Origin: Patescibacteria group bacterium
GTDB taxonomy: Bacteria; Patescibacteriota; Kazan-3B-28
Direction of reading: 5' to 3'
Assembly (NCBI GenBank): GCA_041649135.1
Contig: JBAZNQ010000002.1
Location: forward strand, 41,238-105,237
Length of the DNA: 64,000 bases
Below, piece after piece: positions 1 to 64,000 of this stretch. The position numbers and the translations under genes were made by a program. The notes beneath the pieces were generated by a model. That model had not been told where the DNA came from, did not search any database, and was given only the letters and a program-made list of their open reading frames with translations. Within the stretch, counting starts at the first letter, position 1. Each line of letters begins with the position of its first letter.

Positions 1-1115
1 TCGGCACTGCTCAAGCTGCCGGCATTGGCACATACACCGAAGAGCTAGTCGGGAATCTTTTGAAAGTCGATCCAGAGGATCACTACACCGTCTTTGTTAC
101 TCACGCTACTGCGGCCGTGTTCCCCTTTTATGGTCCCAACCTTACTAAGCAAGCAGTTCCGTATCGGCACTATACTTACTCTGAACAATTTTTCTACCCT
201 CGGCTGTTAAAGTCTGCCAAGCTCGACCTCATCCATTACACCAATTTTAATACTCCCGTTTTCTTCCGCTCGATTAAAAGCATCGTTACAATTCACGATT
301 TAACTTTATGGTTTTACCCCGGTCGGAAACATCGCAGCCCATTTAAGCGGTGGCTCTATCGCTATGTGATCGCCCAATCTTGCCGCAACGCCGAACGGAT
401 CATTGCCGTATCTCAAGGTACAAAACAGGACATCATCAAATATCTTAATATTCCTGCTGACAAAATTGATGTGATCTACGAAGGTGTCCCCCCACGGTTG
501 AAAACGGTGTCTACTCCCAAGCGGATGGAGATGATCAAGTCCAAATACAACATCACCTCTCCCTTCTTTTTATATGTCGGTCAATGGCGGGCCCACAAAA
601 ATCTTGAGCGATTAATTCGAGGTTTCGCCATTTTTCGCCGCCGCTACAATCTTGATTACCAATTGGTCATTGTCGGCAAACAAGATCCTCTAGCCCCCGA
701 AGTCCCCGCCACTATCAAACAGCTTGGGTTGCAGGACGCGATTGTCACTACTGGCTATATCGCCGATTCTGATTTGGCAGATTTTTATAATGCCGCCGAA
801 GCATTCGTCTTCCCCTCACTTTATGAGGGGTTTGGCATCCCCCCGCTCGAGGCAATGGGCCAAGGTACTCCCGTTATTTCATCCAACGTTTCAGTCATGC
901 CCGAGGTGTTGGGTGATGCCGCGCTTTATTTTGACCCCTTGAATCTTGAGGACATTGCCGCTAAGCTGTATCAGTTCGCGACTAGTTTTCGAGTGCGACA
1001 GGAGTTAAAAGAGCGGGGGCTGGCTCAAGCTCGCAAGTACTCATTTGGTCGGATGGCCAAAGAGACTCTGGCGGTCTATCAAAAAGTCTTAAACCCTCCG
1101 CCTCCGCCGAAGTAA
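1..1115 (+). CDS. Glycosyltransferase family 4 (GT-B fold), 5'-partial; frame is open back to the window start
   Basis: C-terminal [20 protein letters not shown] / ALYFDP motif typical of GT4 retaining glycosyltransferases. Upstream in-frame sequence ([10 protein letters not shown]) has no stop, so the gene begins before the window. Confidence 0.8.
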
Positions 1116-1162
1116 AATAAAGATTGTTATACCTCAAGTTTTATTAGTTAAAAAGTCTAATT

Positions 1163-3172
1163 ATGAATTCAATTGATCTAGTGCTGACTACAGCTTTGAT
1201 CGCTGGCGGGGTAGCGGTGGTATATGCTCTTATCTTGGTTGGCTGGGTGATGAAGCAACCAACTGGTAATGCCAAAATGGTCGAGATCGCCCACGCAATT
1301 CAAACAGGAGCGGCGGCGTATCTCAAACGCCAGTACTTAACTATCGCTCTGGTCGCGATCATTCTAGCTATTATTTTATATTTTGCACTAGGTCTTATGA
1401 CCGCTCTTGGATTTTTGGTTGGAGCAATTCTTTCTGGTGTCGCCGGCTTTGTTGGGATGAATGTTTCGGTTCGGGCTAATGTTAGAACCGCCGCCGCCGC
1501 CAGTCGTGGGATCGCCCCTGCTCTCGACCTTGCCTTCAGAGGTGGTGCAGTTACCGGCCTATTTGTAGTCGGTTTGGGATTGCTGGGAGTAACTGGATTT
1601 TATTTGTTAACTCGGGATGTTAATGCGCTGATCGGATTAGGTTTTGGTGGTAGTTTAATTTCTATTTTTGCTCGGCTTGGTGGCGGCATCTTTACCAAAG
1701 GGGCTGATGTTGGTGCTGACCTAGTCGGGAAAATCGAAGCTGGGATCCCCGAGGATGATCCCCGCAATCCTGCCGTCATCGCCGACAATGTCGGTGACAA
1801 TGTCGGTGATTGTGCCGGAATGGCCGCTGACTTATTTGAGACCTACGCCGTTACGGCTGTCGCTACAATGGTTCTGGCCGCGTTATTATTTGCCGGCAAT
1901 CCCCTGTTGATCACCTTCCCGCTAGCGATTGGGGCGGTTTCGATAGTTGCTTCGATCTTGGGTACTCTGTTTGTCCGACTGGGTAAAGGTAAAAATATTA
2001 TGGGCGCGATGTATAAAGGAATTATCGCCAGCGCTGTATTGGCTGCCGGCGGATTTTACTTTATTACCCGCTATCTTCTGTCGAACGTTACTGGAATTAA
2101 TTATCTGAACATCTTTTACGCTCTATTGATCGGGTTGGTTGTTACCGGCTTGATCATCTGGATTACCGAATACTATACTTCCACTCGGTTCGCGCCAGTT
2201 CGGTCAATTGCCAAAGCTTCTGAAACCGGCCACGGTACTAATATCATTACTGGTCTGGCGGTCGGAATGAAATCTACTACTCTACCGATCCTAGTTATTG
2301 TTGCTGCGATTTGGGGTTCCTATTATTTTGCTGGTCTCTTTGGCGTTGCAATGGCTGCCATGAGCATGCTCTCGCTGGTTGGGATCGTTGTGGCAGTTGA
2401 CGCGTATGGCCCGATTACTGATAACGCTGGTGGTATTGCGGAGATGTCTAATTTACCAGAATCAGTTCGCCAAGTTACCGATCCACTCGATGCGGTCGGT
2501 AACACTACCAAAGCCGTTACTAAGGGGTATGCTATCGGCTCCGCCGCATTAGCTACGATCGTGTTGTTTGCCGCATATACCGAAGAATTAAAAAACATTA
2601 CTGGTGCCGTGCCCCAGTTTTTACTTGGCGATCCGAAAGTTTTGATCGGTTTGTTTATTGGCGGTCTGCTTCCCTACCTGTTTGCCGCGTTGTCGATGGA
2701 GACTGTCAGTAAAGCGGCCATGGCCGTTGTCAAAGAAGTGCGTCATCAATTTGCGACGATCCAGGGGATCATGGAAGGTACGGCTAAACCCGACTATGCT
2801 CGGGCGGTTGATATTGTTACTCGTGCCGCAATTCGGGAAATGATCATACCGGCTCTTTTGCCAGTCGTCGTCCCGATCTTGGTTGGTTGGTTGCTAGGCC
2901 CCATTGCTCTGGGCGGCGTTTTGGTTGGAAGCATTATTACTGGCTTGTTCGTGGCCGTTTCTATGACTACTGGTGGCGCGGCATGGGATAACGCCAAAAA
3001 ATATATTGAAGAAGGACATTTAGGAGGCAAGGGCTCTGCTGCCCACGCCGCCGCTGTTACGGGTGATACCGTGGGCGACCCCTACAAAGATACTGCTGGT
3101 CCAGCCATCAACCCGATGATCAAGATCATTAATATCGTGGCTATTCTAGTGGTGAGTTTCTTATTACGGTAA
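1163..3172 (+). CDS. hppA: Membrane-bound proton/sodium-translocating pyrophosphatase (V-type H+-PPase)
   Basis: 669 aa polytopic protein with signature motifs [27 protein letters not shown] and [18 protein letters not shown]. Confidence 0.95.
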
Positions 3173-3180
3173 CTAAATTT

Positions 3181-3396
3181 ATGGGGGCAGAAGAGATTGC
3201 TTTACCAGCCCAGCTTGTCCGAACCACCTCGGGAGATGAGGTTCATCTCAATGATGGTCAGATTTTAAAACTGTCTGCTCCCCTTGGTTGTGCCGATCAT
3301 CAGGAATTGGTGGTCGTAGTCTTGGCTAAACCGTATTACCAAACCAACAAGCAGGAGCTAGCCAAACAGTTACTTCAGGAAATAATTAAGGGATAA
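3181..3396 (+). CDS. Small hypothetical protein
   Basis: 71 aa ORF sitting between hppA and the VanW-family gene; no recognisable motif. Confidence 0.3.
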   Translation: MGAEEIALPAQLVRTTSGDEVHLNDGQILKLSAPLGCADHQELVVVVLAKPYYQTNKQELAKQLLQEIIKG

Positions 3397-3403
3397 TTAA
3401 GGT

Positions 3404-4852
3404 ATGCGCGCTATTTCAGCTCATCTTCGGATCAGCCTCATCTCTGCGCTGGTCCTTGTTGGCATAATTGGCTCCGGAATTTGGTGGACGCCAAATTGGG
3501 TTTATCCCGATCATGTCTTAGCGGGGGTCAGTCTGATGGATATCCAATTAGGCAAATCTACCCAAACCCAAGCCGCGGTGTTACTTAGCAATTTAAGCGA
3601 TCGGGCTAAAATTGATCCGATCGAATTACAATTTGAAGGACAGGTCTGGCAGATCAACCCCGCCAACTTTGACCTTCGAGTTGAGCCAGATCAATTGGCT
3701 GAAGTTGCTTTTTCGGTTGGGCGTCGAGGCGGTTTCAACCAACGCTTACGAGAAAATTGGAGCGCTGTTTTGGGTTTGCGCCAGTCCCTCTCGATCGAAG
3801 ATGAATCACTCTATAGTTTTGATCGTCCAGCCCTTACCACTGCACTCGCCGAAGTTAGCTCGGCTATTGATCAAGTGCGACGCAACGCAGTATTAAAAAT
3901 GAAAGACGATCGGGTAACTGAATTCTCCCCCGCTCAAGATGGTCGCGAGCTGGATGTTGATAAGACCATCGATTTAATTGCCGGCAGTATTTTGAGTAAC
4001 GATCGGAAGATCGATCTACCAGTCAAAATTATTCCCGCTACTACCAATTTGGCTGGCACCAATACTTTGGGGATTAATACTCTACTGGGTCACGGTGAGT
4101 CAGATTTTTCTGGAAGTCCGAGCAATCGGCGGCACAATATTAGTGTCGGCGCCGATAAGTTTGACGGAGTGATCGTGGAGCCCAATGAGACTTTTTCTTT
4201 TATCCAACATCTCGGTGAGGTGAATCGCGCTACCGGCTTTTTGCCAGAGCTGGTGATCAAGGGCGACGAAACTGTCCCTGAATTTGGCGGCGGCCTTTGC
4301 CAAGTTTCCACTACCGCCTTTCGTGGCATTCTGCGAGCTGGTTTACCAATAGTTGAACGGCGGAACCATTCTTATCGGGTGGTCTATTACGAACCAGCTG
4401 GTAGCGATGCGACCATCTATCAACCCTACCCCGATCTAAAATTTACCAACGATACTTCCGGCCACGTTTTAATTGACACTTATATCATCGGCACCAAACT
4501 CTATTTTGATTTTTATGGGACTGATACTGGTCGAACAGTTGAAATGGAAGGCCCGTATATTTTTAACGTTACCGCTTACCCCGAACCGATCTATATTGAT
4601 ACCTCTACTTTGCCCGTTGGTGAAACCAAACGGATCGATACCGCTCATCGCGGTGCTGATGCGGTGCTGTATCGCAAAGTCTTCCAAAATGGCAAATTAG
4701 TTAAAACCGATACCTTCACCAGTCACTATGTCCCTTGGCCAGCCAAGTATTTACGTGGAGCCGAGGACGCGACTAAAGTAGAGACAGATCCCAGCAACAT
4801 CTCTCCTCCAGTTTCAGAAACGGATCCCAGTTTATCCCCCAGTATTCTATGA
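3404..4852 (+). CDS. VanW-family protein (N-terminal TM anchor)
   Basis: Motif GGGLCQVSTTAFRGILRAGLPIVERRNHSYRVVYYEPAGSDATI matches the VanW/YoaR domain signature (G-GGG-CQ-S-T...); N-terminal hydrophobic helix. Confidence 0.75.
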   Translation: MRAISAHLRISLISALVLVGIIGSGIWWTPNWVYPDHVLAGVSLMDIQLGKSTQTQAAVLLSNLSDRAKIDPIELQFEGQVWQINPANFDLRVEPDQLAEVAFSVGRRGGFNQRLRENWSAVLGLRQSLSIEDESLYSFDRPALTTALAEVSSAIDQVRRNAVLKMKDDRVTEFSPAQDGRELDVDKTIDLIAGSILSNDRKIDLPVKIIPATTNLAGTNTLGINTLLGHGESDFSGSPSNRRHNISVGADKFDGVIVEPNETFSFIQHLGEVNRATGFLPELVIKGDETVPEFGGGLCQVSTTAFRGILRAGLPIVERRNHSYRVVYYEPAGSDATIYQPYPDLKFTNDTSGHVLIDTYIIGTKLYFDFYGTDTGRTVEMEGPYIFNVTAYPEPIYIDTSTLPVGETKRIDTAHRGADAVLYRKVFQNGKLVKTDTFTSHYVPWPAKYLRGAEDATKVETDPSNISPPVSETDPSLSPSIL

Positions 4853-5799
4853 TCCATTTTATTTTTGGTGCTGATACCTATCGGGTTAAAGCCCGCCTCA
4901 CTAGTTTGAAGGAGGAGTTTTTAACTACCGCGTCGGATTTTAATTTTCATCATCAATTGGCCGACGAACTTACTCTTGCTGATCTGCCTCAATTGTTTCA
5001 GGGAGCAACTTTACTGGGGGGGAATCGGCTGGTTATTCTAGAAGATATTTTTTCTGCCTCTAGTGAGATCAAAGAAGCTTTGGCAATGAGATTTAAAGCT
5101 GGCTTGCCAGAAGATCTGACTGTGGTAGTCGCATCACATGCCGACTTCGACAAACGGCAGAGCTTGTATAAGTGGCTATCTAAATCTGCCCAAGTTGAAA
5201 TGTTCGAGTTGTTGGCTGGCCAGCCATTATTGGATTACGTCACCAAGTTAACTACTCAACATCAGCTGACTCTGGCACCGATCCAATTACGCCAGCTCAT
5301 TGATCTTGCTGGCAACGATCTTTGGCAATTAGATAACGAACTTGCCAAGCTCGCCGCCTATTCTCGCTCCCATCCCATTACCGACGTAGTCATTAGTGAG
5401 TTAGTCGCCCGCGATCCCCAAGACGACATTTTTGCGATTATGGCAGCCCTAGCTGATCACCAACTGGCTCGTGCCAATCACCTAGTTGCCGATCTAATTC
5501 AGCGCGGCGAAGATCCAATTGGAATTCTGGCCGTCCTAACCTTCCAAGTTCGCACCTTGCTGCGAGTTTCAACTCTCGCCCAGCAACGCAAATCGTCAGC
5601 CGTGATTGTTCAAATCACCGGTTTACATCCCTACGCGGTTACTCGCTCTCTCGAACAAAGCCGGCAGTTTTCATTCTCCCGCTTGGCATCTATCTACCAA
5701 CTACTAGTGAAACTGGATTGGAAAATCAAACAAGGCGACCTCGCTTCCGATGACGCTCTTGATTGGCTAGTGGCTACCCTTGCGGGTGTAGCTACCTAG
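4849..5799 (+). CDS. holA: DNA polymerase III delta subunit
   Basis: 316 aa. N-terminus MIHFIFGADTYRVKARL resembles HolA (IYLLYGED...). 4-nt ATGA overlap with the upstream gene. Confidence 0.6.
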   Translation: MIHFIFGADTYRVKARLTSLKEEFLTTASDFNFHHQLADELTLADLPQLFQGATLLGGNRLVILEDIFSASSEIKEALAMRFKAGLPEDLTVVVASHADFDKRQSLYKWLSKSAQVEMFELLAGQPLLDYVTKLTTQHQLTLAPIQLRQLIDLAGNDLWQLDNELAKLAAYSRSHPITDVVISELVARDPQDDIFAIMAALADHQLARANHLVADLIQRGEDPIGILAVLTFQVRTLLRVSTLAQQRKSSAVIVQITGLHPYAVTRSLEQSRQFSFSRLASIYQLLVKLDWKIKQGDLASDDALDWLVATLAGVAT

Positions 5800-6035
5800 G
5801 CCGACTTTAATTTGCGAGCCAGCCTCGACTTTAGTCTTGCGGCTTTATTGCGATGGATCGTATTCCGACCAGCGGCTTTATCCAACGCCTTTTGGGCAGC
5901 TTTTAAAGTCTCCGCCGTTGGCTGGTCATTGGCTGCCCGCAAAGATGTTTTGACTGCCTTCCGACAATCCAAGTTCATCTTTCGTTTGCGCGCCGAACTT
6001 CGCATCTGTTTTTTGGCTGATTTGATAATTGGCAT
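5796..6035 (-). CDS. rpsT: 30S ribosomal protein S20
   Basis: 79 aa basic protein MPIIKSAKKQMRSSARKRKMN...RNKAARLKSRLARKLK, a classical S20 sequence. Confidence 0.9.
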   Translation of the reverse strand: MPIIKSAKKQMRSSARKRKMNLDCRKAVKTSLRAANDQPTAETLKAAQKALDKAAGRNTIHRNKAARLKSRLARKLKSA

Positions 6036-6251
6036 AACTTTACCTTAATCTTAACATCTCCCAACTTAAGCGTAATTGTGTGAGCTGTAAAGGATTTTTC
6101 TCACCAATCCCCAATTTGACAGCTCGTCTGCTTCGAGGTAAGCTGGCCTATCCGAGTCTCGTACTTGTCCCGTTAGAAATTTAGAAAACGGGCAACCTAG
6201 ATCGGGCTGAATCAGGATAATAGACTATAGCAAGCTAAAATTTCTAACGGG

Positions 6252-7463
6252 ATGGAACCAACCCCCAAACAACAAGCCGTTTCTTTTATCAACCGCGCGC
6301 AGCGGATTTTGGTAGTTCCCGGTCGTCCCGACGCTGATTCAATTGGTTCGGCTTTGGCATTGCAATTAGCGCTTCGGAAACTGAATAAAGAGGTCAGTAT
6401 CACCACTCTTGACCCAATCAATGCGCAATTAAACTTTTTGCCAGAATTAAACACCATCGCCAGTACCCTAACCGGCAGTCAGGATTTTGTCATTTCCCTC
6501 GCTAATGCCGATACCGAACCAGAGAGCTTGAACTACACTTTTGAAAACGGAACTTTAAATATTATCGTTACTCCCAAACACGGCGTTTACTCATCCGAGC
6601 AAGTTAGTTTTAGTCAGGGCGGATATAAATATGACCTGATCCTTACCGTTGATGCCGCCGATTTGACGCAACTGGGCGTAATCTATGAGCAATACCCGGC
6701 CCTCTTCCGCGAAGTGTCAGTGATCAATATCGATCACCATGCCACCAATAGTTATTTTGGCGCAGTCAATTTGGTTGATATGACGGCTACTTCCGCCGGC
6801 GAGATTTTGGTTGGATTGCTTGAGGCTCTCAATGTTGAGATCGATGCTGATATTGCCACCTGTCTGCTGACTGGCATTATTTCTGATACTGGTTCTTTCC
6901 AACACAGCAACACTACTCCAAAATCTTTGACCGTCGCGGCTCAAATGGTTGGCTTTGGTGGCCGTCAGCAAGACATCATTAAGTCATTATTTAAAACCAA
7001 AGACTACAGTACGCTTAAACTCTGGGGTCAGGTTTTGGCCAATCTCGAGTTTGACCCCACTCATCGTTTAGTTTGGGCGACCGCTGGCTATCGCGATATT
7101 GAGGCGGTCGGTGCGACTGCCGAATCCTTCACCGGTCTAATTGATGAGTTAATGACTAGTGTCCCCGGCGCAGAAGTGGTGATGTTGATCACCGAGCGCG
7201 AACCCAAAATAGTCTCGGGCAGTATTCGAACTTCACGGGGGGTTAGCTCGACCGAGATCGCAGAGTTGCTGGGTGGTGGCGGTCATCTTGGTGCAGCCGG
7301 ATTTAGGCTGATGGATATGACTCTTACCGAAGCAGTACCCTTAATTTTGAGTAAAGTTCGTCAGTATCAGATTGATCGGTTGGGACTAAACATCGCTCCT
7401 CCCTCCCCCACTCCTCCAGCAGAAATCGCTCCGGAAGCTCAAAATACTCTTCAGGAGGCTTGA
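6252..7463 (+). CDS. nrnA: DHH/DHHA1 phosphoesterase (NrnA-like bifunctional oligoribonuclease/pAp phosphatase)
   Basis: DHH motif (NIDHHATNSYFG) and DHHA1 motif (GGGGHLGAAGF). Confidence 0.85.
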   Translation: MEPTPKQQAVSFINRAQRILVVPGRPDADSIGSALALQLALRKLNKEVSITTLDPINAQLNFLPELNTIASTLTGSQDFVISLANADTEPESLNYTFENGTLNIIVTPKHGVYSSEQVSFSQGGYKYDLILTVDAADLTQLGVIYEQYPALFREVSVINIDHHATNSYFGAVNLVDMTATSAGEILVGLLEALNVEIDADIATCLLTGIISDTGSFQHSNTTPKSLTVAAQMVGFGGRQQDIIKSLFKTKDYSTLKLWGQVLANLEFDPTHRLVWATAGYRDIEAVGATAESFTGLIDELMTSVPGAEVVMLITEREPKIVSGSIRTSRGVSSTEIAELLGGGGHLGAAGFRLMDMTLTEAVPLILSKVRQYQIDRLGLNIAPPSPTPPAEIAPEAQNTLQEA

Positions 7464-7488
7464 TTATTTCTGACCGGTAGGGTATGCT
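7460..7488 (+). promoter_or_regulatory. Putative sigma70-type promoter of rpsO (TTGATT-17-TATGCT)
   Basis: TTGATT at 7460-7465, a 17-nt spacer, and TATGCT at 7483-7488, about 30 nt upstream of the rpsO ATG. Confidence 0.45.
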
Positions 7489-7517
7489 AGAAACCGTTTT
7501 TCAATTATAATCAACCC

Positions 7518-7787
7518 ATGACCAACAAGGCCGAAAAGAAAACTAAAATTATTGGTGAGAATCGCCGACATGACCGTGATACGGGCTCGGTTGAGGTTCA
7601 GGTAGCCCTTTTGACTACCAAGATCAACGATCTGACCGCCCATCTCAAAACCCACGACAAGGATTTTCATTCTCGTCAGGGGCTATTCAAGATGGTTGGC
7701 AACCGCCGCCGCCTACTGGCCTATCTCGAAAAAACCAATTTGACCGCCTATAACAATCTAATTAAGAAGTTGAAGATCAGAAAATAG
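7518..7787 (+). CDS. rpsO: 30S ribosomal protein S15
   Basis: 89 aa; [48 protein letters not shown] is a canonical S15 sequence. Confidence 0.95.
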
Positions 7788-7798
7788 CAGCTTCGGGC

Positions 7799-7869
7799 AG
7801 TCAAGAGGTTGTCAGAAGTGAATCCAGGTTGATCGCTAATGTGTATTCACTCCTGACCTAGCTCTTGTC
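7799..7869 (+). promoter_or_regulatory. Long interrupted stem-loop in the rpsO-pnp intergenic leader (candidate RNase III processing/autoregulatory hairpin)
   Basis: Three stem segments are complementary: GTCAAGAG/CTCTTG, GTCAG/CTGAC and GTGAAT/ATTCAC (~17 bp total). The position is analogous to the E. coli pnp leader hairpin. Confidence 0.5.
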
Positions 7870-7904
7870 TCTCGACTGGCTCCTGATTTCGACAGAAAGG
7901 TCCT

Positions 7905-10055
7905 ATGTCTCAACAATTTTCTACTCAACTTGGGGATTCCAAGTTGATTCTCGAAACCGGAAAGATCGCTCAACTGGCCAACGGGTCAGTTACTTTGCGG
8001 TCAGGCGACACGGTCGTGTTAGCTACTGCTGTTGTCTCCCCGACTCCCCGCGAAGGGATCGACTTCTTTCCCTTACTCATTGATTTCGAAGAAAAATTTT
8101 ACGCTACCGGCAAGATCTCTGGTAGTCGGTTTATCAAACGGGAAGGTCGGCCTAGTGAGGATGCCATTCTCTCGGCTCGATTAATTGACCGACCATTGCG
8201 CCCCCTCTTCCCCAAAGGTTTCTATAACGATGTTCAAGTTGTGATCACAGTACTGTCAGCCGATTTAGTTAACGATCCCGACATTCTCGGCATCATCGCC
8301 GCTTCCTCTGCCGTTATGCAAACCGGAGTCCCATTCAAGGGCCCAGTCGCCGGTGTGCGAGTTGGTCGGGTTAACGGTCAAATGGTAGCTAACCCAACTT
8401 ATGAACAACGTGAAAGTAGTGATCTCGATTTAGTTATCGCTGGGACTGCCGATGCCGTCATGATGGTGGAAGCCGGCGCGAGCGAAGTTTCCGAAGAGGT
8501 TATGCTACAAGCAATTGAATTTGGCCATCAAGCTATTCAGCCAGCCATCAAGCTTCAACAGGAAATGGCTCAAGCCTTGAGTGTCCAAGCTATTGGGTTT
8601 ACTTCTGCCGAAACCTCGGCCGACCTTAAAACCAAGATCTTTGGCAAGGTTCAGCCGCAATTGCAAGACGTAATTTATCATCCAGAAAAGACGGTTCGCA
8701 ACGCCAAACTGGAAGCTCTTCGTCAAGAAATTTGGAGCGAGTTTGTTAGCGAAGAAAATCCCGAACTGGTAGTGTCAGACATTTTTAATAAAGCTATCAA
8801 TGAAGAGATCCGACGCAATATTTTAGTCGAGGGTCGTCGTCCTGATGGGCGCAAACTCGACCAAATTCGTCCCCTCTCGATTGAAGTCGGTCTCTTACCT
8901 CGGCCGCATGGTTCAGCCCTTTTCACTCGTGGCGAAACCCAAGCTCTTTCCACCGTTACCCTTGGTTCCCTTGATGACGAACAACTTTTGGACACGATGG
9001 AGTTTGAAACCACCAAGCGGTATATGCACCATTACAACTTCCCACCATTTGCTACCGGTGAGGCTAAACCTCTCCGTCAGGCCGGTCGTCGGGAAATTGG
9101 TCATGGGGCTCTTGCCGAACGCGCGCTTTTGCCAGTCATCCCCAACCGCGAAGCCTTCCCTTACACCATTCGAGTAGTCTCGGAAATTATGGCTAGCAAC
9201 GGCAGTAGCTCGATGGCCTCGGTTTGTGGTAGCACCCTATCTCTGATGGATGCTGGTGTACCGATCACCAAACCAGTTGCTGGTGTGGCGATGGGTCTGA
9301 TCGCTGATGGTGCCAACTACAAGATCCTTACCGACATCGCTGGGATCGAAGACTTTAATGGCGATATGGATTTCAAAGTCGCCGGTACCAAAGACGGTAT
9401 TACCGCTCTGCAGATGGACATCAAAGTCGCCGGTATCACGATCGCCGTTATGAAAGATGCCCTGTCCCAAGCCAACGTTGGTCGGATGTTTTTGCTCGGT
9501 AAAATGGCAGAAGTTATTGCCGAACCTCGCAAAGAACTATCTCCCTACGCCCCTCGCGTGATGGTGGTTAAGATACCCCAAGATCGCATTGGTGAAGTTA
9601 TTGGGCCGGGTGGCCGTGTAATTAATGACATTATTGATAAGGCCGGTGGTAAACAAGTTACCAACATTAATATTGAAGAAGACGGCAACGTCTACATTAC
9701 TTCTACTGACGCCAAGCTTGGCGAACAAGCCGCCGATACGATTCGCAATATGATGCGAGAAGTTGAAGTTGGCGAACAATTTACTGGTCGGGTTACTCGC
9801 CTGATGGACTTTGGCGCCTTTGTTGAGATCCTCCCCGGTAAGGAAGGTTTAGTTCACATCTCTGAACTCGCCAACCAACGGGTGGAAAAAGTAGAAGATG
9901 TGGTGAAGGTCGGTGATCCGTTAGAAGTTATCGTCACGGAAATTGATAACCTCAATCGGATTAACCTATCCCACAAAGCGGTGCTTAATGGCGGTAAGAT
10001 CACTCCCCGTCCGCCTCGTCCAGAACGAAATGACCATCGCCCCCCTCGTCGCTAA
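7905..10055 (+). CDS. pnp: Polynucleotide phosphorylase (PNPase), with Arg/Pro-rich C-terminal tail
   Basis: Two RNase PH domains (FETTKRYMHHYNFPPFATGE), then KH and S1 domains. The C-terminus GGKITPRPPRPERNDHRPPRR is an unusual basic tail. Confidence 0.97.
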   Translation: MSQQFSTQLGDSKLILETGKIAQLANGSVTLRSGDTVVLATAVVSPTPREGIDFFPLLIDFEEKFYATGKISGSRFIKREGRPSEDAILSARLIDRPLRPLFPKGFYNDVQVVITVLSADLVNDPDILGIIAASSAVMQTGVPFKGPVAGVRVGRVNGQMVANPTYEQRESSDLDLVIAGTADAVMMVEAGASEVSEEVMLQAIEFGHQAIQPAIKLQQEMAQALSVQAIGFTSAETSADLKTKIFGKVQPQLQDVIYHPEKTVRNAKLEALRQEIWSEFVSEENPELVVSDIFNKAINEEIRRNILVEGRRPDGRKLDQIRPLSIEVGLLPRPHGSALFTRGETQALSTVTLGSLDDEQLLDTMEFETTKRYMHHYNFPPFATGEAKPLRQAGRREIGHGALAERALLPVIPNREAFPYTIRVVSEIMASNGSSSMASVCGSTLSLMDAGVPITKPVAGVAMGLIADGANYKILTDIAGIEDFNGDMDFKVAGTKDGITALQMDIKVAGITIAVMKDALSQANVGRMFLLGKMAEVIAEPRKELSPYAPRVMVVKIPQDRIGEVIGPGGRVINDIIDKAGGKQVTNINIEEDGNVYITSTDAKLGEQAADTIRNMMREVEVGEQFTGRVTRLMDFGAFVEILPGKEGLVHISELANQRVEKVEDVVKVGDPLEVIVTEIDNLNRINLSHKAVLNGGKITPRPPRPERNDHRPPRR

Positions 10056-10056
10056 C

Positions 10057-10326
10057 ATGAGCAAGTTCATCTGCCATAATTGTGGAACTGGGAACTCTCC
10101 TGAATCCCTCTTTTGTGGTAAGTGTGCTACTTCACTCAAACGCGATCAACTCAAACGTCAGCGTCATTTGCACGTGCTCACTCCCCCACAAGATTTGGTC
10201 GATCGTCCCAGTTTTGCCCCGTCTACTCCAACCCCAACTTTTGCCTCTGCTGGTACCCTGATGATTGGTATGATAGTAGTAGTTACGATCATCATCGGGT
10301 GGATCTATCTCATGGCGTTTCGTTAG
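10057..10326 (+). CDS. Small zinc-ribbon protein with C-terminal TM helix
   Basis: CHNCG...CGKC zinc-ribbon motif at the N-terminus and a hydrophobic C-terminus (LMIGMIVVVTIIIGWIYLMAF). ATG at 10057 lies right after the pnp stop; the ORF-track start at 9943 would overlap pnp. Confidence 0.5.
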   Translation: MSKFICHNCGTGNSPESLFCGKCATSLKRDQLKRQRHLHVLTPPQDLVDRPSFAPSTPTPTFASAGTLMIGMIVVVTIIIGWIYLMAFR

Positions 10327-10373
10327 ACGTTCGGATCGTCAAGCAGTTGAGCAAAAGATATCCAATAATTCTT

Positions 10374-11006
10374 ATGGCACAAATCTTTCAGGGGGCAGAT
10401 AAACAGACCCAGTTTCAGGCTTTGGTGGATGATATCAAACACCACCACTGTTCTCTTCGAGACGGCTGCACTCAAGCTGTCCCCGGAGATGGCAACATCA
10501 ATAGTCAAGTCGTCTTTATTGGTGAAGGCCCCGGCAAAGTTGAAGACCAACTCGGGCGTCCCTTTGTTGGCCCAGCTGGTAAACTGCTCGAAGAAGGCTT
10601 GGAACAAATTGGTTTAAAGAGAGAAGATGTTTATATTACTAATGTAGTTAAGTGTCGTCCGCCCAATAATCGCGATCCTTTGCCCACCGAGGTTGAGGAA
10701 CACAAACCGTTTCTGGAACGTGAGCTTGCCCTCATTCAACCGAAACTCATTGTTCTCTTAGGCCGTCATGCCCTTCATTGGTTTTTGCCCTCCCTCTCTA
10801 TTTCTCAAGCTCATGGTAGCGCTAAACGTTCAGGTAATCGGGTGTTCTTCCCTATCTATCACCCAGCCGCTGCCCTCTATGACCCTCGTCTGCGCAATAC
10901 CTTTTTAACCGATATTAAAAAAATTCCTCTTATCTTACAAAAAATTGATGAGCTGGACGCTGAACCTTCAGTCTCCGTCCCCTCGTCTCAACCCACTATC
11001 TTTTAA
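10374..11006 (+). CDS. Uracil-DNA glycosylase, family 4
   Basis: Family 4 UDG motifs GEGPGKVEDQLGRPFVGPAGKLL, VYITNVVKCRPP and HPAAALY. Start chosen at the internal ATG (MAQIFQG) to avoid overlapping the upstream gene. Confidence 0.85.
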   Translation: MAQIFQGADKQTQFQALVDDIKHHHCSLRDGCTQAVPGDGNINSQVVFIGEGPGKVEDQLGRPFVGPAGKLLEEGLEQIGLKREDVYITNVVKCRPPNNRDPLPTEVEEHKPFLERELALIQPKLIVLLGRHALHWFLPSLSISQAHGSAKRSGNRVFFPIYHPAAALYDPRLRNTFLTDIKKIPLILQKIDELDAEPSVSVPSSQPTIF

Positions 11007-11014
11007 TCACGTTT

Positions 11015-12838
11015 ATGAAAAATTCTCGTTCTTCTTCGCGGGGTCAATCTCGCCCTCAACCCAACTCTCAATCCCACAACCCTCAAGCTACGAACCCAAG
11101 ACGACGTCCACCTTCACGGTCGTCTCGTCCACCGCAACCATCCCACCATTCTCCCAAGCCTCAAGATTTTGGTTCTAGTAAACCAACCAAGGTAGTCCGA
11201 GTTATTCCGTTGGGCGGAGTTGGCGACATGGGTAAAAATATGATCGCGATCGAGTACGGTAATGATATGGTTGTTCTCGATTGCGGGATGATGATGCCCG
11301 ACGAAACGATGCTTGGCATCGACTATGTGATCCCTGATCCTGCCTATCTCGAAAAGAACCGGAAAAAACTTCGGGGCATCTTCATCACTCACGGCCACGA
11401 GGATCACATCGGTGCCATTCAGCACATTGTACCCAAGCTTGGTGTGCCAGTTTATGCTCCCCGCCTCGCCGCCGCTCTGATCAAAGTGAATTTGGAAGAA
11501 TATTCCGATGCTCGCAATGTTCGGGTAATTACTTACAGTGCTGATGACAAGATCCGAGCCGGAGTCTTTACGGTTTCTTTTGTTCGGATCAACCACAGCA
11601 TCCCGGATGCCTTTTGTATCGTAGTAGATACTCCCGAGGGCAAAATTATGTACACCGGTGATTTTAAATTTGATCCGACTCCCCCCGACGGCATCAAGGT
11701 TGAGTATCACAAATTGGAAGCATTAGGACGGGAACGGCTATTATTGTTACTTTCCGAAAGCACCAATGCTCATACCCCCGGCCGTACCGATTCCGAACAA
11801 GTGATCGTTGATGCCTTCATGAAGATTTTTGCCGAAACCCGCGGTCGGCTGATCGTTGCTTCATTTGCCTCTCGGATTGACCGGATGCAACATGTCGTAG
11901 CCGCCGCTATTAAATATAAGAAGAAGGTCGCCATTGCTGGCCGCAGTATGATCAAATATTTTCAAGTTGCTTCCGACCTAGGCTACATTAAAACCCCCAA
12001 GGATCTGTTAGTGCCACTTCATGCTATTAAAAAAATCCCTGATAGCCAGTTGGTGATCTTGAGTACCGGCAGTCAGGGGCAGGAAGGTTCCGCGCTACAA
12101 CGGATGGCCTTTGGCGAACACAAACAAGTTAAGATTAAGGCCGGTGACACAGTTGTGTTATCCTCCTCGGCCATCCCCGGCAACGAGCGGTCGATCAATG
12201 CGGTGATCAACAATCTTTATCGCGCCGGCGCCAACGTGATTTTTGATAAAAAGATGCAGATCCATGTTACGGGTCACTGCTATCAGGAAGAAATGAAAGA
12301 AATGATCAAGCTTACCCGTCCGCGCTGGTTTATCCCAGTCCATGGTGACTACCATATGCTGATCGCCCACAAAGAGTTAGCCGAAGCTGTTGGTATCCCT
12401 ACTTCCAATATTATGGTGATCGAGGATGGTGATACAGTTGAGTTCCGCGGTGGCAAAGCAGTTCGAGGCAAGAAAGTTCCGGTTGGTGGGATCATGGTAG
12501 ACGGTCTCGGAGTTGGCGATGTTAAAGAAGTCGTTCTGCGTGATCGTCAGGCAATGGCCAAGGAAGGGATGATCGTTCTGATCGCCGTCGTTGATAAAAA
12601 GGGCAAACTGATTGGTAGCCCCGATATCATTTCCCGCGGGTTTGTGTATATGCGGGAAAAGGGTGACCTAATGGACAAAACTCGTCAGCAGGTCAAAAAG
12701 ATTTTTGCGCAACATGCAGGCAAGGTGCCGGACGATTGGTCTAATATCAAAACCAAGCTGCGTGAGCAGATTGGTGAGTTTCTTTTCCGTGAGATTGAAC
12801 GCCGACCATTGGTCCTACCGGTCGTCATCGAGGTCTAA
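11015..12838 (+). CDS. rnj: Ribonuclease J (MBL/beta-CASP RNase) with ~58-aa Ser/Arg/Pro-rich N-terminal extension
   Basis: HGHEDHIG motif, beta-CASP region, and conserved RNase J N-terminal block VIPLGGVGDMGKN. An upstream low-complexity extension precedes it. Confidence 0.9.
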   Translation: MKNSRSSSRGQSRPQPNSQSHNPQATNPRRRPPSRSSRPPQPSHHSPKPQDFGSSKPTKVVRVIPLGGVGDMGKNMIAIEYGNDMVVLDCGMMMPDETMLGIDYVIPDPAYLEKNRKKLRGIFITHGHEDHIGAIQHIVPKLGVPVYAPRLAAALIKVNLEEYSDARNVRVITYSADDKIRAGVFTVSFVRINHSIPDAFCIVVDTPEGKIMYTGDFKFDPTPPDGIKVEYHKLEALGRERLLLLLSESTNAHTPGRTDSEQVIVDAFMKIFAETRGRLIVASFASRIDRMQHVVAAAIKYKKKVAIAGRSMIKYFQVASDLGYIKTPKDLLVPLHAIKKIPDSQLVILSTGSQGQEGSALQRMAFGEHKQVKIKAGDTVVLSSSAIPGNERSINAVINNLYRAGANVIFDKKMQIHVTGHCYQEEMKEMIKLTRPRWFIPVHGDYHMLIAHKELAEAVGIPTSNIMVIEDGDTVEFRGGKAVRGKKVPVGGIMVDGLGVGDVKEVVLRDRQAMAKEGMIVLIAVVDKKGKLIGSPDIISRGFVYMREKGDLMDKTRQQVKKIFAQHAGKVPDDWSNIKTKLREQIGEFLFREIERRPLVLPVVIEV

Positions 12839-15090
12839 GCCGCTCCTCGCTTATCATCATCTCGTCGTAACCTTTTACGCTCACCCATTCTTTCTACGAT
12901 CTTTTTTTCTTGGGTAATCAATGCTTCACGGAGTGCGACCATCGCCTTGCTCAACCGTCTTCCTCCTTCAGTAGGACTTATGCCAAACCCTACTCCCTTT
13001 AAGTCCCAAGCCGCCCCACACAACAGCGGCCATAATTTCCCTGCGATCTCCCGATAGGCCTGTTGATGGTCTGGATCTTTAGGGTCTACAAACGCCCGCA
13101 AGATCTTGGCATCAACCTCTTCGAACAATGCATGACCTTGGACTCCCGTAACAAAGCCGGTGTCCCTATCTCTGGTAACTTCCTTATTAGCTATTGAAGC
13201 AGCGTAAGTGTCGGCGTATAGCCAATAACTATCTTGATCTTCGGCTTTGCTTTTGTCGCTCGGTACCACCACCCCCACCATCAGCAAAGGTAGGCTGTCT
13301 AGCTCTCGTTGTAGCTGCTGTTTCTGTTCAGCCGCTACAAAGTCGAGTGGTTTTTTGACTGCCTTACTCTCTTGTAGAGCAGCTGCCAGTAGCTTATGAG
13401 GGTTCAGTAAGTCTGGATGAATTCTCCCTCTTGTGCTCATTATGGTTGTGCCATAAGCTTCCAACAGTTTGCTTAGCTGGCTTGTACCTATGCCGCCTTT
13501 TTTATCCAGAATTTCTCCTATTCTAAACGACGGCTTTGATAAAGCACTAGTTGCCGCAAAAACTTTTTGGTTGGTCCAGTTTATTGCCGCCAACCAAGCT
13601 TTTCTCCAACCACTCTGTTTGGCCAGCAAGTCCAGCTGCTCGTGGATGTACCTTTCGTATCTAGCTCGGTTTTCTTTTTCCTCTGGGTCTGTTTCCGCAT
13701 GAATGATTATTCTTTCCGAGTCTTGGTATGCCGCGTCAATTACCTCTCGAGTTCTATGAGCATCTAAGGACAGTTCCAGCACTCGCTTTTTTGTCTCCAA
13801 GTACAACGGTGAATTAACAAGTTCACCATATTTGAAATCCAAGATACTATCATCTGATAATGGGTTTCTTATTACCCCTTTCCCCTTGTTAACAAAAATG
13901 GTCTCATCCGCTGACTTCAACGTCTCGAGCAACTGATAATGTTTTTTCAGTTTAGCTCGGGTAAGTTTGTATAAATCATTGGTTGATAACCGGGGATGGT
14001 CAGTCTTAATTTTTGTCGCCTCGTCTTTGATGATTTCTTCTAATACTTCAGCCGAGGAGGCATCATCTAAATTGATATTATGAACTTCAGCAAACTTTTG
14101 AAGATTACGTAAGTGTGCCTCGTCAACTAGACGTCTATTTTCATTCTGGGCCTCACCCAACTTATCTCGTTCTAGTTTGACAATTTCCATCAACTCTTCA
14201 ATTGTAGAGATCTTGTCTAGGTCGATATCGTGAGTTTTGGCAAAATCACGTAACTTTTCCTCCTCCTTATACAATGTAAGTATATTTTCCTTGTACGTAG
14301 GGCTTGCATCTTTATCTTGGCTAAGATGTTCTAACCCCAGTAACTCCTCACTGATTTTCTTCAACCGCAATCGCCCCGTTTTCAGTTGCTCATGTAAACT
14401 CTTAGTCTCGGGGCTCTCTTTCAATCTTCCGATCATTATCTGATACCCGACTACTACACCATTTTCACCTTCTGACACAAAGGCTTGCCCCACCTCTTTG
14501 AGTTTGCCTAACCGCCTCTCAACCGGCTCTTGATTAATACCAGGATATCTAGGGTTCCTATCGGGATTTTCGGCATCCTCTTCGCCAACCAAAGCTTCTG
14601 CGAGCAAATCGTCAGCCGATTTTTGCCATGCTTCCTCATACTTTTTTCGCAACCAATGCGGAGAACCGTCGGGTATAGGATAACGTGCCTGTTGAGCCGC
14701 GTAAGCCAGTTGGTACAGCTCGGTTTCCCGAATTTTAGTTGAGGCCAACAGCTTTTCGTGCCCCTTCCTGTCGCTAGCCAATTTTTTCAAGAGAATTGAT
14801 GTTCTTTTTCGTTCAGCTCTCTCTTTGGTGACCTCCTCTTTTCTATTCAGCTTTCTGGAGACTCCCTCGTCGACCCAACCACGTAATGTAGCAGGAACTG
14901 CTACGTCCTCTCGCGCATAGTCTATAAATCTCCGCGCATGTTTTTTAAGCTCCTCCAACCCTCCCTTCTTTGTAGTAGGTTGGTTGTTTGCATCTAGCCC
15001 GTCCGATGATGTCTCTGGTTGGTCACTGCCTGCTGAAGTGTCTGACCCATCGTCTGGAGATGGAGGGTTATTTTCTAAATTAGTCATCAT
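12835..15090 (-). CDS. Large hypothetical protein (751 aa): acidic disordered N-terminus, extensive predicted coiled coil
   Basis: Long uninterrupted ORF with a Ser/Asp-rich N-terminus and many heptad-like Lys/Glu-rich stretches. No recognisable catalytic motif, TM segment or signal peptide. Confidence 0.6.
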   Translation of the reverse strand: MMTNLENNPPSPDDGSDTSAGSDQPETSSDGLDANNQPTTKKGGLEELKKHARRFIDYAREDVAVPATLRGWVDEGVSRKLNRKEEVTKERAERKRTSILLKKLASDRKGHEKLLASTKIRETELYQLAYAAQQARYPIPDGSPHWLRKKYEEAWQKSADDLLAEALVGEEDAENPDRNPRYPGINQEPVERRLGKLKEVGQAFVSEGENGVVVGYQIMIGRLKESPETKSLHEQLKTGRLRLKKISEELLGLEHLSQDKDASPTYKENILTLYKEEEKLRDFAKTHDIDLDKISTIEELMEIVKLERDKLGEAQNENRRLVDEAHLRNLQKFAEVHNINLDDASSAEVLEEIIKDEATKIKTDHPRLSTNDLYKLTRAKLKKHYQLLETLKSADETIFVNKGKGVIRNPLSDDSILDFKYGELVNSPLYLETKKRVLELSLDAHRTREVIDAAYQDSERIIIHAETDPEEKENRARYERYIHEQLDLLAKQSGWRKAWLAAINWTNQKVFAATSALSKPSFRIGEILDKKGGIGTSQLSKLLEAYGTTIMSTRGRIHPDLLNPHKLLAAALQESKAVKKPLDFVAAEQKQQLQRELDSLPLLMVGVVVPSDKSKAEDQDSYWLYADTYAASIANKEVTRDRDTGFVTGVQGHALFEEVDAKILRAFVDPKDPDHQQAYREIAGKLWPLLCGAAWDLKGVGFGISPTEGGRRLSKAMVALREALITQEKKIVERMGERKRLRRDDDKRGAA

Positions 15091-15225
15091 TTTATTCTAA
15101 CATAATTCATTTGTTTTGTCAAATATCATTTTAGCAAAAGAAAAACAGCGTGTGCGGGGTTGAACCGCTGTGACCACAAATTGGTCACATCACGCTGTTG
15201 TGCTGGTGTGGCATGTGTAGGAAGG

Positions 15226-15687
15226 TTAGTAACAGGTATCGATAGGGGCCGAGATGAGATTGACGAGATCGCAATTGGTAATCTCGCCGTATTTTCCGAT
15301 CTTCAGCCTGCTCATCGCAGCTCTCGCACTCACGCTAATTCGTTCTTCCCTCTTCCATGGGTTGAGCGACTGTGCTCTTACAGAGCGGCAGCTTTGCGAA
15401 GGCACGAAGGCTACAAAAATTAGCCTTCCACTACGCCACTCCATTGTTGGGGCTGGTACTTTAGCCCCTTTTGGCACCAAGTCCCACCGCTGGTAAATGT
15501 TGTTGAAATTAACCTCAACAACATCCCCCCGCGCGATGGCGACGTTGATCACTCGATTATTGATCACTACGGCAGACTCAACTGCCTGCCCGACCGAGGC
15601 CGCAGCTTTCTGGTGTGGCGAGATTACCATAAACCAGCTGACCACAATGATGGCGACAAGCGCCACCCAAATATACCATCTTTTCAT
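15226..15687 (-). CDS. Hypothetical membrane-anchored protein (possible SAF/CpaB-like domain)
   Basis: N-terminal TM helix MKRWYIWVALVAIIVVSWFMVI, followed by a beta-rich segment VVINNRVINVAIARGDVVEVNF. The domain assignment is weak. Confidence 0.35.
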   Translation of the reverse strand: MKRWYIWVALVAIIVVSWFMVISPHQKAAASVGQAVESAVVINNRVINVAIARGDVVEVNFNNIYQRWDLVPKGAKVPAPTMEWRSGRLIFVAFVPSQSCRSVRAQSLNPWKREERISVSARAAMSRLKIGKYGEITNCDLVNLISAPIDTCY

Positions 15688-15905
15688 CGGTTGCCTCCCG
15701 ACAACTCACGGGTGCATTTGAAATGCTCCCGTGGGAATTATTCTACGTTTTTCAGGTTCACCGAGGTAGTCCCCCAGCTCCCCAAGATATTCCGAAAGTA
15801 CTTCTAATTTGCTGTAATGTCAATGATTTTCTCAATCCCAGAGCCACTTTTTAGCTAGTTATAGGAGGCCAACTCCTATGCTATAATTACTTCGTAAAGA
15901 TATCT

Positions 15906-18116
15906 ATGGCAAGACGGAGACGCAAAACTGGGCGGAGATATAAATATCGCTCCTATAAAAACTCTAATTTTTTCAAAGATTGGAATTTTGATTTAGAGCT
16001 CGATCCCGAGGTTACGCGGGAGATTTTAGCGATCGTTCTGGCCGGTTTAGGTCTTTTTACCCTCTTGGCGATCTTGGGCCTGGCGGGCAATCTCGGGCAC
16101 ATTTTTTATACTGGCTTGCGGCTGACTTTCGGCTGGACAAGCTTCGTCTTCCCTATTCTGTTGATCATCTCGGGCATCGGATTATTTTTCCCTGCCCAGT
16201 TTAAATTTAAACTCGCCAATGTTATCGGCCTGATCCTGTTTGTTGTCTCATTGTCCGCCCTGATGCACGTTTTCACTGGTTCAGAAATGGGTATGGAGCT
16301 TGCTCAAACTGGCGGCGCTGGTGGCTACCTCGGGTTCTTCATCAGCCGCTTTTTAATTAGTGTCATCGACTTCTGGGCATCTTTCCTCATTATCGTGGTT
16401 GCCTTTGCCGTCTCGATCCTTTTTGCTTTTGGTCTACCACTTAGAGACTTATATCTAAAAACCAAGTTTTCGCTCCCCGCTCTGCCCACCCTGCCGGATA
16501 TTAGAATTAACGACAACCTACCCAAGGGTAAGGCTGGCAAAATCGTGGACGACGATGACGAGGACGAGCCGACCAAAGGTCCACCCAAAACCGTTGTTAA
16601 CGGAGTGCGGGGCAAGGACACTGACTTTGTTCCCCGCTTCATTCCCAGTAGCGATTGGACGCCACCATCACTTGATTTGTTAAGCGACGTCAGCACCAAA
16701 GTTGATAGCGGTAATATTACCAATAATGTTTCCATTATTCGTAGTACCCTCGAAGACTTTGGTATCCCTGTTGAGATGCACGAAGTGAACGTTGGCCCGA
16801 CCGTTACCCAATACACCCTCAAACCAGCTGCTGGGATCAAGCTCTCTCGGATCTCTAATCTTTCCAACGACTTGGCTCTGGCTCTTGCCGCCCATCCTAT
16901 TCGAATTGAAGCTCCCATCCCCGGCCGGTCCTTAGTCGGTGTCGAGGTGCCTAACAAAAAGACGGCCATTGTCCGTCTGCGAGAAGTCATGGAGTCAGAG
17001 GAATTTCACAACACTAAATCCCCCCTTCGTTTGCCGTTGGGTCGGGATGTTGCTGGTGCGCCAATGGCAACCGATTTGCTACGTATGCCTCATTTACTCA
17101 TTGCCGGTGCTACTGGCGCGGGCAAAAGCGTTTTCTTAAATGATATCTTGATCAGTTTGTTGTATCAGAATTCACCAGCTGATCTTCGGCTGATCCTAGT
17201 TGATCCAAAACGAGTAGAGTTTACTAATTACAACGATATTCCCCACCTACTTTCGCCAGTCATCGTTGATCCCCACAAGACCATCAATGCGCTCAAATGG
17301 CTAGTCGCCGAAATGGAGCGCCGCTATCGGATATTGTCAGAAGTCAAAGTGCGTGAAATTGTCAGTTTTAATAAACAGGCTGGTGAAGAAAGTAAGCTGC
17401 CATACATCGTTTTGGTCATTGATGAGTTGGCCGATCTAATGGCCGTCTCGGCTCGTGATGTGGAAGCTTACATTTGTCGCTTGGCACAAATGTCGCGAGC
17501 AGTTGGTATCCATTTGGTCTTAGCCACCCAACGGCCTTCGGTTGATGTTATTACCGGTTTGATTAAAGCCAACTTCCCTTCTCGGATTGCCTTTGCCGTT
17601 ACTAGCGGGACTGACTCACGAACGATTTTGGATACCGTGGGTGCCGACAAACTACTGGGTAATGGAGACATGTTGTTTATGCCTTCCGATGCCGCCAAGC
17701 CAAAACGTATTCAGGCCTGCTTCATTGGTGATAAGGAAATCAAAGGGGTTACGGAAGCGCTTAAAAATATTGATACGCCACAATACATTCCCGAAGTTCT
17801 TCAAGACGCCAAACGAGGTGCCGGTGCTTTTGGTGGTGATGACAACGATGACGATTCATTAACCACCGAAGCTATGGAGCTAGTCGTTAAAACTGGCAAA
17901 GCGTCGGCTTCTTATCTTCAGCGTCGCTTCCGCGTGGGCTACGCTCGAGCTGCTCGGTTGTTAGATATTCTTGAAGAAAAAGGCGTTATTGGCCCCGGCG
18001 AAGGTGCGAAACCTCGTGAGATCCTGATGAAGCGGGAAGACTTAGCCACTCTGACCGGTGTTACTGATGTTGATGAAGATAGTGGAGAAAAGTTCACTGA
18101 AGGCGATGACTACTAA
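15906..18116 (+). CDS. ftsK: DNA translocase FtsK/SpoIIIE
   Basis: N-terminal TM segments and an acidic linker. Motor domain has Walker A GATGAGKSVFLNDIL and Walker B VLVIDELADLM. C-terminal winged-helix gamma domain (YLQRRFRVGYARAARLLDILEEKGVIG). Confidence 0.95.
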   Translation: MARRRRKTGRRYKYRSYKNSNFFKDWNFDLELDPEVTREILAIVLAGLGLFTLLAILGLAGNLGHIFYTGLRLTFGWTSFVFPILLIISGIGLFFPAQFKFKLANVIGLILFVVSLSALMHVFTGSEMGMELAQTGGAGGYLGFFISRFLISVIDFWASFLIIVVAFAVSILFAFGLPLRDLYLKTKFSLPALPTLPDIRINDNLPKGKAGKIVDDDDEDEPTKGPPKTVVNGVRGKDTDFVPRFIPSSDWTPPSLDLLSDVSTKVDSGNITNNVSIIRSTLEDFGIPVEMHEVNVGPTVTQYTLKPAAGIKLSRISNLSNDLALALAAHPIRIEAPIPGRSLVGVEVPNKKTAIVRLREVMESEEFHNTKSPLRLPLGRDVAGAPMATDLLRMPHLLIAGATGAGKSVFLNDILISLLYQNSPADLRLILVDPKRVEFTNYNDIPHLLSPVIVDPHKTINALKWLVAEMERRYRILSEVKVREIVSFNKQAGEESKLPYIVLVIDELADLMAVSARDVEAYICRLAQMSRAVGIHLVLATQRPSVDVITGLIKANFPSRIAFAVTSGTDSRTILDTVGADKLLGNGDMLFMPSDAAKPKRIQACFIGDKEIKGVTEALKNIDTPQYIPEVLQDAKRGAGAFGGDDNDDDSLTTEAMELVVKTGKASASYLQRRFRVGYARAARLLDILEEKGVIGPGEGAKPREILMKREDLATLTGVTDVDEDSGEKFTEGDDY

Positions 18117-18184
18117 AAAGTCAAAAGTTAATAGTGGAGAGTGAAACACGAACTGCCCGTTACCTAAATTCTTAATTTTTAATT

Positions 18185-18673
18185 ATGGCCGATCATTCTT
18201 TTGATATTGTTTCCGAGATCGATAATCAGGAGTTGGTGAACGCGCTGGATCAGACTCGCAAAGAGCTAGCCGTCCGCTACGATTTCAAAGACACACCGGT
18301 CGAGATCAAACATGAAGCCAGCCAACTAATTATTACCACCGCCGATGAGTATAAATTAAAAGCGGTTCGGGATATTCTTGATGGCAAGTTATTGCGTCGG
18401 GGTTTGAGTTTAAAAATTTTGGGTGAATCTAAAAATGAACCGGCCACCTTGGGGCAGATTCGATCTACTATCCCCCTTGTTGCCGGTGTCTCGTCAGAAA
18501 AAGCTAAAGTCATCAATAAACTAGTTCGAGATTCTTATCCTAAAGTTAAAACCACTATTCAGGGCGACACCATTCGGGTTGTTAGTCCCAGTCTTGATAC
18601 CCTACAAGCCGTCATGGACCTGCTGAAAAACGCCGCTCTTGATCTTCCCCTTCAATTTACTAATTATCGTTAA
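18185..18673 (+). CDS. yajQ: YajQ-family (UPF0234) nucleotide-binding protein
   Basis: MADHSFDIVSEIDNQELVNALDQTRKELAVRYDFKD matches the YajQ N-terminal consensus; length 162 aa. Confidence 0.9.
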   Translation: MADHSFDIVSEIDNQELVNALDQTRKELAVRYDFKDTPVEIKHEASQLIITTADEYKLKAVRDILDGKLLRRGLSLKILGESKNEPATLGQIRSTIPLVAGVSSEKAKVINKLVRDSYPKVKTTIQGDTIRVVSPSLDTLQAVMDLLKNAALDLPLQFTNYR

Positions 18674-18692
18674 TTAAATAAAGGACATCACT

Positions 18693-19694
18693 ATGAACAA
18701 GACTCCAATTTCTGCTCCCGTCAACTCACTCGATATCGCCCTCCAAGCTATTCACAAAGACTTCGGCGAAGGTTCGATCATGCGATTGGGTGACACCAAA
18801 CAATTAGATGTTGAAGTTACCCCAACGGGCTCCCTTGGGCTTGATATTGCTCTTGGGGTCGGCGGTGTGCCTAAGGGTCGGGTTATCGAAATTTTTGGCC
18901 CCGAATCTTCAGGCAAAACCACTTTGGCTCTCAATATTGTTGCTCAAGCTCAAAGGAATGGTGAAGTGGCTGCCTTTGTTGATGCTGAACATGCTCTCGA
19001 CCCAGAATATGCTAAGCGGATCGGTGTGGACACCAAAGAACTCTTGATCTCTCAACCTGATACCGGCGAGCAAGCTCTGGGGATCGTGGAAGCGCTTATT
19101 CGTTCCAACGCAGTCGGGATTATCGTCGTCGATTCAGTCGCCGCACTCACCCCCAAGGCCGAGATCGAAGGCGACATGGGTGATTCTCATATGGGGTTGC
19201 AGGCTCGATTGATGAGTCAGGCACTCCGCAAGATTACTGCCGTCGCTTCACACTCAAAAACAACTATCGTTTTCATCAATCAGATCCGCATGAAGATTGG
19301 GGTGATGTTCGGCAACCCCGAAACTACTACTGGCGGCAACGCTCTCAAGTTTTATTCTTCTATTCGAATGGATATCCGTCGAGTCGAAACGCTCAAAGAT
19401 GGCGATAGTCCGATCGGCAACCATGTTCGGGTTAAGGTAGTCAAAAATAAGGTCGCTTCCCCATTCCGTCAGGCCGAATTCGACATTATGTTCAACGAAG
19501 GTATCTCCAAAGCGGGCGAGATCATTGATCTCGGTGTTCAAGCTGACCTGATCAATAAAGCCGGAGCTTGGTACGAATACAACGGCGAAAAGATCGGGCA
19601 AGGGCGTGAAGCTGCTAAACAATATTTGATCGACAACCCCAAAGTTGCCAAAGAGTTGGAGTCTGCCATTCGCAAACTCCATCACGTCAAATAG
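18693..19694 (+). CDS. recA: Recombinase RecA
   Basis: Walker [14 protein letters not shown]1/L2 loops and conserved [28 protein letters not shown]. Confidence 0.98.
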
Positions 19695-19706
19695 GGCGGA
19701 TACCAA

Positions 19707-20648
19707 TTAAACGACTTGTACTGGTGTCCCGTTGGGGGCCCAGTTATAAATGACACCAGATTCTCGGATGCCCCATCTCACGCAACCATGGGAAACGGCT
19801 CTACCTAGATGGGAGTAACCTTCATACAGCCGGCCTTGAGTATATAACCGACCGCCAGGATAAATCTCGCCTTCGGTGTATTTACTAGAACTTACCTTCC
19901 AGTACGGTAGTGAATGCATGCCATATCCGACAAAACCAGTTCGTTCATTGCTTAATCCCATCCAATTAGGCATCCACAAGGCATACTTACTCGAATAAGC
20001 ATTAGCGATGTGGTTATAGATGGTGTATTTACCAGCTGGCGTAGTATATCCTGCCCGACCAGATGAAATCGGCAAAGTCGCCACAATATAACCGTGTTCG
20101 ATCAGCTCCCCTTGTTGGGCGTTACGGTAGATCCGGATCTCTTTATCAACCGTACTCTGAATTTCCACTCCGTCTCCTACCTGTATCTGAATGACAATTG
20201 GATCACCGGGTAACCAGTAATTATTGATCACTGGCTGGAGATACTCTCGGTACCAACCAGCTCTTGCCGGAGCTTTGATCGTAAAATTAAAGGTTGCTAC
20301 ATTTCCAGCTCCCACCCAAGTCGTTGTATCTCGCAACCCGATCCGAGTCTCTGACAGCCACTGGCTGGTGGACCAAGCGCTCGGCCGGTCCTTCTCACCA
20401 GTCGAAAAGATCGTCCCAAGCTGAATTTGGGTATTGTCCCAACCGATCTCACTGACATTTTTGATTGGCACGATTACCGACACGATCGCGCCGGGTTGGG
20501 TCACCACATCGATTTTTTGGCTGGCCAAAATGTAATCAACTGTGTATTCCGCTTGGGCTGATGCGCTGTAAATATTCCAAAAACCCATTACCGCAACGAC
20601 GGCAATTCCTGCCCCCCTTGCAAGCTGGATCCACAACTGATTCCGCAT
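19707..20648 (-). CDS. L,D-transpeptidase (YkuD domain) with signal peptide
   Basis: C-terminal catalytic motif GRAVSHGCVRW (His/Cys dyad) and an N-terminal signal/TM segment. Confidence 0.8.
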   Translation of the reverse strand: MRNQLWIQLARGAGIAVVAVMGFWNIYSASAQAEYTVDYILASQKIDVVTQPGAIVSVIVPIKNVSEIGWDNTQIQLGTIFSTGEKDRPSAWSTSQWLSETRIGLRDTTTWVGAGNVATFNFTIKAPARAGWYREYLQPVINNYWLPGDPIVIQIQVGDGVEIQSTVDKEIRIYRNAQQGELIEHGYIVATLPISSGRAGYTTPAGKYTIYNHIANAYSSKYALWMPNWMGLSNERTGFVGYGMHSLPYWKVSSSKYTEGEIYPGGRLYTQGRLYEGYSHLGRAVSHGCVRWGIRESGVIYNWAPNGTPVQVV

Positions 20649-20736
20649 TAATTTTTAATTTTGGTTTTGAATATTAAATTAGTATAACAAAAAAACCGCT
20701 TCCAGTCAAGGGTTTAGCTCATTTTCTAGCGGATGA

Positions 20737-20964
20737 TCAGCTAAATAGGAACGGTAGATAGGCTTGAATACTGCTGTTGTCGGCCAAACTTTGCCAAATA
20801 ATGCTACCGATTAACCCCACTAACGATAGCGCCACCAGCCAAAGCATCCAATGTGGTGTCGTTTCCAGCTCTTCCGGCATATCAATAATTGCCAACCGCT
20901 TTTTCGCGTTTGCCTGTGTCAGGATTTGTCGGAGTCTTGATTTTACATTTTTCTTTTCCGCCAC
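20737..20964 (-). CDS. Small membrane protein (hypothetical)
   Basis: 75 aa with one clear TM helix (HWMLWLVALSLVGLIGSIIW). Confidence 0.3.
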   Translation of the reverse strand: MAEKKNVKSRLRQILTQANAKKRLAIIDMPEELETTPHWMLWLVALSLVGLIGSIIWQSLADNSSIQAYLPFLFS

Positions 20965-20971
20965 GACTTGA

Positions 20972-21637
20972 TTATAAATCAGGTTTGATAATTACTACAA
21001 CTTCGCCTTTGGGCGGATGAGCTAAAAAATGTTTTATCATTAGTCCGACCGGTAAGCTGATCACTTCCTCGTAGATCTTCGTCAGTTCCCGACCGACGAT
21101 CACCCCTCGTTCCCCCACCGTCGTCTGGATCTCCTGAAGTGTTTTTGCTAATCGGTTTGGCGATTCAAATAATACAATTGGTACATCCAACTCTGCCAAT
21201 TCTTTCATTAGGGTCTGCCGCCCCTTTTTCTTCGGCAAAAACCCAACGAACATAAAACTATCAGCGGGAATCCCCGCCACACTTAATAACGCTGTTACGG
21301 CACTCGGTCCCGGAATGGGCACTATTTTTGCTCCCGCTTCCCGGGCCAGTTCTACTAATCTTCCTCCTGGGTCAGCGATCGTCGGTGTTCCTGCATCGCT
21401 GACATACGCTACCGTCAGATTCTGCTGTAGATATCCGACGACTCGCTCCAACTCATCTGCTCGGCTATGCTGATGTATCCTCACTACGGGCGTTTTGATC
21501 TCATATTTAGTTAACAATTTTTTGGTTTGAGCGACATTCTCTGCCGCCACCCAATCAGCTTCTCTCAATACTCGTATCGCCCGTAAGGTGATATCTTCCA
21601 GATTTCCGATTGGCGTTCCAACCACAAATAAGGTCAT
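20972..21637 (-). CDS. rsmI: 16S rRNA (cytidine1402-2'-O)-methyltransferase
   Basis: Tetrapyrrole-methylase fold; N-terminus MTLFVVGTPIGNLEDITLRAIRVLREADWVAAE is the RsmI signature. Confidence 0.9.
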   Translation of the reverse strand: MTLFVVGTPIGNLEDITLRAIRVLREADWVAAENVAQTKKLLTKYEIKTPVVRIHQHSRADELERVVGYLQQNLTVAYVSDAGTPTIADPGGRLVELAREAGAKIVPIPGPSAVTALLSVAGIPADSFMFVGFLPKKKGRQTLMKELAELDVPIVLFESPNRLAKTLQEIQTTVGERGVIVGRELTKIYEEVISLPVGLMIKHFLAHPPKGEVVVIIKPDL

Positions 21638-22512
21638 TTCACCAATTGTTTAAGCCGATGATAAATCTTTGCCCACTCACTCAAACTTAAGTCCTGTGGC
21701 CTCATTTTTGGGTCAACCCCGATTTCCTCCAACAATTCTTGAACCGCTGTATCATCCAACCATAACCCGCCAGAGAGTGAATTGTGGAGTTGTTTCCGTT
21801 TCTCTCCGAAGCCAGCTTTTACGATTCTGAAAAATAGTTTGATGTTGTCGATGTCGTAAGGCGGTTGTTTAAACGGTCGGATCCGAATAATTGCCGAAGT
21901 TACTTCTGGCTTCGGCCAGAAAGAGGTTCTTGGGACCAAACTAATCAATTCCGGCTTGCCAAAAAACTGCACCGAAATGCCCAACAAGCTCAACTCTCCC
22001 GGTTCGGCAACAATTCGCTCGGCCACTTCCTTCTGCACCATTACCACGATTAAATCTGGTGGCAGATCAGTCTCCAAAAATAACTTCAGGATGGCCGAAG
22101 TGATGTAGTAAGGTAGATTAGAAACCAACTTATAGCTGGTCTTCCCCTGCTTCACTTTTGCCCAAGTCTTGTATCGGTCATGGATATACCGGCTGTCCAG
22201 TTTTAAAATATTTGATGGCAAAATATCCAAATTAGAATATCCGCTTCCCAACGCCTTGAGGATCTCTAGCACTTTCTTGTCAGTTTCTACGGCCAGCACC
22301 CGACCAGCTAAATCGGCCATCGGGAGAGTCATCACTCCAAACCCCGGTCCGATTTCTACCACAAAGTCTCCCTTTGACAATTCCGCCGCCGCTAGCATTT
22401 TGTCCAATATCTCCGGATCGATCAAAAAATGCTGACCCAAATTTTTCTGGGCTGACACATTGTAATAGGTCAGCAAACTCTTAATTGTTTTGAGATCAGT
22501 TAGGTCGATCAT
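21634..22512 (-). CDS. rsmA: 16S rRNA (adenine1518/1519-N6)-dimethyltransferase
   Basis: LGQHFLIDPEILDKM and an SAM-binding VVEIGPGFG motif; 4-nt overlap with rsmI. Confidence 0.92.
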   Translation of the reverse strand: MIDLTDLKTIKSLLTYYNVSAQKNLGQHFLIDPEILDKMLAAAELSKGDFVVEIGPGFGVMTLPMADLAGRVLAVETDKKVLEILKALGSGYSNLDILPSNILKLDSRYIHDRYKTWAKVKQGKTSYKLVSNLPYYITSAILKLFLETDLPPDLIVVMVQKEVAERIVAEPGELSLLGISVQFFGKPELISLVPRTSFWPKPEVTSAIIRIRPFKQPPYDIDNIKLFFRIVKAGFGEKRKQLHNSLSGGLWLDDTAVQELLEEIGVDPKMRPQDLSLSEWAKIYHRLKQLVK

Positions 22513-22608
22513 TTGGAATAATTAAGAATTAAGAATGAATAATGAAGAATGACGGAGGTCGCCTGCGGCGACTACTTTAATTTTTCACTTTTAACTATTC
22601 ACTATTAA

Positions 22609-23214
22609 CTAGATCTTGTAGTATTTTACTTTTATTTTTCCCGCTCCCAGCGGAGCGATAGCCGCAAATGCCGGTTCGTTCAAATCCAAATCAATTCCAG
22701 TAAACGCGCTTGGACCGTAATCATTGATCACTACATCTACGCTTTTGCCAGAATTAACCGCTACTACTCGCAACTTCGTACCCTTTGGATATTTTCGACT
22801 TGCCGCTGTTAGTTTATCACCAAATCGGTACCAAGTGGCCAATCCGGAATGAAGCTCACTTAATTTCGGTTTTGGAGGAGTTGCTACGGTCGCCAACGCT
22901 GTCTGCTGGATTTTGTAATTCTTGGCTACTGTTGCATCCAGTTTTGTCAAAGTGGCATCTTGGATCCACACAGTCATCATCGTGGCAAGTTGAGTGTCGG
23001 GAAGAGGATCAACCTGAAGCGTTTCGTAACTACCAAAATATTCTACTAACAATTCCGCCACATCCGTGGCAGCTGTAGTTGCGGTCCAACTTAAACCGTT
23101 ATAGTCCATGGTGATCAATCGGCTAGCTTGCACCGGTTGTTCGAATTGTCCTACTACTAATGTCGCGATTGCTAGTGTCCCAACTTGGATTAATACCTTC
23201 GGCCACTTACTCAT
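22609..23214 (-). CDS. RlpA-like double-psi beta-barrel (DPBB) lipoprotein
   Basis: N-terminal signal peptide and C-terminal GLATWYRFGDKLTAASRKYPKGTKLRVVAVNSGKSVDVVINDYGP matching the RlpA DPBB consensus. Confidence 0.75.
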   Translation of the reverse strand: MSKWPKVLIQVGTLAIATLVVGQFEQPVQASRLITMDYNGLSWTATTAATDVAELLVEYFGSYETLQVDPLPDTQLATMMTVWIQDATLTKLDATVAKNYKIQQTALATVATPPKPKLSELHSGLATWYRFGDKLTAASRKYPKGTKLRVVAVNSGKSVDVVINDYGPSAFTGIDLDLNEPAFAAIAPLGAGKIKVKYYKI

Positions 23215-25316
23215 TTACGTAGCTTTAATTTAGCGAGCTCTGCCGCCAATGTCTTAATCCCCGATTTCACAAATGCTACTGTCACAATATCGGCCGTTCG
23301 GCTAATCACCACCCCCTGACCAAATTGACTATGGTCGACTTTTGCTCCCGGCTTCAGACTATCCGAATAATGGATCTTCACCACTGTCGGTTGGTGAGTG
23401 TGAGCTGAAATTGTCTCCAACAATTCCGGTGGCAGATCGCTAATAAACCGTGAAGGCTGGTTTAACTGCAAACTGCCATAAATCAATCGTTCTCGAGCAT
23501 GAATCAGATAAACTTTCTTGCGGGCTCGAGTGATTCCGACATAGCACAATCGCCGTTCCTCCTCTAGTTCTTGACTATCAAATAAACTTCGACTGTGTGG
23601 GAAAAGGTTCTCCTCCATGCCGGCAATAAATACGTAGTCAAATTCTAGCCCCTTCGCCGAATGGAGTGTCATTAAAGTAATCGCATCCTCCGTTGGCTGA
23701 TAGTTGTCAATGTCGGCAATTAAAGTTACCTCCTCCAAAAATATTTCCAACGCTTCGGCTGTTTTGAGGTGGTCGTATTTTTCCATTACCGATTTCAACT
23801 CGTAGATGTTTTCTATTCGTGTTTGTCCCTCAATCCCAGTATCGGCCAACATCTTTTTGTAGCCGGTTTCCACCAAAATCACGTCCAACAATTTACTCAA
23901 ACTTACCGTCTGGCTTTTACTGACTAATCGTTTCAGAAGTTTGCCGAAAGTCTGCAGAACTGGCTGTAGGTTTGAATCTTGGAGCAGCAATTCCCCTGCA
24001 CTTATGCCGGTTTCAGCTACCTTCGCCATAAAGTCTTCCCACGTCTTTTTCCCAATCCCCCGCACCGGCACATTGATAATTCTCGCTAGTGCCAAAGTAT
24101 TGTTGGGGTTAGCCAGTACTCCTAAATACGCCAAGATGTCTTTTATCTCTTTCCGTTCGTAGAATCGGACTCCCCCAATTACCCGATATGGCAATCCAGC
24201 CCGTAGCAAAGATTCTTCAATACTGCGCGACTGGGCGTTGGTTCGATACAGGACCACCATGTCATTCAACTGAATTCGATGCTTGGCTCTTAATCGTTCC
24301 GCCTCCATTACAATAAACTCACCCTCTGCTTTTTCGGTGTTCGCTTCAAATATCGTCACCAACTCCCCTGCCGCTTGTTCGGTCCACAGCTTCTTTTCAC
24401 TCCGGTTCCGGTTATGGACGATCACCGAATGGGCGGCATCTAAAATATTTTGGCTCGAGCGGTAATTCTGCTCCAGTTTAATTACCATCGCTTTGGGGTA
24501 GTCACGATGAAAATTCAAAATGTTCTGGTAGTTCGCCCCTCGCCACGAATAAATCGACTGCCAGTCATCTCCTACCACAAACAAATTCTGATGCTTCTTT
24601 GCCAGTAACTTCACCAGTTCATATTGGGCTGTGTTGGTATCTTGATATTCATCTACCAAGATATATTCAAACTGTTTTTGGTATTTCTCCAATATCTTCG
24701 GTTCTTGGCGGAAAAGTTCCACCGTCTTCATAATTAAATCATCAAAATCTAACGACTGATTTTTGCGTAAGATATTTTGATAAGCTTCGTACACTCGGGC
24801 TACCGTCTGTTGAAAACTTCCCTGTGCTATTCCCCGATAACCAGCCACATCCACTAGCTCATTTTTCGCGCTGGAAATGTGTGACCGGACTGCCTCGGGA
24901 TGAATGTGTTTGGTATCAATCGATAATTCTTCCATGGCTCTTTTCACGGCTGTCAATTGGTCGTCGCCATCCAAAATCGTGAACTTCTGGCTGTAACCGA
25001 AATGTTTCGCTTCTATTCTCAACAGACGGGCGCAGAAGGAATGAAAGGTACTGATGAAAGTTGGTCGGGTGCTTCTTAAACCTAATAATCTTTGGACCCG
25101 CTCGCTCATTTCCCCTGCCGCTTTGTTGGTGAAAGTAATTGCTAAGATATTCGACAATGGGACTTTATGTTCTTGGTGCAGGTATGCAATCCGATGAGTT
25201 AACGCTTTAGTCTTTCCCGAACCAGCCCCCGCCAACACTAAAACTGGTCCTTTGATGACCTTAGTTGCTCTTACCTGTTCATTGTTTAATCCCGCCAAAA
25301 TGTCTTGCATACCCAC
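23211..25316 (-). CDS. pcrA: ATP-dependent DNA helicase PcrA/UvrD (SF1)
   Basis: Walker A AGAGSGKT, motifs FTNKAAGEM, VDEYQDTN and TLHSAKGLEFDYVF. Confidence 0.95.
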   Translation of the reverse strand: MGMQDILAGLNNEQVRATKVIKGPVLVLAGAGSGKTKALTHRIAYLHQEHKVPLSNILAITFTNKAAGEMSERVQRLLGLRSTRPTFISTFHSFCARLLRIEAKHFGYSQKFTILDGDDQLTAVKRAMEELSIDTKHIHPEAVRSHISSAKNELVDVAGYRGIAQGSFQQTVARVYEAYQNILRKNQSLDFDDLIMKTVELFRQEPKILEKYQKQFEYILVDEYQDTNTAQYELVKLLAKKHQNLFVVGDDWQSIYSWRGANYQNILNFHRDYPKAMVIKLEQNYRSSQNILDAAHSVIVHNRNRSEKKLWTEQAAGELVTIFEANTEKAEGEFIVMEAERLRAKHRIQLNDMVVLYRTNAQSRSIEESLLRAGLPYRVIGGVRFYERKEIKDILAYLGVLANPNNTLALARIINVPVRGIGKKTWEDFMAKVAETGISAGELLLQDSNLQPVLQTFGKLLKRLVSKSQTVSLSKLLDVILVETGYKKMLADTGIEGQTRIENIYELKSVMEKYDHLKTAEALEIFLEEVTLIADIDNYQPTEDAITLMTLHSAKGLEFDYVFIAGMEENLFPHSRSLFDSQELEEERRLCYVGITRARKKVYLIHARERLIYGSLQLNQPSRFISDLPPELLETISAHTHQPTVVKIHYSDSLKPGAKVDHSQFGQGVVISRTADIVTVAFVKSGIKTLAAELAKLKLRK

Positions 25317-25343
25317 ATATTATATACACTTGACCGCATAGCA

Positions 25344-25363
25344 ACTTAGAGTATTCTCTAAGT
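25344..25363 (+). promoter_or_regulatory. Perfect palindrome ACTTAGAG-TATT-CTCTAAGT in the divergent pcrA/biotinyl-protein promoter region (candidate operator)
   Basis: 8-bp arms with a 4-nt spacer, read directly from the sequence; an imperfect second inverted repeat TGCATACA...TGTGTGCA lies at 25364-25386. Confidence 0.4.
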
Positions 25364-25568
25364 GCATACATCTCAACTGTGTGCATTGCAGGTTCTGGGA
25401 GATGGGAATGACCAAGGTCGGCGAGGTTCGTTAACCTCCTCCTCGCATGCACGGCCTGCCCTTCGGGGTTCGAGTCGGAACCATCTCCCCCTTTTTAGTC
25501 CCAGAGCCGACTTGATTTTCTGCCATCACGAGTAGACAATAGCTCTATCTTGTCCCGAGGAGGATTTA

Positions 25569-25862
25569 ATGGGTTCAGGCGAAATGTTTCTGCTGGCTCC
25601 CCAATCAGGCAAAATCATTCAGTTTCTGGTGGAGGTTGGGCAGGACGTAGCAGAGGGGCAGACAGTCTTCGTCTTGGAGTATATGAAGATGCAGAATGAC
25701 ATCCCCTCCCCCAAGACCGGTCAGGTAGCCAAAATCTACTTCAAGCCGGAGGATATCGTCCAGCGGGACCAGCCAGTACTATTACTAACTGGTATAACCG
25801 AGGACTTGCCCCAATCCGAGACCCAGCCCATGTCAACCGACGACGAGGTATACCCCTATTAG
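25569..25862 (+). CDS. Biotin/lipoyl attachment (biotin carboxyl carrier-like) domain protein
   Basis: VLEYMKMQNDIPSPKTGQVAKIYFKPEDIVQRDQPVLLL closely resembles the BCCP core EAMKMMN...G-V..I.V..G..V....PL. Confidence 0.6.
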   Translation: MGSGEMFLLAPQSGKIIQFLVEVGQDVAEGQTVFVLEYMKMQNDIPSPKTGQVAKIYFKPEDIVQRDQPVLLLTGITEDLPQSETQPMSTDDEVYPY

Positions 25863-25883
25863 GACGCCTCGTCGTCCTTTTTC
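25861..25883 (+). terminator. Rho-independent terminator after the biotinyl-domain gene
   Basis: AGGACG-cctcgt-CGTCCT followed by TTTTT, overlapping the stop codon. Confidence 0.6.
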
Positions 25884-25984
25884 GGTATACTAAGAGTACT
25901 TGCCCCGTTAGAAATCTAAAAAACGGGCAGGACCGAGAGAGCAAAATAACAAGTTGGGCATAGCAAGCTAAGATTTCTAACAGG

Positions 25985-26728
25985 ATGTCAGGACACTCCA
26001 AGTGGTCTACTATCAAGCGGAAAAAAGGCGCCCTCGATGCCAAGAAGGGTGCCGAATTTACTAAGCTTGCCCGTTTAATCGAGGTTGCGGCCAAGTCGGG
26101 CGCCGATCCCAACATGAACTTCCGGCTTAAATTGGCTATTCAAAAAGCTAAGTCTGCCAATATGCCTTCTGCCAACATCGACAAAGCTGTCCGCAAAGGC
26201 GCTGGGCTAGATAAAGACAAAAGTAGCATTGAAGAAATTATGTACGAAGGTCTCGGACCGGGCAACGTGGCCGTCATGATCCAAGCCCTGACTGACAACA
26301 AAAACCGAACCGTCTCTGACTTGCGTAATCTTTTTACTAAAGCCGGTGGCAGTTTGGGAAACGCTGGTTCAGTCGCTTGGCAATTTGTCAGCAAAGGGAT
26401 TTTAATTGTTCCCCAAGGTGACCCCGACCTAGAATTAAAAGCTATTGAAGCCGGTGTGGAAGATATTCAGGATCAGGGCGACATTTGGGAGCTTCACACT
26501 CAACCTGCCCAACTTAATCAAGTTAAACAGGCGCTCATCACCGCTGGTGTTGCTATCTCGGAAGATAAGTTGGCTTTAGTTCCCACTAATTTAGTTAAAA
26601 TTACTGACCCAACTTTAGCCCAAAGGGTCATTCAATTTATGGAAACGCTCGAAGATAACGAAGACGTGGCAGAAGTTTTCAGCAATTTTGATATCGACGA
26701 CAGTGTTCTCTCCCAAATAGTAGACTAG
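25985..26728 (+). CDS. yebC: YebC/PmpR-family DNA-binding transcriptional regulator
   Basis: MSGHSKWSTIKRKKGALDAKKG...NKNRTVSDLR is the canonical YebC sequence. Confidence 0.95.
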   Translation: MSGHSKWSTIKRKKGALDAKKGAEFTKLARLIEVAAKSGADPNMNFRLKLAIQKAKSANMPSANIDKAVRKGAGLDKDKSSIEEIMYEGLGPGNVAVMIQALTDNKNRTVSDLRNLFTKAGGSLGNAGSVAWQFVSKGILIVPQGDPDLELKAIEAGVEDIQDQGDIWELHTQPAQLNQVKQALITAGVAISEDKLALVPTNLVKITDPTLAQRVIQFMETLEDNEDVAEVFSNFDIDDSVLSQIVD

Positions 26729-26929
26729 GTGCAACTGACGACCACACGTCATCCTGGTTCCCCCCTCGTCATTCCCGCGCAGGCGGGAATCCAGAAAAGA
26801 ATATTTTCTTTTTCTGTCTGGATCCTCGGGTCAAGGAACGTCTGACGTTCCAAGCCCGAGGATGACAAAATAAAATTGTGCCATAGGCAACGCCGCAATT
26901 ATTAACTATTCACTTTTAACTTTTCACTC

Positions 26930-27430
26930 ATGTCTCAAATTATTCTCGGTCTTGATCCCGGTACTGCCACCATTGGCTATGGTGTGATAGTGGCTGACAA
27001 AGCCGATGTCAAACACATTGCCCACGGCTGTATCATCACTTCAAAAACCGAAACCATGCCGACCCGATTAAACCAAATCGCTAAAGAGCTACGGATTTTA
27101 TTACGCAAATTCCAACCGGATTTAGTCGCAATTGAACAGCTCTACTTCGCTAAAAACGTAACTACCGCTATGACCGTTGCCCAAGCTCGTGGAGTGCTGA
27201 TCCAGACCGTTGCTAACCTCAATATCCCCGTCGAGCACTACACTCCCCTGCAGGTCAAACAAGCTCTGACTGGTTATGGCAAGGCGGACAAAACTCAAAT
27301 GCAGAAAATGGTTAAAGCCTTATTGGGACTGGCGGATATCCCCAAGCCGGATGATGCCGCCGATGCGCTGGCCGTCGCTGTCACTTGTGCCGCTTCCTCA
27401 AAACTGGCAAGTTTAAGTAAAGAACTATGA
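26930..27430 (+). CDS. ruvC: Crossover junction endodeoxyribonuclease RuvC
   Basis: ILGLDPGTATIGYGVI, with acidic catalytic residues and the motif DAADALAVA. Confidence 0.95.
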   Translation: MSQIILGLDPGTATIGYGVIVADKADVKHIAHGCIITSKTETMPTRLNQIAKELRILLRKFQPDLVAIEQLYFAKNVTTAMTVAQARGVLIQTVANLNIPVEHYTPLQVKQALTGYGKADKTQMQKMVKALLGLADIPKPDDAADALAVAVTCAASSKLASLSKEL

Positions 27431-27993
27431 TTGGAAACATCCACGGACAAGTTATCAGTAAGGGGCTGGACTGGGTACTCGTCGATACTACCGGCGGGGT
27501 TGGGTATAAAGTTTCTGTTACTCATTCAGTCTTGTCGAGTGCAGTCATCAACGAGCCCATCAGTCTGTTAACTCATTTAATTGTCCGCGAAGACCAATTG
27601 ACTCTCTATGGTTTTACCGCTCAAGCCGAGTTAGAGTTTTTTGTTCAGCTTATTTCTATTAGCGGGGTTGGCCCTCGGCTGGCTTTGAGTGTCCTCAATG
27701 CTGGCTCGGTTAATGAACTTAAAACTGCCATCGTCAGCAACAATCTTGCCATGCTCACCATGATCTCTGGTATTGGTAAAAAGACTGCTGAACGCATTAT
27801 GGTTGAATTAAAAAACCGCTTGGATGTAATCGGCATGCCGATCTCTGCTGACACTGAAGATTTGCTGTCGGCGCTTACCGGACTGGGGTATAATACTTAT
27901 GAAGTCCGCAAAATTTTGACTACATTACCAGCCAATCTCGCTTCTACTGAAGAAAAACTCAAATACGCACTTCAACTTTTGGGCAAGCAATAA
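27427..27993 (+). CDS. ruvA: Holliday junction branch-migration protein RuvA
   Basis: MIGNIHGQV...GVGYKV, HhH motifs ISGVGPRLAL / ISGIGKKTAERI, and a C-terminal RuvB-interaction domain; overlaps ruvC by 4 nt. Confidence 0.95.
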   Translation: MIGNIHGQVISKGLDWVLVDTTGGVGYKVSVTHSVLSSAVINEPISLLTHLIVREDQLTLYGFTAQAELEFFVQLISISGVGPRLALSVLNAGSVNELKTAIVSNNLAMLTMISGIGKKTAERIMVELKNRLDVIGMPISADTEDLLSALTGLGYNTYEVRKILTTLPANLASTEEKLKYALQLLGKQ

Positions 27994-28020
27994 ATTTATA
28001 TTGGCATAATCTAAGGAATC

Positions 28021-28199
28021 ATGAAGGGCAACAATCACTTTCTGTTCGGCGCCATGGATCTCTTTGATCAGATTCTTCTCCTCTTGGTCGGTGTCACAGT
28101 TTTGTTGATCAATCTTGGTCTTATCCCGTACTACTGGCTGGCTTACTGGCCAATTCTCTTGATCGCAGTCGCACTCAAGGAAATGCTACAGAATAATTA
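28021..28199 (+). CDS. Small hydrophobic protein (59 aa; below the ORF-track length cutoff)
   Basis: ATG at 28021; MKGNNHFLFGAMDLFDQILLLLVGVTVLLINLGLIPYYWLAYWPILLIAVALKEMLQNN has two TM helices; stop at 28197-28199. Confidence 0.3.
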
Positions 28200-28202
28200 A
28201 AA

Positions 28203-29201
28203 TTGGCACCGTTGAAACAAAACAAAGTTATTCTTACTACGGTAATTTTAGGTGGCCTAGCAGTTGTACTGCTAGGCACCTATTTTTGGTTGTTCGCGCC
28301 TGCGAATTATCGCGGTAAAGAGTATCTCTTTACCGTGCCGTCTGGTCAGTCAGTCGCTCAAATTATTGAAGGTTTACACAGCCAAGGCTTTGTTCGCTCA
28401 ATGTTTGGGACTCGCCTAGCCTTTGTCATCAGCGGTGGGCAGATTGTCCAAGCTGGCACTTACAACATTTCTCCGCGGATGGATGTTTGGCAGATCGCAC
28501 AAATTATGACTTCCGGCGATACCGCCGTTGCTGGCGTTACCATTCCCGAAGGCTATACGGTTGCCCAAATCGCCGCGACCTTAGACCAAAAAGGTGTTAT
28601 CGGCCAAGCTGTCTTTATCCAAGCGGTCAGTAGTTATCCAGCCAACGAAGACTTTCTTAAATCTCGCACTAAAACTGATTCTCTCGAAGGCTATCTCTTT
28701 CCTGATACTTATCAAATTAATAAAGGCACTCCCGCCAACGACATCATCAGTTTGATGCTAAATAATTTCCAGCGTCGGCTGGCTCCCCTCCAAACCCAAA
28801 TTGATAAATCGGGCCGCTCGTTGAACGAAATTATTATTCTTGCCTCATTAGTCGAAGATGAAGCCCGTACCGAAACCAACCGCAAGCTGGTTGCCCAAGT
28901 TTTATTGAACCGGCTAGCCAAGCCGATGCGACTAGATGTTGATGCCACCGTGCGATACATCACCGGCAATTGGACCGAACCAATTACCAAAGCGGACCTT
29001 GCTAGCAACTCACCTTACAATACCCGCAAATTTACTGGTCTGCCGCCAACTGCCATTTGTAACCCGAGCCTAATGTCGATTAAAGCTGTTCTTCTTCCCT
29101 CTCCTACCGATGCGCTGTACTACCTTACCGACAAGGACGGCGTGATGCATTACGCTAAGACTCTTGCCGAACACAACCAAAATAAAGCTAAATATCTGTA
29201 A
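28203..29201 (+). CDS. mltG: Endolytic murein transglycosylase MltG (YceG-like)
   Basis: N-terminal TM helix, YceG motifs GVTIPEGYTVAQIA, SLVEDEA and PYNTRKFTGLPPTAICNPS. Confidence 0.85.
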   Translation: MAPLKQNKVILTTVILGGLAVVLLGTYFWLFAPANYRGKEYLFTVPSGQSVAQIIEGLHSQGFVRSMFGTRLAFVISGGQIVQAGTYNISPRMDVWQIAQIMTSGDTAVAGVTIPEGYTVAQIAATLDQKGVIGQAVFIQAVSSYPANEDFLKSRTKTDSLEGYLFPDTYQINKGTPANDIISLMLNNFQRRLAPLQTQIDKSGRSLNEIIILASLVEDEARTETNRKLVAQVLLNRLAKPMRLDVDATVRYITGNWTEPITKADLASNSPYNTRKFTGLPPTAICNPSLMSIKAVLLPSPTDALYYLTDKDGVMHYAKTLAEHNQNKAKYL

Positions 29202-29204
29202 GAG

Positions 29205-30650
29205 ATGCGTCCGCACCAGTTTGTTTTGGTTTGTAGTATCGGGATCTTAATTGGTGTTGCATTTAGCTCTAAACTCGCTCTCGCATCGGTTGCTGTCATC
29301 ATCTCCGCTAGCCTATTCGGGTTAGTGGCAATTTTGCGACCGAAACCAATCGCGCTAGCCACCTCAATTTTTTGTTTAGCAATTTTGCTGGGTTGGTGGC
29401 GAGGGCAATCAGTCATCTTCCACAGGCCATTAGTCAGTGACCTCGACAGCCGGACTGCGATTATCACGGGGCAAGTAGTGAGTGACCCAGATGTCATCGG
29501 TAATCAGCAACGGTTACATCTTAATGTCACTTCAATCGATGAAGAGCCTCGCTCGGTAAAAATTATGTTAACTACATGGCATCTCCCAGCACTTCAATAC
29601 GCCGATCAATTCAACGGGAAAATAAAATTTACTCTCCCCCAAAATACCGATGAATTTCAATATTCCAATTATCTCGCTAAAGACGGTATTTATCTGACTG
29701 CTACGCAGGCCGGAGAATTCACCCAGATACCCAATTCGCGCCGTACTATTTTGGGCACACTATATGGGGTAAAGCATTGGGTCAACAAGGTCATCCATCA
29801 ATTTCTCCCCGAACCACACGGTGCTCTCTTGGGTGGATTACTACTTGGCATCAAAACTGATTTACCAGACGATTTCCGGATTGCCTTAAAAAATTCCGGT
29901 ACTTCTCATATCGTGGCCCTGTCTGGTGCTAACTTGACCATTATTATTACCTTCATGTTGTTTATGCTTCAGCGGCTACCTCGTCGGTTGGTTTGGCTAA
30001 TTTCCGGTGTTGCAATTTTAGGTTTCGTGATTATGACCGGAGCCGCCAGCTCCGTTGTCCGAGCCGCCATTATGGGTTGGATTTTATTATTAGCTGGATT
30101 ATGGGGCAGACATCGTTCCGCCTGTAATGCCATTCTTCTCGCTACTGCTACCATGGTATTAATTCATCCTCTAATTTTGTTTTACGATATCGGTTTTCAG
30201 CTCTCGATCGCCGCTACTATTGGACTAATGTATGGAGCGTCATTATTTTCCCGCTGGCCCAAATGGTTACCGAGTTTCATCACCCAGCCCTTGTCCGCCA
30301 CCGTTGGCGCCACCATTTTTACCCTGCCTTTGATCGCCCTATATTTCGGTGGTGTGTCTTGGGTGACCCTGGGTGCTAATCTTTTGATCGTCCCCCTAGT
30401 TCCCTACGTCATGTTAGTTGGCTGTGTCGGACTGGCGATCTTCCTAATCGCGCCCCAGTTAATTTGGGTTAATGTCTTAGTCTGGCCATTATCCGCTCTC
30501 ATGTTTGGCATCATTAACTGGTTTGGTCACCTGCCTTCAGCTTTTGTTGAACTGCCGCCTATTCCCATTTGGATGCCGATCCTATATTATCTGCTTTTAT
30601 CTATCGGAGTAATTTATGCCCAACATCGTCGATCGCCACAACTGGTTTAA
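29205..30650 (+). CDS. comEC: ComEC/Rec2 competence protein, membrane (DUF4131 + competence) domains
   Basis: Polytopic protein with the ComEC channel-domain pattern (HIVALSGANLTII...). Confidence 0.8.
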   Translation: MRPHQFVLVCSIGILIGVAFSSKLALASVAVIISASLFGLVAILRPKPIALATSIFCLAILLGWWRGQSVIFHRPLVSDLDSRTAIITGQVVSDPDVIGNQQRLHLNVTSIDEEPRSVKIMLTTWHLPALQYADQFNGKIKFTLPQNTDEFQYSNYLAKDGIYLTATQAGEFTQIPNSRRTILGTLYGVKHWVNKVIHQFLPEPHGALLGGLLLGIKTDLPDDFRIALKNSGTSHIVALSGANLTIIITFMLFMLQRLPRRLVWLISGVAILGFVIMTGAASSVVRAAIMGWILLLAGLWGRHRSACNAILLATATMVLIHPLILFYDIGFQLSIAATIGLMYGASLFSRWPKWLPSFITQPLSATVGATIFTLPLIALYFGGVSWVTLGANLLIVPLVPYVMLVGCVGLAIFLIAPQLIWVNVLVWPLSALMFGIINWFGHLPSAFVELPPIPIWMPILYYLLLSIGVIYAQHRRSPQLV

Positions 30651-31473
30651 GTGGATTTTGCTTGGTCTGTTAATTATTAACATTGGTCTTGGAGTTGTCC
30701 TCTATTTTCGCCCAGACGATCTGGAACACATTTATTTTTTTGATGTTGGCCAAGGCGATGCGTCATTGATCAAAACATCTGAAAATCGGTACATTCTCAT
30801 TGATGGTGGGCCAGACGAACGTATTATACCCGCGTTAGATAGCGTGATGCCGATGTGGCACAGACAATTGGATCTGGTGATTCTCACTCATCCTCACTCG
30901 GATCATGCTACTGGGTTGCTTAAGGTATTGGATCGCTATCAGGTAAAAGAATTTTGGTACACCGGTACGACTTACGATTCGGAAACCTATAAAACGTTAG
31001 TTGCCAAGATTACGGCTAGCAAAATTCCCATTCAACTTGCCAACCAAGGCGATAATTATTTAACCGGCAACACCCACCTTCGCGTTGTATTTCCTCCCAA
31101 CGAACAGCCCACCGCTAATGACCCTAACGAAACTTCGGTAGTTAGCTTGTTACAGTATCAAAATTTTGAAGTTTTGTTTACCGGTGATGCTAGTGTTGGT
31201 AACGAAACCAGTTACGCTACCCAGCTTCCCGACGTTGATGTCATTAAAGTTCCCCACCATGGCAGTAAAACTGCCTCCAGTCAGCTACTACTTTCCCAAT
31301 CGCGTCCGGAAATTGGTGTTATTAGTGTTGGCGCCCAAAACTCTTTTGGTCATCCTAGCCCGGAAACTCTCGCCCGCTACGAATCGGCTGGTACTAAACT
31401 ATATCGCACCGATACTAATAGAACGATTGAAATTATTACTGACGGCCAGCGCTATCGGATCAGGGCTAGTTGA
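30616..31473 (+). CDS. ComEC-type metallo-beta-lactamase domain protein, as a separate ORF overlapping comEC by 35 nt
   Basis: MBL motif LDLVILTHPHSDHATGL with further His/Asp ligands (HHGSK). This domain is normally fused to the ComEC C-terminus, so it is either a genuine split gene or a frameshift. Confidence 0.75.
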   Translation: MPNIVDRHNWFKWILLGLLIINIGLGVVLYFRPDDLEHIYFFDVGQGDASLIKTSENRYILIDGGPDERIIPALDSVMPMWHRQLDLVILTHPHSDHATGLLKVLDRYQVKEFWYTGTTYDSETYKTLVAKITASKIPIQLANQGDNYLTGNTHLRVVFPPNEQPTANDPNETSVVSLLQYQNFEVLFTGDASVGNETSYATQLPDVDVIKVPHHGSKTASSQLLLSQSRPEIGVISVGAQNSFGHPSPETLARYESAGTKLYRTDTNRTIEIITDGQRYRIRAS

Positions 31474-31814
31474 CTTTTTCCGCTCCCAGACTCTATAATA
31501 GGTCAGTTCAATTTTGGAGGTGTACCTTGGGTTGTGCAAAAGGCTCCCTCTCCGACGGGAATAGCAACCCGTCAGTTGCAAGTTCCAGCTGGTGTGTGTC
31601 AGCCATTGAGATTTATATACTGGGCATGGACGACCACCCCCCCGATCGCTCGTGTCGCCATCACTGGCGGAAAAGGCGTTGTTGCCGAGGTCGCTCAAAC
31701 GCTGTGTGATAATCCCCCAGAAGGAACCAAGTGTAAAGTTTACAGAGAGGGGGATAAACCCATGAGCTGAACTGTCTAGCAGTTGCCCAGCTCTCCCGTA
31801 GACAGACTTTATCT

Positions 31815-31846
31815 AGCGCCAGTCAACTGACTGGCGCTGATTCTTA
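31815..31846 (+). terminator. Strong hairpin AGCGCCAGTC-AACT-GACTGGCGCT followed by a T-rich tract
   Basis: 10-bp perfect stem read from the sequence, downstream of an SD-led 78-aa ORF (31528/31534..31770) in a GC-rich intergenic region. Confidence 0.45.
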
Positions 31847-32023
31847 TACAATAGAACTATACCTCGCAAAAATTGACGAACTTGCGAAGCGATCTACTTA
31901 TTGTTCGTCATCTCGCCTGCCCGTTGCGTTGCCACGGTACGCGGCCAGGGAGCCTGCCCGCCGGTCAGCGGGCCTACCGAGGAATCTCCCCTATAACAAG
32001 ACAGGCTCGTGATCTAATAGACA

Positions 32024-32320
32024 ATGAAAAATTTTATTAGAAAAGTTGAAGACTTCATCTGTGAGCACTGTGGTGCGCTGGTCAAAGGTACCGGCTACAC
32101 CAACCACTGTCCCGAGTGTCTTTGGAGCAAACATGTTGATGATCTTCCCGGTGACCGCTCCCACCCTTGTGGTGGCTTGATGGAGCCTATTGGGCTAGAG
32201 CTTCGTGGTGACAAACGCCAAATCATCCATCGTTGCCAGAAATGCGGGATAATAAAGAAGAACAAGGTTGCCGATAACGACAATCCCGATACCATCCTTG
32301 GGCTAGTAGAAAATAAGTAA
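32024..32320 (+). CDS. RNHCP-domain zinc-ribbon protein
   Basis: CEHCG...GYTNHCPECLWSKHVD...CQKCG matches the RNHCP domain (N-H-C-P) with flanking CxxC pairs. Confidence 0.6.
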   Translation: MKNFIRKVEDFICEHCGALVKGTGYTNHCPECLWSKHVDDLPGDRSHPCGGLMEPIGLELRGDKRQIIHRCQKCGIIKKNKVADNDNPDTILGLVENK

Positions 32321-32432
32321 ACTAGTAAAAGCCGCTAGTAACGGCAAATGATGAATGCCAAATAACCAATGATCGAATTTCCGGCTTTGCCGGAATACCA
32401 GAACTTTTCACTTTTAACTTTTCACTTTCCTC

Positions 32433-33452
32433 ATGCATTTAATTCCCATCCCTTGGACACTTCTTTTAACGGCCTTTGGCATTGCGTTTTTAATTACTCT
32501 CTTGGCAACGCCTTGGGTGACTAGTTTGGCTAAGCGTTACCGACTATTCGATTTGCCATCAGCTCGTCGGGTTCACACTAGTCCCATCCCCCGCATCGGC
32601 GGGCTAGCTTTATTTTTGGGATTTTTTATTGCGCTACTTGTTGTCTTCGGTTTCGACCCGCGTATTCTTGGTCTCGCGCTCTGCGCTATTTTAATTTTCG
32701 GGCTGGGTTTGTTGGATGATATTTATAGTCTTCCGCCAATCCTCAAATTTACTGGTCAGCTGGTAGTTGCCTCACTCGCAGTCTTTTTTGGGATTACTAT
32801 CGGCAACATTACCAATCCTTTCGGCGGGACAATTTTACTCTCCCCCATTTTTGACGTCAGTTTAACGATCGTGTGGATGCTATTGATGATCAATACCGTT
32901 AATTTTTTGGATGGATTGGATGGGCTAGCTACCGGCGTTACCGCTATCGTTTCCGTCGTGTTGGTAGTGTTAAGTTTATTTACGATTGTGGATCAACCCC
33001 AAACTGCTGCTCTTGCCGCGATGATTTGCGGCACGGCTCTGGGCTTCCTTTATTACAATTGGCACCCAGCTAAAATTTTTATGGGTGATGGAGGTTCTCA
33101 TTTGCTTGGCTTTATGTTGGCGGCTATTTCGATCATTAGTGGCGGGAAAATTGCCACGGCTGTTTTGGCTCTCGGTCTACCGGTCTTGGATTTGGTCTGG
33201 GCAATTGTCCGTCGGTTGAAAACCGGCAAAGCGCCATGGTCAGCCGACAAACTCCATCTCCACCACTTATTACTCTCCGCCGGCCTCGGCCAACGGACAG
33301 TGGTAACTATTTTTTATGTCTTTACTCTTGGCTTTGGTACAGTTGCGCTTCTTTCCGGAACTTGGAGCAAGTTGGTTGGTTTATTAATTGTCGGTTTGCT
33401 AATGGCGGGAATTGTGAGAGTAGCACTGTATTTTCGTCCGCAACAGAGGTAA
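32433..33452 (+). CDS. Polyprenyl-phosphate sugar-1-phosphate transferase (MraY/WecA family)
   Basis: About 10 TM helices, DD motif (LLDDIYSL) and family signature NTVNFLDGLDGLATG. Confidence 0.85.
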   Translation: MHLIPIPWTLLLTAFGIAFLITLLATPWVTSLAKRYRLFDLPSARRVHTSPIPRIGGLALFLGFFIALLVVFGFDPRILGLALCAILIFGLGLLDDIYSLPPILKFTGQLVVASLAVFFGITIGNITNPFGGTILLSPIFDVSLTIVWMLLMINTVNFLDGLDGLATGVTAIVSVVLVVLSLFTIVDQPQTAALAAMICGTALGFLYYNWHPAKIFMGDGGSHLLGFMLAAISIISGGKIATAVLALGLPVLDLVWAIVRRLKTGKAPWSADKLHLHHLLLSAGLGQRTVVTIFYVFTLGFGTVALLSGTWSKLVGLLIVGLLMAGIVRVALYFRPQQR

Positions 33453-33457
33453 ACATC

Positions 33458-33486
33458 TTGACAGAAAGGAGATTTTATTGTATGAT
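33458..33486 (+). promoter_or_regulatory. Canonical sigma70 promoter TTGACA-17-TATGAT
   Basis: TTGACA at 33458-33463, a 17-nt spacer, TATGAT at 33481-33486, about 40 nt upstream of the 33527 ORF start. Confidence 0.6.
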
Positions 33487-33526
33487 GAAGTAATTTGGAT
33501 TGCCAAATTAAAAAACCAAAACCAAC

Positions 33527-33982
33527 ATGAACAACCAACAGTTCGAACGTCTGGTAGAGAACCTACAAGACATTATGCGTTGCCCCCATTGTTCGGCGCG
33601 CTACACCTTGGCAGATATCCATTATCTAGGACAACTCGACTCAATGACATTTCTTCATATGCGCTGTGACTCTTGCCACACGCCGGTTTTTGCTAGTGTA
33701 GCGATGGCCAATACCGATGGCGAAATCCTTCCCTCCGATCTAACGGTGGACGATATTGCCGTTACCGACAATAGCGCCCAAATGGAAGATGACCTGTTGG
33801 AGCTTGGCTTTGAACGTCATACCTCCCCTACCCTAGAAGCTGAAGACGTACAAATTCCAATTGAAGATGTCTCTGCCGAGACTATCCTTCGTTCACTAAA
33901 CCCAATTGCTTATGATGATGTGCTCGATATCCACACCTATCTGACTGACTTTACCGGAGACTTTGAACATATTTTCTCTTGA
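33527..33982 (+). CDS. Hypothetical zinc-ribbon protein with acidic C-terminus
   Basis: CPHCSARY...CDSCHTP four-Cys motif; C-terminal half rich in Asp/Glu. Confidence 0.5.
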   Translation: MNNQQFERLVENLQDIMRCPHCSARYTLADIHYLGQLDSMTFLHMRCDSCHTPVFASVAMANTDGEILPSDLTVDDIAVTDNSAQMEDDLLELGFERHTSPTLEAEDVQIPIEDVSAETILRSLNPIAYDDVLDIHTYLTDFTGDFEHIFS

Positions 33983-34073
33983 ATAAGTCCCCCTATTCCC
34001 TAACCCCTAATCCCTAGTCCCTAGCATTAACCCTTTGACTTCCAGAGGGTTTTTGGTTAGTCTAGGGTTTGTT

Positions 34074-34739
34074 ATGGGTATAGCTGAATATACACTCAAT
34101 CTGGAAATCAGGGACGCGGCCACTAAGGCCGATGTTCTGCGTCGCCAAGGCAAGCTGCCTTTGGCACTTTATGGCAAAGGAGTCGATCCTGTACTTTTGG
34201 TCGGCGACACTCTAAATATCACCAAAACGCTCAAGCGAGCTGGTGAAAGTTCTCTGGTGAATATCAAAATCCAAGGCGGTGAAGATCGGATTGTCTTATT
34301 CAAAGAACCACAGTACGATCCGACCAACGGTGCGGTTATGCACGTCGATCTCTACCAAGTCAACTTGAAAGAAAAGATTCGTGCCGAAGTCCCATTGAGT
34401 TTTATTGGCGAAGCTCCGGCTATTGAAGCGGTTGAGGGTGTATTGGTTACCAATCGTGACAAAATTGAGGTTGAGTGTTTGCCGAACGACTTGCCTCACG
34501 AAATTCCAGTCGATCTGACTGGCTTACACAATATTGACGACGAAATTAAGGTTAAGGACTTGAAGTTACCAACCGGAGTTGAAGTTTTGGATGATCCGGA
34601 AGAATTAATCGTCATCATTACCAAACAACGTGAAGAAGAAGTGGTAGAGGCGCCAGTTACTGAAGAAGAAGCTGTTGCTCAAGTTGAAGTTACCTCTGAA
34701 AAGGACGAAACATCCGCCAACGAAGCGTCTGCCGAATAA
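34074..34739 (+). CDS. rplY: 50S ribosomal protein L25 / general stress protein Ctc
   Basis: LNLEIRDAATKADVLRRQGKLPLALYGKGVDPVLLVG is the L25/Ctc N-domain, with an acidic C-terminal tail. Start set at ATG 34074 because the longer ORF-track start at 34035 overlaps an upstream hairpin. Confidence 0.88.
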   Translation: MGIAEYTLNLEIRDAATKADVLRRQGKLPLALYGKGVDPVLLVGDTLNITKTLKRAGESSLVNIKIQGGEDRIVLFKEPQYDPTNGAVMHVDLYQVNLKEKIRAEVPLSFIGEAPAIEAVEGVLVTNRDKIEVECLPNDLPHEIPVDLTGLHNIDDEIKVKDLKLPTGVEVLDDPEELIVIITKQREEEVVEAPVTEEEAVAQVEVTSEKDETSANEASAE

Positions 34740-34764
34740 ACTTGTAAAATATTTAAACTTTCAA

Positions 34765-34796
34765 TCACCCGCGATTATCCGCGGGTGATTTTTATT
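34765..34796 (+). terminator. Rho-independent terminator after rplY
   Basis: TCACCCGCG-attatc-CGCGGGTGA followed by TTTTTATT. Confidence 0.7.
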
Positions 34797-34947
34797 CCAA
34801 GTGTGTTTTTGGTTTAGTCAAATTTAAAAAATAAAGTTACTCTTGTATTGTTTTTTAAAAAGTGTTCTTCTATAATTTAATTGACAAGTTGTTGCGCGTT
34901 ACCTTCGCATAATAACTTTGTTCGAACATTGTTATATCAGTTAAGTC

Positions 34948-35169
34948 ATGGGGGTTCTCATGCCAGTGCGCAGAAGAAGAAAGGCTGCTGCTAAACCAGC
35001 CGCCAAGAAAACTGTTCGTCGTCGTAAGGCGGCGAAGAAGACAACAGTCAAAAAGACTGTCCGTCGTCGCAAAGCGAAGAAGACAACAGCCAAGAAAAAG
35101 GTTGTCCGTCGTCGCAAAGCGAAGAAGACCACAACCAAGAAACGGGTTGTGCATCGTCGCAAAAAATAG
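34948..35169 (+). CDS. Small Lys/Arg-rich tandem-repeat protein (histone H1/Hc1-like nucleoid protein candidate)
   Basis: 73 aa with ~17-aa repeats KKT(T/V)xKK(T/K)VVRRRKAKK encoded by ~51-nt DNA repeats. The real start may be the second ATG at 34960 (MPVRRRRK), which is preceded by a GGGGG SD-like tract. Confidence 0.55.
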   Translation: MGVLMPVRRRRKAAAKPAAKKTVRRRKAAKKTTVKKTVRRRKAKKTTAKKKVVRRRKAKKTTTKKRVVHRRKK

Positions 35170-35186
35170 TGCAGTTAATGCATTAT

Positions 35187-35216
35187 AAAAGACACTTCCT
35201 GGGGGGAGTGTCTTTT
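35187..35216. terminator. Bidirectional terminator hairpin between the convergent basic-protein gene and the iscS-like gene
   Basis: AAAAGACACT-tcctgggggg-AGTGTCTTTT, with a T-run on both strands. Confidence 0.55.
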
Positions 35217-35277
35217 ATATGGCTATATAAAAGTAACGCAGGGAGTGTCTTTTATATGGCTATATAAAAGTAACGCG
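35204..35277. repeat. Two tandem 37-bp direct repeats, each containing the palindrome CTTTTATAT-GGCT-ATATAAAAG
   Basis: GGGAGTGTCTTTTATATGGCTATATAAAAGTAACGC(A/G) occurs twice back to back; the first unit overlaps the terminator's 3' arm. Confidence 0.8.
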
Positions 35278-35287
35278 AGGGTGTTCT

Positions 35288-36430
35288 TTAATTTGCGGCT
35301 AGTTGTTTTAGCTCTTTGGCCAGTTTCACCAAATCTGGTTTTTTCGTGAGATAGCCAAGTGTAATTCGTACACTTGAGTTAGCTCTGGTTGCGTTCAATC
35401 CCATTGCCAACAACACATACGAAGGTTCCACACTGCCAGCCGCACAAGCCGATGCCGCCGATACCGCTATCCCCCGCCGATCCAACCCGATCACCAACTC
35501 ATCACTAGTTTTCCCCTTCACACTAAAATTAAGATTATTCACTAGTCGGCTGGTCAAAGAACCATTAAATTCAATTTGCGGGAGTTTTCTTAATTCTTTA
35601 ATTAGATATTTTTGTAGTTCACTCAAGCGCTTAGTTTCTGCCGGTTTTTGTCGTTGCACCATTTCCAAAGCAGTCGCCAATCCAACGATTCCGGGCACGT
35701 TTAAACTGCCAGACCGCAAACCTCGTTCCTGCCCACCGCCATATATAATTGGTTGAAGTGGTACGCCATCCCGAACATATAACAGTCCAACTCCCTTCGG
35801 CCCGCCGAGTTTGTGGCCGGACAATGTTAGCATGTCGGTATGTAAAATTTGAGTGTCTAATGATAGCAGATTCCCAGCCTGCACCGCATCAGTATGAAAA
35901 TAGATCGGCTGTTTCCGTTTCTGGTTTTCTCGCTTTAACATCAACCCGATTTCTCGAATCGGCTGGATTGTTCCCACTTCGTTGTTGGCATACATGATTG
36001 ACACCAAAAAAGTTTTTGGAGTTATCGCCTTGGTGATCTGCTCTACTGATACTATCCCCTCCTGATTTGGTTTGATGTAAGTTACTTTCAAGCCTGTTTG
36101 TCCCAACGCTCGGCAAGTTTCTAGCGCCGCCTTGTGTTCGATCGTAGTCGTAATGATATGACCATCGGGATAATTTTTTGCCAACCCGTAGATCGCTAAA
36201 TTATCCGCCTCGGTGCCGGAACTAGTAAAAATTATTTCCAATGGTTTGCAGTTTAAAATCTCCGCAACTTTTCGACGAGCCTCATCGGTTGCTTTTTGGG
36301 CTTGCTGGCCAAACCGATGGATGCTCGCAGCATTCCCAAATCTCTCCGAAAAGTACGGTTTCATCACCTTCACGACTTCCGGCCGAACCGGAGCCGTTGC
36401 GGCATAGTCTAAATAAATTCGTTTTTCCAT
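35288..36430 (-). CDS. iscS: Cysteine desulfurase (IscS/NifS family, PLP-dependent)
   Basis: MEKRIYLDYAATAPV N-terminus, PLP-lysine motif SGHKLGGPKGVGLLYV, class V aminotransferase fold. Confidence 0.92.
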   Translation of the reverse strand: MEKRIYLDYAATAPVRPEVVKVMKPYFSERFGNAASIHRFGQQAQKATDEARRKVAEILNCKPLEIIFTSSGTEADNLAIYGLAKNYPDGHIITTTIEHKAALETCRALGQTGLKVTYIKPNQEGIVSVEQITKAITPKTFLVSIMYANNEVGTIQPIREIGLMLKRENQKRKQPIYFHTDAVQAGNLLSLDTQILHTDMLTLSGHKLGGPKGVGLLYVRDGVPLQPIIYGGGQERGLRSGSLNVPGIVGLATALEMVQRQKPAETKRLSELQKYLIKELRKLPQIEFNGSLTSRLVNNLNFSVKGKTSDELVIGLDRRGIAVSAASACAAGSVEPSYVLLAMGLNATRANSSVRITLGYLTKKPDLVKLAKELKQLAAN

Positions 36431-36925
36431 GTACCCTACCTATAACCATATCTTAATCCCAAGCCCATCACGGGGCGCCACCATCGTAACCGAAGAGGCT
36501 GTCTATAGAAAGGGAGGCCCCTAGAAACTAGGGGCCGAGGTGGTAGCAGAGTTGTCGGACAATAGTCCGAGCTCTACCATTACAATCTCCGTCGATGAGA
36601 CGGAGGTGGTGCTCTGGGAGAAGACCCCCAGCTGGACTAGGACTGCGATAAAGAAACACAGCAGTCCCGTCACAATTCCTACGGGAATCCAGCTACCCAC
36701 AGTACACCTCCAAGGTGCAACTCTGTGAACCCACAGGTGAGGAACTGATCGAGATTGACCAATTAGGTCATTATAGCAAAAAACTCGCTCCCAGTCAATG
36801 TTTTTCCCATTTTCCCTCCTATGAGAGTTATCACCCAGATCCACCCAACTCACCTATTTTCAGGTATATTGATAAATGTTCTCCCCAACTTTTAACTATT
36901 CACTTTTAACTCTTCACTTTCTTCT

Positions 36926-38638
36926 ATGACCCACCAAGAACTTCGAGTCAAATTTGTCCGGTTTTTTGAGTCCAGAGGGCACAAGCTTGTTCCCTCTGCT
37001 TCCCTTCTACCCAAGGACGACCCCTCGGTGCTTTTAACTGTTGCGGGAATGCAACAATTTAAACCGTACTTTATTGGTCAAAAGGACCCGATGGCCGACT
37101 TTGGCTCTCGCAATGTAATTTCCACCCAAAAATGTTTTCGGACCGCTGATATTGATGAAGTGGGTGATGACACTCATCTCACCTTTTTTGAAATGCTTGG
37201 CCACTTTTCTTTTGGTGGTTATTTCAAAGCAGAAGCTCTTGCCTACGCTTGGGAATTTTTGACTAGTCCAGATTGGCTCGGAATTGAACCAACTCGAATC
37301 TCGGCTACCTATTACAATGGTGACCGATCCGGTACTACAGAGGACAATGATTCAAAAAAGATTTTGTCCGAACTGGATGGGCTAAAAGACATTACTGGCC
37401 ATGGGGCGGTAGACAATTTCTGGGGGCCTACTGGTGCTGAAGGTCCCTGTGGCCCCAACGTAGAATTTTATGTTGACGGTGTAGAAGTCTGGAATGCTGT
37501 CTTTAATGAGTATTACTCTCACACCGACCAATCCCTCACTCCTCTTAAGACCCAAGGTGTTGATATGGGCAGCGGATTTGAACGAATGTTAGTTGCGGTT
37601 AATCGTCTCAACAATCTTTTTGAAACCGATGTGCTTACCCCACTCATGGAAAAATTAACTCCCCTGCCGGAACATTCCCAGCGAATCGTTGCTGACCATA
37701 TTCGCGGAACAGTTTTTCTACTCTGTGACCACGTCCTACCGTCAAACAAAGAAGAGGGCTATATCCTTCGTCGAATTCTCCGTCGTCTGTTGTTACATCT
37801 TAGAAACAGCGGCGTGACACTAGAAGATTTAATCGACATCGTGATTGGTATCTTTAAAGTCGCCTATCCGGATTTGGTTATCGAACAGACTTTTATCAAA
37901 CAAATCGCTCGAGAAGAAGCCGACAAATTTAGTCGCACCATTGATGTCGGCGAACGGGAGTTAACCAAGATTCTGGATACCGGTGCCACGACCATCTCGG
38001 GGACAGAAGCATTTAAATTATTTGCCTCTTATGGCTTACCGATTGATTTCATTAAAGAAAAGATTAGCGTAGACGAGACTGAATTCAACGCCGAATTTGC
38101 TAAGCATCAGGAAATCTCTCGGGCTGGTGTAGAAAATAAATTTGGTGGGCACGGACTGGCCGCTGGTGCCAGCGTGAGCGACGAAGACAGACAAAAGATC
38201 ACCCGTCTACATACTGCCACCCATTTACTGCACGAAGCCCTGCGGGCAACTCTGGGCGATACTGTTCATCAAGCTGGTTCGGACATCAACCCCGAGCGCG
38301 CTCGGTTTGATTTCGCCTTTCCCCGCAAATTAACTCCTGAAGAAATCTTCCAAATTGAAGACTGGGTTAACCAAAAAATTTCCGCTGGTTTTACTGTTAC
38401 TAAACAGACTCTCCCCTATCAAACCGCTATCGACCAAGGTGCGTTAGCATTTTTCAAAGAAAAATATCCAGCCGAAGTAGATGTCTATACTATTGTGGCT
38501 AGTGATGGCACTGCCATCAGCCAAGAACTCTGTGGCGGCCCACATATCACCACTAGCCAAGAGTTGGGACACTTCAAAATCATCAAAGAAGAAAGCAGTA
38601 GCGCTGGAGTTCGTCGGATTAAAGCAGTTTTGGAGTAA
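36926..38638 (+). CDS. alaS: Alanine--tRNA ligase, compact form (catalytic + editing domains only, 570 aa)
   Basis: AlaRS class II N-terminus (FVRFFESRGHKLVPSASLLP..DPSVLLTVAGMQQFKP), editing-domain HxxxH (HTATHLLHEAL) and CGGPH motifs. No C-Ala domain. Confidence 0.85.
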   Translation: MTHQELRVKFVRFFESRGHKLVPSASLLPKDDPSVLLTVAGMQQFKPYFIGQKDPMADFGSRNVISTQKCFRTADIDEVGDDTHLTFFEMLGHFSFGGYFKAEALAYAWEFLTSPDWLGIEPTRISATYYNGDRSGTTEDNDSKKILSELDGLKDITGHGAVDNFWGPTGAEGPCGPNVEFYVDGVEVWNAVFNEYYSHTDQSLTPLKTQGVDMGSGFERMLVAVNRLNNLFETDVLTPLMEKLTPLPEHSQRIVADHIRGTVFLLCDHVLPSNKEEGYILRRILRRLLLHLRNSGVTLEDLIDIVIGIFKVAYPDLVIEQTFIKQIAREEADKFSRTIDVGERELTKILDTGATTISGTEAFKLFASYGLPIDFIKEKISVDETEFNAEFAKHQEISRAGVENKFGGHGLAAGASVSDEDRQKITRLHTATHLLHEALRATLGDTVHQAGSDINPERARFDFAFPRKLTPEEIFQIEDWVNQKISAGFTVTKQTLPYQTAIDQGALAFFKEKYPAEVDVYTIVASDGTAISQELCGGPHITTSQELGHFKIIKEESSSAGVRRIKAVLE

Positions 38639-38780
38639 ACTGAAATTATTAAGGGGGTCTCCGAAATGGTCTCATTCTGACAAAACGAAGGAATGAACAT
38701 TTTGGGGAGAGGAGTAATCCTTCAGCCCCACAAGGCGAGCAGTCAATGCGCCTCGCCGATAAAGCGAAAGGATTTAGACG

Positions 38781-40034
38781 ATGATGTGGGGGCGAAAAAC
38801 TAGTCCCAAACCCCAACCCCAGCTTATCCTTGATCTCGGCACCAGCACGGTCAAGGCTATCCTTGTCTATGTTGAAGACAACGAAGTGCATGTGGTTGGC
38901 CGAGCTTATGTTAAATATCAACCCAATTCGCTTCGTGGCGGAGTGATTGTGGATTTGAATAATGTCGCTCAAGCTTGTCGGGAAGCCATTGACCTTGTCA
39001 GCCAGCAAGCCAAACATCAGCCCAAGGCTACCATCATTGGGGTGAGTGGTCAGCTGGTTGAAAGTGTCACTACTACTGTTCACTACGATCGAGCGAACCC
39101 CGAACAGGCTCTTGATGCCACCGAGCTTAAAAACATTATTTATAAAATCCAACAACGCTCAATTGAGCGGCTCCGGACAGTTCTGCGGGAAAAATTTACC
39201 GATGCTCACCCTGATGTCGAATTAATCCATGCCGCTGTTGTCGATGTTCAGCTTGACGGCTACACCGTAGCTAACCCCATCGGGTTTCAGGGCAAACGAC
39301 TCACACTCACCATTTTTAATGCGTACATCCCCTTGGTTTATGCCAGTATGCTACAGGAGCTCACTCGTCAACTTGGTTTGCAGTTAATCAGTATCGCCGC
39401 CCAACCATACGGCATGTCTAAAATCTTGGTTAAAAAAACTCTGCAGGATTATCAGGGTATATTTATTGACGTTGGTCATACCACCACCGATGTGGTAGTA
39501 GTCAAACACGGTAGTGTCGAAGGGATGCAGAATTTTGCTTTTGGTGGGCAGGCATTTTCTCGGGCAATCCAAAAGGCGCTTAAAACTACTCCGGAACGAG
39601 CAGAAAAAATTAAACTTGATCATAGCGGTAGCAAATTAAATAAAAAATCTGCTGACCAAGTTAGCGAAGCTCTATTAACCGATGCTCGGATTTGGTTAGC
39701 TGGCGTCGAGTTGGCCCTGAAAGAATTTTCCGATTTAAAACTTTTACCGTCACGGATTTATCTGACTGGTGGTAGCGCTACTATTCCAGAACTACGTCGG
39801 GTTTTGCTGACCAAAGATTGGACTACTGAATTGCCGTTTAGTAGCAAACCGTATCCAGAAGTTATCGCACCCGATACTGTAGATGATGCGCTGGATGAAA
39901 TCGGTGTCACTTGGAGTCCACAAGATCTGCCAACTCTTGGGTTAGCCAAACTTCTGCTCGATCTTACTCCTGACGATGATATTGTCACGGCGATGTTACA
40001 AAGCATCGTTCGGTCAATGAAAGGTTTGTCGTAA
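38781..40034 (+). CDS. FtsA/PilM-family actin-like ATPase
   Basis: LILDLGTSTVKAIL phosphate-1 motif, RGGVIVDLNNVAQACREAIDLV, GIFIDVGHTTTDVVVVKHG phosphate-2 motif and IYLTGGSATIPELRRVL adenosine motif. Confidence 0.7.
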   Translation: MMWGRKTSPKPQPQLILDLGTSTVKAILVYVEDNEVHVVGRAYVKYQPNSLRGGVIVDLNNVAQACREAIDLVSQQAKHQPKATIIGVSGQLVESVTTTVHYDRANPEQALDATELKNIIYKIQQRSIERLRTVLREKFTDAHPDVELIHAAVVDVQLDGYTVANPIGFQGKRLTLTIFNAYIPLVYASMLQELTRQLGLQLISIAAQPYGMSKILVKKTLQDYQGIFIDVGHTTTDVVVVKHGSVEGMQNFAFGGQAFSRAIQKALKTTPERAEKIKLDHSGSKLNKKSADQVSEALLTDARIWLAGVELALKEFSDLKLLPSRIYLTGGSATIPELRRVLLTKDWTTELPFSSKPYPEVIAPDTVDDALDEIGVTWSPQDLPTLGLAKLLLDLTPDDDIVTAMLQSIVRSMKGLS

Positions 40035-41671
40035 TGGAACAACCCCGCCCTACAATTTATCTCGAAGCCAACGATGACCTAAGTCAGGTGATCCTAAAAA
40101 TCAATCGGATCAAGGCCGAGCGGTTCGTTTTGGTTATCCCCCGCGGAGCGCTCTTACTACATAGTCCGTTGAATCTCAAAGTTTTGAAACGGTATCTTGA
40201 TGATCAACAACGGACAGCCCATATCGCAATCGCTGATAAAGTTGGGGAAACTTTTGCCGAACAGGCTGGTTTTAGTTTGGCATCAACCACTCCCTCTGAC
40301 GTCGTTGAACCATCACCGATATTAGGGGCCGCCCACATTAACCGTTTTGACGATAACTTGCCTGACTCTTCGGAAATTGAGGAAGATGTTGAATTAGAAA
40401 CCGATGATATCGAGCTGGCTGATATTTCGGCCGCCCCGCTTCCTGTGCCACGCGGACTAGGCAAGCCCCGAGTTGATTTCAGCACACTAATGCGTCCACC
40501 CCAGTTGACTAAAGTTCGGCTTCAATTGACTCGTCAGCACAAAATTACCCTTGGTTTGGTTGGCCTCGGGTTGATTATTCTCGGCAGTGTCAGCTACTTT
40601 ATTGTGCCACGCGCCAATATCAAGTTAGAAGTTCAGTCCGAACCATTCGCCAAACAATTTGCTCTCATCTTGGCTGACGAACAAGATTTACAAGCCGCTG
40701 GCTCCAATATCTTAGCTGGTCGTTTTTTGGAAGTTACGCAAGAGAACGTTACTACTTTTCCTGCTACGGGCGAAAAAAATAATGGCCAAAAAGCCGAAGG
40801 TAAAATTACCGTCGTTAATCATACTGGTTCGATCGCCGGACTGCTGGCCAACACTCGATTCCAAGCTGACAATGGTCTAGTCTTTCGGATTAAAACCGAA
40901 ATCCTCGTTCCCGCTGCTCGCAACAATAGTCCCGGCCGTGCCACAGTTGATGCTATCTCTGACGAGGGTGGCACAAAGTACAACGTTACCCCTAGTCTAA
41001 AATTGTCGATTCCGGGGCTGGCCGGTAATGCTCAAGCACTAGTTTATGGCGAAGTTGCTACTCAATTTGCTGGTGCTACTGATGAAATTACCAAAATTGT
41101 TTCGCAAGAAGATATTGATAAAGCCAAAGAAGAAGCCGCCAAAAATGTTTTTGCCGCTACTGAAGCTGAACTGAATAAACAGCTCAAGCGTAACGAAGAA
41201 ATTTTGCCGGCCTTCATCCAAAATGATGTGGTTGATGCGATCCCCAGTGTCATTGCTGGTGCCATCAAAGATACTTTCGAAGTGCGAGTGCAATCACGCA
41301 GTTGGGTCGTGGCAATTCACAAAGGTGATCTAAATTCAGCCATTGCTAATGCGGCCGCCTTTGAAGTGCCAGAAGGAAAACAAATTACTGCGCGAACTGT
41401 TGAAACTGCTGAAGTTGCCACGGTCGAAGGTAATTTCTTAACCCACCGCATCAATCTTCTGGTTTCGGTTGATGGCCGAATCGGTCCCCAAATCGATGCC
41501 GATACAATTATCACTCATCTCGCCAATCAGACTCCGGAAGCTGCCAAAGATTATCTTCAGAGTTTGCCCAATCTCGCTTCCAGTTCAGTTACTATTTGGC
41601 CGTCCTTTGTCCCCCGCCTGCCGTTGATCCGCAACAATCTAAAACTCGAGATCATCTATCTCGGCGAATAA
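40034..41671 (+). CDS. Hypothetical bitopic membrane protein (165-aa cytoplasmic N-domain, one TM, ~355-aa extracytoplasmic domain)
   Basis: Single hydrophobic helix HKITLGLVGLGLIILGSVSYFIV; start codon overlaps the FtsA/PilM-like gene stop (coupled). Confidence 0.5.
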   Translation: MEQPRPTIYLEANDDLSQVILKINRIKAERFVLVIPRGALLLHSPLNLKVLKRYLDDQQRTAHIAIADKVGETFAEQAGFSLASTTPSDVVEPSPILGAAHINRFDDNLPDSSEIEEDVELETDDIELADISAAPLPVPRGLGKPRVDFSTLMRPPQLTKVRLQLTRQHKITLGLVGLGLIILGSVSYFIVPRANIKLEVQSEPFAKQFALILADEQDLQAAGSNILAGRFLEVTQENVTTFPATGEKNNGQKAEGKITVVNHTGSIAGLLANTRFQADNGLVFRIKTEILVPAARNNSPGRATVDAISDEGGTKYNVTPSLKLSIPGLAGNAQALVYGEVATQFAGATDEITKIVSQEDIDKAKEEAAKNVFAATEAELNKQLKRNEEILPAFIQNDVVDAIPSVIAGAIKDTFEVRVQSRSWVVAIHKGDLNSAIANAAAFEVPEGKQITARTVETAEVATVEGNFLTHRINLLVSVDGRIGPQIDADTIITHLANQTPEAAKDYLQSLPNLASSSVTIWPSFVPRLPLIRNNLKLEIIYLGE

Positions 41672-41750
41672 GGTGATTATCCCTTGACAACAAGTATCAC
41701 CTATGAGACGATGTAGGCGTAAATAGGGAAACCCTAACTGATCAAAACAT

Positions 41751-41915
41751 ATGAAAAAAGTAATTTGGGTTGGTGCTGCGTATCTTATAGTTCCCATTTA
41801 TATTCTTGGAATTCTTTTCATTCCGAAAGTTTTTATGTCTACTCCAGTTGTCATAGTCGGAGCAAGTTTTATGATTTTCTATACTTTTGTAGTCCCATTT
41901 ATATCTAAAGACTAG
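41751..41915 (+). CDS. Small hydrophobic peptide (54 aa), AT-rich, immediately upstream of the IS transposase
   Basis: MKKVIWVGAAYLIVPIYILGILFIPKVFMSTPVVIVGASFMIFYTFVVPFISKD; stop at 41913-41915. Confidence 0.3.
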   Translation: MKKVIWVGAAYLIVPIYILGILFIPKVFMSTPVVIVGASFMIFYTFVVPFISKD

Positions 41916-41916
41916 T

Positions 41917-42738
41917 ATGAAATACACTATTCGTCAGTTCAGAGCAGACTTTCCTGATGAGGATACCTGCCTAGAATATGTCTTTAAGAAGCGGTTTCCC
42001 GAAGCCGAGCAGTATTATCGGGTAAAGGGTCGGAAATGTTGGGCTAACCCTGCTGGTGAGCAGATACACCCTTTGGCTGGGACTATCTTTGCGAAGTCCA
42101 GTACCCCTCTAACCCTATGGTTCTATGCGATCTATATGTTCGCTCAAAGCAAAAATGGAGTAGCGGCTAAAGAGCTGGAGAGACAGTTAGGGGTTACTTA
42201 TAAATGTGCTTGGCGTATGGCGAGACAGATTCGCAAACTAATGTCTGATGACGGAGAGCCACTTACCGGAGAAGTTGAGGTAGATGAAACCTACATTGGT
42301 GGTAAAGCTCTCAACAATATGCGGAAGAAGAATATAACCATCAAAGACAAGGAGGTTTTGTTCGGTATGGTGGAACGAGGCGGTCGGGTAAAAGCTAAGC
42401 ACCTGATTAGCAACGGTTCTCGTCTAATCATTCCCCAGATTAAAAAGAACATCGAACCTAAGAGTACGATCTACAGCGATTCCTACAGAGCTTATGACAC
42501 CTTAACTCGGCGTGGGTATTCCCACAGTTCGGTAAATCATCAAGAACATTTTGTAGTTGAACTCACCCACACCAATACGATTGAAGGTTTTTGGTCGCAG
42601 TTAAAGCGGAGCATTAACGGGACTTATCATCATGTTTCGGCAAAACATCTTCAGCTTTACGCTGATGAGTTTGCTTTCCGCTATTCTTGGCGGAAGTCTT
42701 CTCCGGCGATGTTTGATCTGCTGTTGGCGAGGGTGTAA
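41917..42738 (+). CDS. IS1595-family (ISXO2-like) DDE transposase
   Basis: N-terminal transposase zinc-ribbon (CLEY...C), ISXO2-like core with TIEGFWSQLKRSINGTYHHVSAKHLQLYADEF. Confidence 0.9.
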   Translation: MKYTIRQFRADFPDEDTCLEYVFKKRFPEAEQYYRVKGRKCWANPAGEQIHPLAGTIFAKSSTPLTLWFYAIYMFAQSKNGVAAKELERQLGVTYKCAWRMARQIRKLMSDDGEPLTGEVEVDETYIGGKALNNMRKKNITIKDKEVLFGMVERGGRVKAKHLISNGSRLIIPQIKKNIEPKSTIYSDSYRAYDTLTRRGYSHSSVNHQEHFVVELTHTNTIEGFWSQLKRSINGTYHHVSAKHLQLYADEFAFRYSWRKSSPAMFDLLLARV

Positions 42739-42770
42739 TCGCTCGGCCTAGAAGAGAGAGGAATCTATCC

Positions 42771-43094
42771 TTGTCATCCATAATCAGCTATAATTGTACT
42801 ACAATGGCGATTAAGTTTACCGAAAGTAATAGTGCTGACGACAAAGCCATCGGAACCATTATCGTGGATAATGGCGATTTGATGGCTTTAAAGTCGGTGC
42901 TGGAGGAATATGGTTTTGTGAATGTCGAAGCCCTTTTTAGATATGCTTTGGTGGCATTACTAAACTCCTCTGACAACAAGCTTTATATTAAAAGAGGTGA
43001 TGGCAATATCCTGGCCATGAGAATTGCTGATGAATTGATTAGAAAGAATGAAGCAAATCCACCTACCCCGACCGAACCAGAAGCTGGTGAATAA
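42771..43094 (+). CDS. Hypothetical protein (AT-rich accessory block)
   Basis: 107 aa ORF with no recognisable motif; low GC compared with flanking core genes. Confidence 0.4.
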   Translation: MSSIISYNCTTMAIKFTESNSADDKAIGTIIVDNGDLMALKSVLEEYGFVNVEALFRYALVALLNSSDNKLYIKRGDGNILAMRIADELIRKNEANPPTPTEPEAGE

Positions 43095-43105
43095 CCTGTA
43101 CTGAT

Positions 43106-43366
43106 ATGGCCAATAAAAGAGGTTCAATTCCAGCCGAGCTTCAGGGTGTAGCGTATGAAGAAGATGTAAACGCAATCCAAGAGCAAGTAGAGAAATGTTA
43201 CTCCAAAGATAGGTACGAAGAGTTTTTGGAAGCAGTAGAAAAAATTATCGGTAGATATCTCAAAGCCAATGTCGGTTGGGTGATAGTCGTGTGGCTTATC
43301 ACAATAATAGGGGGTATGTTGGCACAAAAATTTTTAAATATTTTAGGATCCACCCCCACCAAGTAA
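43106..43366 (+). CDS. Hypothetical protein with C-terminal TM helix
   Basis: 86 aa with a hydrophobic C-terminus (VGWVIVVWLITIIGGMLA). Confidence 0.35.
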   Translation: MANKRGSIPAELQGVAYEEDVNAIQEQVEKCYSKDRYEEFLEAVEKIIGRYLKANVGWVIVVWLITIIGGMLAQKFLNILGSTPTK

Positions 43367-43376
43367 GGAATGTCCT

Positions 43377-43748
43377 ATGGATATTGAGGAATCACAGTCA
43401 GAGTTTGTTAAAGGATACATAGCCGATATGAATAAGCGGGGCTTTTTCCTTCAGATTCTAGTTATCACTCTCGCTTATGCTGGTATAACCTACTGGCTAA
43501 ACGCCATTAGAGCTGATGCCTCACTATGGTTGGTCTGGCCTTTGATTATTGTCCAACTTGGCTTATATATAGCCATCTTTTTTGAAAGCTACAAAAGAGC
43601 CCAAGAGCTTAGAGTGAAGTGGGCTAATTGGATAGTATTTGTTGTCCTGGGATTGCTGGGGAGGGTTAATGATTGGGAGATTATTGTTATTCCTATTACG
43701 GTTATAACCATGTTGATATTATCTGGTCGCAGAATAGCAAAAAACTAG
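43377..43748 (+). CDS. Hypothetical polytopic membrane protein
   Basis: 123 aa with 3-4 predicted TM helices. Confidence 0.4.
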   Translation: MDIEESQSEFVKGYIADMNKRGFFLQILVITLAYAGITYWLNAIRADASLWLVWPLIIVQLGLYIAIFFESYKRAQELRVKWANWIVFVVLGLLGRVNDWEIIVIPITVITMLILSGRRIAKN

Positions 43749-43879
43749 CCTCCAGATAGGACTATTGACCTCCAGGGCATTATGATGTATCGTGAACTTG
43801 TGCCTATGAACCGCAAGGTTTATCTCGGCTAACAGCAATTGCTCCAAGCCGAAAGTAGGCACATCAGAGTGGCCATCCT

Positions 43880-44290
43880 TTATGGGTGGCCGTTTTGAAT
43901 TTTACACCTATTCTTCATGATGCTATGAAACGTGAGGTTTCCAGTCCCTACTTTTCTGAGAATAACAGTTACAGTAGTTTGCTGTTTACCGACCACCTCC
44001 CTCAATGCCCAGTAGTGAACATATTTACCTATATTTTTCGAATACTCGTTGCTGTAATGGTAAATCTTGCTGGCATTTTTGATTACAGGTATTGCCAAGG
44101 GCAATAGACCCATTTTGTACATCTGTTCCCTAATATGGCGAATCGTACCAGTCCCGTCATACCGCATATGATAAAAACCTTTAGAGTTGAAGACCACGCT
44201 TGACTGTAAGCAGGGGCAATAGACCTTTCCGATAGTCTTGTACCAAGCCTCTCGTTTATTCCTTAACTCTAAATAATTCTCTTTTGACAT
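43880..44290 (-). CDS. Hypothetical protein
   Basis: 136 aa ORF on the opposite strand within the AT-rich block; no motif recognised. Confidence 0.4.
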   Translation of the reverse strand: MSKENYLELRNKREAWYKTIGKVYCPCLQSSVVFNSKGFYHMRYDGTGTIRHIREQMYKMGLLPLAIPVIKNASKIYHYSNEYSKNIGKYVHYWALREVVGKQQTTVTVILRKVGTGNLTFHSIMKNRCKIQNGHP

Positions 44291-44390
44291 ACAGACCAGT
44301 ATACACCTACGCTGTTCTACTTGTTGTCATGGTATCATCGCCGCGAATAATGGTTGACGTCCTGCTCCAGTCTGTCATAAATGTAGGCGC

Positions 44391-44795
44391 ATGGCTGACG
44401 CGAATATTATTCTAGGGCTTGATATCGGTGATCGTCACATTGGTGTAGCGATCGGCAATTTAATTACTCGGACAGCTTCCCCCCTGTCTGATCTAGACAA
44501 TAACCGGTCTCTGCCCGATGCCATTTTGAAGTTGTATCACCAATATAGTTTTTCTAAAGTTGTGATCGGCCTGCCTGTTACTGCTACCGGTCAACATGGC
44601 AGTCAGGCTCATAAAGTTAAAGATTTAGTTAATGAATTAACTGATCAAATACCCAGCGAAATTATTTTTGAAGATGAACGTTTTACCACCCGATCGGCCG
44701 AGAAAATTTTGCGAGCACAACCCCATACAGAGCACACCATTGATGGTATTTCTGCCCAACTGATTTTGGAAAGCTGGCTTGCCCGCCAACCCTAG
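44391..44795 (+). CDS. ruvX: Putative pre-16S rRNA nuclease / Holliday-junction-resolvase-like YqgF (RuvX)
   Basis: ILGLDIGDRHIGVAIGN, VIGLP and ERFTT motifs of the RNase H-like YqgF family. Confidence 0.85.
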   Translation: MADANIILGLDIGDRHIGVAIGNLITRTASPLSDLDNNRSLPDAILKLYHQYSFSKVVIGLPVTATGQHGSQAHKVKDLVNELTDQIPSEIIFEDERFTTRSAEKILRAQPHTEHTIDGISAQLILESWLARQP

Positions 44796-44896
44796 AGGGC
44801 TTGCCCGCCAGTAGTCCCTCAAAAAAAGTATTTGACAGAGTGGGCGCAGTTTTTTACAATAGGGTCGATATTAGGTATGACCCATCGGGAGGTGGA

Positions 44897-45169
44897 ATGA
44901 ATAAGTCGCAATTAATCGAGATGATCGCCAATAAGGCCAACTTGTCCAAAAAGTCGGCTACTCGGGCTGTAGATCTCTTTGTCGACAGCATTAAGGACAA
45001 TCTGGTGAAGGGTAAGAAAGTTACCATCACCGGTTTTGGGACTTTCTCCGTGAGCTCTCGGGCTTCACGCAACGGAGTCAACCCACAGACTGGCAAGGCG
45101 ATTAAAATCCCAGCCAGTAAGGTTCCTCGGTTCAAGGCTGGCAAAGATCTTCGCAAGCTGATTGGCTAA
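44897..45169 (+). CDS. hup: DNA-binding protein HU
   Basis: MNKSQLIEMIANKANLSKKSATRAVDLFVDSI...GFGTFSVSSRASRNGVNPQTGKAIKIPASKVPRFKAGKDLR is canonical HU. SD GGGAGGTGG is present, and the start is set at ATG 44897 rather than the longer ORF-track start. Confidence 0.9.
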   Translation: MNKSQLIEMIANKANLSKKSATRAVDLFVDSIKDNLVKGKKVTITGFGTFSVSSRASRNGVNPQTGKAIKIPASKVPRFKAGKDLRKLIG

Positions 45170-45197
45170 ACTCGTATTTATCATTTTTAAATAATAA

Positions 45198-45228
45198 ACT
45201 CTTGCCTATGGGGCAAGAGTTTTGGTTT
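45198..45228 (+). terminator. Rho-independent terminator after hup
   Basis: ACTCTTGCC-tatgg-GGCAAGAGT followed by TTTGGTTT. Confidence 0.6.
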
Positions 45229-45393
45229 ATAATATGTCTGTTGTTTTCTTGGGTTTAGTGGAGGTTCAAAATACGCAAAGCACCAAGCCCACCATTAAAG
45301 GTTAAACCTCTAGACCCCAAAAATCCTGATTCTTCCGACCGACTTGTAATTTTAGAGTTTCGTATTTGTTTAGAGTTTAGGATTTAACATTCT

Positions 45394-45467
45394 GCGGGTA
45401 TAGTTTAATGGTAGAATATCTCTTTTCCAAAGAGAATATACGGGTTCGATTCCCGTTACCCGCTCCA
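45394..45467 (+). tRNA. tRNA-Gly (anticodon UCC), CCA encoded
   Basis: Manual fold: acceptor GCGGGTA/TACCCGC, D-loop AATGGTAG, anticodon stem TCTCT/AGAGA with loop TTTCCAA (U33, anticodon TCC, A37), T-arm ACGGG-TTCGATT-CCCGT, discriminator T, then CCA. Confidence 0.85.
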
Positions 45468-46967
45468 GTCTGAACACAAGGCGCGCTCCGCGAGGAGCGC
45501 GTAAGGCGGAATCCAGTCCCAGAGCACTTTCCGAGAATTCAGAATCAGGTTCGAGCCAACCTCCGCGACAAAGTCGCGTAGTTCCAAGAGATCACCACCC
45601 GCAGCCGGGAGATTGCTCTCCCTGACTGCGTTAATCAGCTCCCGAAGAGGTTCGAGCCAGTACATCACCCCCTGACGGGCGATCTTGCCGAATTGGGTCT
45701 CAAGAGCTATCTTCGCATTCACCAACTTTCGCTTGCGGGCGGCATACTCCGCCCGATCAATTTCTCCATCTACATGCAAGTCATTCAATCTGCGCAGCTT
45801 CGCTGCGATCCCGGCAATTTCAATTTCAAGCTTGAGCGCTGGCGCATTCTCATTGGTTACGGCTTCAGCTTCCCAGTCGTCTAGCTGGCGGAGCATCGGG
45901 AAAACCCACTCCTCCGATTCTGGTAAGGCGATAGTCTTAAGCCGTTCCCACATCCTTGCTAATAAATCCTCTTCGCGCATAAACGGCTGGGAACATTTTA
46001 AAGTCCCGCCTTTTTTGGTGCAGCGATAGTAGCGCCAGACATGGTGGTTGCCGTTCTGCTGCGTCCTGACGTGTGTCTCGGCGGTAATCGAAGCTCCGCA
46101 TTCCCCACAGCGTATCAGCCCTAAGAATGGAAACTCTCTCTTGTAATGCGCTTGGGCTCTTCCTCGCTGAGCAAATACACGTTGCACCTTGTCCCAAAGT
46201 GCTTTGCTTACAACCGGTTCATGGCAACCCCTGTAAAGCTCGCCTTTCCACAAAATCGCCCCGTAGTAGAACGGATCAACCAGTATGCCCGACATGCTGG
46301 CTTTAGGGATCAAGGTCTCGTAGTAGCCCTTAAGCCCGTGTCCGTACATTACTTTCGCTAAGGCAAGCATTGAGTACTGGCCGGTGGCGTACAGCTCAAA
46401 CATCCGCTTGATTAACGGAAATCTGACAGGATCAGGAATAATCTCATGTGTTTTAGGATGATTGAGGTAGCCTAGTTTCGCTTTGCCGGGGTAGATGCCC
46501 TTCGCTAACTTAGATGCTAGACCACGGTGGACTAGCTCGCTCAGGTTATCAGTGTAGCGCTTGCTTTCGGCGAAAAAGAACGCCAGCATGAACTTGTCAG
46601 TACTCGTATTTTTGAAGGTAGAAGTAGCAGTCACAATCTGGTGCAATTGACCGGAATCGAGAAGCTCAATGATCCGCGCTCCATCCATAGCATTGCGGGC
46701 GATTCGTGAAGCATCATAAGCTAGCAGCGCGTTGGCTTTGCCCTGGCTGATGGAAGCAAGAACAGCATCAAACTGTGGCCTTCCTGGTTTCCTCGCACTC
46801 ATCGATTCCTCATACTGCTCTTCAAGACGCATTTGAAGGCTGCTAGCAGCTTTCAAAGCCCATTCGCGCTGGTCCGGGATGCTTTGTACTTGTCGCTCGT
46901 CGCTTTCAGTAGATTTACGGTAGTAAGCGACATATCTCAATTTGGTGTGCTGTAGTTTATTGCTCAT
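45456..46967 (-). CDS. Large serine recombinase (integrase), C-terminus overlapping the tRNA-Gly 3' end
   Basis: Resolvase/invertase N-domain with the catalytic serine region YYRKSTESDERQVQSIPDQ, a recombinase domain and a zinc ribbon (CGECGASI...C..C). The stop codon lies inside the tRNA acceptor stem. Confidence 0.9.
   Translation of the reverse strand: MSNKLQHTKLRYVAYYRKSTESDERQVQSIPDQREWALKAASSLQMRLEEQYEESMSARKPGRPQFDAVLASISQGKANALLAYDASRIARNAMDGARIIELLDSGQLHQIVTATSTFKNTSTDKFMLAFFFAESKRYTDNLSELVHRGLASKLAKGIYPGKAKLGYLNHPKTHEIIPDPVRFPLIKRMFELYATGQYSMLALAKVMYGHGLKGYYETLIPKASMSGILVDPFYYGAILWKGELYRGCHEPVVSKALWDKVQRVFAQRGRAQAHYKREFPFLGLIRCGECGASITAETHVRTQQNGNHHVWRYYRCTKKGGTLKCSQPFMREEDLLARMWERLKTIALPESEEWVFPMLRQLDDWEAEAVTNENAPALKLEIEIAGIAAKLRRLNDLHVDGEIDRAEYAARKRKLVNAKIALETQFGKIARQGVMYWLEPLRELINAVRESNLPAAGGDLLELRDFVAEVGSNLILNSRKVLWDWIPPYALLAERALCSDWSG
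45461..45539. repeat. Left copy of a perfect 79-bp inverted repeat (pairs with 47884..47962)
   Basis: CGCTCCAGTCTGAACACAAGGCGCGCTCCGCGAGGAGCGCGTAAGGCGGAATCCAGTCCCAGAGCACTTTCCGAGAATT is the exact reverse complement of 47884..47962. Its first 7 nt are the tRNA-Gly 3' end. Confidence 0.85.
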
Positions 46968-46969
46968 GG

Positions 46970-47830
46970 TTAACTCGGATTACTTGATGTACGATTTGCT
47001 GACTGACCACTTCGCGAAGTGGACACTTCCCATTTACCACCTTGAGCAACCACGCGGATACGACCGTCTCCACGGGTGGTAAGTACTCTACGGAATGTTC
47101 CGTCTTCGAGCTTTACACCGCGAGCGTGATCGCGGTACGGCGCGCGCTTGGTGAGTTGCCGTCCTTTGGCTTGCTCCTTGTCCGAGATCACGATGAGCTT
47201 AGGCGATAAGTACTGGAACGCTTCTTCGAGATAGCCGGTCGGCCTGCCGTGGTGTGAAGCTACCAGTAGGTTGGTCTCACGCAGCCAGTACTGGAACGCC
47301 TTGTTCTGTATGTGCAATCGCCAGCCACGAGCATTCAGGTCGCCAGGCAGACAGACGGTGAAGCCGTCCTCAGTGATAAACGAAACGAGCGACAGGTCGT
47401 TCACATCGCGAACACTGCCAAGCGGGAGATAGAACTGGTGTAACTCCATCGTCCTGAATTGGCGCGATGCTTCCATCGGCTGAAGCTCGGCGATGGTCTT
47501 GCTCTGCGACAAGTACGCTTTCTGCGCCTTGCTTAGCGTGTCCTTCAACTCGGACAATGTCTTCATAAACAACTGCGGGTGCTGCCAGACATGAACCGGC
47601 TGAAGCTTTTCAAGCACATTCGGCAAGTCAGCCAAGTGGTCTTGGTCTGGGTGGGTTAGTATCAGGTGGTGAAGTCTCCGGCGAGAACCGAAGCCCTGCT
47701 TAGCCAGCCCATCCGACGGCCGCCAGCCGGTCGTTGTGTTGTATCCGCAGTCTACTAGAACGGCTTCATTCTGCGCACTCAAGATGAGGACGCAGTCGCC
47801 ATGCTCAACATCGTAAATGCGGATTTCCAT
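46970..47830 (-). CDS. MBL-fold metallo-hydrolase
   Basis: HxHxDH motif (LTHPDQDHLADL) with additional His/Asp ligands; co-directional and tightly linked with the serine recombinase. Confidence 0.7.
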   Translation of the reverse strand: MEIRIYDVEHGDCVLILSAQNEAVLVDCGYNTTTGWRPSDGLAKQGFGSRRRLHHLILTHPDQDHLADLPNVLEKLQPVHVWQHPQLFMKTLSELKDTLSKAQKAYLSQSKTIAELQPMEASRQFRTMELHQFYLPLGSVRDVNDLSLVSFITEDGFTVCLPGDLNARGWRLHIQNKAFQYWLRETNLLVASHHGRPTGYLEEAFQYLSPKLIVISDKEQAKGRQLTKRAPYRDHARGVKLEDGTFRRVLTTRGDGRIRVVAQGGKWEVSTSRSGQSANRTSSNPS

Positions 47831-47883
47831 AACTCACACATTATCCGCCGGACACAAGGGCGGCGCAATCATTCCCTTCGCTC

Positions 47884-47962
47884 AATTCTCGGAAAGTGCT
47901 CTGGGACTGGATTCCGCCTTACGCGCTCCTCGCGGAGCGCGCCTTGTGTTCAGACTGGAGCG
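47884..47962. repeat. Right copy of the perfect 79-bp inverted repeat
   Basis: Exact reverse complement of 45461..45539 (checked base by base). Confidence 0.85.
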
Positions 47963-48254
47963 ATCTGCTCTCCAGGCTCCGAACTTACTTCGAGCATAAC
48001 ACATCGGAGAGGTAGGGATTCGAACTACCCCTATTTAAGCCCCTATGTACCGGTAAAAAGGGGTAACTCATAACGTCAACCCGCTTCCAGTCTAGGTTTC
48101 TCCTACATCGGAGATGTAGCTCTTGTAGCTGACACCGCCCCTGCCGCCGCTCGGAGAGCTGCGGGCGGGTCGGCGCATTCATATTCGACTGTGCGCGGGA
48201 ATTCAACATACTCAATAACAGGAACCAAAACACCTTCATCCGCATGATGAAAAC

Positions 48255-48290
48255 GGGCCGGAGAAGCGCGCTCCTCCGGCCGATGACGAT
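48255..48290 (-). terminator. Putative terminator of the minus-strand ZnR-membrane/GNAT/small-peptide operon
   Basis: Near-palindrome CCGGAGAAGCGCGCTCCTCCGG, followed on the minus strand by CCCGTTTTCAT. Confidence 0.4.
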
Positions 48291-48309
48291 GAGACACAAT
48301 CGCACTGCG

Positions 48310-48498
48310 CTAGAAGTGCCCGGACTCCTTCAACTGGCTCTCGCCGGTCTCAGTGTCGATCTCGTAGACCGTGTGGTAGGGCATTCCCAGCGCTGAGCTG
48401 TCGTGCCGTACTTCCACCGTGCCGCTACCCGTATTTGTCACGGTATCGCCAGCACTACTCGCGCTACCGTAGTCGCCTCCGGAGCTGCCGCCTGACAT
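48310..48498 (-). CDS. Small Gly/Ser-rich protein (62 aa), translationally coupled to the upstream GNAT gene
   Basis: Strong SD GGAGGTGA 6 nt before the ATG. MSGGSSGGDYGSASSAGDTVTNTGSGTVEVRHDSSALGMPYHTVYEIDTETGESQLKESGHF has no known motif. Confidence 0.4.
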   Translation of the reverse strand: MSGGSSGGDYGSASSAGDTVTNTGSGTVEVRHDSSALGMPYHTVYEIDTETGESQLKESGHF

Positions 48499-48504
48499 TC
48501 GCTT

Positions 48505-49116
48505 TCACCTCCCTTCCCGCAGATTGCTGTGAATGCTCGCTGCCGCCAGCTCGGGCCGGGCAGTGGTGTCGAGTGACCGTTGCGTTTCGTCGAACTGCTC
48601 CCGGCTGACGGCATAGAGCAGCAGGTCGTGGTAGCCGCCCCGCCAGTACAGGTGCTCGCGCAGCACCGCTTCCGGACGGATACCCGCCGCCTGCAAGGTG
48701 GCGTTGGATTCTTGGTTGAAGCCATATACCTCGGCATATAGCTTGCGCAGGGGGTAGTTATCGAAAAGCCAAGCCGCGAAGCTCCGGGCGGCCCAGCTGC
48801 CCAGGCCACGCCGGCGGTTGGCCGCTTCGATGAACACCGCCAGGTACGCCCAGCCATGCAGTGAGTTGTAGTTGTAGGAGTAGACCGTGCCCACGGCTTT
48901 GCCTTCCGCACGCACCATGAAGCGGACGTGAGTGGACGCCTCGGTTTCCTGGAACTCCCGTGCGAACTGCTCGGGATTGCGCGGCGCGCGACGGGGGTAC
49001 CAAAGCGATAACGTTGCCAGATCGTTGCGCCAAGCATGCAGCACTGGCCGGTCGGCTTCACACATCGGACACAGCTCCGCTGGCGTGGGGCTGTTAGGTT
49101 GGGGGCTGCTACTCAT
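48505..49116 (-). CDS. GNAT-family N-acetyltransferase (RimJ/RimL-like)
   Basis: Acetyl-CoA-binding motif RRRGLGSWAARSF within a GNAT fold of ~200 aa. Confidence 0.85.
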   Translation of the reverse strand: MSSSPQPNSPTPAELCPMCEADRPVLHAWRNDLATLSLWYPRRAPRNPEQFAREFQETEASTHVRFMVRAEGKAVGTVYSYNYNSLHGWAYLAVFIEAANRRRGLGSWAARSFAAWLFDNYPLRKLYAEVYGFNQESNATLQAAGIRPEAVLREHLYWRGGYHDLLLYAVSREQFDETQRSLDTTARPELAAASIHSNLREGR

Positions 49117-49623
49117 TTAGTTCAGCTCCCGCAGACGCTTGATGTCCATGATGATGTTGATGGGCAGGATGATGAACGCGAACGGCGCGACGAGTACTAT
49201 GCCGCAGATGAAGATGATGATCCAGTTGTTGACTGTGGTGAAGTACATCAGGCCGGTGATATCCGACAGCTTGTCCATCAGCTTGCGGAAGTTGACGAAT
49301 GACCAGATGATGGTTGGAATGACCAGCAGGCTGATGAAGGCCGCTCCGTGCGGCGGCTCTCCGGTGCTGGCACTGGCGACGGCCACTAGGGCGATGATGC
49401 CGATGAGTAACGTCCCCAGCACGCTGCCACTAATGACCAGCTGGCGGATGATCGCCCCGCGCTCCGTCGCCAGCGCGTCCTGGTATTCACCGGCCATGGT
49501 GGTATAGCAGTGTTCGCAGATCGGCTGGCCGAAACGCTCGCTGCACTCGCGGCATAGCCCGCGTCCGCAGCCTTGGCTGCACATACCAACAGCCCGCTCC
49601 AGCGAATGCTTGTAGCAGTTCAT
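49117..49623 (-). CDS. Zinc-ribbon membrane protein (hypothetical)
   Basis: N-terminal Cys cluster (CSQGCGRGLCRECSERFGQPICEHC) followed by 3-4 TM helices. First gene of a three-gene minus-strand operon. Confidence 0.5.
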   Translation of the reverse strand: MNCYKHSLERAVGMCSQGCGRGLCRECSERFGQPICEHCYTTMAGEYQDALATERGAIIRQLVISGSVLGTLLIGIIALVAVASASTGEPPHGAAFISLLVIPTIIWSFVNFRKLMDKLSDITGLMYFTTVNNWIIIFICGIVLVAPFAFIILPINIIMDIKRLRELN

Positions 49624-49719
49624 GTAGCACTCCCTAGTTGTTGCTGCGCATATTATAACATGCGTTTAGCAATATGTGCTGTACTTACTGCATGCTCCGT
49701 TTCCTGATACCTATTAACT

Positions 49720-49962
49720 GTGGAGCTGGCTCAGCAAGTAGGGATGAACATCCGCGTTCTACGGGTACGGCGCAGGCTGTCGCAAGAGAAGCTGGCCGAG
49801 CGGATGGGCATCGAGCGGCAGCAGGTCAGCGACATCGAGTTGGGCAAGCGCAATCTGACACTGCTGACCGTTACGCGAATCTGCCAAGCCTTAAACTGCC
49901 AGCCATCTGAGTTGTTCGCGGACACGTCGATAGAGCTAAGTCAGGGAAAGCGTAGTCGATAG
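49720..49962 (+). CDS. XRE-family helix-turn-helix transcriptional regulator
   Basis: LRVRRRLSQEKLAERMGIERQQVSDIELGKRNLTLLTVTRICQALNCQPSELF is a Cro/C1-type HTH; divergent from the GNAT operon. Confidence 0.8.
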   Translation: MELAQQVGMNIRVLRVRRRLSQEKLAERMGIERQQVSDIELGKRNLTLLTVTRICQALNCQPSELFADTSIELSQGKRSR

Positions 49963-49985
49963 ATTTCGGCAGTAGCCGTATATCA

Positions 49986-51653
49986 GTGGGGGATCTTGTG
50001 TTTGAGCATTCACCTTCTGTGTGGGATGTAGTAAGTGCTATCGCCAGCAGCCTGATGCTGTGGGCTTTGGTGATTCTGCTGCTGCTGGCCGTGCGCCTTT
50101 GGTTGACCAAGTTCATCTACTACATGCAGGACTACACCACCGGCTTTCTCAAAGTACGTGGCTTGGTAGCTGCCGCACAGCGTGAAGACGCATGGAAACT
50201 CAGCGAGCATCGTCCCGTTGGCAAGTATGCCGACTGCTCACTGACGCTCGGACTAACAGAGAGCAGCGGCTACTCACAGCCATTTGTGGTTCCCGGCGAT
50301 TACCGCACTACTCATATGTATGTGGTGGGCGCTTCCGGCTCCGGCAAGTCGTCGTTGCTGAAGAACCTGATCCATCAGGACATCCGCAGCGGGATGGGAC
50401 TGTGTGTGATCGACCCGCACGGCGATCTGATCTATGACACGGTGGCGCAGCTGGGCAAGCGAGCGGAGCAAACCGTGATGCTGGACTTGGCGGATACGGA
50501 ACACATGCTCGCGTACAATCCGCTTGAGCGCAGGCAAGGTGTGCTGGTTGCCGAGCAGGTGGCGAAGCTGATACTGGCGTTTCAGCGGATTTGGTCTGAC
50601 AGCTGGGGGTCTAGGATGGAAGACATCCTGCGCCATACGCTGACGCTGCTTGTCGAGCAGGGATACACGCTGGCGGAGTTCGAGCGCGTGCTGACCGACG
50701 CGGACTTCCGCGAGATGTTGGTTGAAGCATCGATGATTGACCAAACGCGCGAGTACTTCCTTGGACGCTACAACACATGGAACAGCAAGGAACGCCAGCT
50801 CTTCAGCGAGTCCTCTCTTAACAAGGTCTCGGCGTTCATGGCCGATCCTCGCATTGGCGTGAGACTCGGCCAGACTAAGTCCGGCTTCAACCTAAAGGAC
50901 ATCATGGACACCGGTGGGATACTGCTGGCGAATCTCGCGAAAGGCAAGCTGGCGGGTAACGCAGACCTATTCGGCGCGCTGCTGATGGCTGACATTGAAA
51001 TGAGCTTCCTTTCCCGCCCGCCAAACCAGCGCAGTCCGTTCGCGCTGTATGTCGATGAGTTTCAGAACATCGCAACGGAGAGTTTCGAGACGGTGCTGGC
51101 GGAAGCGCGCAAGTTTGGCCTGTGCTTAACGATGGCGCACCAATCCCTGAAGCAGGTTGATGACACGCTGGCTTCGCTCATCCTCGGCAACGCGCAGACG
51201 CAGGTGTACTTCCGTGTTGGCAGGCAAGATGCGGAGCGGTTGGCGAAAGAGTCTGCCAACATTATCGCGCAGCTGATCGAGCAAGAGGAAGAGCCGCAAT
51301 TGATGCAGGAACGGGAGCGGAAGTTCTCCATGTCCGAGTTATGGGAAGCGGCTTTTCACCAGCTTGTCCGGCTTGAGCCGCGCCGGGCTTATGTGATGGT
51401 CAAGGGCGCGATGGAGCATCCGGAGCTGGTTCGCACGATAGATAATCCTGTGGTCAAGAGCGTGAAGTTCCCTTACAGCGCAGCCTACGCCAAGCTGGAA
51501 GTGTTTGAGGCGGCGCTGAAACAGCGGGCGAAAGACATCATGCATGCAGTGGATGAGTACGTGAAGCAGAGGCAAGCGAAACAAGGCAAGCCAATTGAAG
51601 CCAGTCCTGGCGCGGATGAGGAAGTACCGGCAGCATTGGACTTCTTGAAGTAG
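49986..51653 (+). CDS. Type IV coupling-protein-like ATPase (TraD/TraG/VirD4 family; TraM-recognition/DUF87-like)
   Basis: N-terminal TM helix, Walker A VVGASGSGKSSLL, Walker B ALYVDEFQNI and a C-terminal TraD/TraG-like region (KFGLCLTMAHQSLKQV). Confidence 0.7.
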   Translation: MGDLVFEHSPSVWDVVSAIASSLMLWALVILLLLAVRLWLTKFIYYMQDYTTGFLKVRGLVAAAQREDAWKLSEHRPVGKYADCSLTLGLTESSGYSQPFVVPGDYRTTHMYVVGASGSGKSSLLKNLIHQDIRSGMGLCVIDPHGDLIYDTVAQLGKRAEQTVMLDLADTEHMLAYNPLERRQGVLVAEQVAKLILAFQRIWSDSWGSRMEDILRHTLTLLVEQGYTLAEFERVLTDADFREMLVEASMIDQTREYFLGRYNTWNSKERQLFSESSLNKVSAFMADPRIGVRLGQTKSGFNLKDIMDTGGILLANLAKGKLAGNADLFGALLMADIEMSFLSRPPNQRSPFALYVDEFQNIATESFETVLAEARKFGLCLTMAHQSLKQVDDTLASLILGNAQTQVYFRVGRQDAERLAKESANIIAQLIEQEEEPQLMQERERKFSMSELWEAAFHQLVRLEPRRAYVMVKGAMEHPELVRTIDNPVVKSVKFPYSAAYAKLEVFEAALKQRAKDIMHAVDEYVKQRQAKQGKPIEASPGADEEVPAALDFLK

Positions 51654-51686
51654 GTTAGAAGCTGTACAGTAAAAGCAGCTTTATGT

Positions 51687-52004
51687 ATGAACCGCAAGCA
51701 GTTCAACCAACACATCAATAGCACATTGAAGGCTCTCCGCGAAGTAGAAAGCCGTGATTGGTATAGCCTACTGCTTGCCTCTGCCAACCCGATTGATGAA
51801 GTTGGCGAAGCGGTGAAGCTGATTAAGGTTGCTGCGGGATACAAGCAGTTCGTGCGGGAATGCCCAGATACCGGTAGTGAGACAAGACGCGAAGCCTACC
51901 TGCTTCTGCGCGCCGCTTACGATGGCGGAGTTTTCCCGCCGCGCCAGCATGTGAGCAAGGCGCAGTTTAAACGCCTGCTCGACATGCACCTATCGCGGCT
52001 CTAG
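51687..52004 (+). CDS. Hypothetical protein
   Basis: 105 aa, high GC, co-directional with the island genes. Confidence 0.4.
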   Translation: MNRKQFNQHINSTLKALREVESRDWYSLLLASANPIDEVGEAVKLIKVAAGYKQFVRECPDTGSETRREAYLLLRAAYDGGVFPPRQHVSKAQFKRLLDMHLSRL

Positions 52005-52320
52005 ATGAGTTCGCGCTCTGCCAGAACTCAACCTAATTCACCGTGAAAGGCGAAAGGTGCAAGAGCGCCCAAAGACGAGTCCTACTAGCGTAAGTAGGAC
52101 AGGGTTTGAACATGACGCCCCCACGTCCATCTTGTGTTTCGGCCGCTAGACCACCTGAGACGGCTACACGCGGTAGCTTCTAGACGGGTGGGCATATTCC
52201 CTTGCTCCCCGCGCCCGGCAGAGCGTAGCTCAAGCATACGCTCTGTTGACAGTTTCGCGAAAACGCTAGATCCAAAACAGACGGCTTAAGTTTCTATCCA
52301 CATGATAGACTAGCAGCGCT

Positions 52321-53247
52321 GTGAATGTATACAAAGCAAAGGCTGGGCGCTTCCTGTTGTATCTCGATATTCTAGGGTTCAAGCAACTAATCCGGCACCG
52401 CAGCCCTGAAGAGGTCTACGCCACAGTAGATCAGATGTTGAGAGAGACCGCTGAGCGAGAACGCGGTATACCGGATTTCACAACGTTATATTTCTCAGAC
52501 ACGATTGTCTTTTTTCAAAAGTCGGTCGGATACGGATCTTGGGCCTTTGGAGACATTTATTCATTAACTGCAATGATCTGGTCAGCACTGGCAGCCAGAA
52601 AAATACCGACTCGCGGAGCAATCGCCTTTGGAGACTTCCATGCCGAGCCAGATTCCCGTGGGCAGCACACGGTATTCTTCGGTGAGGCGTTGATAGAAGC
52701 TTACGAAACTGAAAAACTGGAAAACTGGATCGGAGTAACTCTATGTCCAAGCGCTGTGGAAATCGTTAATTACGTAGAGCCTAATCGACTTACGCAAATG
52801 CTAAATGAGCCAGGCGCTTTCGATTACGTGGATCAGATTGAGAAAGAGCACGCAGCCTATACTCCGGCTGTCTTTGTCGAGTATTTTAAGAAGGCACAGC
52901 CAACAGTACTGCATAGAACTGCTTGCCGTCGAGTGCTCCTCAATCCACTGTACTTTCTGCATCAAACTTGGTTCGCAGATGTCTACGATGAGGGAGTAGT
53001 GAGTTACCCCCTTCATCATGATAGTGTGCATTTCGCTCATGATATTCTCTCCCTGAAGTTCATCCTACAAACCGCAGAGGAACCAGATGGAGCTGATCCA
53101 GAGCGGAACAAAGTCCTCGCCAAGTATAGAAATACAGCAGCGCTCCTCCGCCAGATGTTTCCGTCAGAGTGTATCGAGTGGGCCTTGAAGCTCTATGAAA
53201 CTTTCCCGGACCAGGCAGACGAAGGGTGGGGCGACTGGAAGAAATGA
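52321..53247 (+). CDS. Class III nucleotidyl cyclase-like (AC/GC/GGDEF palm) domain protein with unknown C-terminal domain
   Basis: LYLDILGF matches the FADIVGFT metal-binding motif; FSDTIVFF lies 43 residues later, matching the second metal Asp (GDxxxxF); RGAIAFGDF matches the RIGIHxG arginine. GTG start. The assignment rests on motifs only. Confidence 0.45.
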   Translation: MNVYKAKAGRFLLYLDILGFKQLIRHRSPEEVYATVDQMLRETAERERGIPDFTTLYFSDTIVFFQKSVGYGSWAFGDIYSLTAMIWSALAARKIPTRGAIAFGDFHAEPDSRGQHTVFFGEALIEAYETEKLENWIGVTLCPSAVEIVNYVEPNRLTQMLNEPGAFDYVDQIEKEHAAYTPAVFVEYFKKAQPTVLHRTACRRVLLNPLYFLHQTWFADVYDEGVVSYPLHHDSVHFAHDILSLKFILQTAEEPDGADPERNKVLAKYRNTAALLRQMFPSECIEWALKLYETFPDQADEGWGDWKK

Positions 53248-53416
53248 TTAGCCTACTAATGACTGTGGACAATTTCACGGAAACGGTAGAACTACAATAG
53301 AAAGCACCGGTTTCTATCCACAACGAGCATACTAGGTAGGCAGAATCCTCTTCGCTCATTAACAACGTTAACTTCAACTCCCCGATGCGCGCAATACCGC
53401 CGGAGGCGGCACTGCG

Positions 53417-53761
53417 TTGCGCATCAAGGACATCAAGAGTCTTGTTTGGCTCTATCGCTGGTACAACGGACGTTCCCAGCGTCTTCAAGAAACCCATCAA
53501 GTTCATCTTGCCGCTGTTTCGCAACTAGTCGTTGATGAGCTTGGCGGCACACCGCAGGGCAGCACGGAAGTCTGCCTGTGCGGATTTTCTCTTATCGTAA
53601 AGGCCAGCCCTGACGGGCTGGCGATTGAGTCCATTACCCCGCCTACATTTATCAACGGCGTTCAGCTGATGTTGTTTGACGCCGATTTGGATGATGACTA
53701 CCTGGCGGGCCAGTACTGTGAATCCACTGAAGAGGTGCAACGTGAAGTTGCTTACCGATGA
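53417..53761 (+). CDS. Hypothetical protein
   Basis: 114 aa ORF in the island; no motif recognised. Confidence 0.35.
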   Translation: MRIKDIKSLVWLYRWYNGRSQRLQETHQVHLAAVSQLVVDELGGTPQGSTEVCLCGFSLIVKASPDGLAIESITPPTFINGVQLMLFDADLDDDYLAGQYCESTEEVQREVAYR

Positions 53762-54095
53762 GCTTCTGAAGAAGCTAGAAGCTCAAGATCCCTATGGTCC
53801 GACTGGACCAGGACGGGAACTCACCAAAGAAGAAGAGCAGGTCGTCTGCAAGTTCTTCACGCCGGATGCTAACTGGACGTGGTACGCGGTTTCCGCGTCC
53901 CGCGATCCTGAAACCGGCGATGTGCAGTTCTTCGGTTTGGTTGACGGTCTCGAACTGGAACTCGGCTACTTCTGGTTATCCGAGTTGACTAAGGTTCGGG
54001 GCATACTCGGCTTGCCGGTGGAGCGCGATCTCTACTGGCAGCCGCAGCCGCTCTTCAAGCTGATGGAGGAACTGGAACATGCAGCAGTCAGCTGA
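53742..54095 (+). CDS. DUF2958-family protein (common on conjugative elements)
   Basis: KLLTDELLKKLE...PDANWTWYAVSASRDPETGDVQFFGLVDGLELELGYFWLSELTKVRGILGLPVERDLYW matches the DUF2958 consensus. GTG start with SD GAGGTG 5 nt upstream. Confidence 0.6.
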   Translation: MKLLTDELLKKLEAQDPYGPTGPGRELTKEEEQVVCKFFTPDANWTWYAVSASRDPETGDVQFFGLVDGLELELGYFWLSELTKVRGILGLPVERDLYWQPQPLFKLMEELEHAAVS

Positions 54096-54588
54096 AGGAG
54101 CCGTAAGAATCGCGATCCTGAGTGAACCGAGTGCCTTTGGTCTCTCCCTTGCTGACGTCAATCCGATGCTCCTATACCAGCTCCGCAAAGACGATCCAGA
54201 ATACAGCGAGCACGGAACGACGGAGCTGTGGGAGCTCTGCTTTGATGCGGTGAATGAGTTGCTGCACGCTAAGGTCATCGAAGTATTTGCTGGCGCGAAC
54301 CGGCGCAAGGATGAGCTGGTGCAGCAAGTAGCTGTGGCTGAAACTCAGCCGAAAGAGCAACCTGCACCGGCAAAGCCTAACGGCAAGGCCAAGAGTAGCG
54401 GCAAAGAAGCTGAAGCCAGCAATGGTAATAGCAACCGTGGCGGTAAGCTGACGGTAAAGCAGCTGCGCTATCTCGGTTTCCTGCATCGGAAAGTCGGCGA
54501 AGAGCCGGACTACATTGTCATCTCAGCCCTGACGCAGAGTCAGGCCACAATGCGTATCAAGGAGTTGGAGCAACGCGTTAATGGGTGA
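54079..54588 (+). CDS. Hypothetical protein with Lys/Ala/Pro-rich linker
   Basis: 169 aa; central low-complexity segment QPKEQPAPAKPNGKAKSSGKEAEASNGNSN. Confidence 0.4.
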   Translation: MQQSAEGAVRIAILSEPSAFGLSLADVNPMLLYQLRKDDPEYSEHGTTELWELCFDAVNELLHAKVIEVFAGANRRKDELVQQVAVAETQPKEQPAPAKPNGKAKSSGKEAEASNGNSNRGGKLTVKQLRYLGFLHRKVGEEPDYIVISALTQSQATMRIKELEQRVNG

Positions 54589-54998
54589 TGCGCCCTCTGC
54601 CATTCCCGCAGACGGGTTAGATTTCCCAAGGGATTTCTGCAAGCTAACCGGCACGTCGTTCCCGCGACGGGCTGGCTTGGCTTGGGAACGACTAATAAAT
54701 AACAATAGCGTGATTGGGTTACTTGTGGTATGCTTTACTCGTGGATAACTTGTTGATAATCCACACAATTGCGTCCCGACGAGATTCTGCTGCGCCTGAC
54801 GACGCTCGTATGTGTTATACTTTGTACCCAGCTCAGCGGATGAATGAGCTGGGGGAGAATGGCGGAAAAGCTGAATACATGGGGCGTAGCTCATGCGAGT
54901 CTGGTGGAATCTCGCGGATGCTACAAAGGCACCTTGGCAAAGGCAAAAAGCACCCCCGCTCGTTAAAACAAGCGGGGGCCATTGCACGGTAGGTTACC

Positions 54999-55100
54999 CT
55001 ACCGTTTCCGTTTATTCAGTCCTTGCCATACCAGAATGATCTGGCAGGCTAGACCGATAACGGCAACGATGAGTCTTATCCACTCAAAGTGGCCGTTCAT
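54999..55100 (-). CDS. Candidate 31-aa hydrophobic peptide (type I toxin-like); unannotated short ORF
   Basis: SD GGAGGT 7 nt upstream of the ATG; MNGHFEWIRLIVAVIGLACQIILVWQGLNKRKR has a TM helix and a basic tail. A hairpin ACGGTAGG-ttac-CCTACCGT lies immediately downstream. Confidence 0.3.
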   Translation of the reverse strand: MNGHFEWIRLIVAVIGLACQIILVWQGLNKRKR

Positions 55101-55375
55101 GACGGTACCTCCTTTTGTGGCTCTACCACGAGGCCCACAGGGGGTACCGTCCCCATTTATTTGTTTTAAAAAACCCGCTCGTGCGGGTTGTTCTGTTTAT
55201 CTACTCGGGGGAAACTGCAAGTGTTTGAGCTTCACTAGCTTAAGCCACCGTTCAGCTTCACGTATACTCATACAGCCTCCACCGTTGAAAGTATACCACA
55301 CTTTTGGTCGAGGGCAAGATCGGGGGAACTGGTTCATAGCTAAAACCCGCGCTGAATAGCATCTCGCTTCCCGGG

Positions 55376-56377
55376 ATGGATCAGCATGGCTTATGTACAA
55401 TGGTACTGAGACCAAACCATATGAGTCCACGTAAACCAAAGACAGACCAGAAACGGCTACCGCGAACAAAGCGAGCCAAGCACCCGCCTGCTTTTCGGAT
55501 TACCAAGCGCGATGTAGAGCTGGTGCGCGCTATCCTGAATTACCGCTTCCTCTACACTAAGCACGTGTTCTGGCTGTTGCCGAAAGCCAGCCAGCAGAAC
55601 CTGACCGTGCGGTTGCGGCACCTATACCATCATGGCTACTTGAATCGCGTTTTGCTTCCTGACTCCAGTACCAATGAGCAGCTGGTCTACGCGCCGACCG
55701 AAAAGGGCGCGGTGATGGTTGCGGATGCGGACGGTATCAGCCGAGATGAAGTTGAATGGCACCGCTACATGAACATCGTCTCGCCCTCGCATATCCGCCA
55801 CCTGCTCTCAATCAACGACGTGCTGGTGTCTTATGAGATTGCGCTAGGGCAAGCTAAGGCTCAAGGCAAGATAGCGGATTACAAGGTAGTGCGCGGGGAG
55901 CCGCGCAAACACAAGCTACCGGTGCTGCTTAGAGACAAGGACGGCAAACGGCGTGAGGTTGCCAATGTGCCGGACGCTTATCTTGCGGTAGTGTTTGACA
56001 GCCACAATTACGGCGTGTTCTTTGTGGAAGTGGACAGGGCGACGATGGGGTCGTCGCGCTGGGCAGAGAAGATCGAGGTCTATCGCGAGTACCCGCGCAC
56101 CCAGCACTTCAAGGACAAGTTTAAGGCGCAATGGTGTATAGTGTTAACCGTCGCGCCGAGCGAAAAGCGGGTCATGTCGCTAGCGGAGAAAACCGCCGGC
56201 ATGGGGGGTCAGCGGGGATTCTGGTATGCGCTCGCTGACCAGCTAACACCGGATACCGCTTGCGGACCCGTTTGGATCAGAGCGTCGGACTTATTTGGTG
56301 TTCGTAATGAAAGGGTGGTCAAGCTGAGCGAAATCAGCAGGGCTATCAGATCGGGATTGCCCGATGCGCTAAGGTAG
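55376..56377 (+). CDS. Replication-relaxation family protein (plasmid/ICE replication initiator-like, winged helix)
   Basis: ITKRDVELVRAILNYRFLYTKHVFWLL...QNLTVRLRHLYHHGYLNRV matches the N-terminal wHTH of the replication-relaxation family. The true start may be an internal Met (MSPRKPK). Confidence 0.6.
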   Translation: MDQHGLCTMVLRPNHMSPRKPKTDQKRLPRTKRAKHPPAFRITKRDVELVRAILNYRFLYTKHVFWLLPKASQQNLTVRLRHLYHHGYLNRVLLPDSSTNEQLVYAPTEKGAVMVADADGISRDEVEWHRYMNIVSPSHIRHLLSINDVLVSYEIALGQAKAQGKIADYKVVRGEPRKHKLPVLLRDKDGKRREVANVPDAYLAVVFDSHNYGVFFVEVDRATMGSSRWAEKIEVYREYPRTQHFKDKFKAQWCIVLTVAPSEKRVMSLAEKTAGMGGQRGFWYALADQLTPDTACGPVWIRASDLFGVRNERVVKLSEISRAIRSGLPDALR

Positions 56378-56395
56378 CGCAACGCGGGAGGCAGT

Positions 56396-56737
56396 ATGGC
56401 TGAGCCATTGGAGCACCTGAAAGGTGCCAGCGATAGCAAGCGTGGTTTCTGGAACTGGGCTGTGTACTGGTGGGGAGAGCTCGTCAATTCGCGCTTCTTC
56501 CTCTACCTCTACGACTACACCTGCATGCGCATTCCCTTGACCAAGCGCTACCGAGAGCTGACGCTGGATCAGCTGACATGCCGGTTCTGTGGGAATAGCA
56601 TTGACCTGCTGGGCGCTTGGCGCTGCGAGTGCGGCTACTCCCGCCCTGGCAACTACTTCGGGCGCTGCCCGAAGTGCCTGAACTACCCGCGCTACATTGA
56701 CTGCCCAGCTTGCAGGTTTACTATGGACGTGAGGTGA
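56396..56737 (+). CDS. Cys-rich zinc-finger protein (hypothetical)
   Basis: CRFCG...CECG...CPKC...CPACRF gives four CxxC pairs. Confidence 0.4.
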   Translation: MAEPLEHLKGASDSKRGFWNWAVYWWGELVNSRFFLYLYDYTCMRIPLTKRYRELTLDQLTCRFCGNSIDLLGAWRCECGYSRPGNYFGRCPKCLNYPRYIDCPACRFTMDVR

Positions 56738-56744
56738 ATTTGTA

Positions 56745-59015
56745 ATGATTACTCAGATATCCATAAGCAAGACGGCCATTTATGGCGATACGCCAGTTGT
56801 GTTAGACGAATTGCTTCAATTCAACTATGTTTTCGGTGCTAATGGTTCAGGCAAAACGACAGTAAGTCGTTTTCTCAATGACACTTTAAATCCAGAGTAT
56901 TCAAATTGCTCAGTTACGTATCAAGGAATTTCTCGACCTAATATTCTCGTCTACAACAAGGATTTTGTTGACGACAAGCTAAATGTATCAACAGCGATAC
57001 CAGGCATTTTTACTTTCGCTGATGAAAATGAACCAGCAAGGGCGAAAATCAAAGAACTAGCTGATACTTGCGCTGGCTATACTAAGACCCTTGAAGGACT
57101 CAACATCACCTTGAATGGAGGAGATGGCAAACCGGGTGAATTAGGCAAATTGCAAGTACTAGACGCTGACTTTCGCGGAAGATGTTGGCGACAAAAGCTC
57201 AAATACGACGCTGACTTCAAGAGCGCCTTCTCCGGATTTCGCCGGAACTCTGCCGATTTTATGAAGAAGGTTCTCCTTGAATACGCTGAGAATAAAGCCA
57301 CATTACTAAACATAGATACTCTGAAGAGCAAAGCAGGCTCCATCTTCACCGATACCCAGACAAGTGAGCCATCTTTTGAAATTATCGACTTCAGCAGAAT
57401 CCTCACCTATGAATCGAGCCTCCTGTTAAAGAAAGTGGTGGTTGGCAAACAGGATGTTGATATCGCCAGCATGATTAAGAAGTTGGGAAACAGCGATTGG
57501 GTGAAGACAGGGCGCCCATACTACGACATCAACGACATGTACTGTCCATTCTGTCAGCAACTTACTACAGAGCAGTTCGCCAAGGAACTGAATGAGTATT
57601 TCGATTTATCATTTGAATCTGATATGAAAGATTTACAGCAACTATACCAAGACTATGATGCTGAATCACAAGCAATCGAAGACAAGCTTAACACTATAGC
57701 AAGCCGTTCCTCGGTTTTCGTTGATATGAATCAACTAATAGCCGAAAGAGACACTCTCTTCGCTTTACTAAAAGCGAATACAGCCATTATCGAACAGAAA
57801 GTGAAAGAGCCAAGTCGGATATTTAGTCTTCAACCGCTAAATGAAGTAGTTAGTAGAATTAGCAATTTGTTGAATACAGCCAATGACAAGATTGACGAAC
57901 ACAACAAGCTAGTAGCGAACATTGCCGCTGAGCGTAAACTATTAACTGCCCAAGTATGGAGATTCATTATTGATTCAGAGTTGAAGGACGAGATTGAGAA
58001 GTACTTAGATGAGAAGAACAAAATTGAGAAAGCAATAACCGGCATCAACGCTAGAATTACCAAAACAAGTACGGAGCTGGAGAATGCCCAGAATGAAAGC
58101 AGTGCGCTTAGTAGGCAGATGACTAGCATTGAACCTACGGTACGACGCATTAATGATATTCTGCGTTCGTTCGGTTTCCTGAGTTTTCACTTAAAGGTTG
58201 CCGAAGATAGAACTTCTTACAAGATTGTACGCAGCAACGGAAGTGATGCTCGGCAGACCCTGAGCGAGGGTGAGCGCGCTTTTATTTCATTTCTCTATTT
58301 TTTCAGTATGATTTCCGGAAGCGTAGATGCGGACGGTTTAGCCGGAGACAGAATTGTCGTTTTTGATGATCCAGTATCTAGTTTAGATAGCGACGTTTTG
58401 TTTATTGTTAGCTCACTCATCAAGCAGACTATTAAACACTCGCGCGAGAAGATTAGCAGAGTCAGACAGATTTTCGTTTTTACACATAATGTATTTTTCC
58501 ATCGTGAGGTTACATTTGATATTAATAGAAGAGGACCAAAAAGGAATGATGAAACATTCTGGGTATTGCGGAAGATTAATAATAGGCCTCTTGCTAAATC
58601 GCATGAGGAGAATCCTATCACTACTTCCTATGAGCTGCTTTGGAGTCAGTTAAGAGACGATATGTCTAGCTCCTCAACGTTAGCAAATGTAATGCGACGG
58701 ATTCTGGAGCATTACTTCAAACTGCTTGGAGGAATGAAAGACGAGGACATATTTCAAAGGTTTGAAGGTGACGAGCAGCTAATATGCCGTTCGTTATTTT
58801 CATGGATGAACTATGGCTCGCATTGCTCGGATGACGATCTATATGTTGCAGTGGACGAGTCTATGGTGGAGAAGTACAAATCAGTATTCAAGAAGATATT
58901 CGTTGACACTGGACATGAGAAACATTTCGAGATGATGATGAAGGGGTTTGAATTTCCCGAAAAGGAAGCGCCATTAGAAGCTCCAGAGCCAGTCGAGGAA
59001 GCTGTTGTGGGTTAG
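56745..59015 (+). CDS. RloC-like AAA_13 ATPase (restriction-linked; putative wobble-nucleotide-excising anticodon nuclease)
   Basis: N-terminal Walker A FGANGSGKTT, long coiled coil containing a CxxC zinc-hook-like motif (YCPFCQQ), Walker B/D-loop VVFDDPVSSLDSD and a ~200-aa C-terminal domain. Located directly upstream of a Type III R-M pair. Confidence 0.6.
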   Translation: MITQISISKTAIYGDTPVVLDELLQFNYVFGANGSGKTTVSRFLNDTLNPEYSNCSVTYQGISRPNILVYNKDFVDDKLNVSTAIPGIFTFADENEPARAKIKELADTCAGYTKTLEGLNITLNGGDGKPGELGKLQVLDADFRGRCWRQKLKYDADFKSAFSGFRRNSADFMKKVLLEYAENKATLLNIDTLKSKAGSIFTDTQTSEPSFEIIDFSRILTYESSLLLKKVVVGKQDVDIASMIKKLGNSDWVKTGRPYYDINDMYCPFCQQLTTEQFAKELNEYFDLSFESDMKDLQQLYQDYDAESQAIEDKLNTIASRSSVFVDMNQLIAERDTLFALLKANTAIIEQKVKEPSRIFSLQPLNEVVSRISNLLNTANDKIDEHNKLVANIAAERKLLTAQVWRFIIDSELKDEIEKYLDEKNKIEKAITGINARITKTSTELENAQNESSALSRQMTSIEPTVRRINDILRSFGFLSFHLKVAEDRTSYKIVRSNGSDARQTLSEGERAFISFLYFFSMISGSVDADGLAGDRIVVFDDPVSSLDSDVLFIVSSLIKQTIKHSREKISRVRQIFVFTHNVFFHREVTFDINRRGPKRNDETFWVLRKINNRPLAKSHEENPITTSYELLWSQLRDDMSSSSTLANVMRRILEHYFKLLGGMKDEDIFQRFEGDEQLICRSLFSWMNYGSHCSDDDLYVAVDESMVEKYKSVFKKIFVDTGHEKHFEMMMKGFEFPEKEAPLEAPEPVEEAVVG

Positions 59016-59083
59016 GTGGCACGGTGTCGGAGAGCGTTAATCGTAATTGGCAGTCGCCTGTTCGTCCGGCATAATGGAGTCGT

Positions 59084-60958
59084 ATGAAAGAGCCAGACAA
59101 GAAGCATGGAGTCGAACACGTCACGCGGGAAGCAGGGCTGGACATGAATGAGCGCGTGGAGTTTCTGCGCGAGCTGTTCCCGGAAGCCGTTGCTGAGGGC
59201 AGGGTGGACTGGGACAAGCTGCGTGCGGCGCTGGGCGAAGCGGTGGAAGGGAGCGCGGAGCGGTACAGTTTCTCATGGGCTGGCAAGCGCGACGCGATAA
59301 GGTTGGTACAGATGCCGAGCCGCGCAACGTTGAACCCCGCGCAGGATGAGTCCGTGGATTGGGACACGACCAGGAACGCCTTCATCGAGGGCGACAACCT
59401 TGAGGTGCTGAAGCTTCTGCTAAAGGCGTACTACGGGCGAGTGAAGATGATCTACATCGACCCGCCTTATAACACCGGCAATGACTTCGTTTATCCTGAC
59501 AATTACGCCGATCCGCTAGACACCTACCTCAAGCTGTCTGGTCAGAAAGACGCGGATGGCAACTTGCTGACTACTAACGCCAACACAAGCGGGCGCTATC
59601 ACTCGGTTTGGCTGTCAATGATGTACCCGCGCCTCTTCCTCGCCAAGCAAATGCTTCGAGAGGACGGAGTGATATTCGTAAGCATTGATGATAACGAAGT
59701 TCATAATTTGCGTCTGATAATGAACGAGATATTTGGCGAGGAAAACTTTATTGCACAATTCGTTTGGGAGAAGATGTATACAACCAAGAATGATGCTGCG
59801 CAGGTGTCCATATGTCACGAGTACGTTATTTGCTACGCGCACAATAGCAATGAATCGATGATTCAGTTACTCCCACGAACTGACGAAATGGATGCTAGAT
59901 ACACTAATCCGGACAATGATCCTCGCGGACAGTGGAAAGCGATTCCCTTGTACGCTGACGGAGAAAGGAAGAATGGCAGATTTCCAATAGCAAGTTCCAC
60001 AGGTAAAGTGACTGAGTTGGGGCCAAACAAGCATTGGCGATACCGATCTGAGGATGTTCAAGCACTTATTGCAGATAGCCGTATCTACTTCGGCAAAGAT
60101 GGGAATGGACAGCCTGTCTTGAAACGTTTCTTATCGGAAGTTCAGAGCGGGTTAAAAACAAAGACCTTATGGTCACACTCTGAGGTTGGGAGCAACGATT
60201 CAGCTAAACGGCAGCTCAGGCAGCTTTTTCCTGAGGCTACTGACGCTTTCAGTTTTCCTAAGCCCAGCACGCTAGTACAACACATGCTACGGCTTATCAC
60301 TACTCAAGCAGAAGAACTTGTGATGGATTTTTTTGCGGGAACCTGCACCACGGCTGAAGCCGTGCTTGAACTCAACCACACTGACTCGGGTAAACGAAGA
60401 TTCATTATGGTCCAGCTTCCCGAACTGACGGGACTCGCGAAGTGGGCAACTATCGCTGAGATCGGGAAGGAGCGTATCCGTCGCGTTATCGAAAAACTTA
60501 AAGCAGACCAGCAAGACAAGTTGAAGCTGGCAGAGCGCAACGAACCTGAAGACCTGGGCTTCCGCGTGTACAAGCTGGCAGAATCCAATTATAAGCTGTG
60601 GACAGGCGTCGCGGACAATGACCCCGACAAGTACGCGGCAGAACTGGAGCTGTTCGCCGATCCGCTATACGATGGCTGGCTACCTGAAAGCGTGATATAC
60701 GAAGTCGCAGTGAAAGAGGGCTACGGGCTGGGCTTGAGCATCGCAAAGGTAGACGGCGTCAAGAAGAACGAGGTTTACCGTGTGAGCGATGCGGGCAAGG
60801 GGCAGAGCTTCATCATCTGCCTGGACAGCAAACTCGACCCGCAAACGCCGCGCGAGCTGGAACTAAAGAAAGATGATCTATTTGTTTGCCGCGACATCGC
60901 GCTGACGGATGAACTGGCGGCTAACCTTGCTCTGCAATGCAGGCTGAAGACGGTGTAG
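59084..60958 (+). CDS. mod: Type III restriction-modification system methyltransferase (Mod), N6-adenine
   Basis: KMIYIDPPYNTGNDFVYPDNY (DPPY motif IV) and an SAM-binding FxGxG region; size and order match Type III Mod. Confidence 0.85.
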   Translation: MKEPDKKHGVEHVTREAGLDMNERVEFLRELFPEAVAEGRVDWDKLRAALGEAVEGSAERYSFSWAGKRDAIRLVQMPSRATLNPAQDESVDWDTTRNAFIEGDNLEVLKLLLKAYYGRVKMIYIDPPYNTGNDFVYPDNYADPLDTYLKLSGQKDADGNLLTTNANTSGRYHSVWLSMMYPRLFLAKQMLREDGVIFVSIDDNEVHNLRLIMNEIFGEENFIAQFVWEKMYTTKNDAAQVSICHEYVICYAHNSNESMIQLLPRTDEMDARYTNPDNDPRGQWKAIPLYADGERKNGRFPIASSTGKVTELGPNKHWRYRSEDVQALIADSRIYFGKDGNGQPVLKRFLSEVQSGLKTKTLWSHSEVGSNDSAKRQLRQLFPEATDAFSFPKPSTLVQHMLRLITTQAEELVMDFFAGTCTTAEAVLELNHTDSGKRRFIMVQLPELTGLAKWATIAEIGKERIRRVIEKLKADQQDKLKLAERNEPEDLGFRVYKLAESNYKLWTGVADNDPDKYAAELELFADPLYDGWLPESVIYEVAVKEGYGLGLSIAKVDGVKKNEVYRVSDAGKGQSFIICLDSKLDPQTPRELELKKDDLFVCRDIALTDELAANLALQCRLKTV

Positions 60959-60968
60959 GGCTAGCGCT

Positions 60969-63725
60969 ATGGAATTTAAGTTTGACGCTAATCAGGAGTA
61001 CCAGCTTACGGCGATAGATGCCGTGGTCAGCCTGTTCAACGGCCAGCCGCATATGGAAGCCGTGATCACGTTTGGCACTGAGGTGATACTCCCAGAGCAC
61101 GCATATCAGACCGATCTGCCGCTGCCGGCTGACAGACCTAAGCAGATGGCTTTGTCAGCGGGACTTGCCGCAGTGCCGAACCAGATTGAGCTAACACCAG
61201 AGGAAATCCTGCGCAACCTGCGCGATTTGCAAGAAGCGAATGGCATAGAACCGGACGCGGAGCTGAAGTACATCGCGGGCGAAATCGAGACGGCTGAAGG
61301 CAAGGCGGAAGCGCGCTTCCCCAATTTCTCCGTGGAGATGGAGACCGGCACGGGCAAGACCTACGTGTACATTCGCACCGTGCTTGAGCTGTACCAGCGT
61401 TATGGGATGCGTAAGTTTATCGTGGTCGTGCCGTCTATCGCTGTACGTGAGGGCGTGCTGAAGTCGCTGAAGGTCACGTCGCGGCACTTGAAAGAGCTGT
61501 ATAGCAATCCGACCTATCGCTTCTATGTCTACGACTCAGCCAGCCTGAGCCAGGTCCGTGGTTTCGCCACTTCGAGCGGCGTCGAGATCATGGTGATGAC
61601 GCTGGACTCGTTTAACAAGGCGGTAAAAGAAGACGGCGCAGGTGGCAACGTGATTTTCAAGAGCACGGACAAGCTGTCCGGCGAAAAGCCGATCCACCTG
61701 ATTCAGAACACGCGCCCGATTCTCATTCTCGATGAACCGCAGAACATGGAGAGCGAGAAAAGCGTGGAAGCGCTCAAGGTGCTGAACCCGCTATGCGCCT
61801 TGCGCTACAGCGCGACGCACCGCAATCCGTACAATGTCGTCTACCGGCTGTCGCCGTTCGATGCCTACCGGCAGAACATCGTGAAGCGAATCGAAGTGGC
61901 GTCGGTCGTTAAAACCGATGACGCCAACCAAGCGTTCATGCGGCTGGAAAGCGTGAAGACGCTGAAGAACACCATCACGGCAAAGCTGACGGCGCACAAG
62001 CTGATGAAAGACGGCACTGTCAAGGAAACGAGCTTCACGCTGAAACCTGATAGCGACCTGGCTGAACTAACGAACTTGCCGCAGTATGCTGGCTTGACGG
62101 TTGAAGAGATTGACGTGGTGGGGCAACGTGTCCTATTCACCAATGGCGTCGAATTAACTGCTGGCGAAGCACAGGGCGCGGACAAGGACGCAATCTTCGA
62201 GGCGCAGATTCGCTACACCGTGGAAGAGCATATGCGTAAGGCGAAGCGCTTCCGCGATGCGGGAATCAAGGTGCTGTCGCTCTTCTTCATTGACCATGTC
62301 GATAACTATGTGCTTGAAGACGGGCTTATCAAGAAGCTTTTCGATAAGGCGTACTTAGCGCTTCGCGATAAGCATCCTGAATGGAAGCAGTGGGAGCCAG
62401 ATGAAGTGCGCGCTGCGTACTTTGCCCAGCGCAAGGTGAAGGGCACAACGGAAGCCGTGGACACCACGGGCAAGAGCGCGGCGGACGCCTACGCTTACGA
62501 CCTGATTATGAAAGACAAGGAACGCCTGCTGTCGTTCGAGTCGCCGGTGGCGTTCATCTTCTCTCACTCGGCGCTACGTGAAGGTTGGGACAATCCGAAC
62601 GTATTTCAGATTTGCACGCTGAACCAGACGGCATCGGAAATCAAGAAGCGCCAAGAAGTCGGGCGCGGTATCCGGCTGGCGGTGAACCAGACCGGCGAAC
62701 GTGTCCACGAGGAAGCGGTGAACGTGCTGACCGTCGTGGCGAATGAGAGCTATGAGCAATATGTCGCTTCACTACAAAGCGAGATTGAAGCGGAGTACGG
62801 AGCTTCCGGCGTGCCGCCTAAGCCGCCGCGCGCCGAACGTGTAACCGTCCGGCTGAACAAGAAGTACCTGCTCAGCGATGACTTCAAGAACCTTTGGGAG
62901 AAGATTAAGCACAAGACTCGTTACTCGGTGAAGATTGATACGGACAAGCTGGTCGGTGATGTGCTGGCGGAGTTGGACAAAGCGGTAATCAGCAAGCCAC
63001 GCGTGGAAATTCGCAAGGCAGATGTAACCGTAGACAAAGAGGAAGCGTTCAAGGCACTGCTAAAGACCGGCGCAAAGACGCTGATTGACCTGTCCGGCAA
63101 GTACCCCTTGCCTAACCTAGTCGAACTGCTGCTGCACCAGCTTGAGCACACCAGCCCGCCGGTGCGACTGACGCGGGCAACGCTGGCGCGGATCGTGCGC
63201 GAGACCAAGCGCAAAGCTGACGCGGCGCTGAATCCGCAAGAGTTCGTGCGGGTCGCGACCGACATCCTCAAAGACAAACTGGCTGAAAGCCTGATTGACG
63301 GGATTGAGTACGAGAAGATGAATGCTTGGTACGAGATGAGCCAGTTCGAAGATTTCGAAAGCTGGCGAGAACACCTTGTACCGGCGAAACACTCGGTCTA
63401 TGACGCGACGCCATTCGACTCCGAGATTGAGCAGAAATTCGCTGAAGGGCTGGAAGCGCGCGAAGATGTGCGCCTATACGTCAAACTGCCAAGCTGGTTC
63501 ACCGTGCCAACGCCTGTGGGAGAGTATAATCCTGATTGGGCCATTGTGATGAACAGCGAAGACGAGGGCAAGCCGGTGTTGTATTTGGTGCGGGAAACCA
63601 AAGGAACCACCAATCCGTGCGACCTGCGCCCCGACGAGAAGCGTAAAATCATCTGTGGTAAAAAGCATTTCAAGGATGCTCTAGCTATCGATTACAAGGT
63701 TGTTGCGAAAGCATCCGAGGTTTAG
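60969..63725 (+). CDS. res: Type III restriction enzyme Res subunit (SF2 helicase + endonuclease)
   Basis: N-terminus MEFKFDANQEYQLTAIDAVVSLFNGQ is typical of Res. Walker A METGTGKTYV, DEPQN box and a C-terminal PD-(D/E)xK-like region. Confidence 0.9.
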   Translation: MEFKFDANQEYQLTAIDAVVSLFNGQPHMEAVITFGTEVILPEHAYQTDLPLPADRPKQMALSAGLAAVPNQIELTPEEILRNLRDLQEANGIEPDAELKYIAGEIETAEGKAEARFPNFSVEMETGTGKTYVYIRTVLELYQRYGMRKFIVVVPSIAVREGVLKSLKVTSRHLKELYSNPTYRFYVYDSASLSQVRGFATSSGVEIMVMTLDSFNKAVKEDGAGGNVIFKSTDKLSGEKPIHLIQNTRPILILDEPQNMESEKSVEALKVLNPLCALRYSATHRNPYNVVYRLSPFDAYRQNIVKRIEVASVVKTDDANQAFMRLESVKTLKNTITAKLTAHKLMKDGTVKETSFTLKPDSDLAELTNLPQYAGLTVEEIDVVGQRVLFTNGVELTAGEAQGADKDAIFEAQIRYTVEEHMRKAKRFRDAGIKVLSLFFIDHVDNYVLEDGLIKKLFDKAYLALRDKHPEWKQWEPDEVRAAYFAQRKVKGTTEAVDTTGKSAADAYAYDLIMKDKERLLSFESPVAFIFSHSALREGWDNPNVFQICTLNQTASEIKKRQEVGRGIRLAVNQTGERVHEEAVNVLTVVANESYEQYVASLQSEIEAEYGASGVPPKPPRAERVTVRLNKKYLLSDDFKNLWEKIKHKTRYSVKIDTDKLVGDVLAELDKAVISKPRVEIRKADVTVDKEEAFKALLKTGAKTLIDLSGKYPLPNLVELLLHQLEHTSPPVRLTRATLARIVRETKRKADAALNPQEFVRVATDILKDKLAESLIDGIEYEKMNAWYEMSQFEDFESWREHLVPAKHSVYDATPFDSEIEQKFAEGLEAREDVRLYVKLPSWFTVPTPVGEYNPDWAIVMNSEDEGKPVLYLVRETKGTTNPCDLRPDEKRKIICGKKHFKDALAIDYKVVAKASEV

Positions 63726-63773
63726 CGTCTCTAGCCACAAGTATGTAAGAAGGAGGGCTTACTTACAATAGAA

Positions 63774-64000
63774 ATGATTAAGTATATTAAGAAAGGACTA
63801 ACATCATTTTGGCGTCTTGTGCCAGGACACATGCAATGGTGGTGTCTTTGGTTAGGACATAGCAAGTATAATGTTGGAGTTTCCGGCATAGTGTCTGACT
63901 CAAACGGAAAGGTACTGCTAATCAACCATGTTTTTAGAAGTCGGTTTTCTTGGGGATTCCCATCGGGTTGGATGAAGTCTGGCGAAACATTTGAGGATAC
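63774..64000 (+). CDS. NUDIX hydrolase, 3'-partial (runs off the window end)
   Basis: ATG at 63774; MIKYIKKGL...VGVSGIVSDSNGKVLLINHV...SWGFPSGWMKSGETFEDT begins a Nudix fold (GX5EX7REUXEEXGU box just starting). AT-rich, like the core genome. Confidence 0.5.
   Translation, partial: MIKYIKKGLTSFWRLVPGHMQWWCLWLGHSKYNVGVSGIVSDSNGKVLLINHVFRSRFSWGFPSGWMKSGETFED

Follow-up and report, generated by a model that had tools for sequence, protein, structure and literature searches.

Two short segments that directly precede the start codons of nrnA and yebC in a 64,000-nucleotide stretch of DNA from a Patescibacteria group bacterium (the whole stretch is hereafter the window) are very likely mobile, MITE-like leader cassettes that sit at start codons. 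Both probably belong to a hitherto undescribed family of miniature inverted-repeat elements, 55–133 nt long. The element may well have a selected role in cis at the level of RNA; a specific model in which two RNA states gate translation is put forward only tentatively.

One cassette precedes two unrelated genes

The original prediction described a conserved leader of ~85 nt, shared by nrnA and yebC and able to pair with the initiation region. A search of the window sequence located CCCGTTAGAAAT at 6169–6180 and its exact reverse complement at 6240–6251, adjoining the nrnA ATG. The second copy, at yebC, has CCCGTTAGAAAT at 25904–25915 and the reverse complement, with one mismatch, at 25973–25984, again adjoining the ATG. 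The common internal block ATAGCAAGCTAA is exact in both copies (Table 1), and the predicted local partner AACGGG is present as well, although it lies at 6187–6192 rather than at 6190–6195 as first placed. The shared leader is real, as an element of ~88 nt with terminal inverted repeats of 13–16 bp, but it is not private to these two genes (see below). Its left block, GTACTTG[T/C]CCCGTTAGAAAT[T/C]TA[G/A]AAAACGGGCA, spans 34 nt with 91% identity between the copies and is longer than first reported. Because a given 12-mer is expected ~0.008 times per 128 kb of two-strand sequence, the four matches to CCCGTTAGAAAT in the window (three exact and one with a single mismatch, all at the two element sites) are far beyond chance; the remaining window matches with up to two mismatches are at background level.

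As originally proposed, one cassette thus stands before two unrelated genes, between promoter and start codon. The nrnA promoter is a likely one, called from its consensus and its conservation. For yebC, the spacing of the -10 box (TATACT plus 6 nt) would place the transcription start at A25898, which is the first base of the element.

Table 1 Positions of the two element copies and of neighbouring features in the window
Feature	Positions	Strand	Remarks
rpsT	5796–6035	minus	divergent, upstream of copy 1
Likely native nrnA promoter	6116–6144	+	TTGACA 6116–6121, 17-nt spacer, TAAGCT 6139–6144
Original short nrnA leader, 18 nt	6145–6162	+	between promoter and element
Element copy 1	6163–6251	+	class II, mid-length form
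Copy 1 ACTTGT flank	6163–6168	+	
Copy 1 left arm (T)CCCGTTAGAAATTT	6168–6182	+	
Copy 1 local hairpin partner AACGGG	6187–6192	+	
Copy 1 variable core	6193–6226	+	
Copy 1 conserved sub-terminal block ATAGCAAGCTAA	6227–6238	+	
Copy 1 -10-like TAAAAT	6236–6241	+	
Copy 1 right arm AAATTTCTAACGGG	6238–6251	+	
nrnA-like DHH/DHHA1 phosphoesterase	6252–7463	+	Pfam DHH, DHHA1
Biotin/lipoyl-domain gene	25569–25862		upstream of yebC
Terminator-like hairpin and T-run	25861–25885	+	end of upstream biotin/lipoyl-domain gene
Likely native yebC -10 box TATACT and 6-nt spacer	25886–25897	+	box 25886–25891
Element copy 2	25898–25984	+	class II
Copy 2 ACTTGC flank	25898–25903	+	
Copy 2 left arm (C)CCCGTTAGAAATCT	25903–25917	+	
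Copy 2 AACGGG	25922–25927	+	
Copy 2 block ATAGCAAGCTAA	25960–25971	+	
Copy 2 -10-like TAAGAT	25969–25974	+	
Copy 2 right arm AGATTTCTAACAGG	25971–25984	+	one internal C.A mismatch
yebC (TACO1/YebC family)	25985–26728	+	Pfam; first in yebC-ruvC-ruvA cluster

The cassette belongs to a multi-copy family

The ends of the element read [Y]CCCGTTAGAAAT ... ATTTCTAA(A)CGGG[R], and a sub-terminal AACGGG pairs with the left end to form a local hairpin. Like MITEs, the element is short and non-coding, has no ORF of its own and carries terminal inverted repeats, whose terminal Y/R pair covaries; its cores differ between lineages. When one genome per species was scanned with the pattern CCCGTTAGAAA-N6-AAACGGG, 74 loci were recovered, against ~17 expected by arithmetic. 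The cassette is not limited to nrnA and yebC: dozens of unrelated genes in many CPR lineages carry it, which contradicts a leader or regulon specific to the two genes.

Approximately 56 of the 74 loci fall in Patescibacteria (CPR), with several copies per genome, under labels that include Nomurabacteria, Paceibacterota, Saccharibacteria, Kazan, Colwellbacteria and Staskawiczbacteria. About ten more are in Planctomycetota, as a 57-nt form, and the leftover loci, inside genes of unrelated bacteria, look like chance matches to the pattern. One Paceibacterota MAG holds eight pattern loci and one Nomurabacteria MAG six, and mismatch-tolerant scans uncovered more diverged copies near pattern matches in single MAGs. 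The family comes in a short form (55–66 nt), a mid form (81–84 nt, the window type) and a long form (~100–110 nt, with a bulged A in the right arm); the three share both ends and the local hairpin, and their cores are unrelated.

Searches for a known counterpart returned little. Rfam gave no hits in the window at the gathering score and none at E <= 10 in 6040–6300. A full-text literature search with the arm sequences led to unrelated papers only, none of them on bacterial repeat elements, and no relevant work on MITEs or on leaderless genes in Patescibacteria came to light in further searches. A scan of viral contigs and a phage BLAST gave no matches, and no arm pairs 0.5–3 kb apart, as expected of an autonomous transposase-bearing element, occur in the retrieved loci. 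Three known kinds of element were considered and rejected. In integron attC sites, the consensus order on the cassette strand is inverse core (RYYYAAC) and then core (GTTRRRY); the present element has the wrong order, GTTAGAA ... TTCTAAC, on both strands. An intrinsic terminator would need a T-run, and none follows the 5' hairpin on either strand. A Correia-type element does not fit either: the duplications are 4 bp of varied sequence rather than TA, and the ends are unrelated.

Empty sites and target-site duplications point to mobility

Orthologous sites were gathered by protein searches and contig look-ups; a metagenome scan with YebC contributed three close relatives only. Synteny around yebC is kept in the relatives, with uvrD on the minus strand followed by yebC, ruvC and ruvA. 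The element is missing from yebC in L081, L082, L106 and L109, whose YebC proteins are 77–83% identical. With a slash at each junction, the empty site reads tgcTATACTaggtat/ATGTCAGG in L106, TATACTaagccc/GTGTCAGG in L109 and TATACTgggtat/ATG in L081 and L082; the occupied site in the window reads TATACTaagagt/ACTTGC...CAGG/ATGTCAGG. These empty sites have the form TATACT-N6-ATG or TATACT-N6-GTG, the spacing of leaderless genes. The yebC site is occupied in L108 (79%) and L046.

At nrnA, all five relatives (71–77% identical; L112, L114, L115 and L116 among them) have empty sites, made up of TTGACA-N17-TAAGCT, 12–16 nt without a Shine-Dalgarno sequence and then ATGGAACC. In the window, the same TTGACA-N17-TAAGCT promoter is kept and is followed by the 18-nt leader and then by the element. 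The two states can meet in one genome, with nrnA empty (L115) and yebC occupied (L108), and the L9 gene (rplI) carries the element in L043 but not in L117 (78% identical). Given these empty relatives, each of the two window genes gained the element separately and did not inherit it as a regulatory leader. Across the compared sequences, the junction is fixed relative to the start codon and not relative to the transcription start.

Consistent with insertion, many copies are flanked by target-site duplications, which we scored by comparing the four nucleotides that precede the left terminal base with the four that follow the right one. In class I, the two 4-bp flanks are identical in 35 of 43 copies, usually as TGAA or TGGA, and at the third flank position a left G goes with a right G (counts 7/0/1/35; Fisher p = 2.5e-7). 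Planctomycete copies have identical 4-bp flanks in five of eight cases (CGAG, CTCG, TTTA, CCCG), compared with 7% for permuted partners. Duplications at most copies, together with the empty orthologous sites in close relatives, speak against the conserved nrnA/yebC leader that the original prediction had envisaged.

Class II comprises 13 pattern copies, including both window copies, and a few more from mismatch-tolerant scans. The 13 have a constant ACTTG[T/C] left flank and none shows a duplication. They too are inserted directly ahead of the start codon or just behind its A (a one-A ambiguity). Long-form class II copies are a separate lineage with its own diagnostic bases, often with AATGGG in the right arm; class II therefore spread carrying ACTTG. 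An IS200/IS605- or IS91-type insertion beside a fixed CTTG was rejected, as the empty sites have no CTTG. We also tried to read the flank as a decayed duplication, as a longer inverted repeat or as the result of a shifted boundary, and none of these fits. A pairing of ACUUG with CAAGU inside yebC is a matter of chance, being absent from the L046 copy. ACUUG lengthens the local hairpin by 3–4 pairs in several copies, which may be the reason why it is kept; this would not account for the origin of the flank.

CPR copies are joined to start codons in one orientation

Wherever a CPR copy has a recognisable right arm (56 copies), it points the same way and directly precedes ATG (53 copies) or GTG (3 copies), a uniformity of orientation that needs either selection or a directional mechanism. 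The genes behind the element are unrelated (dnaN, infB, greA, rplI, rplL, murG, hpf, fmt, clpB and others). Ten downstream ORFs were identified in Pfam as DnaN, H+-pyrophosphatase, IF-2, GreA, L7/L12, L9, MurG, HPF, Fmt and ClpB. Most of these profiles align from the first few residues of the protein, and those of DnaN, L9, MurG and HPF from residue 1–3, so that in these cases the start codons are true ones. In class I, the terminal bases covary with the start codon, T..A going with ATG (40 copies) and C..G with GTG (3 copies). The element thus ends on the A or G that opens the start codon.

Some insertions lie elsewhere. The copy at L015:6355, with the duplication TTGA, is in a promoter region, and the 57-nt Planctomycete copies are away from start codons. 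Two copies are in coding sequence: L054:1306 (duplication TAAA) lies inside codons 2–3 of a 350-aa ORF, taken as murB-like from its N-terminal residues only, and L042:1851 (duplication TAAG) lies inside codons 4–5 of a secreted-protein gene. In both, the interrupted frame runs on through the element, and an ATG internal to the element is in frame and restores the reading frame.

Conservation and folding are consistent with an RNA role

The element is more conserved than synonymous sites in the adjoining genes. Between L108 and L046, 85 of 88 element positions are shared, compared with 86 of 122 fourfold sites in yebC, and in six class I orthologous pairs the element is 82–92% identical whereas fourfold sites are 42–74% identical.

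Fold computations bore out the prediction of mutually exclusive RNA pairings, one of which buries the A and U of the AUG. The end-to-end pairing of copy 1 comprises 16 bp (6167–6182 with 6238–6253) and includes the A and U of the ATG, so that, within the long-range helix, A6252 and U6253 of the nrnA start codon are matched to T6168 and G6167, respectively. The computed equilibrium probabilities of being unpaired are 0.02, 0.07 and 0.15 for the three bases of the nrnA AUG. Copy 2, followed through arm position 14, has 14 pairs including the terminal Y/R pair and two C.A mismatches, the second of which is the terminal C25903/A25985 pair. A single difference between the two copies is compensatory, T-A to C-G at arm position 14. 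In both window copies the RNA fold of lowest energy is the end-to-end helix, with a total energy of -25.4 kcal/mol, as against -17.5 for the local fold, at nrnA, and -23.8 against -20.6 at yebC. The local hairpin itself contributes -8.7 kcal/mol at nrnA and -12.3 at yebC.

Across 33 long-form copies, the consensus fold combines an end-to-end helix, which takes in the A and U of the AUG, with an interior hairpin; it is 97% paired, compared with 29–55% when partners are slid. In the covariance analysis, of the kind that the original prediction had called for, three interior hairpin pairs are compensated in these copies, and the observed number of doubly changed cells was reached by only one of 500 shuffles, but the arms are near-invariant because the search pattern fixed them. 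As the left arm is part of the pattern, covariation there is under-sampled. U.G pairs are kept in 25–32 of the 33 sequences; on the other strand they would be A.C mismatches, which fits an RNA made from the sense strand. Read in gene orientation, the arms contain 23 G.U against 8 A.C pairs, and 15 of the 23 are one variant that marks a subfamily. At L074:320 the three hexamers change together, to CCTGTT, AACAGG and AATAGG.

Alternative explanations

A serious rival explanation, at the level of DNA, is that the element is a portable promoter. A -10-like hexamer over the right arm would start transcription 2–5 nt before the ATG and recreate a near-leaderless mRNA, and the inverted repeats would matter for transposition only. 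Outward-facing promoters at the ends of insertion sequences are well known, and before insertion the host genes had little or no leader. TAAAAT, TAAGAT or TATGAT covers the first two bases of the arm and ends 10–11 nt before the ATG; TAnnnT occurs at that position in 35 of 72 CPR copies, compared with 4.7% of element-interior hexamers, and 51 of 72 have A at hexamer position 2. Despite otherwise unrelated cores, the short, mid and long forms retain the hexamer. This enrichment is overstated, however, because the arm dictates the final two bases of the hexamer, the genomes are A+T-rich and copies of one form share ancestry and are not independent. In addition, neither a -35 nor a TGn element can be recognised in the window copies, a consensus scan found no + strand promoter there, and the conserved G.U pairs and the conservation of the whole element suit an RNA role better. 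We therefore consider a promoter role unlikely.

The element could also be a purely selfish MITE, its position at start codons reflecting target preference and tolerance with no role in expression. Target-site duplications, presence/absence polymorphism, multi-copy families and Planctomycete copies that are never at start codons are all in keeping with this. However, a selfish element would hardly be expected to show one orientation in 56 of 56 copies or an exact start-codon junction, given that ATG and TGAA occur everywhere. Moreover, both coding-sequence insertions were rescued by an in-frame ATG, and conservation exceeds the synonymous level, core included. Mere selfishness thus seems distinctly unlikely.

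An RNA switch, one of the readings put forward in the original prediction, is no more than plausible. In its full form, a ligand-, protein- or temperature-sensing switch that defines a regulon, it is highly improbable. The two exclusive folds, one of which occludes the AUG, would suit a switch, as would the complementarity of the hairpin loop (AGAAAU) to the right arm and the conservation of sequence across very distant CPR lineages. On the other hand, Rfam has no match, the core that a binding pocket would need differs between forms, and close relatives differ in occupancy, as do the nrnA and yebC sites of a single genome. Nor do the genes share a function: there is no coherent gene set of the riboswitch-regulon kind, and orthologous sites are empty in relatives with 71–83% identical proteins.

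Paired operator sites for a DNA-binding regulator, also part of the original prediction, are extremely improbable: the hexamer CCCGTT / AACGGG does occur three times per element and is conserved across phyla, but the distance between arms varies from ~30 to 110 nt in elements of 55 to 133 nt, which argues against a fixed two-site operator, single copies with compensatory changes (CCTGTT/AACAGG/AATAGG, AGAGAT/ATCTCT) stand beside canonical copies in the same genome, and target-site duplications would be left unexplained.

Discussion

We favour a mobile leader cassette placed at start codons, and a tentative model of its action in cis runs as follows. After insertion, the native promoter would transcribe the element as the whole 5' UTR; upstream of the element, TAnnnT lies 6–8 nt before the first flank base in 28 of 72 copies, compared with ~3–4 per other offset. 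The end-to-end helix of 13–16 bp would bury the A and U of the AUG and leave ~4 unpaired nucleotides at the 5' end, whereas the alternative local 5' hairpin, which would be transcribed first, would free the A/U-rich right arm and the AUG. Competition between the two folds would then set translation initiation, and probably 5'-end stability, in genes that have no Shine-Dalgarno sequence. Class I copies retain a 5'-terminal AUG and a short upstream ORF through the left arm, and its translation could unmask the real start.

Three points weigh against parts of this reading. Class II, to which both window copies belong, has no target-site duplication, the defining mark of mobility. We infer the transcription starts from -10 spacing alone. 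The high conservation, finally, could reflect homogenisation among copies, or the recency of their spread, and not functional constraint.

A bolder and quite improbable extension is that the element is a transposon specialised for start codons, one that rebuilds the codon with its own terminal base and has turned leaderless mRNAs into structure-gated leadered mRNAs across the superphylum. In class I, the 5'-terminal AUG would load ribosomes in the leaderless mode; translation of the upstream ORF (MNPVRNLQNG...) would unmask the true AUG, or ribosomes would shunt across the folded element. If start-codon targeting proved to be mechanistic and not a product of selection, it would represent a new kind of target choice for a transposon, and such a transposon would add a mobile, horizontally spreading layer to CPR translational control.

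CPR bacteria account for much of the diversity of bacteria, and transcription and translation starts in them are almost unstudied. Many CPR genes appear to be leaderless. On our favoured reading of a mobile leader, one cassette has, again and again, remodelled the 5' ends of housekeeping genes, whose products act in replication and cell-wall synthesis or are translation factors and ribosomal proteins, and the inserted sequence is apparently under selection as RNA. Common upstream motifs in CPR genomes should accordingly not be taken as regulons, and gene callers may misplace starts at element sites. The element is also a naturally portable leader, possibly a promoter, for genetic tools in cultivable Saccharibacteria.

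Several known systems resemble the element in part. Translational bypass, in phage T4 gene 60 and the Magnusiomyces mitochondrial 'byp' elements, offers a likeness to class I, in which matched codons (AUG...AUG/GUG) flank a structured mobile insert. Here, unlike in bypass, the insert lies before the ORF and not within it, and the window copies have no upstream AUG; ribosome hopping serves as an analogy only. The end-to-end fold, with its ~4 unpaired 5' nucleotides, recalls 5' stem-loop stabilisers such as the ompA leader in geometry only; few unpaired 5' nucleotides are known to protect mRNAs from 5'-end-dependent decay. ROSE and fourU thermometers and riboswitch platforms likewise have alternative pairings, one of which buries the initiation codon, but the present element is mobile and has no conserved sensor domain, coherent gene set or Shine-Dalgarno sequence to mask.

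RUP, BOX, ERIC, REP/REPIN and the Rickettsia palindromic elements are also small, carry inverted repeats and occur in many copies with presence/absence polymorphism, and the Rickettsia elements survive inside coding sequence, as do the copies at L042:1851 and L054:1306. To our knowledge, none of these is regularly found in leaderless genes at a position between transcription start and first codon. REP-type systems differ further in that the loci retrieved here yielded no transposase partner, whether RAYT-type or other.

The nearest known relatives in kind appear, by analogy, to be bacterial MITEs transcribed together with genes, the Correia elements (CREE/NEMIS) of Neisseria first among them. 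The Correia elements duplicate TA, have repeats of ~26 bp and show neither a tie to start codons nor a strict orientation. Like the present family, they are short and non-coding, have terminal inverted repeats, occur in multiple, strain-polymorphic copies and insert beside genes, where co-transcription lets their ends pair in the mRNA and where they can contribute promoter elements. The present family differs in its unrelated sequence, its 4-bp duplications and its exact junction with a start codon that it rebuilds, and its hosts are not Neisseria but two unrelated phyla, CPR and Planctomycetota.

Nested, partial and substituted repeats at element loci

The element is itself a site of further insertion. 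Embedded in the Planctomycete copy L027:6355-6465 is another mini-element (CCCCGTTAGAGAC...GTCTCTAACGGGG), 36-38 nt long, and this nesting shows that existing copies receive repeated insertions. A half-element (L041:4762-4830) consists of the left arm and local hairpin, with the right arm absent, and lies ~40 nt 5' of an ORF that is GreA-like judging by its first residues only. Decay or truncation of a full copy may account for this half-element.

In the relative L122, the space 5' of the L9 gene (L122:1893-2000) is filled by a near-perfect ~38-nt palindrome, CCCTGCCTTCTGgATTCATATGAATtCAGAAGGCAGGG, which is unlike the element. Given this palindrome, the intergenic position before the L9 gene is a single slot colonised by different repeat elements, lineage by lineage.

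Leaders and start sites in the window

Tandem pyrimidine-rich units, TTCACTTTTAAC, are a second type of leader common to several genes, which lacks a Shine-Dalgarno sequence; in ruvC, the 339-aa ORF and the 570-aa gene, 1-7 nt lie between the last unit and the ATG. On the minus strand, a CT-rich stretch related to these units lies upstream of the gene starting at 22512. A distinct CT-rich repeat, TCTCTATTCTCTAATCTCTATT, precedes yebC in the relative L111 (L111:9890-10000).

Several window genes lack a Shine-Dalgarno sequence and carry a -10-like box (for example, TATACTggtctgtATG and CATAATggagtcgtATG) 6-8 nt 5' of the start codon, an arrangement suggesting that this genome has many leaderless genes. 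The three genes tabulated are examples among others. Clear GGAGG-type sites are present at other window genes.

Leader and start-site features in the window
Feature	Position	Strand	Gene
TTCACTTTTAAC units, x2-3	26893-26928	+	before ruvC ATG
TTCACTTTTAAC units, x2-3	32391-32426	+	before 339-aa ORF (32433-33452)
TTCACTTTTAAC units, x2-3	36883-36918	+	before 570-aa gene
-10-like box, no Shine-Dalgarno	25316	-	uvrD/pcrA
-10-like box, no Shine-Dalgarno	44290	-	
-10-like box, no Shine-Dalgarno	59084	+	

Other repeats in the window

Between the minus-strand ORFs 34870-35154 and 35288-36430, a 37-nt unit occurs twice in tandem (35204-35277; 97% identity), each unit containing the palindrome CTTTTATATGGCTATATAAAAG. 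Inverted repeats of 82 nt, 99% complementary and separated by 2338 nt (45461-45542 and 47881-47962), flank two minus-strand ORFs of 503 and 286 aa, and a tRNA gene (45394-45464) extends with its 3' end into the left arm. The segment that they bound looks like an integrated or invertible one adjoining the tRNA gene.

Follow-up and report, generated by a model that had tools for sequence, protein, structure and literature searches.

The closest described counterparts of the element reported here are the Correia elements, MITEs confined to Neisseria that are ~100-150 bp long, have repeats of 26 bp and duplicate a TA target. Both they and the present family are short, bounded by terminal inverted repeats, devoid of a transposase gene and located mostly just upstream of genes; both are co-transcribed with the gene to give a long mRNA hairpin that can affect expression, although here transcript and hairpin are predictions. 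The family described below differs in its 13-bp repeats, its 4-bp duplication of the TRAA type, its landing on and rebuilding of start codons, and its occurrence in several phyla. Correia elements have been reported to carry promoters and an IHF site and to be cut by RNase III at their repeats (PMC10969869). Rickettsia palindromic elements (RPEs), which yield in-frame fusions (PMC10969869), are likewise palindromic mobile repeats that are tolerated because the gene product stays intact, but they measure ~100-150 bp, lie inside coding regions and are found only in Rickettsia, whereas the present family sits at the first codon or near the start. ERIC/IRU, RUP, BOX and REP/REPIN are also small, repeated, hairpin-forming sequences of intergenic DNA that is transcribed, and an influence on mRNA stability has been proposed for them; REPs/REPINs, however, leave no target duplication and rely on RAYT (Y1) transposases, while ERIC, RUP and BOX each occur in a single family or genus. 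We know of none among these that is tied to start codons.

Start-site-sequestering leaders such as RNA thermometers and translational operators resemble the present element in its would-be working, not in family membership: each has a helix over the initiation region and an alternative upstream pairing that frees the start, as predicted here. They differ in that the structure here would derive from transposon ends and covers no Shine-Dalgarno sequence, and in that no input by temperature, ligand or protein is evident. According to a census of 183,232 genomes, prokaryotic MITE clusters, defined at 95% identity, are almost all genus-specific (PMC11602168). The same 13-bp ends in multiple phyla, placement at start codons, and the conversion of leaderless genes into genes with structured leaders seem an unusual trio for a prokaryotic MITE. 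A literature search with the arm sequence as DNA and as RNA returned no relevant paper (the sole match concerned carrot), and queries on start-codon MITEs, or on MITEs of these phyla, returned general MITE papers only. We found no description of this element, and it has no Rfam family.

Two copies of a repeat precede yebC and nrnA

The window, by which we mean the whole 64-kb stretch of DNA that was analysed, carries two copies of the element, both on the forward strand and both ending directly at a start codon. The initial annotation had described a leader element before yebC as a second copy of one before nrnA, and this is correct: 25896-25984 resembles 6161-6251 in a 34-nt 5' block, a 28-nt 3' block and the arms, and the nrnA copy has both arms exact (6169-6251) followed by ATG. 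The coordinates proposed at yebC also hold, with an exact CCCGTTAGAAAT at 25904-25915 and the yebC start codon at 25985-25987. On alignment the similarity extends well beyond a pair of promoter-like hexamers, comprising the 34-nt 5' block GTACTTGYCCCGTTAGAAATYTARAAAACGGGCA (25896-25929 vs 6161-6194, 91% identity) and the 28-nt 3' block ATAGCAAGCTAARATTTCTAACRGGATG common to both copies. The 20-nt and 22-nt versions of these blocks have exactly two occurrences each in the window and none in 100 dinucleotide shuffles; the ~30 nt that separate the blocks are not alignable between the copies. The arms themselves are complementary 12-mers (CCCGTTAGAAAT / ATTTCTAACGGG), pairing at 12/12 positions in the nrnA copy and 11/12 in the yebC copy, and the distance from arm end to arm end is 83 and 81 nt, respectively. 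No further copy was detected within the 64 kb, other matches with up to two mismatches being single arms at chance level.

Upstream of the yebC copy and outside it, the biotinyl/lipoyl-domain gene ends in the terminator-like structure that had been noted earlier (25861-25883), a hairpin at 25861-25878 with a 6-bp stem containing four G-C pairs, followed by the T-run TTTTTCGG. Next comes TATACT (25886-25891), the -10-like hexamer of a putative yebC promoter that is kept in relatives, and then, at the position of the ancestral leaderless start codon, the subfamily-typical 6-mer ACTTGC (25898-25903). The left terminal inverted repeat, or 5' arm, is an exact match to the family-defining CCCGTTAGAAAT (25904-25915). 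It is followed by an internal box, AACGGGCA (25922-25929), a partial copy of the right arm that pairs with CCCGTT of the left arm into a predicted local 5' hairpin; ACTTGC can pair with the CAG that follows this box or, using a U-G pair, with AUG. A variable A-rich interior (25930-25972) ends in the 13 nt ATAGCAAGCTAAG (25960-25972), a block common only to the nrnA copy of the same genome, and the right terminal inverted repeat, or 3' arm, ATTTCTAACAGG (25973-25984) has one mismatch, a C.A opposite C25906. The ATG of yebC (TACO1/YebC family, 25985-26728) directly abuts this arm, and the product starts MSGHSKW, with TACO1/YebC Pfam domains from residue 5. Since the element lies between the upstream terminator and promoter on one side and the start codon on the other, it should belong to the mRNA leader.

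The sister copy (6161-6251) precedes a DHH/DHHA1 (nrnA-like) gene whose ATG begins at 6252. Its parts, read from the sequence, are GTACTTGT (6161-6168), the left arm (6169-6180), AACGGGCA (6187-6194), the 3' block (6227-6239) and the right arm (6240-6251). The likely nrnA promoter is TTGACA-17 nt-TAAGCT (6116-6144), which is conserved in orthologues that lack the element.

A multi-phylum family defined by its ends

More than 130 elements of 56-99 nt bounded by the same arms were found in MAGs and metagenomes. A genome scan with the 5' box alone gave 18 loci, and in 14 of these the right arm, which had not been searched for, lay 57-99 nt downstream; the titles name Phycisphaerae, Pirellulales, Planctomycetota, Omnitrophota, 'delta proteobacterium' and Saccharibacteria. 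A metagenome scan gave at least 120 loci with more than 128 copies. Hosts belong to many uncultivated bacterial lineages and include Patescibacteria, Omnitrophota, Planctomycetota and others, with flanking GC of 30-60%. Family statistics given below refer to 138 non-redundant copies among the matches listed, with a median length of 66 nt, and copies of ~120-200 nt also occur at some loci. Positions -1 and +1 are complementary in 94% of the 138 copies, which extends the arms to a 13-bp terminal inverted repeat, YCCCGTTAGAAAT ... ATTTCTAACGGGR, and arm variants are compensated (AGAAAC/GTTTCT, AGAAGC/GCTTCT, AGAGAC/GTCTCT). Between the arms, interiors of 33-75 nt cannot be aligned between subfamilies, their length varies even within one genome, and their GC content tracks that of the flanks (r = 0.51). 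Only the arms are common to the whole family, and it therefore lacks the conserved core expected of a riboswitch or protein-binding leader. Rfam 15 was searched at gathering thresholds over the window and 13 loci, and over 25850-26020 with E-values of up to 10 allowed; the output held only one tRNA and two chance-level matches.

Copies are dispersed, with two in the window and four or five in 4.7 kb of one locus (L040), and nested copies occur in L018, L065, L066 and L092. Among viral contigs, three stretches on two contigs were matched, and so phages are not an obvious reservoir; a plasmid BLAST returned just chance 27-nt matches in Bacillus. In ~1.1 Mb of loci we detected neither a transposase gene nor a longer element sharing these ends that could be an autonomous partner, none of the arm pairs 0.7-3 kb apart encloses a transposase-like ORF, and a search for a transposase beside solo arms gave host genes only. 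The 82-nt inverted repeats at 45461 and 47881 of the window, considered for this part, are unrelated in sequence and enclose a large serine recombinase. Two other identities were considered and rejected: a CRISPR-like array, suggested by ATTTCTAACGGGGTAAACCCCGTTAGAAAT junctions, which are adjacent or nested copies in a family whose elements are mostly solitary; and an attC/integron site, because the order GTTAGAA...TTCTAAC is the reverse of an attC core pair and the genes here are housekeeping.

Target duplications and empty sites

Flanking 6-mers of the 138 copies match at 4.0 of 6 positions in register, against 1.6-1.7 in shifted registers and 2.4 for re-paired flanks. Identity is concentrated at flank positions 2-5 (~80%), a locus-specific 4-bp direct repeat that corresponds to a target duplication, usually TRAA (TGAA or TAAA). 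The window copies and their subfamily are without an intact duplication, with CTTG on the left vs TGTC or TGGA on the right. Their left flank, AC(T/C)TGY, recurs at six different genes, and this common flank is not explained by simple cut-and-paste insertion. A hint from metK in L113 that the interior duplicates the flank proved not to be general, the longest common substrings being those of permuted controls.

Insertion is shown at lepA by an exact pair of sites: the empty site (L156) reads TATAATttgattaATGAGTCAAG, and the filled one (L022) reads TATAATttgaccaATGAGT[76 nt]ATGAGTCAAG. Where the element is absent the pattern is TATAAT-N7-ATGAGTCAAG; where it is present, ATGAGT[76 nt]ATGAGTCAAG. 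At yebC, the site is filled in the window, L008 and L023 and empty in L004, L006 and L009, and (TGC)TATACT lies upstream of yebC in all five of these relatives. Empty sites have TATACT, exactly 6 nt and then ATG or GTG, a leaderless layout; filled sites have the identical -10 and 6 nt, then ACTTGY, the element and ATG. In the window an 87-nt insert (25898-25984) thus separates a leaderless-type TATACT plus 6 nt from the yebC ATG, and across the family the spacing from the -10-like hexamer shows a peak. The nrnA site is filled in the window only and empty in L149-L152, of which L149, L150 and L152 have TTGACA-17-TAAGCT, then 13-16 nt and ATG, and L151 has the variant TTGACA-17-TATGTT followed by 12 nt.

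Filled yebC sites occur in genomes whose YebC proteins are only 79% identical; arms and box are kept there, and the interior has diverged. The 3' block is genome-specific rather than gene-specific, one version being shared by the nrnA and yebC copies of the window and another by yebC in L008 and gmk in L027. Such a distribution needs either gene conversion or repeated insertion at yebC, two histories that are indistinguishable here because the YebC identities are star-like.

It might be proposed that the arms are operator half-sites for a DNA-binding regulator that loops the promoter region; YebC itself, given its annotation as a YebC/PmpR regulator, would be one candidate. Identical 12-bp inverted sites do bracket the region from promoter to start, and sources name the product of one of these genes as a DNA-binding regulator. 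Arm spacing, however, varies from 33 to 75 bp across the family and even within one genome, the phyla and genes involved have no common regulator, and target duplication and empty sites would be left unexplained; we give this proposal almost no credence.

Placement at start codons and orientation

A start codon is abutted at offset 0 by 55 of the 138 copies (40%), while any other distance is represented by at most four. The downstream genes include panC, pilT, fba, murG, rnhB, gap, greA, tpiA, ftsW, kdsB, lepA, gmk, rpmE and prmC, with functions ranging over glycolysis, cell wall, translation, replication and pili. Downstream Pfam domains begin at residues 1-7, indicating that these are native N-termini. 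In 15 copies the stop codon of the upstream gene lies inside the duplication; elsewhere the element is placed where stop and start codons overlap, or closely precedes a Shine-Dalgarno sequence. The duplicated TG together with the last base of the element (A or G) rebuilds ATG or GTG, so that the gene keeps its start codon. An in-frame open ATG is present at 18 of 28 GTG-type junctions vs 2 of 26 ATG-type junctions (Fisher p = 1.6e-5), and GTG-type copies translate the right arm as I-S-N-G, MetK of L113 with MEIKKTAKISNGVKQ... being one instance; the window copies add zero residues to the protein. An upstream ORF running from the duplicated upstream ATG to UAA in the right arm holds for L022 and L033, but was dropped as a general mechanism because the lengths have no frame preference and many such ORFs end early.

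Copies are strongly oriented relative to the gene. The sense strand of the interior has more A than T in 47 copies and more T than A in five, and the internal right-arm-like box adjoins the left arm in 38 gene-oriented copies, with the opposite arrangement in three. This bears on another reading of the structure, that of an invertible promoter segment (inverton), in which a recombinase flips a short promoter between inverted repeats and turns the gene on or off. Perfect inverted repeats surround an AT-rich interior, often with -10-like hexamers (in the window TAAAAT and TAAGAT, immediately preceding the right arm; in L070 TGTTATAAT), and inversion of Correia elements has been reported (PMC10969869). 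Yet the flanks are direct target duplications, which are absent from invertons, and 47 of 52 informative copies have a single orientation relative to the gene. Interiors of 33-60 bp are moreover very short for recombinase synapsis. No invertase lies near the window copies, whose neighbours encode S20, DNA polymerase III delta and PNPase in one case and a UvrD-type helicase, RuvC and RuvA in the other; the sole site-specific recombinase of the window is the large serine recombinase, which belongs to a tRNA-Gly island at a distance of 20 kb. The -10-like hexamer is also not conserved within the subfamily, and an inverton is in our view highly improbable. The related idea that TAAAAT/TAAGAT is an internal -10 box giving a near-leaderless transcript was set aside, the box not being conserved in L027 or L040.

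Probably a mobile element rather than a dedicated leader

The family combines terminal inverted repeats, small size without an internal transposase gene, empty sites and multiple copies. We consider it very probable that 25898-25984 and its sister 6161-6251 are copies of a small, non-autonomous, MITE-type mobile element, a conclusion drawn from shared arms around unrelated interiors, the 4-bp repeats, the lepA pair and the element-less orthologues of yebC and nrnA. The two window copies may now be immobile and simply tolerated, and the hairpin may secondarily affect how both genes are translated or how stable their mRNAs are.

The initial annotation had raised co-regulation of nrnA and yebC, and a dedicated cis-regulatory RNA leader common to the two genes deserves consideration, whether riboswitch-like or a protein-binding switch. 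Arms and box would then act as sequestor and anti-sequestor, with a ligand or protein choosing between them; on this reading a trans-acting factor might bind the AGAAAU loop or the ATAGCAAGCTAA block and shift the fold. Several observations fit: the predicted pairings are mutually exclusive and hide or expose AUG, blocks outside the arms are conserved within this genome, gene orientation is strong family-wide, and arms and box are retained at yebC despite divergence of both YebC and the interior. Even so, a dedicated leader is unlikely. More than 130 copies stand before functionally unrelated genes and orthologues of yebC and nrnA do without one; interiors vary in length and sequence across the family, only the arms being shared, and so offer no candidate binding core; insertion is documented elsewhere in the family by target duplications and an exact empty site; and covariation is not above that given by the inverted repeats. 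Thus nrnA and yebC share a mobile insertion, membership in a common regulon is not shown, and for this window a false lead is removed.

Predicted folds and consequences for the leader

Two mutually exclusive folds are predicted for the transcribed element. In the first, the arms would pair into a ~16-bp helix over positions -14 to +2 around AUG; in the second, the left arm would pair with the internal AACGGGCA box, aided by a CTTG-CAR pairing, leaving the A-rich linker, the right arm and AUG single-stranded. Minimum free energies are -25.4 kcal/mol (z = -2.8) for the nrnA copy and -21.7 (z = -1.7) for the yebC copy. For slightly longer stretches the values are -25.4 (nrnA) and -23.8 (yebC), becoming -12.2 and -18.0 when the start region is forced unpaired. 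The consensus helix has 16 pairs, one of them compensated. In the local hairpin 98% of cells are paired, seven of nine pairs are invariant and none is compensated. Counts of G.U vs A.C, which would tell RNA-level from DNA-level pairing, do not favour G.U. The start regions in the window have no Shine-Dalgarno sequence to mask.

Both the transcription start and the folds in vivo are inferred by us. On that basis, insertion at yebC would have turned a leaderless mRNA into one with a leader of ~87 nt, nearly all of it element, and the second fold would form first during transcription, so that the gene stays translatable. We conjecture that the hairpin at the 5' terminus and the long helix modulate both the stability of the mRNA and its translation.

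A more far-reaching version, which we put forward only tentatively and regard as somewhat doubtful, is that the family constitutes a 'portable leader' that spreads horizontally, is adapted to start sites, installs a two-state hairpin gating initiation, and has been selected by the host at yebC and nrnA. Its targets would be the TGAA of ATGAA starts, ATGA stop/start overlaps and the TAAA of TAAAGGAG; the start would be rebuilt or brought along, through the terminal A/G or an in-frame ATG; and the 5' hairpin of AC(T/C)TGY and AACGGGCA would be an evolved anti-sequestor. The importance of such a leader would be greatest in bacteria whose mRNAs are leaderless or lack a Shine-Dalgarno sequence. Should the hairpin indeed act on initiation, the family would provide a natural experiment on how leaderless or Shine-Dalgarno-less initiation tolerates 5' structure in Patescibacteria and similar lineages, and its members would also mark true start codons in the annotation of MAGs.

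The element before yebC and its family

The repeat upstream of yebC proves to belong to a MITE-like family of mobile elements and to have inserted in the interval that separates the promoter from the start codon; we hold both the family membership and the insertion to be highly probable. Its left arm, CCCGTTAGAAAT (25904-25915), is an exact match; its right arm (25973-25984) complements the left at all but one position and is followed without a gap by the yebC ATG at 25985. The sister copy has two exact arms (6169-6180 and 6240-6251) and likewise abuts a start ATG, here that of a DHH/DHHA1 (nrnA-like) gene. Common to both copies are a 5' block of 34 nt (GTACTTGYCCCGTTAGAAATYTARAAAACGGGCA, 91% identical) and a 3' block of 28 nt (ATAGCAAGCTAARATTTCTAACRGGATG), separated by a central ~30 nt that is unalignable; the window contains two instances of each block in its 20-22-nt version, against none in 100 shuffles. 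A search across the 64-kb window found no third copy. The initial annotation had placed one element before both genes, with the yebC copy running from the terminator of the biotinyl-domain gene to the yebC start codon, and this description holds: a terminator-like hairpin lies 5' of the yebC copy at 25861-25878, and the alignment finds the two shared blocks rather than likeness confined to a promoter-like hexamer pair.

The 5' box on its own (CCCGTTAGAAAT, N5-9, AACGGGCA), scanned against a single genome from each species, recovered 18 loci, 14 of which carry the right arm, itself outside the search pattern, 57-99 nt downstream. Record titles, with MAG taxonomy labels as given, include Phycisphaerae, Pirellulales, Planctomycetota, Omnitrophota, 'delta proteobacterium', Saccharibacteria and MAGs. 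A metagenome scan for two arms 32-62 nt apart yielded at least 120 loci, a sample selected for perfect arms. After duplicate removal, the matches listed comprise 138 copies of 56-99 nt, in hosts with flank GC of 30-60%, which interior GC tracks (r = 0.51). Interiors fall into many mutually unrelated subfamilies, and the arms alone are common to the family. That the arms form an operator pair is a reading that fails on their variable spacing and on the host range.

Members may be nested or adjacent, and some genomes are densely loaded. A 700-kb contig of a Kazan-group bacterium (L040) has 4-5 members in 4.7 kb (1075-4462): two in tandem upstream of rpmE (ATGAGT, element, ATGAAT, element, ATGAAG), one with an extra right arm upstream of prmC and one upstream of gmk; two copies of ~118 nt in L040 have a long interior in common. 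At another locus (L018, 6398-6436) a variant hairpin, CCCCGTTAGAGAC...GTCTCTAACGGGG, with compensating changes in both arms, is nested within a standard element. Only three stretches of viral contigs contain the element, no autonomous partner was found in the collected loci, and the window's only site-specific recombinase is a large serine recombinase in an island at tRNA-Gly.

The nearest known systems are Correia elements and Rickettsia palindromic elements (PMC10969869). Correia elements are located 5' of genes, bear promoters, form hairpins in the shared transcript and have repeats that RNase III cuts; the Rickettsia elements are in-frame insertions that keep proteins intact. In a census of 183,232 genomes, MITE clusters (95% identity) were genus-specific for ~1.37 of 1.41 million bacterial elements (PMC11602168). 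The present family differs from known MITE-type systems in sharing the same ends across phyla, in landing precisely on start codons and restoring the codon, and in converting leaderless genes. A literature search found the arm sequence in no relevant paper.

Orthologous sites and target duplication

By the names its YebC and NrnA homologues carry, the genome belongs to the Patescibacteria/CPR, close to the 'Kazan' group. Most window genes lack a Shine-Dalgarno sequence. Between the terminator-like hairpin and the yebC copy lies TATACT (25886-25891), and two layouts occur at this site among relatives with YebC identities of 77-82%. Empty sites (L004, L006, L009) read (TGC)TATACT, 6 nt, then ATG or GTG, a leaderless layout; filled sites (the window, L008, L023) keep that -10 box and the 6-nt spacing, after which come ACTTGY, the element (81-82 nt) and ATG. 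The nrnA site is filled only in the window genome, four relatives (L149-L152) having TTGACA, 17 nt, TAAGCT (TATGTT in L151), 12-16 nt and ATG. With orthologues of both genes found with and without it, the element is therefore an insertion, patchily distributed among close relatives. The -10 box lies 6-7 nt 5' of the start codon, with no leader, at the empty yebC sites (position 10001) and at one lepA site (L156; 604), a spacing that suggests leaderless mRNAs are common in these Patescibacteria. Between a UvrD-type helicase gene and yebC, divergent neighbours in L004, L006, L008 and L009, the window lineage alone has the biotinyl/lipoyl-domain gene (25569-25862), which is equipped with a terminator and an AGGAGG Shine-Dalgarno sequence of its own.

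Among the listed copies, the left and right 6-mers next to the 12-nt arms agree at 4.0 of 6 positions in register, compared with 1.6-1.7 at shifted registers and 2.4 with flanks re-paired between loci; flank positions 2-5 are ~80% identical between sides, and in 94% of copies the bases at -1 and +1 complement each other. This is most simply read as a 13-bp terminal repeat (YCCCGTTAGAAAT) plus duplication of 4 bp, for the most part TNNA and more rarely CNNG. A lepA pair displays the insertion event exactly: L156 (LepA 91% identical) is empty, TATAATttgattaATGAGTCAAG, and L022 is filled, TATAATttgaccaATGAGT, 76 nt, ATGAGTCAAG.

In the subfamily of the two window copies (W1, W2, L008/L023, L027, L040, L038, L106) the duplication is not visible; AC(T/C)TGY replaces the duplicated ATGNNY of other copies and occupies the exact former position of the leaderless start codon. 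The 3' block is specific to the genome, not to the gene, which requires either gene conversion or more than one insertion at yebC; star-like YebC identities fit both alike.

When interiors are oriented by the downstream gene, A exceeds T in 47 copies and T exceeds A in 5, and a partial right-arm copy (AACGGG, AAYGGGG or TCTAAYGGGG) adjoins the left arm in 38 copies, with the mirror layout in 3. The transcribed strand is thus distinguished, by selection or by the insertion process itself. An inverton is a very unlikely account of the element, given this orientation bias and the target duplications.

Placement on translation starts

Counting ORFs of at least 60 aa, 55 of the 138 listed copies abut a start codon at offset 0, and every other distance has at most 4 copies. 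In ten abutted proteins scanned against Pfam (PanC, PilT, class-I aldolase, MurG, RNase HII, GAPDH, GreA, TIM, FtsW, KdsB) domains begin at residues 1-7, and the abutted starts are therefore native N-termini; PilT is the exception, with a T2SSE match from residue 119. The ten have no function in common. A riboswitch-like leader fails as an explanation, since a conserved core is lacking, downstream genes are unrelated, orthologous sites occur empty and Rfam holds no matching family.

The start-codon pattern arises because the element's terminal base joins the duplicated TG. On insertion, a target A/TGAA/A would become ATGAA-C...G-TGAAA, the last element base (G or A) and the duplicated TG making a new GTG or ATG start. 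The 6-mer 5' of the element opens with ATG, the duplicated start, in 39 of the 55 start-abutting copies. An in-frame open ATG lies a few codons inside the element in 18 of 28 GTG-type junctions versus 2 of 26 ATG-type junctions (Fisher p = 1.6e-5); the control frames of GTG-type copies have 2 ATGs together. A -10-like hexamer peak 6-7 nt upstream of the pre-element 6-mer, in 10 of the 55, is the putative signature of leaderless genes. Some copies lie directly 5' of a Shine-Dalgarno sequence, e.g. GTAAAGGAGG.

The duplication contains the upstream gene's stop codon in 15 copies, former ATGA overlaps among them. At four such overlaps (L116, L120, L131, L058) the left duplicate retains the upstream gene's TGA, and the GTG created at the right junction is the new start of the downstream gene, the once-overlapping genes now lying 60-80 nt apart. 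The metK ORF of L113 (2159-2239) has its first ATG within the element, and its frame runs on across the right arm (MEIKKTAKISNGVKQ...). The native start, ATGGAGATAAAACAAACA, sits immediately 5' and overlaps secD at its end, and the interior sequence ATGGAGATTAAAAAAACA is a near-copy of it. Resemblance of this kind between interior and flank is not a rule across the family.

Predicted folding and expression

Judging from the orthologues, yebC transcription would start ~6-7 nt after TATACT, near 25898, giving a leader of ~87 nt that is essentially the element. Minimum-energy folds pair the arms in both the nrnA copy (-25.4 kcal/mol, z = -2.8) and the yebC copy (-21.7 kcal/mol, z = -1.7), and the subfamily alignment gives a consensus 16-pair helix, with one compensated pair, that takes in U.A and G.U pairs with the A and U of AUG. 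At predicted equilibrium, positions -12 to +3 are nearly all paired in the nrnA copy and less so in the yebC copy, which has a C.A mismatch near AUG. Folded alone, the 5' part forms a hairpin (CTTG-Y-CCCGTT / AACGGG-CAR) that is paired in 98% of subfamily-alignment cells; with the start region forced open, energies are -12.2 (nrnA) and -18.0 kcal/mol (yebC). In this alignment the 5' hairpin has no compensated pair, and arm extensions and imperfect arms have no excess of G.U over A.C; putative RNA-level pairing is therefore compatible with the data.

From these folds, the arm helix would block initiation, and the 5' hairpin, forming first in transcription, would leave the A-rich linker, right arm and AUG accessible; its place at the extreme 5' end might give the mRNA added stability. 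The chance that expression is measurably affected is put at about even. Dedicated co-regulation of nrnA and yebC, raised in the initial annotation, seems very unlikely.

Other repeats and a probable mobile island in the window

A second start-proximal repeat, AACTATTCACTTTTAACTNTTCACT (two TTCACT 12 nt apart), occurs at 22568-22603, 26893-26928, 32391-32426 and 36883-36918. Three copies end 1-7 nt 5' of an ATG, namely that of ruvC (26930) and those of the genes starting at 32433 and 36926; the remaining copy is flanked by two minus-strand genes. The sequence may be a motif of promoter or operator type, or a further small repeat. Downstream of tRNA-Gly (45394-45467), 82-nt inverted repeats, 99% identical (45461-45542 and 47881-47962), bound a segment with a large serine recombinase (45456-46967) and an MBL-fold gene, followed by a type IV secretion coupling protein (49986-51653); by gene content, 45394-51653 looks like an integrated mobile island. 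GTG starts are numerous from this region to the window end. A 37-nt unit occurs in two tandem copies, 97% identical, at 35204-35277, close to three Lys/Arg-rich repeats of 42-45 nt (34997-35141; AAKKTVRRRKA-like in translation).

Follow-up and report, generated by a model that had tools for sequence, protein, structure and literature searches.

Heptamer repeats at the starts and stops of genes have been noticed for a decade in Beggiatoaceae, cyanobacteria and xanthomonads, and are still unexplained. Direct repeats of TAACTGA were described in Beggiatoaceae, Cyanobacteria and some Bacteroidetes (MacGregor 2015, PMC4679880), and repeats of GGGAATC or GGGGA(C/T)T in Xanthomonas and Nostoc, where a preference for four units was linked to the formation of G-quadruplexes (Rehm et al. 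2015, PMC4692102). The cyanobacterial STRR and the Nostoc heptamers TTCAAAA and GAC(C/T)AAT also stand near start codons, and deletion of the recO repeats altered the action of LexA and NtcA on a reporter (bioRxiv 10.1101/2022.06.06.494920). In Haemophilus influenzae, the (ATCTTTC)n repeats of hmw1A and hmw2A form a transcribed array within the 5'UTR, which controls expression in cis (PMC12721329).

Here, we describe repeats of this kind in a 64-kb stretch of DNA (hereafter, the window) from a genome of Patescibacteria, candidate division Kazan being its closest named relative. What is new is a G-free heptamer family in Patescibacteria, heptamer repeats with such a placement having already been described (TAACTGA; GGGAATC). 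The motif corresponds to one family of the intergenic heptameric simple-sequence repeats that numerous bacteria possess at the boundaries of open reading frames (ORFs). Their strand polarity is fixed, the sense strand being pyrimidine-rich directly before starts and purine-rich directly after stops. The complete element is an imperfect palindrome composed of a purine arm, a core (often a GC hairpin) and a pyrimidine arm. The start-proximal copies of the window and their immediate surroundings are listed below.

26729–26897, + strand: structured part of the yebC–ruvC spacer, with several hairpins (fold of -70.7 kcal/mol, z = -5.5).
26898–26929, + strand: pyrimidine-rich heptamer array ATTATTAACTATTCACTTTTAACTTTTCACTC, read as ATTATTA-ACTATTC-ACTTTTA-ACTTTTC-ACTC, abutting the ruvC ATG (26930).
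32379–32395, + strand: 7-bp GC hairpin TTCCGGCTTTGCCGGAA, 7 nt 5' of the next array.
32403–32432, + strand: pyrimidine-rich heptamer array ACTTTTCACTTTTAACTTTTCACTTTCCTC, abutting the ATG (32433) of the GT4 (MraY/WecA-like) gene.
36865–36870, + strand: TATATT, -10-like box of alaS, invariant (as TATAnT) in an alignment of 10 lineages.
36888–36925, + strand: pyrimidine-rich heptamer array ACTTTTAACTATTCACTTTTAACTCTTCACTTTCTTCT, abutting the alaS ATG (36926), in the probable 5'UTR.

Direct reading of the sequences confirmed the four copies of the original prediction, three of which end exactly at the ATG of ruvC, of the GT4/MraY-like gene and of alaS. The N-termini of orthologues support these three start codons, and Pfam confirms RuvC, Glycos_transf_4, AlaS, RsmA and RlpA-like (DPBB_1) products. 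The motif had been described as a repeat of about 14 bp; the repeat is real, but its unit is 7 bp (Tandem Repeats Finder returned periods of 7 and 14 at all four sites), the 14-mer being two heptamers in which TTCACTT alternates with TTAACTW. The last unit had been read as TTCACTTTC(C/T)TC-ATG, which suits GT4 and roughly alaS, but not ruvC (TTCACTC-ATG). When up to two mismatches were allowed, the 14-mer was matched 11 times in the window versus 1.25 times expected, a count reached in 0 of 100 shuffles. Similarly, arrays of at least three heptamers numbered six in the 64-kb window versus 0.11 in block shuffles. The unit variants are TTCACTT, TTAACTT and TTAACTA. The arrays comprise 3–5 units, all in register, and a repeat-family grouping placed the four copies in one cluster, in register across 36 nt (family D2). 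In two arrays, the variant units follow one another in the same order, suggesting that a block was copied.

All six arrays of the window, as well as one in the adjacent 10 kb, lie outside genes, the rlpA-side array overlapping the rlpA stop codon. When window and flank are taken together, 4/4 forward copies end 0–6 nt 5' of an ATG and 2/2 reverse copies begin at a stop codon. An extra ACTTTTM copy, followed by CCCTC-ATG, is found 5' of yidC, 6 kb left of the window (L233:3013-3044), and, also outside the window in the same genome, a (TTCTCTC)n array ends just 5' of the ATG of a flippase gene. Covariance models from Rfam 15 gave no match at E <= 1 between positions 17900 and 37100, and nothing but a tRNA above the gathering threshold across the entire window; a literature search for the exact motif sequences retrieved primers only. 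The idea of a triple-frame stop cassette placed before starts was rejected, since TAA is confined to one or two of the frames in forward arrays. The purine strand of the arrays does carry stops in all three frames.

The start-proximal arrays are devoid of G (0/32 nt at ruvC, 0/30 nt at GT4 and 0/38 nt at alaS). Upstream of ruvC, GT4, alaS and rsmA, no GGAG, GAGG, AGGA or AAGG was detected at -18..-4, and no G in -30..-1; the claim that these starts have no Shine-Dalgarno (SD) sequence and display a repeated, non-random element instead is therefore upheld. The companion claim, namely that other genes use GGAGG, is only partly right. Indeed, GGAG or GAGG occurs at -18..-4 in just 8 of the 49 window genes, and five of these eight belong to an integrated mobile element at 45–64 kb, foreign and of higher GC, so that the contrast is largely an artefact. 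SD-less starts are the norm in the host backbone. Nine of the 49 genes have leaderless-looking starts, and a leaderless-like pattern (TATAAT or TATACT, 6–8 nt, ATG) is common in the window.

These starts also stand out by their predicted lack of structure. The translation-initiation regions of ruvC, GT4 and alaS fold at 0.0, 0.0 and -0.9 kcal/mol, respectively, versus a mean of -8.0 (s.d. 5.0) for the 49 genes; from -40 to +20, ruvC is the least structured of all, and alaS ranks fifth of 49. The ruvC array stays unpaired when the whole yebC–ruvC spacer is folded, as does the GT4 array in the fold of its own spacer. A G-free, A/C-rich leader is also found 5' of the neighbouring hyp151 gene, where it is kept in all relatives. 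A canonical terminator role was considered for the three start-proximal copies and rejected, the terminator scan making no call at the ruvC, GT4 or alaS arrays. A purine partner is missing from the solo arrays of the window, and no canonical U-tract follows the hairpins in front of them; this includes the GC hairpin upstream of GT4, at which the scan made no call either.

The distance from the TATAnT box to the alaS ATG is 9–12 nt in six closer relatives without insertion and 17–19 nt in the two most distant ones, versus 55 nt in the window and in locus L232. The alaS gene of syntenic relatives is thereby almost leaderless. In the window, the array lies in between, whereas L232 (81% AlaS identity) carries a different, degenerate heptamer insertion, ATTCATA-like, at the same place. 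Lying between the invariant box and the start codon, the alaS array is thus most likely a transcribed leader (5'UTR), and the operon context suggests that the ruvC and GT4 arrays are transcribed as well.

Two further spacers of the window carry copies in reverse orientation.

18117–18145, + strand: degenerate purine-rich arm AAAGTCAAAAGTTAATAGTGGAGAGTGAA, directly 3' of the ftsK stop (18114–18116), whose reverse complement fits the motif.
18160–18184, + strand: T-rich stretch TTACCTAAATTCTTAATTTTTAATT, a weak pyrimidine arm ending at the yajQ ATG (18185).
22516–22552, - strand: sister array TCATTCT-TCATTAT-TCATTCT-TAATTCT-TAATTAT-TC (ATTCTTM), followed by CAA, a 3-nt gap, and the rsmA ATG (22512).
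22557–22573, no strand assigned: GC hairpin GGTCGCCTGCGGCGACT at the centre of the rlpA–rsmA spacer.
22577–22611, - strand: reverse heptamer array TTAATTTTTCACTTTTAACTATTCACTATTAACTA, purine-rich on the rlpA/rsmA sense strand, where it reads TAG-TTAATAGTGAATAGTTAAAAGTGAAAAATTAA and begins at the rlpA stop (22609–22611).

The fourth copy of the original prediction, in the rlpA–rsmA spacer, does lie in the orientation opposite to that of the neighbouring genes. It had been called orientation-independent for that reason, a description at odds with the strict polarity of the family and with an array that begins precisely at the rlpA stop. The rlpA–rsmA spacer folds at -22.1 kcal/mol (z = -3.1), the purine array and the ATTCTTM array forming the arms of the stem, and within the window such pairing of the purine arm is limited to this spacer. 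The hairpin between them, at 22557–22573, is the sole terminator-like call of the scan at these sites (+ strand, tail ACTTTAATTT). In the ftsK–yajQ spacer, the predicted pairing of the arms is no better than that of shuffled sequence (z = 0.0). As for features of MITE or REP elements, inverted heptamer arms are present; in the window, the cores are dissimilar from one another and the spacers have no flanking duplication, and no REP-associated transposase was seen.

Gene order around these sites is kept in about 15 related loci, which allows the junctions to be compared one by one. From the yebC stop to the ruvC ATG, the distance is only 0–20 nt in L125, L126, L133, L135, L138 and L141; from the rlpA stop to the rsmA ATG, it is 0–4 nt in relatives; and the RNHCP–GT4 spacer is missing in L124, L133 and L229. 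In L125, L126 and L132, this last spacer holds another repeat, the octamer ACTAGGTC, present in 5.5 versus 6.5 copies in L125 and L126, two strains that are 98.2% identical. Over 881 kb of related and other loci, only two arrays of the present heptamer family were found, versus six in the 64-kb window. Because the corresponding junctions of relatives are spacer-free, the gain is directly visible: on the evidence of these alignments, the arrays were added in this lineage, to spacers that syntenic relatives lack.

Within the lineage, four independent assemblies that match the window at 99.87–100% identity carry the same arrays. No change in the number of units, as in phase variation of the hmw type, was seen among these near-identical assemblies; the test is a weak one, as the databases hold no strain between 81% and 100% AlaS identity. 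Ongoing slippage is therefore only putative here.

The same heptamers recur far outside this lineage. The exact 20-mer pattern was retrieved in at least 119 species genomes from many phyla, a number to be taken as a lower bound, versus about 4–30 expected by our own estimate. Phage contigs yielded 19 matches versus 4, 1 and 1 for controls of equal composition and period, and the heptamer pair is 5–19 times commoner than composition- and period-matched controls. The view that any unstructured G-free leader would do does not account for identical heptamers across phyla.

In other genomes, 190 arrays across 855 kb could be placed relative to ORFs, and the polarity seen in the window was found again, most clearly on the stop side. 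Of the 190 arrays, 85 have an ORF of at least 120 codons reading into their purine strand, with 58 of these ORFs stopping at the array edge, whereas only 11 have one reading into their pyrimidine strand. Starts are less contrasted: ATG-initiated ORFs of at least 120 codons beginning within 16 nt after the array number 22 for the pyrimidine strand versus 8 for the purine strand (p = 0.012), but this asymmetry is not significant for ORFs of at least 60 codons (24 versus 16). Hence, the start-side rule is weaker than the stop-side rule outside this genome. Some arrays in other genomes sit inside ORFs.

The palindromic arrangement recurs as well. The order of arms was purine-then-T 19 times and the reverse once (p = 4e-5), and among 181 arrays, 47 had an inverted partner 5' of the T strand while two had one 3' of it. 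At L077, the succession of purine arm, core, T arm, 5–7 nt and ATG recurs between consecutive genes. At L119, a hairpin built from arrays and followed by UUUUU stands exactly at the expected terminator position of a c-di-GMP-I riboswitch. The GC hairpin was dropped as a defining part of the element, as it is not general, being found beside the array in 21/120 cases on the 5' side versus 12/120 on the 3' side. In the genome of the window and its flank, a GC hairpin stands before the GT4, yidC and 22577 arrays.

From these elements, we consider, with a probability of roughly 55%, that the arrays, which are ORF-boundary heptamer repeats gained in this lineage, act in cis on RNA, most likely either as an unstructured SD-free leader or as the arm of an intercistronic hairpin. 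The arrays would arise and spread through replication slippage, template switching or block copying, and would then be transcribed as intercistronic RNA or 5'UTR, with an action restricted to RNA in cis. The start-proximal copies (ruvC, GT4, alaS and yidC, together with ATTCTTM at rsmA) would supply a G-free leader devoid of secondary structure, SD and upstream start codons. On such a leader, ribosomes would have to load by an SD-independent route, probably the one on which the majority of genes in this genome depend in any case. As for the copies next to stops (rlpA and ftsK), they would belong to an AU-rich intercistronic hairpin, similar to a terminator or a REP element, and supply its 5' arm. 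No dedicated regulator of double-stranded DNA would be expected at the arrays.

A competing possibility, which we regard as rather unlikely, is that these arrays are neutral or selfish by-products without a role, created by slippage or copying and persisting only where they are harmless: the G-free strand would be tolerated before starts, to which it brings neither start codon nor structure, and the purine strand after stops. The arrays are indeed not conserved among relatives; different repeats occupy the same junctions according to the lineage (ACTAGGTC in L125, L126 and L132, ATTCATA-like heptamers in L232), and the downstream genes share no functional theme, as was also the case for the repeats of Beggiatoaceae and xanthomonads (PMC4679880, PMC4692102). 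Heptamers are moreover over-represented among bacterial simple-sequence repeats, for which an explanation based on the polymerase footprint has been proposed (PMC4692102). However, a streamlined genome has here gained spacers of about 100–200 nt at several junctions and kept them before core housekeeping genes. The excess of the heptamer pair over matched controls (5–19 times), the great strictness of both polarity and palindrome chirality, and the array-built hairpin occupying the expected terminator position of a riboswitch (L119) also argue against mere tolerance.

More doubtful is the notion that the arrays, as RNA or single-stranded DNA, are bound in a sequence-specific manner by an OB-fold protein whose footprint is 7 nt, such as a cold-shock protein or S1. 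In that case, one heptamer would provide one register, and the genes carrying an array would make up a post-transcriptional regulon, or the arrays would be enhancers of SD-independent initiation. The exact 7-nt period, the richness in T and the single-stranded state of the arrays in predicted folds are consistent with this notion, and a universal partner would suit the presence of the same heptamers across phyla. Every array includes UUAACUUUU, identical at 8/9 bases to UUAACUUUA, the epsilon enhancer of T7 gene 10, a resemblance that we count in favour of such a protein. The epsilon enhancer is complementary to helix 17 of the 16S rRNA. For the TAACTGA repeats, MacGregor proposed S1, Csp or CsrA as partners (PMC4679880), and CspB binds T-rich heptamers such as TTCTTTT, with one protein per heptamer (cited in PMC4679880). 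Nevertheless, unrelated heptamers (ATTCTTM, TTCTCTC and CCCTAAT, to which ACTAGGTC can be added in relatives) fill equivalent positions, which goes against one specific recognition sequence. The cross-phylum majority, made of purine strands after stops, is also left unexplained by a protein that binds T-rich sequences, and the 74 kb formed by window and flank include no csp or rpsA gene to examine.

Just as doubtful is the bolder proposal that UUCACUU/UUAACUU and their complement constitute a cross-phylum recognition unit, for instance a register of 7 nt read by the OB folds of cold-shock domains or of S1, and belong to a gene-boundary 'punctuation' code that spreads horizontally, phages included. 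If this were true, one and the same element would close the upstream message, in the form of a hairpin arm, and bring ribosomes to the next gene without an SD.

It seems very improbable that the array itself acts as the promoter of mRNAs with a short leader or none, TAACTT serving as a -10 box of the TAnnnT type. The case for it comes from ruvC, where TAACTT, 7 nt and ATG reproduce exactly the spacing of a leaderless start in a window where leaderless-like genes are common, and from the 4-unit array, in which TTCACT-N16-TAACTT resembles TTGACA-N17-TATAAT. Yet, this spacing becomes 12–13 nt at GT4, alaS and yidC, the box turns into TAACTC at alaS, and the -35 position at ruvC reads CGCAAT. The clear promoter-like sites found elsewhere in this genome are near consensus (TTGACT-17-TATAAT), a sigma-70-like promoter scan made no + strand call at any array, and the ancestral -10 box of alaS has been kept upstream of the array.

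Finally, although direct repeats with a 7-bp spacing (three units making two helical turns) upstream of genes could suggest the double-stranded DNA operator or UP element of the original prediction, bound by a transcription factor or by the alpha subunit of RNA polymerase, for which the ctxAB heptad repeats recruiting transcriptional activators offer a precedent (bioRxiv 10.1101/2021.05.14.444153), this proposal can hardly be maintained: arrays absent from syntenic relatives imply that there is no conserved regulatory site, the alaS array lies downstream (3') of the conserved -10-like box, no promoter-like hexamer pair was called on the array strand at the arrays, polarity follows coding boundaries including stop codons, with some arrays elsewhere inside ORFs, and no regulator gene is linked.

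The interest of the present case lies partly in its host. In a minimal, streamlined Patescibacteria genome, the repeats precede core genes (alaS, ruvC, the MraY/WecA-like GT4, yidC and rsmA). A G-free family cannot form G-quadruplexes; thus, the common polarity rule cannot depend on such structures. Furthermore, a single heptamer pair, with bidirectional-terminator chirality, is shared by phages and by more than 100 species from many phyla. Should the arrays support SD-free initiation or mark cistron boundaries, they would provide a simple and portable element for non-canonical initiation in uncultured bacteria; if they are inert, they would offer a clean example of selection filtering repeat insertions by strand and position.

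Among known systems, the TTTTGAT heptads of Vibrio cholerae ctxAB are similarly tandem, T-rich and upstream, with a copy number that affects expression; unlike the window arrays, they lie in the promoter, where transcription factors bind them on double-stranded DNA, whereas the window arrays lie downstream of a -10 box or between cistrons, with a polarity set by coding boundaries. The STRR and Nostoc heptamers are likewise contiguous and stand next to numerous unrelated genes, within 30–100 nt of their starts or promoters and in some cases across the start codon itself (bioRxiv 10.1101/2022.06.06.494920), but their sequences and their phylum are different. A cyanobacterial origin of the window arrays, as STRR-like heptamers, was rejected, the window being without HIP1 sites and the AlaS relatives being Patescibacteria and Kazan.

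The hmw repeats are likewise made of a pyrimidine-rich heptamer (ATCTTTC, versus ACTTTTC here), located between promoter and start codon and acting in cis at the RNA level (PMC12721329). Their array pairs with a purine-rich sequence to build a long hairpin, to be compared with the rlpA–rsmA spacer. However, the hmw arrays include at least 11 units, are hypervariable (phase variation), and are followed by a normal ribosome-binding site and processed by RNase III (PMC12721329), whereas those of the window have 3–5 units, are invariant in four assemblies and abut the ATG without SD. With bidirectional intrinsic terminators and REP hairpins, the elements share the succession of an A-rich arm, a GC hairpin and a U-rich arm, a chirality that holds whichever strand is read (19:1), as well as a location directly after stops and, at L119, the position of a riboswitch terminator with a U5 tail. 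They differ from bidirectional terminators in that their arms are heptamer arrays rather than plain A- or U-tracts and that the U-rich arm is usually not 0–2 nt from the stem; in addition, a single window site passes the terminator scan and the copies share no conserved core.

The GGGAATC repeats follow the same polarity rule, their purine-rich strand being coding 0–50 bp after stops (some overlapping the stop) and non-coding 0–50 bp before starts, always nearer the ORF on the 5' side of the G-rich strand (PMC4692102). They are transcribed, their inverted pairs can form stem-loops, their length and sequence vary between close relatives, and they have no functional theme (PMC4692102). They are, however, G-rich and form G-quadruplexes or i-motifs, which the window arrays, with one strand G-free, cannot do. 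With respect to TAACTGA sensu stricto, the unit differs and only TAACT is in common: window-type units are TAACTTT, TCACTTT or TAACTAT, fully G-free and hosted by Patescibacteria, and they often form inverted hairpin pairs, versus one indirect repeat among 170 TAACTGA sets (PMC4679880). Otherwise, the two families are alike in many respects. Both consist of short arrays (2–6 units for TAACTGA) of a heptamer with the common core TAACT, intergenic, forward and mostly a few nucleotides upstream of start codons; in both, the downstream genes usually have no SD and no functional theme, the distribution is patchy across phyla, reverse copies occasionally stand beside the upstream ORF, and some reverse arrays lie inside ORFs (PMC4679880).

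The four repeat arrays of the original prediction are present at the sites it gave, and direct reading places three of them against the ATG of ruvC, of the Glycos_transf_4 (MraY/WecA-like) gene, hereafter GT4, and of alaS. Gene identities at the array sites were confirmed by Pfam, and orthologue N-termini concur with the start codons at the arrays. The copies marked as new below had been overlooked, and the left flank is the 10 kb preceding the window on the same ENA contig, k141_2643646 (L233:1-10000; L-numbers denote comparison loci):

26898-26929, plus strand: array ATTATTAACTATTCACTTTTAACTTTTCACTC, read directly, then the ATG of the RuvC gene
32403-32432, plus strand: array ACTTTTCACTTTTAACTTTTCACTTTCCTC, read directly, then the ATG of GT4
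36888-36925, plus strand: array ACTTTTAACTATTCACTTTTAACTCTTCACTTTCTTCT, read directly, then the ATG of the AlaS gene
22577-22611, reverse copy: array TTAATTTTTCACTTTTAACTATTCACTATTAACTA, read directly, in the spacer between two minus-strand genes, the RlpA-like one and rsmA
18117-18145, minus strand: degenerate copy starting directly after the ftsK stop codon (new)
22516-22552, minus strand: sister array of ATTCTTM units, 3 nt short of the rsmA ATG (new)
L233:3013-3044, left flank: ACTTTTM array, preceded by a GC hairpin, TTCTGCCATTAGGCAGAA, and followed by CCCTC-ATG in frame with yidC (new)
L233:5018-5052, left flank: (TTCTCTC)n array, ending just short of the ATG of a flippase gene

In the same flank, dnaA and dnaN are 7-9 kb away from the window start, which thus lies near the replication origin.

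The motif is far commoner than chance would give: the 14-mer with at most two mismatches matches 11 times in the window against 1.25 expected, and the window has 6 arrays of three or more units where 0.11 would be expected. The repeat is indeed in tandem, but the proposed unit of about 14 bp has to be halved: Tandem Repeats Finder gives a period of 7 at the arrays, so that the 14-mer corresponds to two heptamers, TTCACTT and TTAACTW, tending to alternate. The order of variant units is common to two window arrays. Near-identical contigs are present in four independent metagenome assemblies, indicating that the arrays are not assembly artefacts. Since all four original arrays are devoid of G, they lack ATG, GTG and TTG as well as anything resembling a Shine-Dalgarno (SD) sequence, and the reported absence of such a site from the start-proximal arrays is confirmed.

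The arrays were gained relative to about 15 syntenic relatives (GT4 identity 43-77%), retrieved by a protein-guided scan of metagenome contigs. Three junctions were compared:

yebC-ruvC: stop-to-ATG distance of 0-20 nt in relatives, 201-nt spacer in the window
RNHCP-GT4: genes abutting in L124, L133, L229 and others, 112-nt spacer in the window
rlpA-rsmA: genes 0-4 nt apart in relatives, 96-nt spacer in the window

Across related and other loci totalling 881 kb, only two arrays of the TTCACTT/TTAACTW family were found; the one in L133 abuts the alaS stop codon, again reversed. A different repeat, the octamer ACTAGGTC, occupies the junction 5' of GT4 in L125, L126 and L132, ending 14 nt upstream of the ATG in the first two (L125:9942-9985; L126:9934-9985). 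These two strains are 98.2% identical and carry 5.5 and 6.5 copies, respectively, a direct example of copy-number change at the GT4 junction. Degenerate ATTCTTG/ATTCATA heptamers also precede alaS in L232 (81% AlaS identity). As the window shares only about 70% nucleotide identity with its nearest relatives, 'gained' here means since the split from these relatives, not necessarily recently.

The alaS array lies downstream of a conserved -10 box. Alignment of ten lineages reveals an invariant TATAnT box upstream of alaS, located 9-12 nt before the ATG in six closer relatives without insertion, whose alaS mRNA is therefore leaderless or nearly so, and 17-19 nt before it in the two most distant lineages. 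In the window, the box is retained (TATATT, 36865-36870) but the ATG is 55 nt off, the gap being filled by the array, which is thus most likely 5'UTR. For GT4, the promoter scan called no site within the RNHCP-GT4 spacer, the consensus-like one (TTGACT-18-TATAAT, 31470-31499) being located ahead of RNHCP; the GT4 array is probably intercistronic, as, by the same reasoning, is that of ruvC. The proposal of an operator or UP element is left without support by the position of the alaS array downstream of the box and by the absence of arrays from syntenic relatives. A near-consensus promoter-like family, TTGACTGGnAGCG followed by TGnTATAAT or TATACT, was also observed at 20681-20714 and 36770-36803 (both minus strand, serving ykuD and an aminotransferase gene, respectively), 43734-43755 and 48078-48099, which shows that canonical sigma-70-type promoters are in use in this organism.

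Starts without SD are normal in the backbone of this host, whose short AlaS (570 aa) has relatives annotated as Patescibacteria, the nearest named being candidate division Kazan (65% identity). [quoted passage not shown] Besides the following features, this element encodes an AAA_13 ATPase, an N6/N4 methylase and a type III restriction enzyme:

45394-64000: integrated mobile element, beside tRNA-Gly (45394-45467)
45456-46967, minus strand: large serine recombinase
49986-51653: type IV secretion coupling protein
55376-56377: Replic_Relax (relaxase-like) protein

Separately, a G-free, A/C-rich leader (AAAACCAAAAACC...ATG, 6-7 nt periodicity) lies directly 5' of a 151-aa hypothetical gene (33500-33526). 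It is kept clade-wide, at the same position in L124, L125, L129, L136, L137 and L141, showing that the lineage has long used unstructured leaders without SD.

The start-proximal arrays are predicted to be free of structure. The computed fold of the -40 to +20 region amounts to 0.0 kcal/mol for ruvC and GT4 and -0.9 kcal/mol for alaS, versus a 49-gene mean of -8.0 kcal/mol (s.d. 5.0), two of these three initiation regions being the least structured in the window; in whole-spacer folds the arrays remain unpaired. The rlpA-rsmA spacer is organized differently and contains, in sense order, the rlpA stop, a purine arm (TTAATAGTGAATAGTTAAAAGTGAA), a GC hairpin, the pyrimidine ATTCTTM arm, CAA and the rsmA ATG. 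It is predicted to form a single long hairpin (-22.1 kcal/mol, z = -3.1) whose arms are the two arrays. The layout recurs in the ftsK-yajQ spacer, but the predicted fold of that spacer is no better than that of shuffled sequence.

The same heptamers are found in many other genomes. An exact search for TTCACTTTTAACTNTTCACT, with one genome per species, returned at least 119 stretches, whereas our own estimate of the number expected is about 4 if composition were uniform and no more than about 30 in AT-rich genomes. The matches listed include Bacteroidota, Clostridia, several candidate-phyla-radiation groups, Gammaproteobacteria (including Parabeggiatoa), Planctomycetota, Nitrospirota, Acidobacteriota, Chloroflexota, one cyanobacterium and others, cultured isolates among them. 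Nearly all run on in register past the seed (4-10 units in 105 of 122), and 43 of the 119 8-kb loci around listed matches contain additional arrays, for 190 arrays altogether. On phage contigs, the heptamer pattern matched 19 times, versus 4, 1 and 1 for three controls of identical composition and 7-nt architecture. Two loci were particularly repeat-rich: eight tandem repeats of about 290 bp in a Bacteroidales MAG, each with one array then AAAA-ATG (L047:2258-4318), and seven arrays in 8 kb, one of 13 units, within a longer repeated element of Capnocytophaga sp. oral taxon 338 (L096:399-6493).

Across phyla, these 190 arrays are polar with respect to genes. ORFs of at least 120 codons enter the purine strand at 85 arrays (58 ending at the array edge, 23 reading through) and the pyrimidine strand at only 11. 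ATG-initiated ORFs of this size follow the pyrimidine strand within 16 nt in 22 instances and the purine strand in 8 (p = 0.012); an earlier, laxer test of this start-side asymmetry was not significant. The polarity has a simple origin: in many cases the array forms the 3' side of an imperfect palindrome, in which a core of 3-116 nt separates the purine arm from the pyrimidine arm. The outer ends of the palindrome touch the flanking genes, so that the purine arm follows the stop of a converging gene and the pyrimidine arm precedes a departing gene. The purine-then-pyrimidine order occurs 19 times versus once for the opposite (p = 4e-5), and an exact inverted 9-mer partner lies within 200 nt 5' of the T strand for 47 of 181 arrays, versus 3' of it for 2. 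A bidirectional intrinsic terminator has the same chirality. In the Nitrospirota MAG of L119, a hairpin of purine and T arms (-28.9 kcal/mol, z = -5.6), followed by UUUUU, lies directly 3' of a c-di-GMP-I riboswitch aptamer (RF01051, 44.4 bits; aptamer and hairpin region 196-345), at the place expected for the expression-platform terminator; this array-built stem is a putative riboswitch terminator. In L077, the layout of purine arm, core, pyrimidine arm, 5-7 nt and ATG is repeated between consecutive genes. A GC hairpin beside the array is no general feature: it was seen on one side in 21 of 120 arrays and on the other in 12 of 120.

Other repeats were noted in the window. A leader of about 95 nt is duplicated (blocks 91-93% identical) before a DHH-family gene (6161-6254; gene at 6252) and yebC (25896-25987; gene at 25985); its segments CCCGTTAGAAAT and ATTTCTAACGGG are complementary and would pair right up to the ATG, and Rfam gave no match for the second copy. 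Two tandem 37-nt copies (35204-35277, 97% identical), each with the palindrome CTTTTATATGGCTATATAAAAG, separate a small basic-protein gene from the aminotransferase gene. A small lysine/arginine-rich ORF (34997-35163) has 42-45 nt tandem repeats, and a 15-nt unit in 13.6 copies occupies its position in L129. Finally, an 11-nt direct repeat, ATAATTAAGGG (1.9 copies, 3382-3402), stops 1 nt short of the ATG at 3404 and doubles an SD-like AAGG.

Taken together, the best-supported reading is that the arrays are a cis-acting RNA-level element. Before starts, they would provide a G-free, unstructured, SD-free leader affecting initiation; after stops, they would form an arm of an intercistronic hairpin affecting termination. 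That the arrays are transcribed, that they act on initiation or termination, and how they arise are inferred; their anatomy, their gain relative to syntenic relatives, their place with respect to the conserved alaS -10 box, the absence of predicted structure and the polarity across phyla are shown.

The finding is real and joins a known, unexplained class rather than constituting a new kind of system. The present heptamer sequences appear in no paper found by our literature search, and no Rfam family matches the arrays. TAACTGA direct repeats a few nucleotides 5' of SD-less start codons were described in Beggiatoaceae, cyanobacteria and Bacteroidetes, with S1, Csp or CsrA proposed, without tests, as partners (MacGregor 2015, PMC4679880). 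The hmw 5'UTR of Haemophilus influenzae contains an (ATCTTTC)n array that is transcribed, makes up one arm of a hairpin and regulates expression in cis (PMC12721329), and Nostoc heptamers close to start codons alter reporter expression (bioRxiv 10.1101/2022.06.06.494920). At 33991-34023 and 34029-34051, the window itself holds a second heptamer family (CCCTATT, CCCTAAC, CCCTAAT, CCCTAGT), beginning 9 nt past the stop of the 151-aa gene, and after it a terminator-like hairpin upstream of the L25 gene; its ATTAGGG-like complement resembles the G-rich heptamers of Xanthomonas and Nostoc. The latter, GGGAATC and GGGGA(C/T)T, are transcribed, differ between relatives, have no established function and lie close to the ORF that flanks the G-rich strand on its 5' side, irrespective of how that ORF is oriented (Rehm et al. 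2015, PMC4692102), a polarity exactly as in the present arrays.
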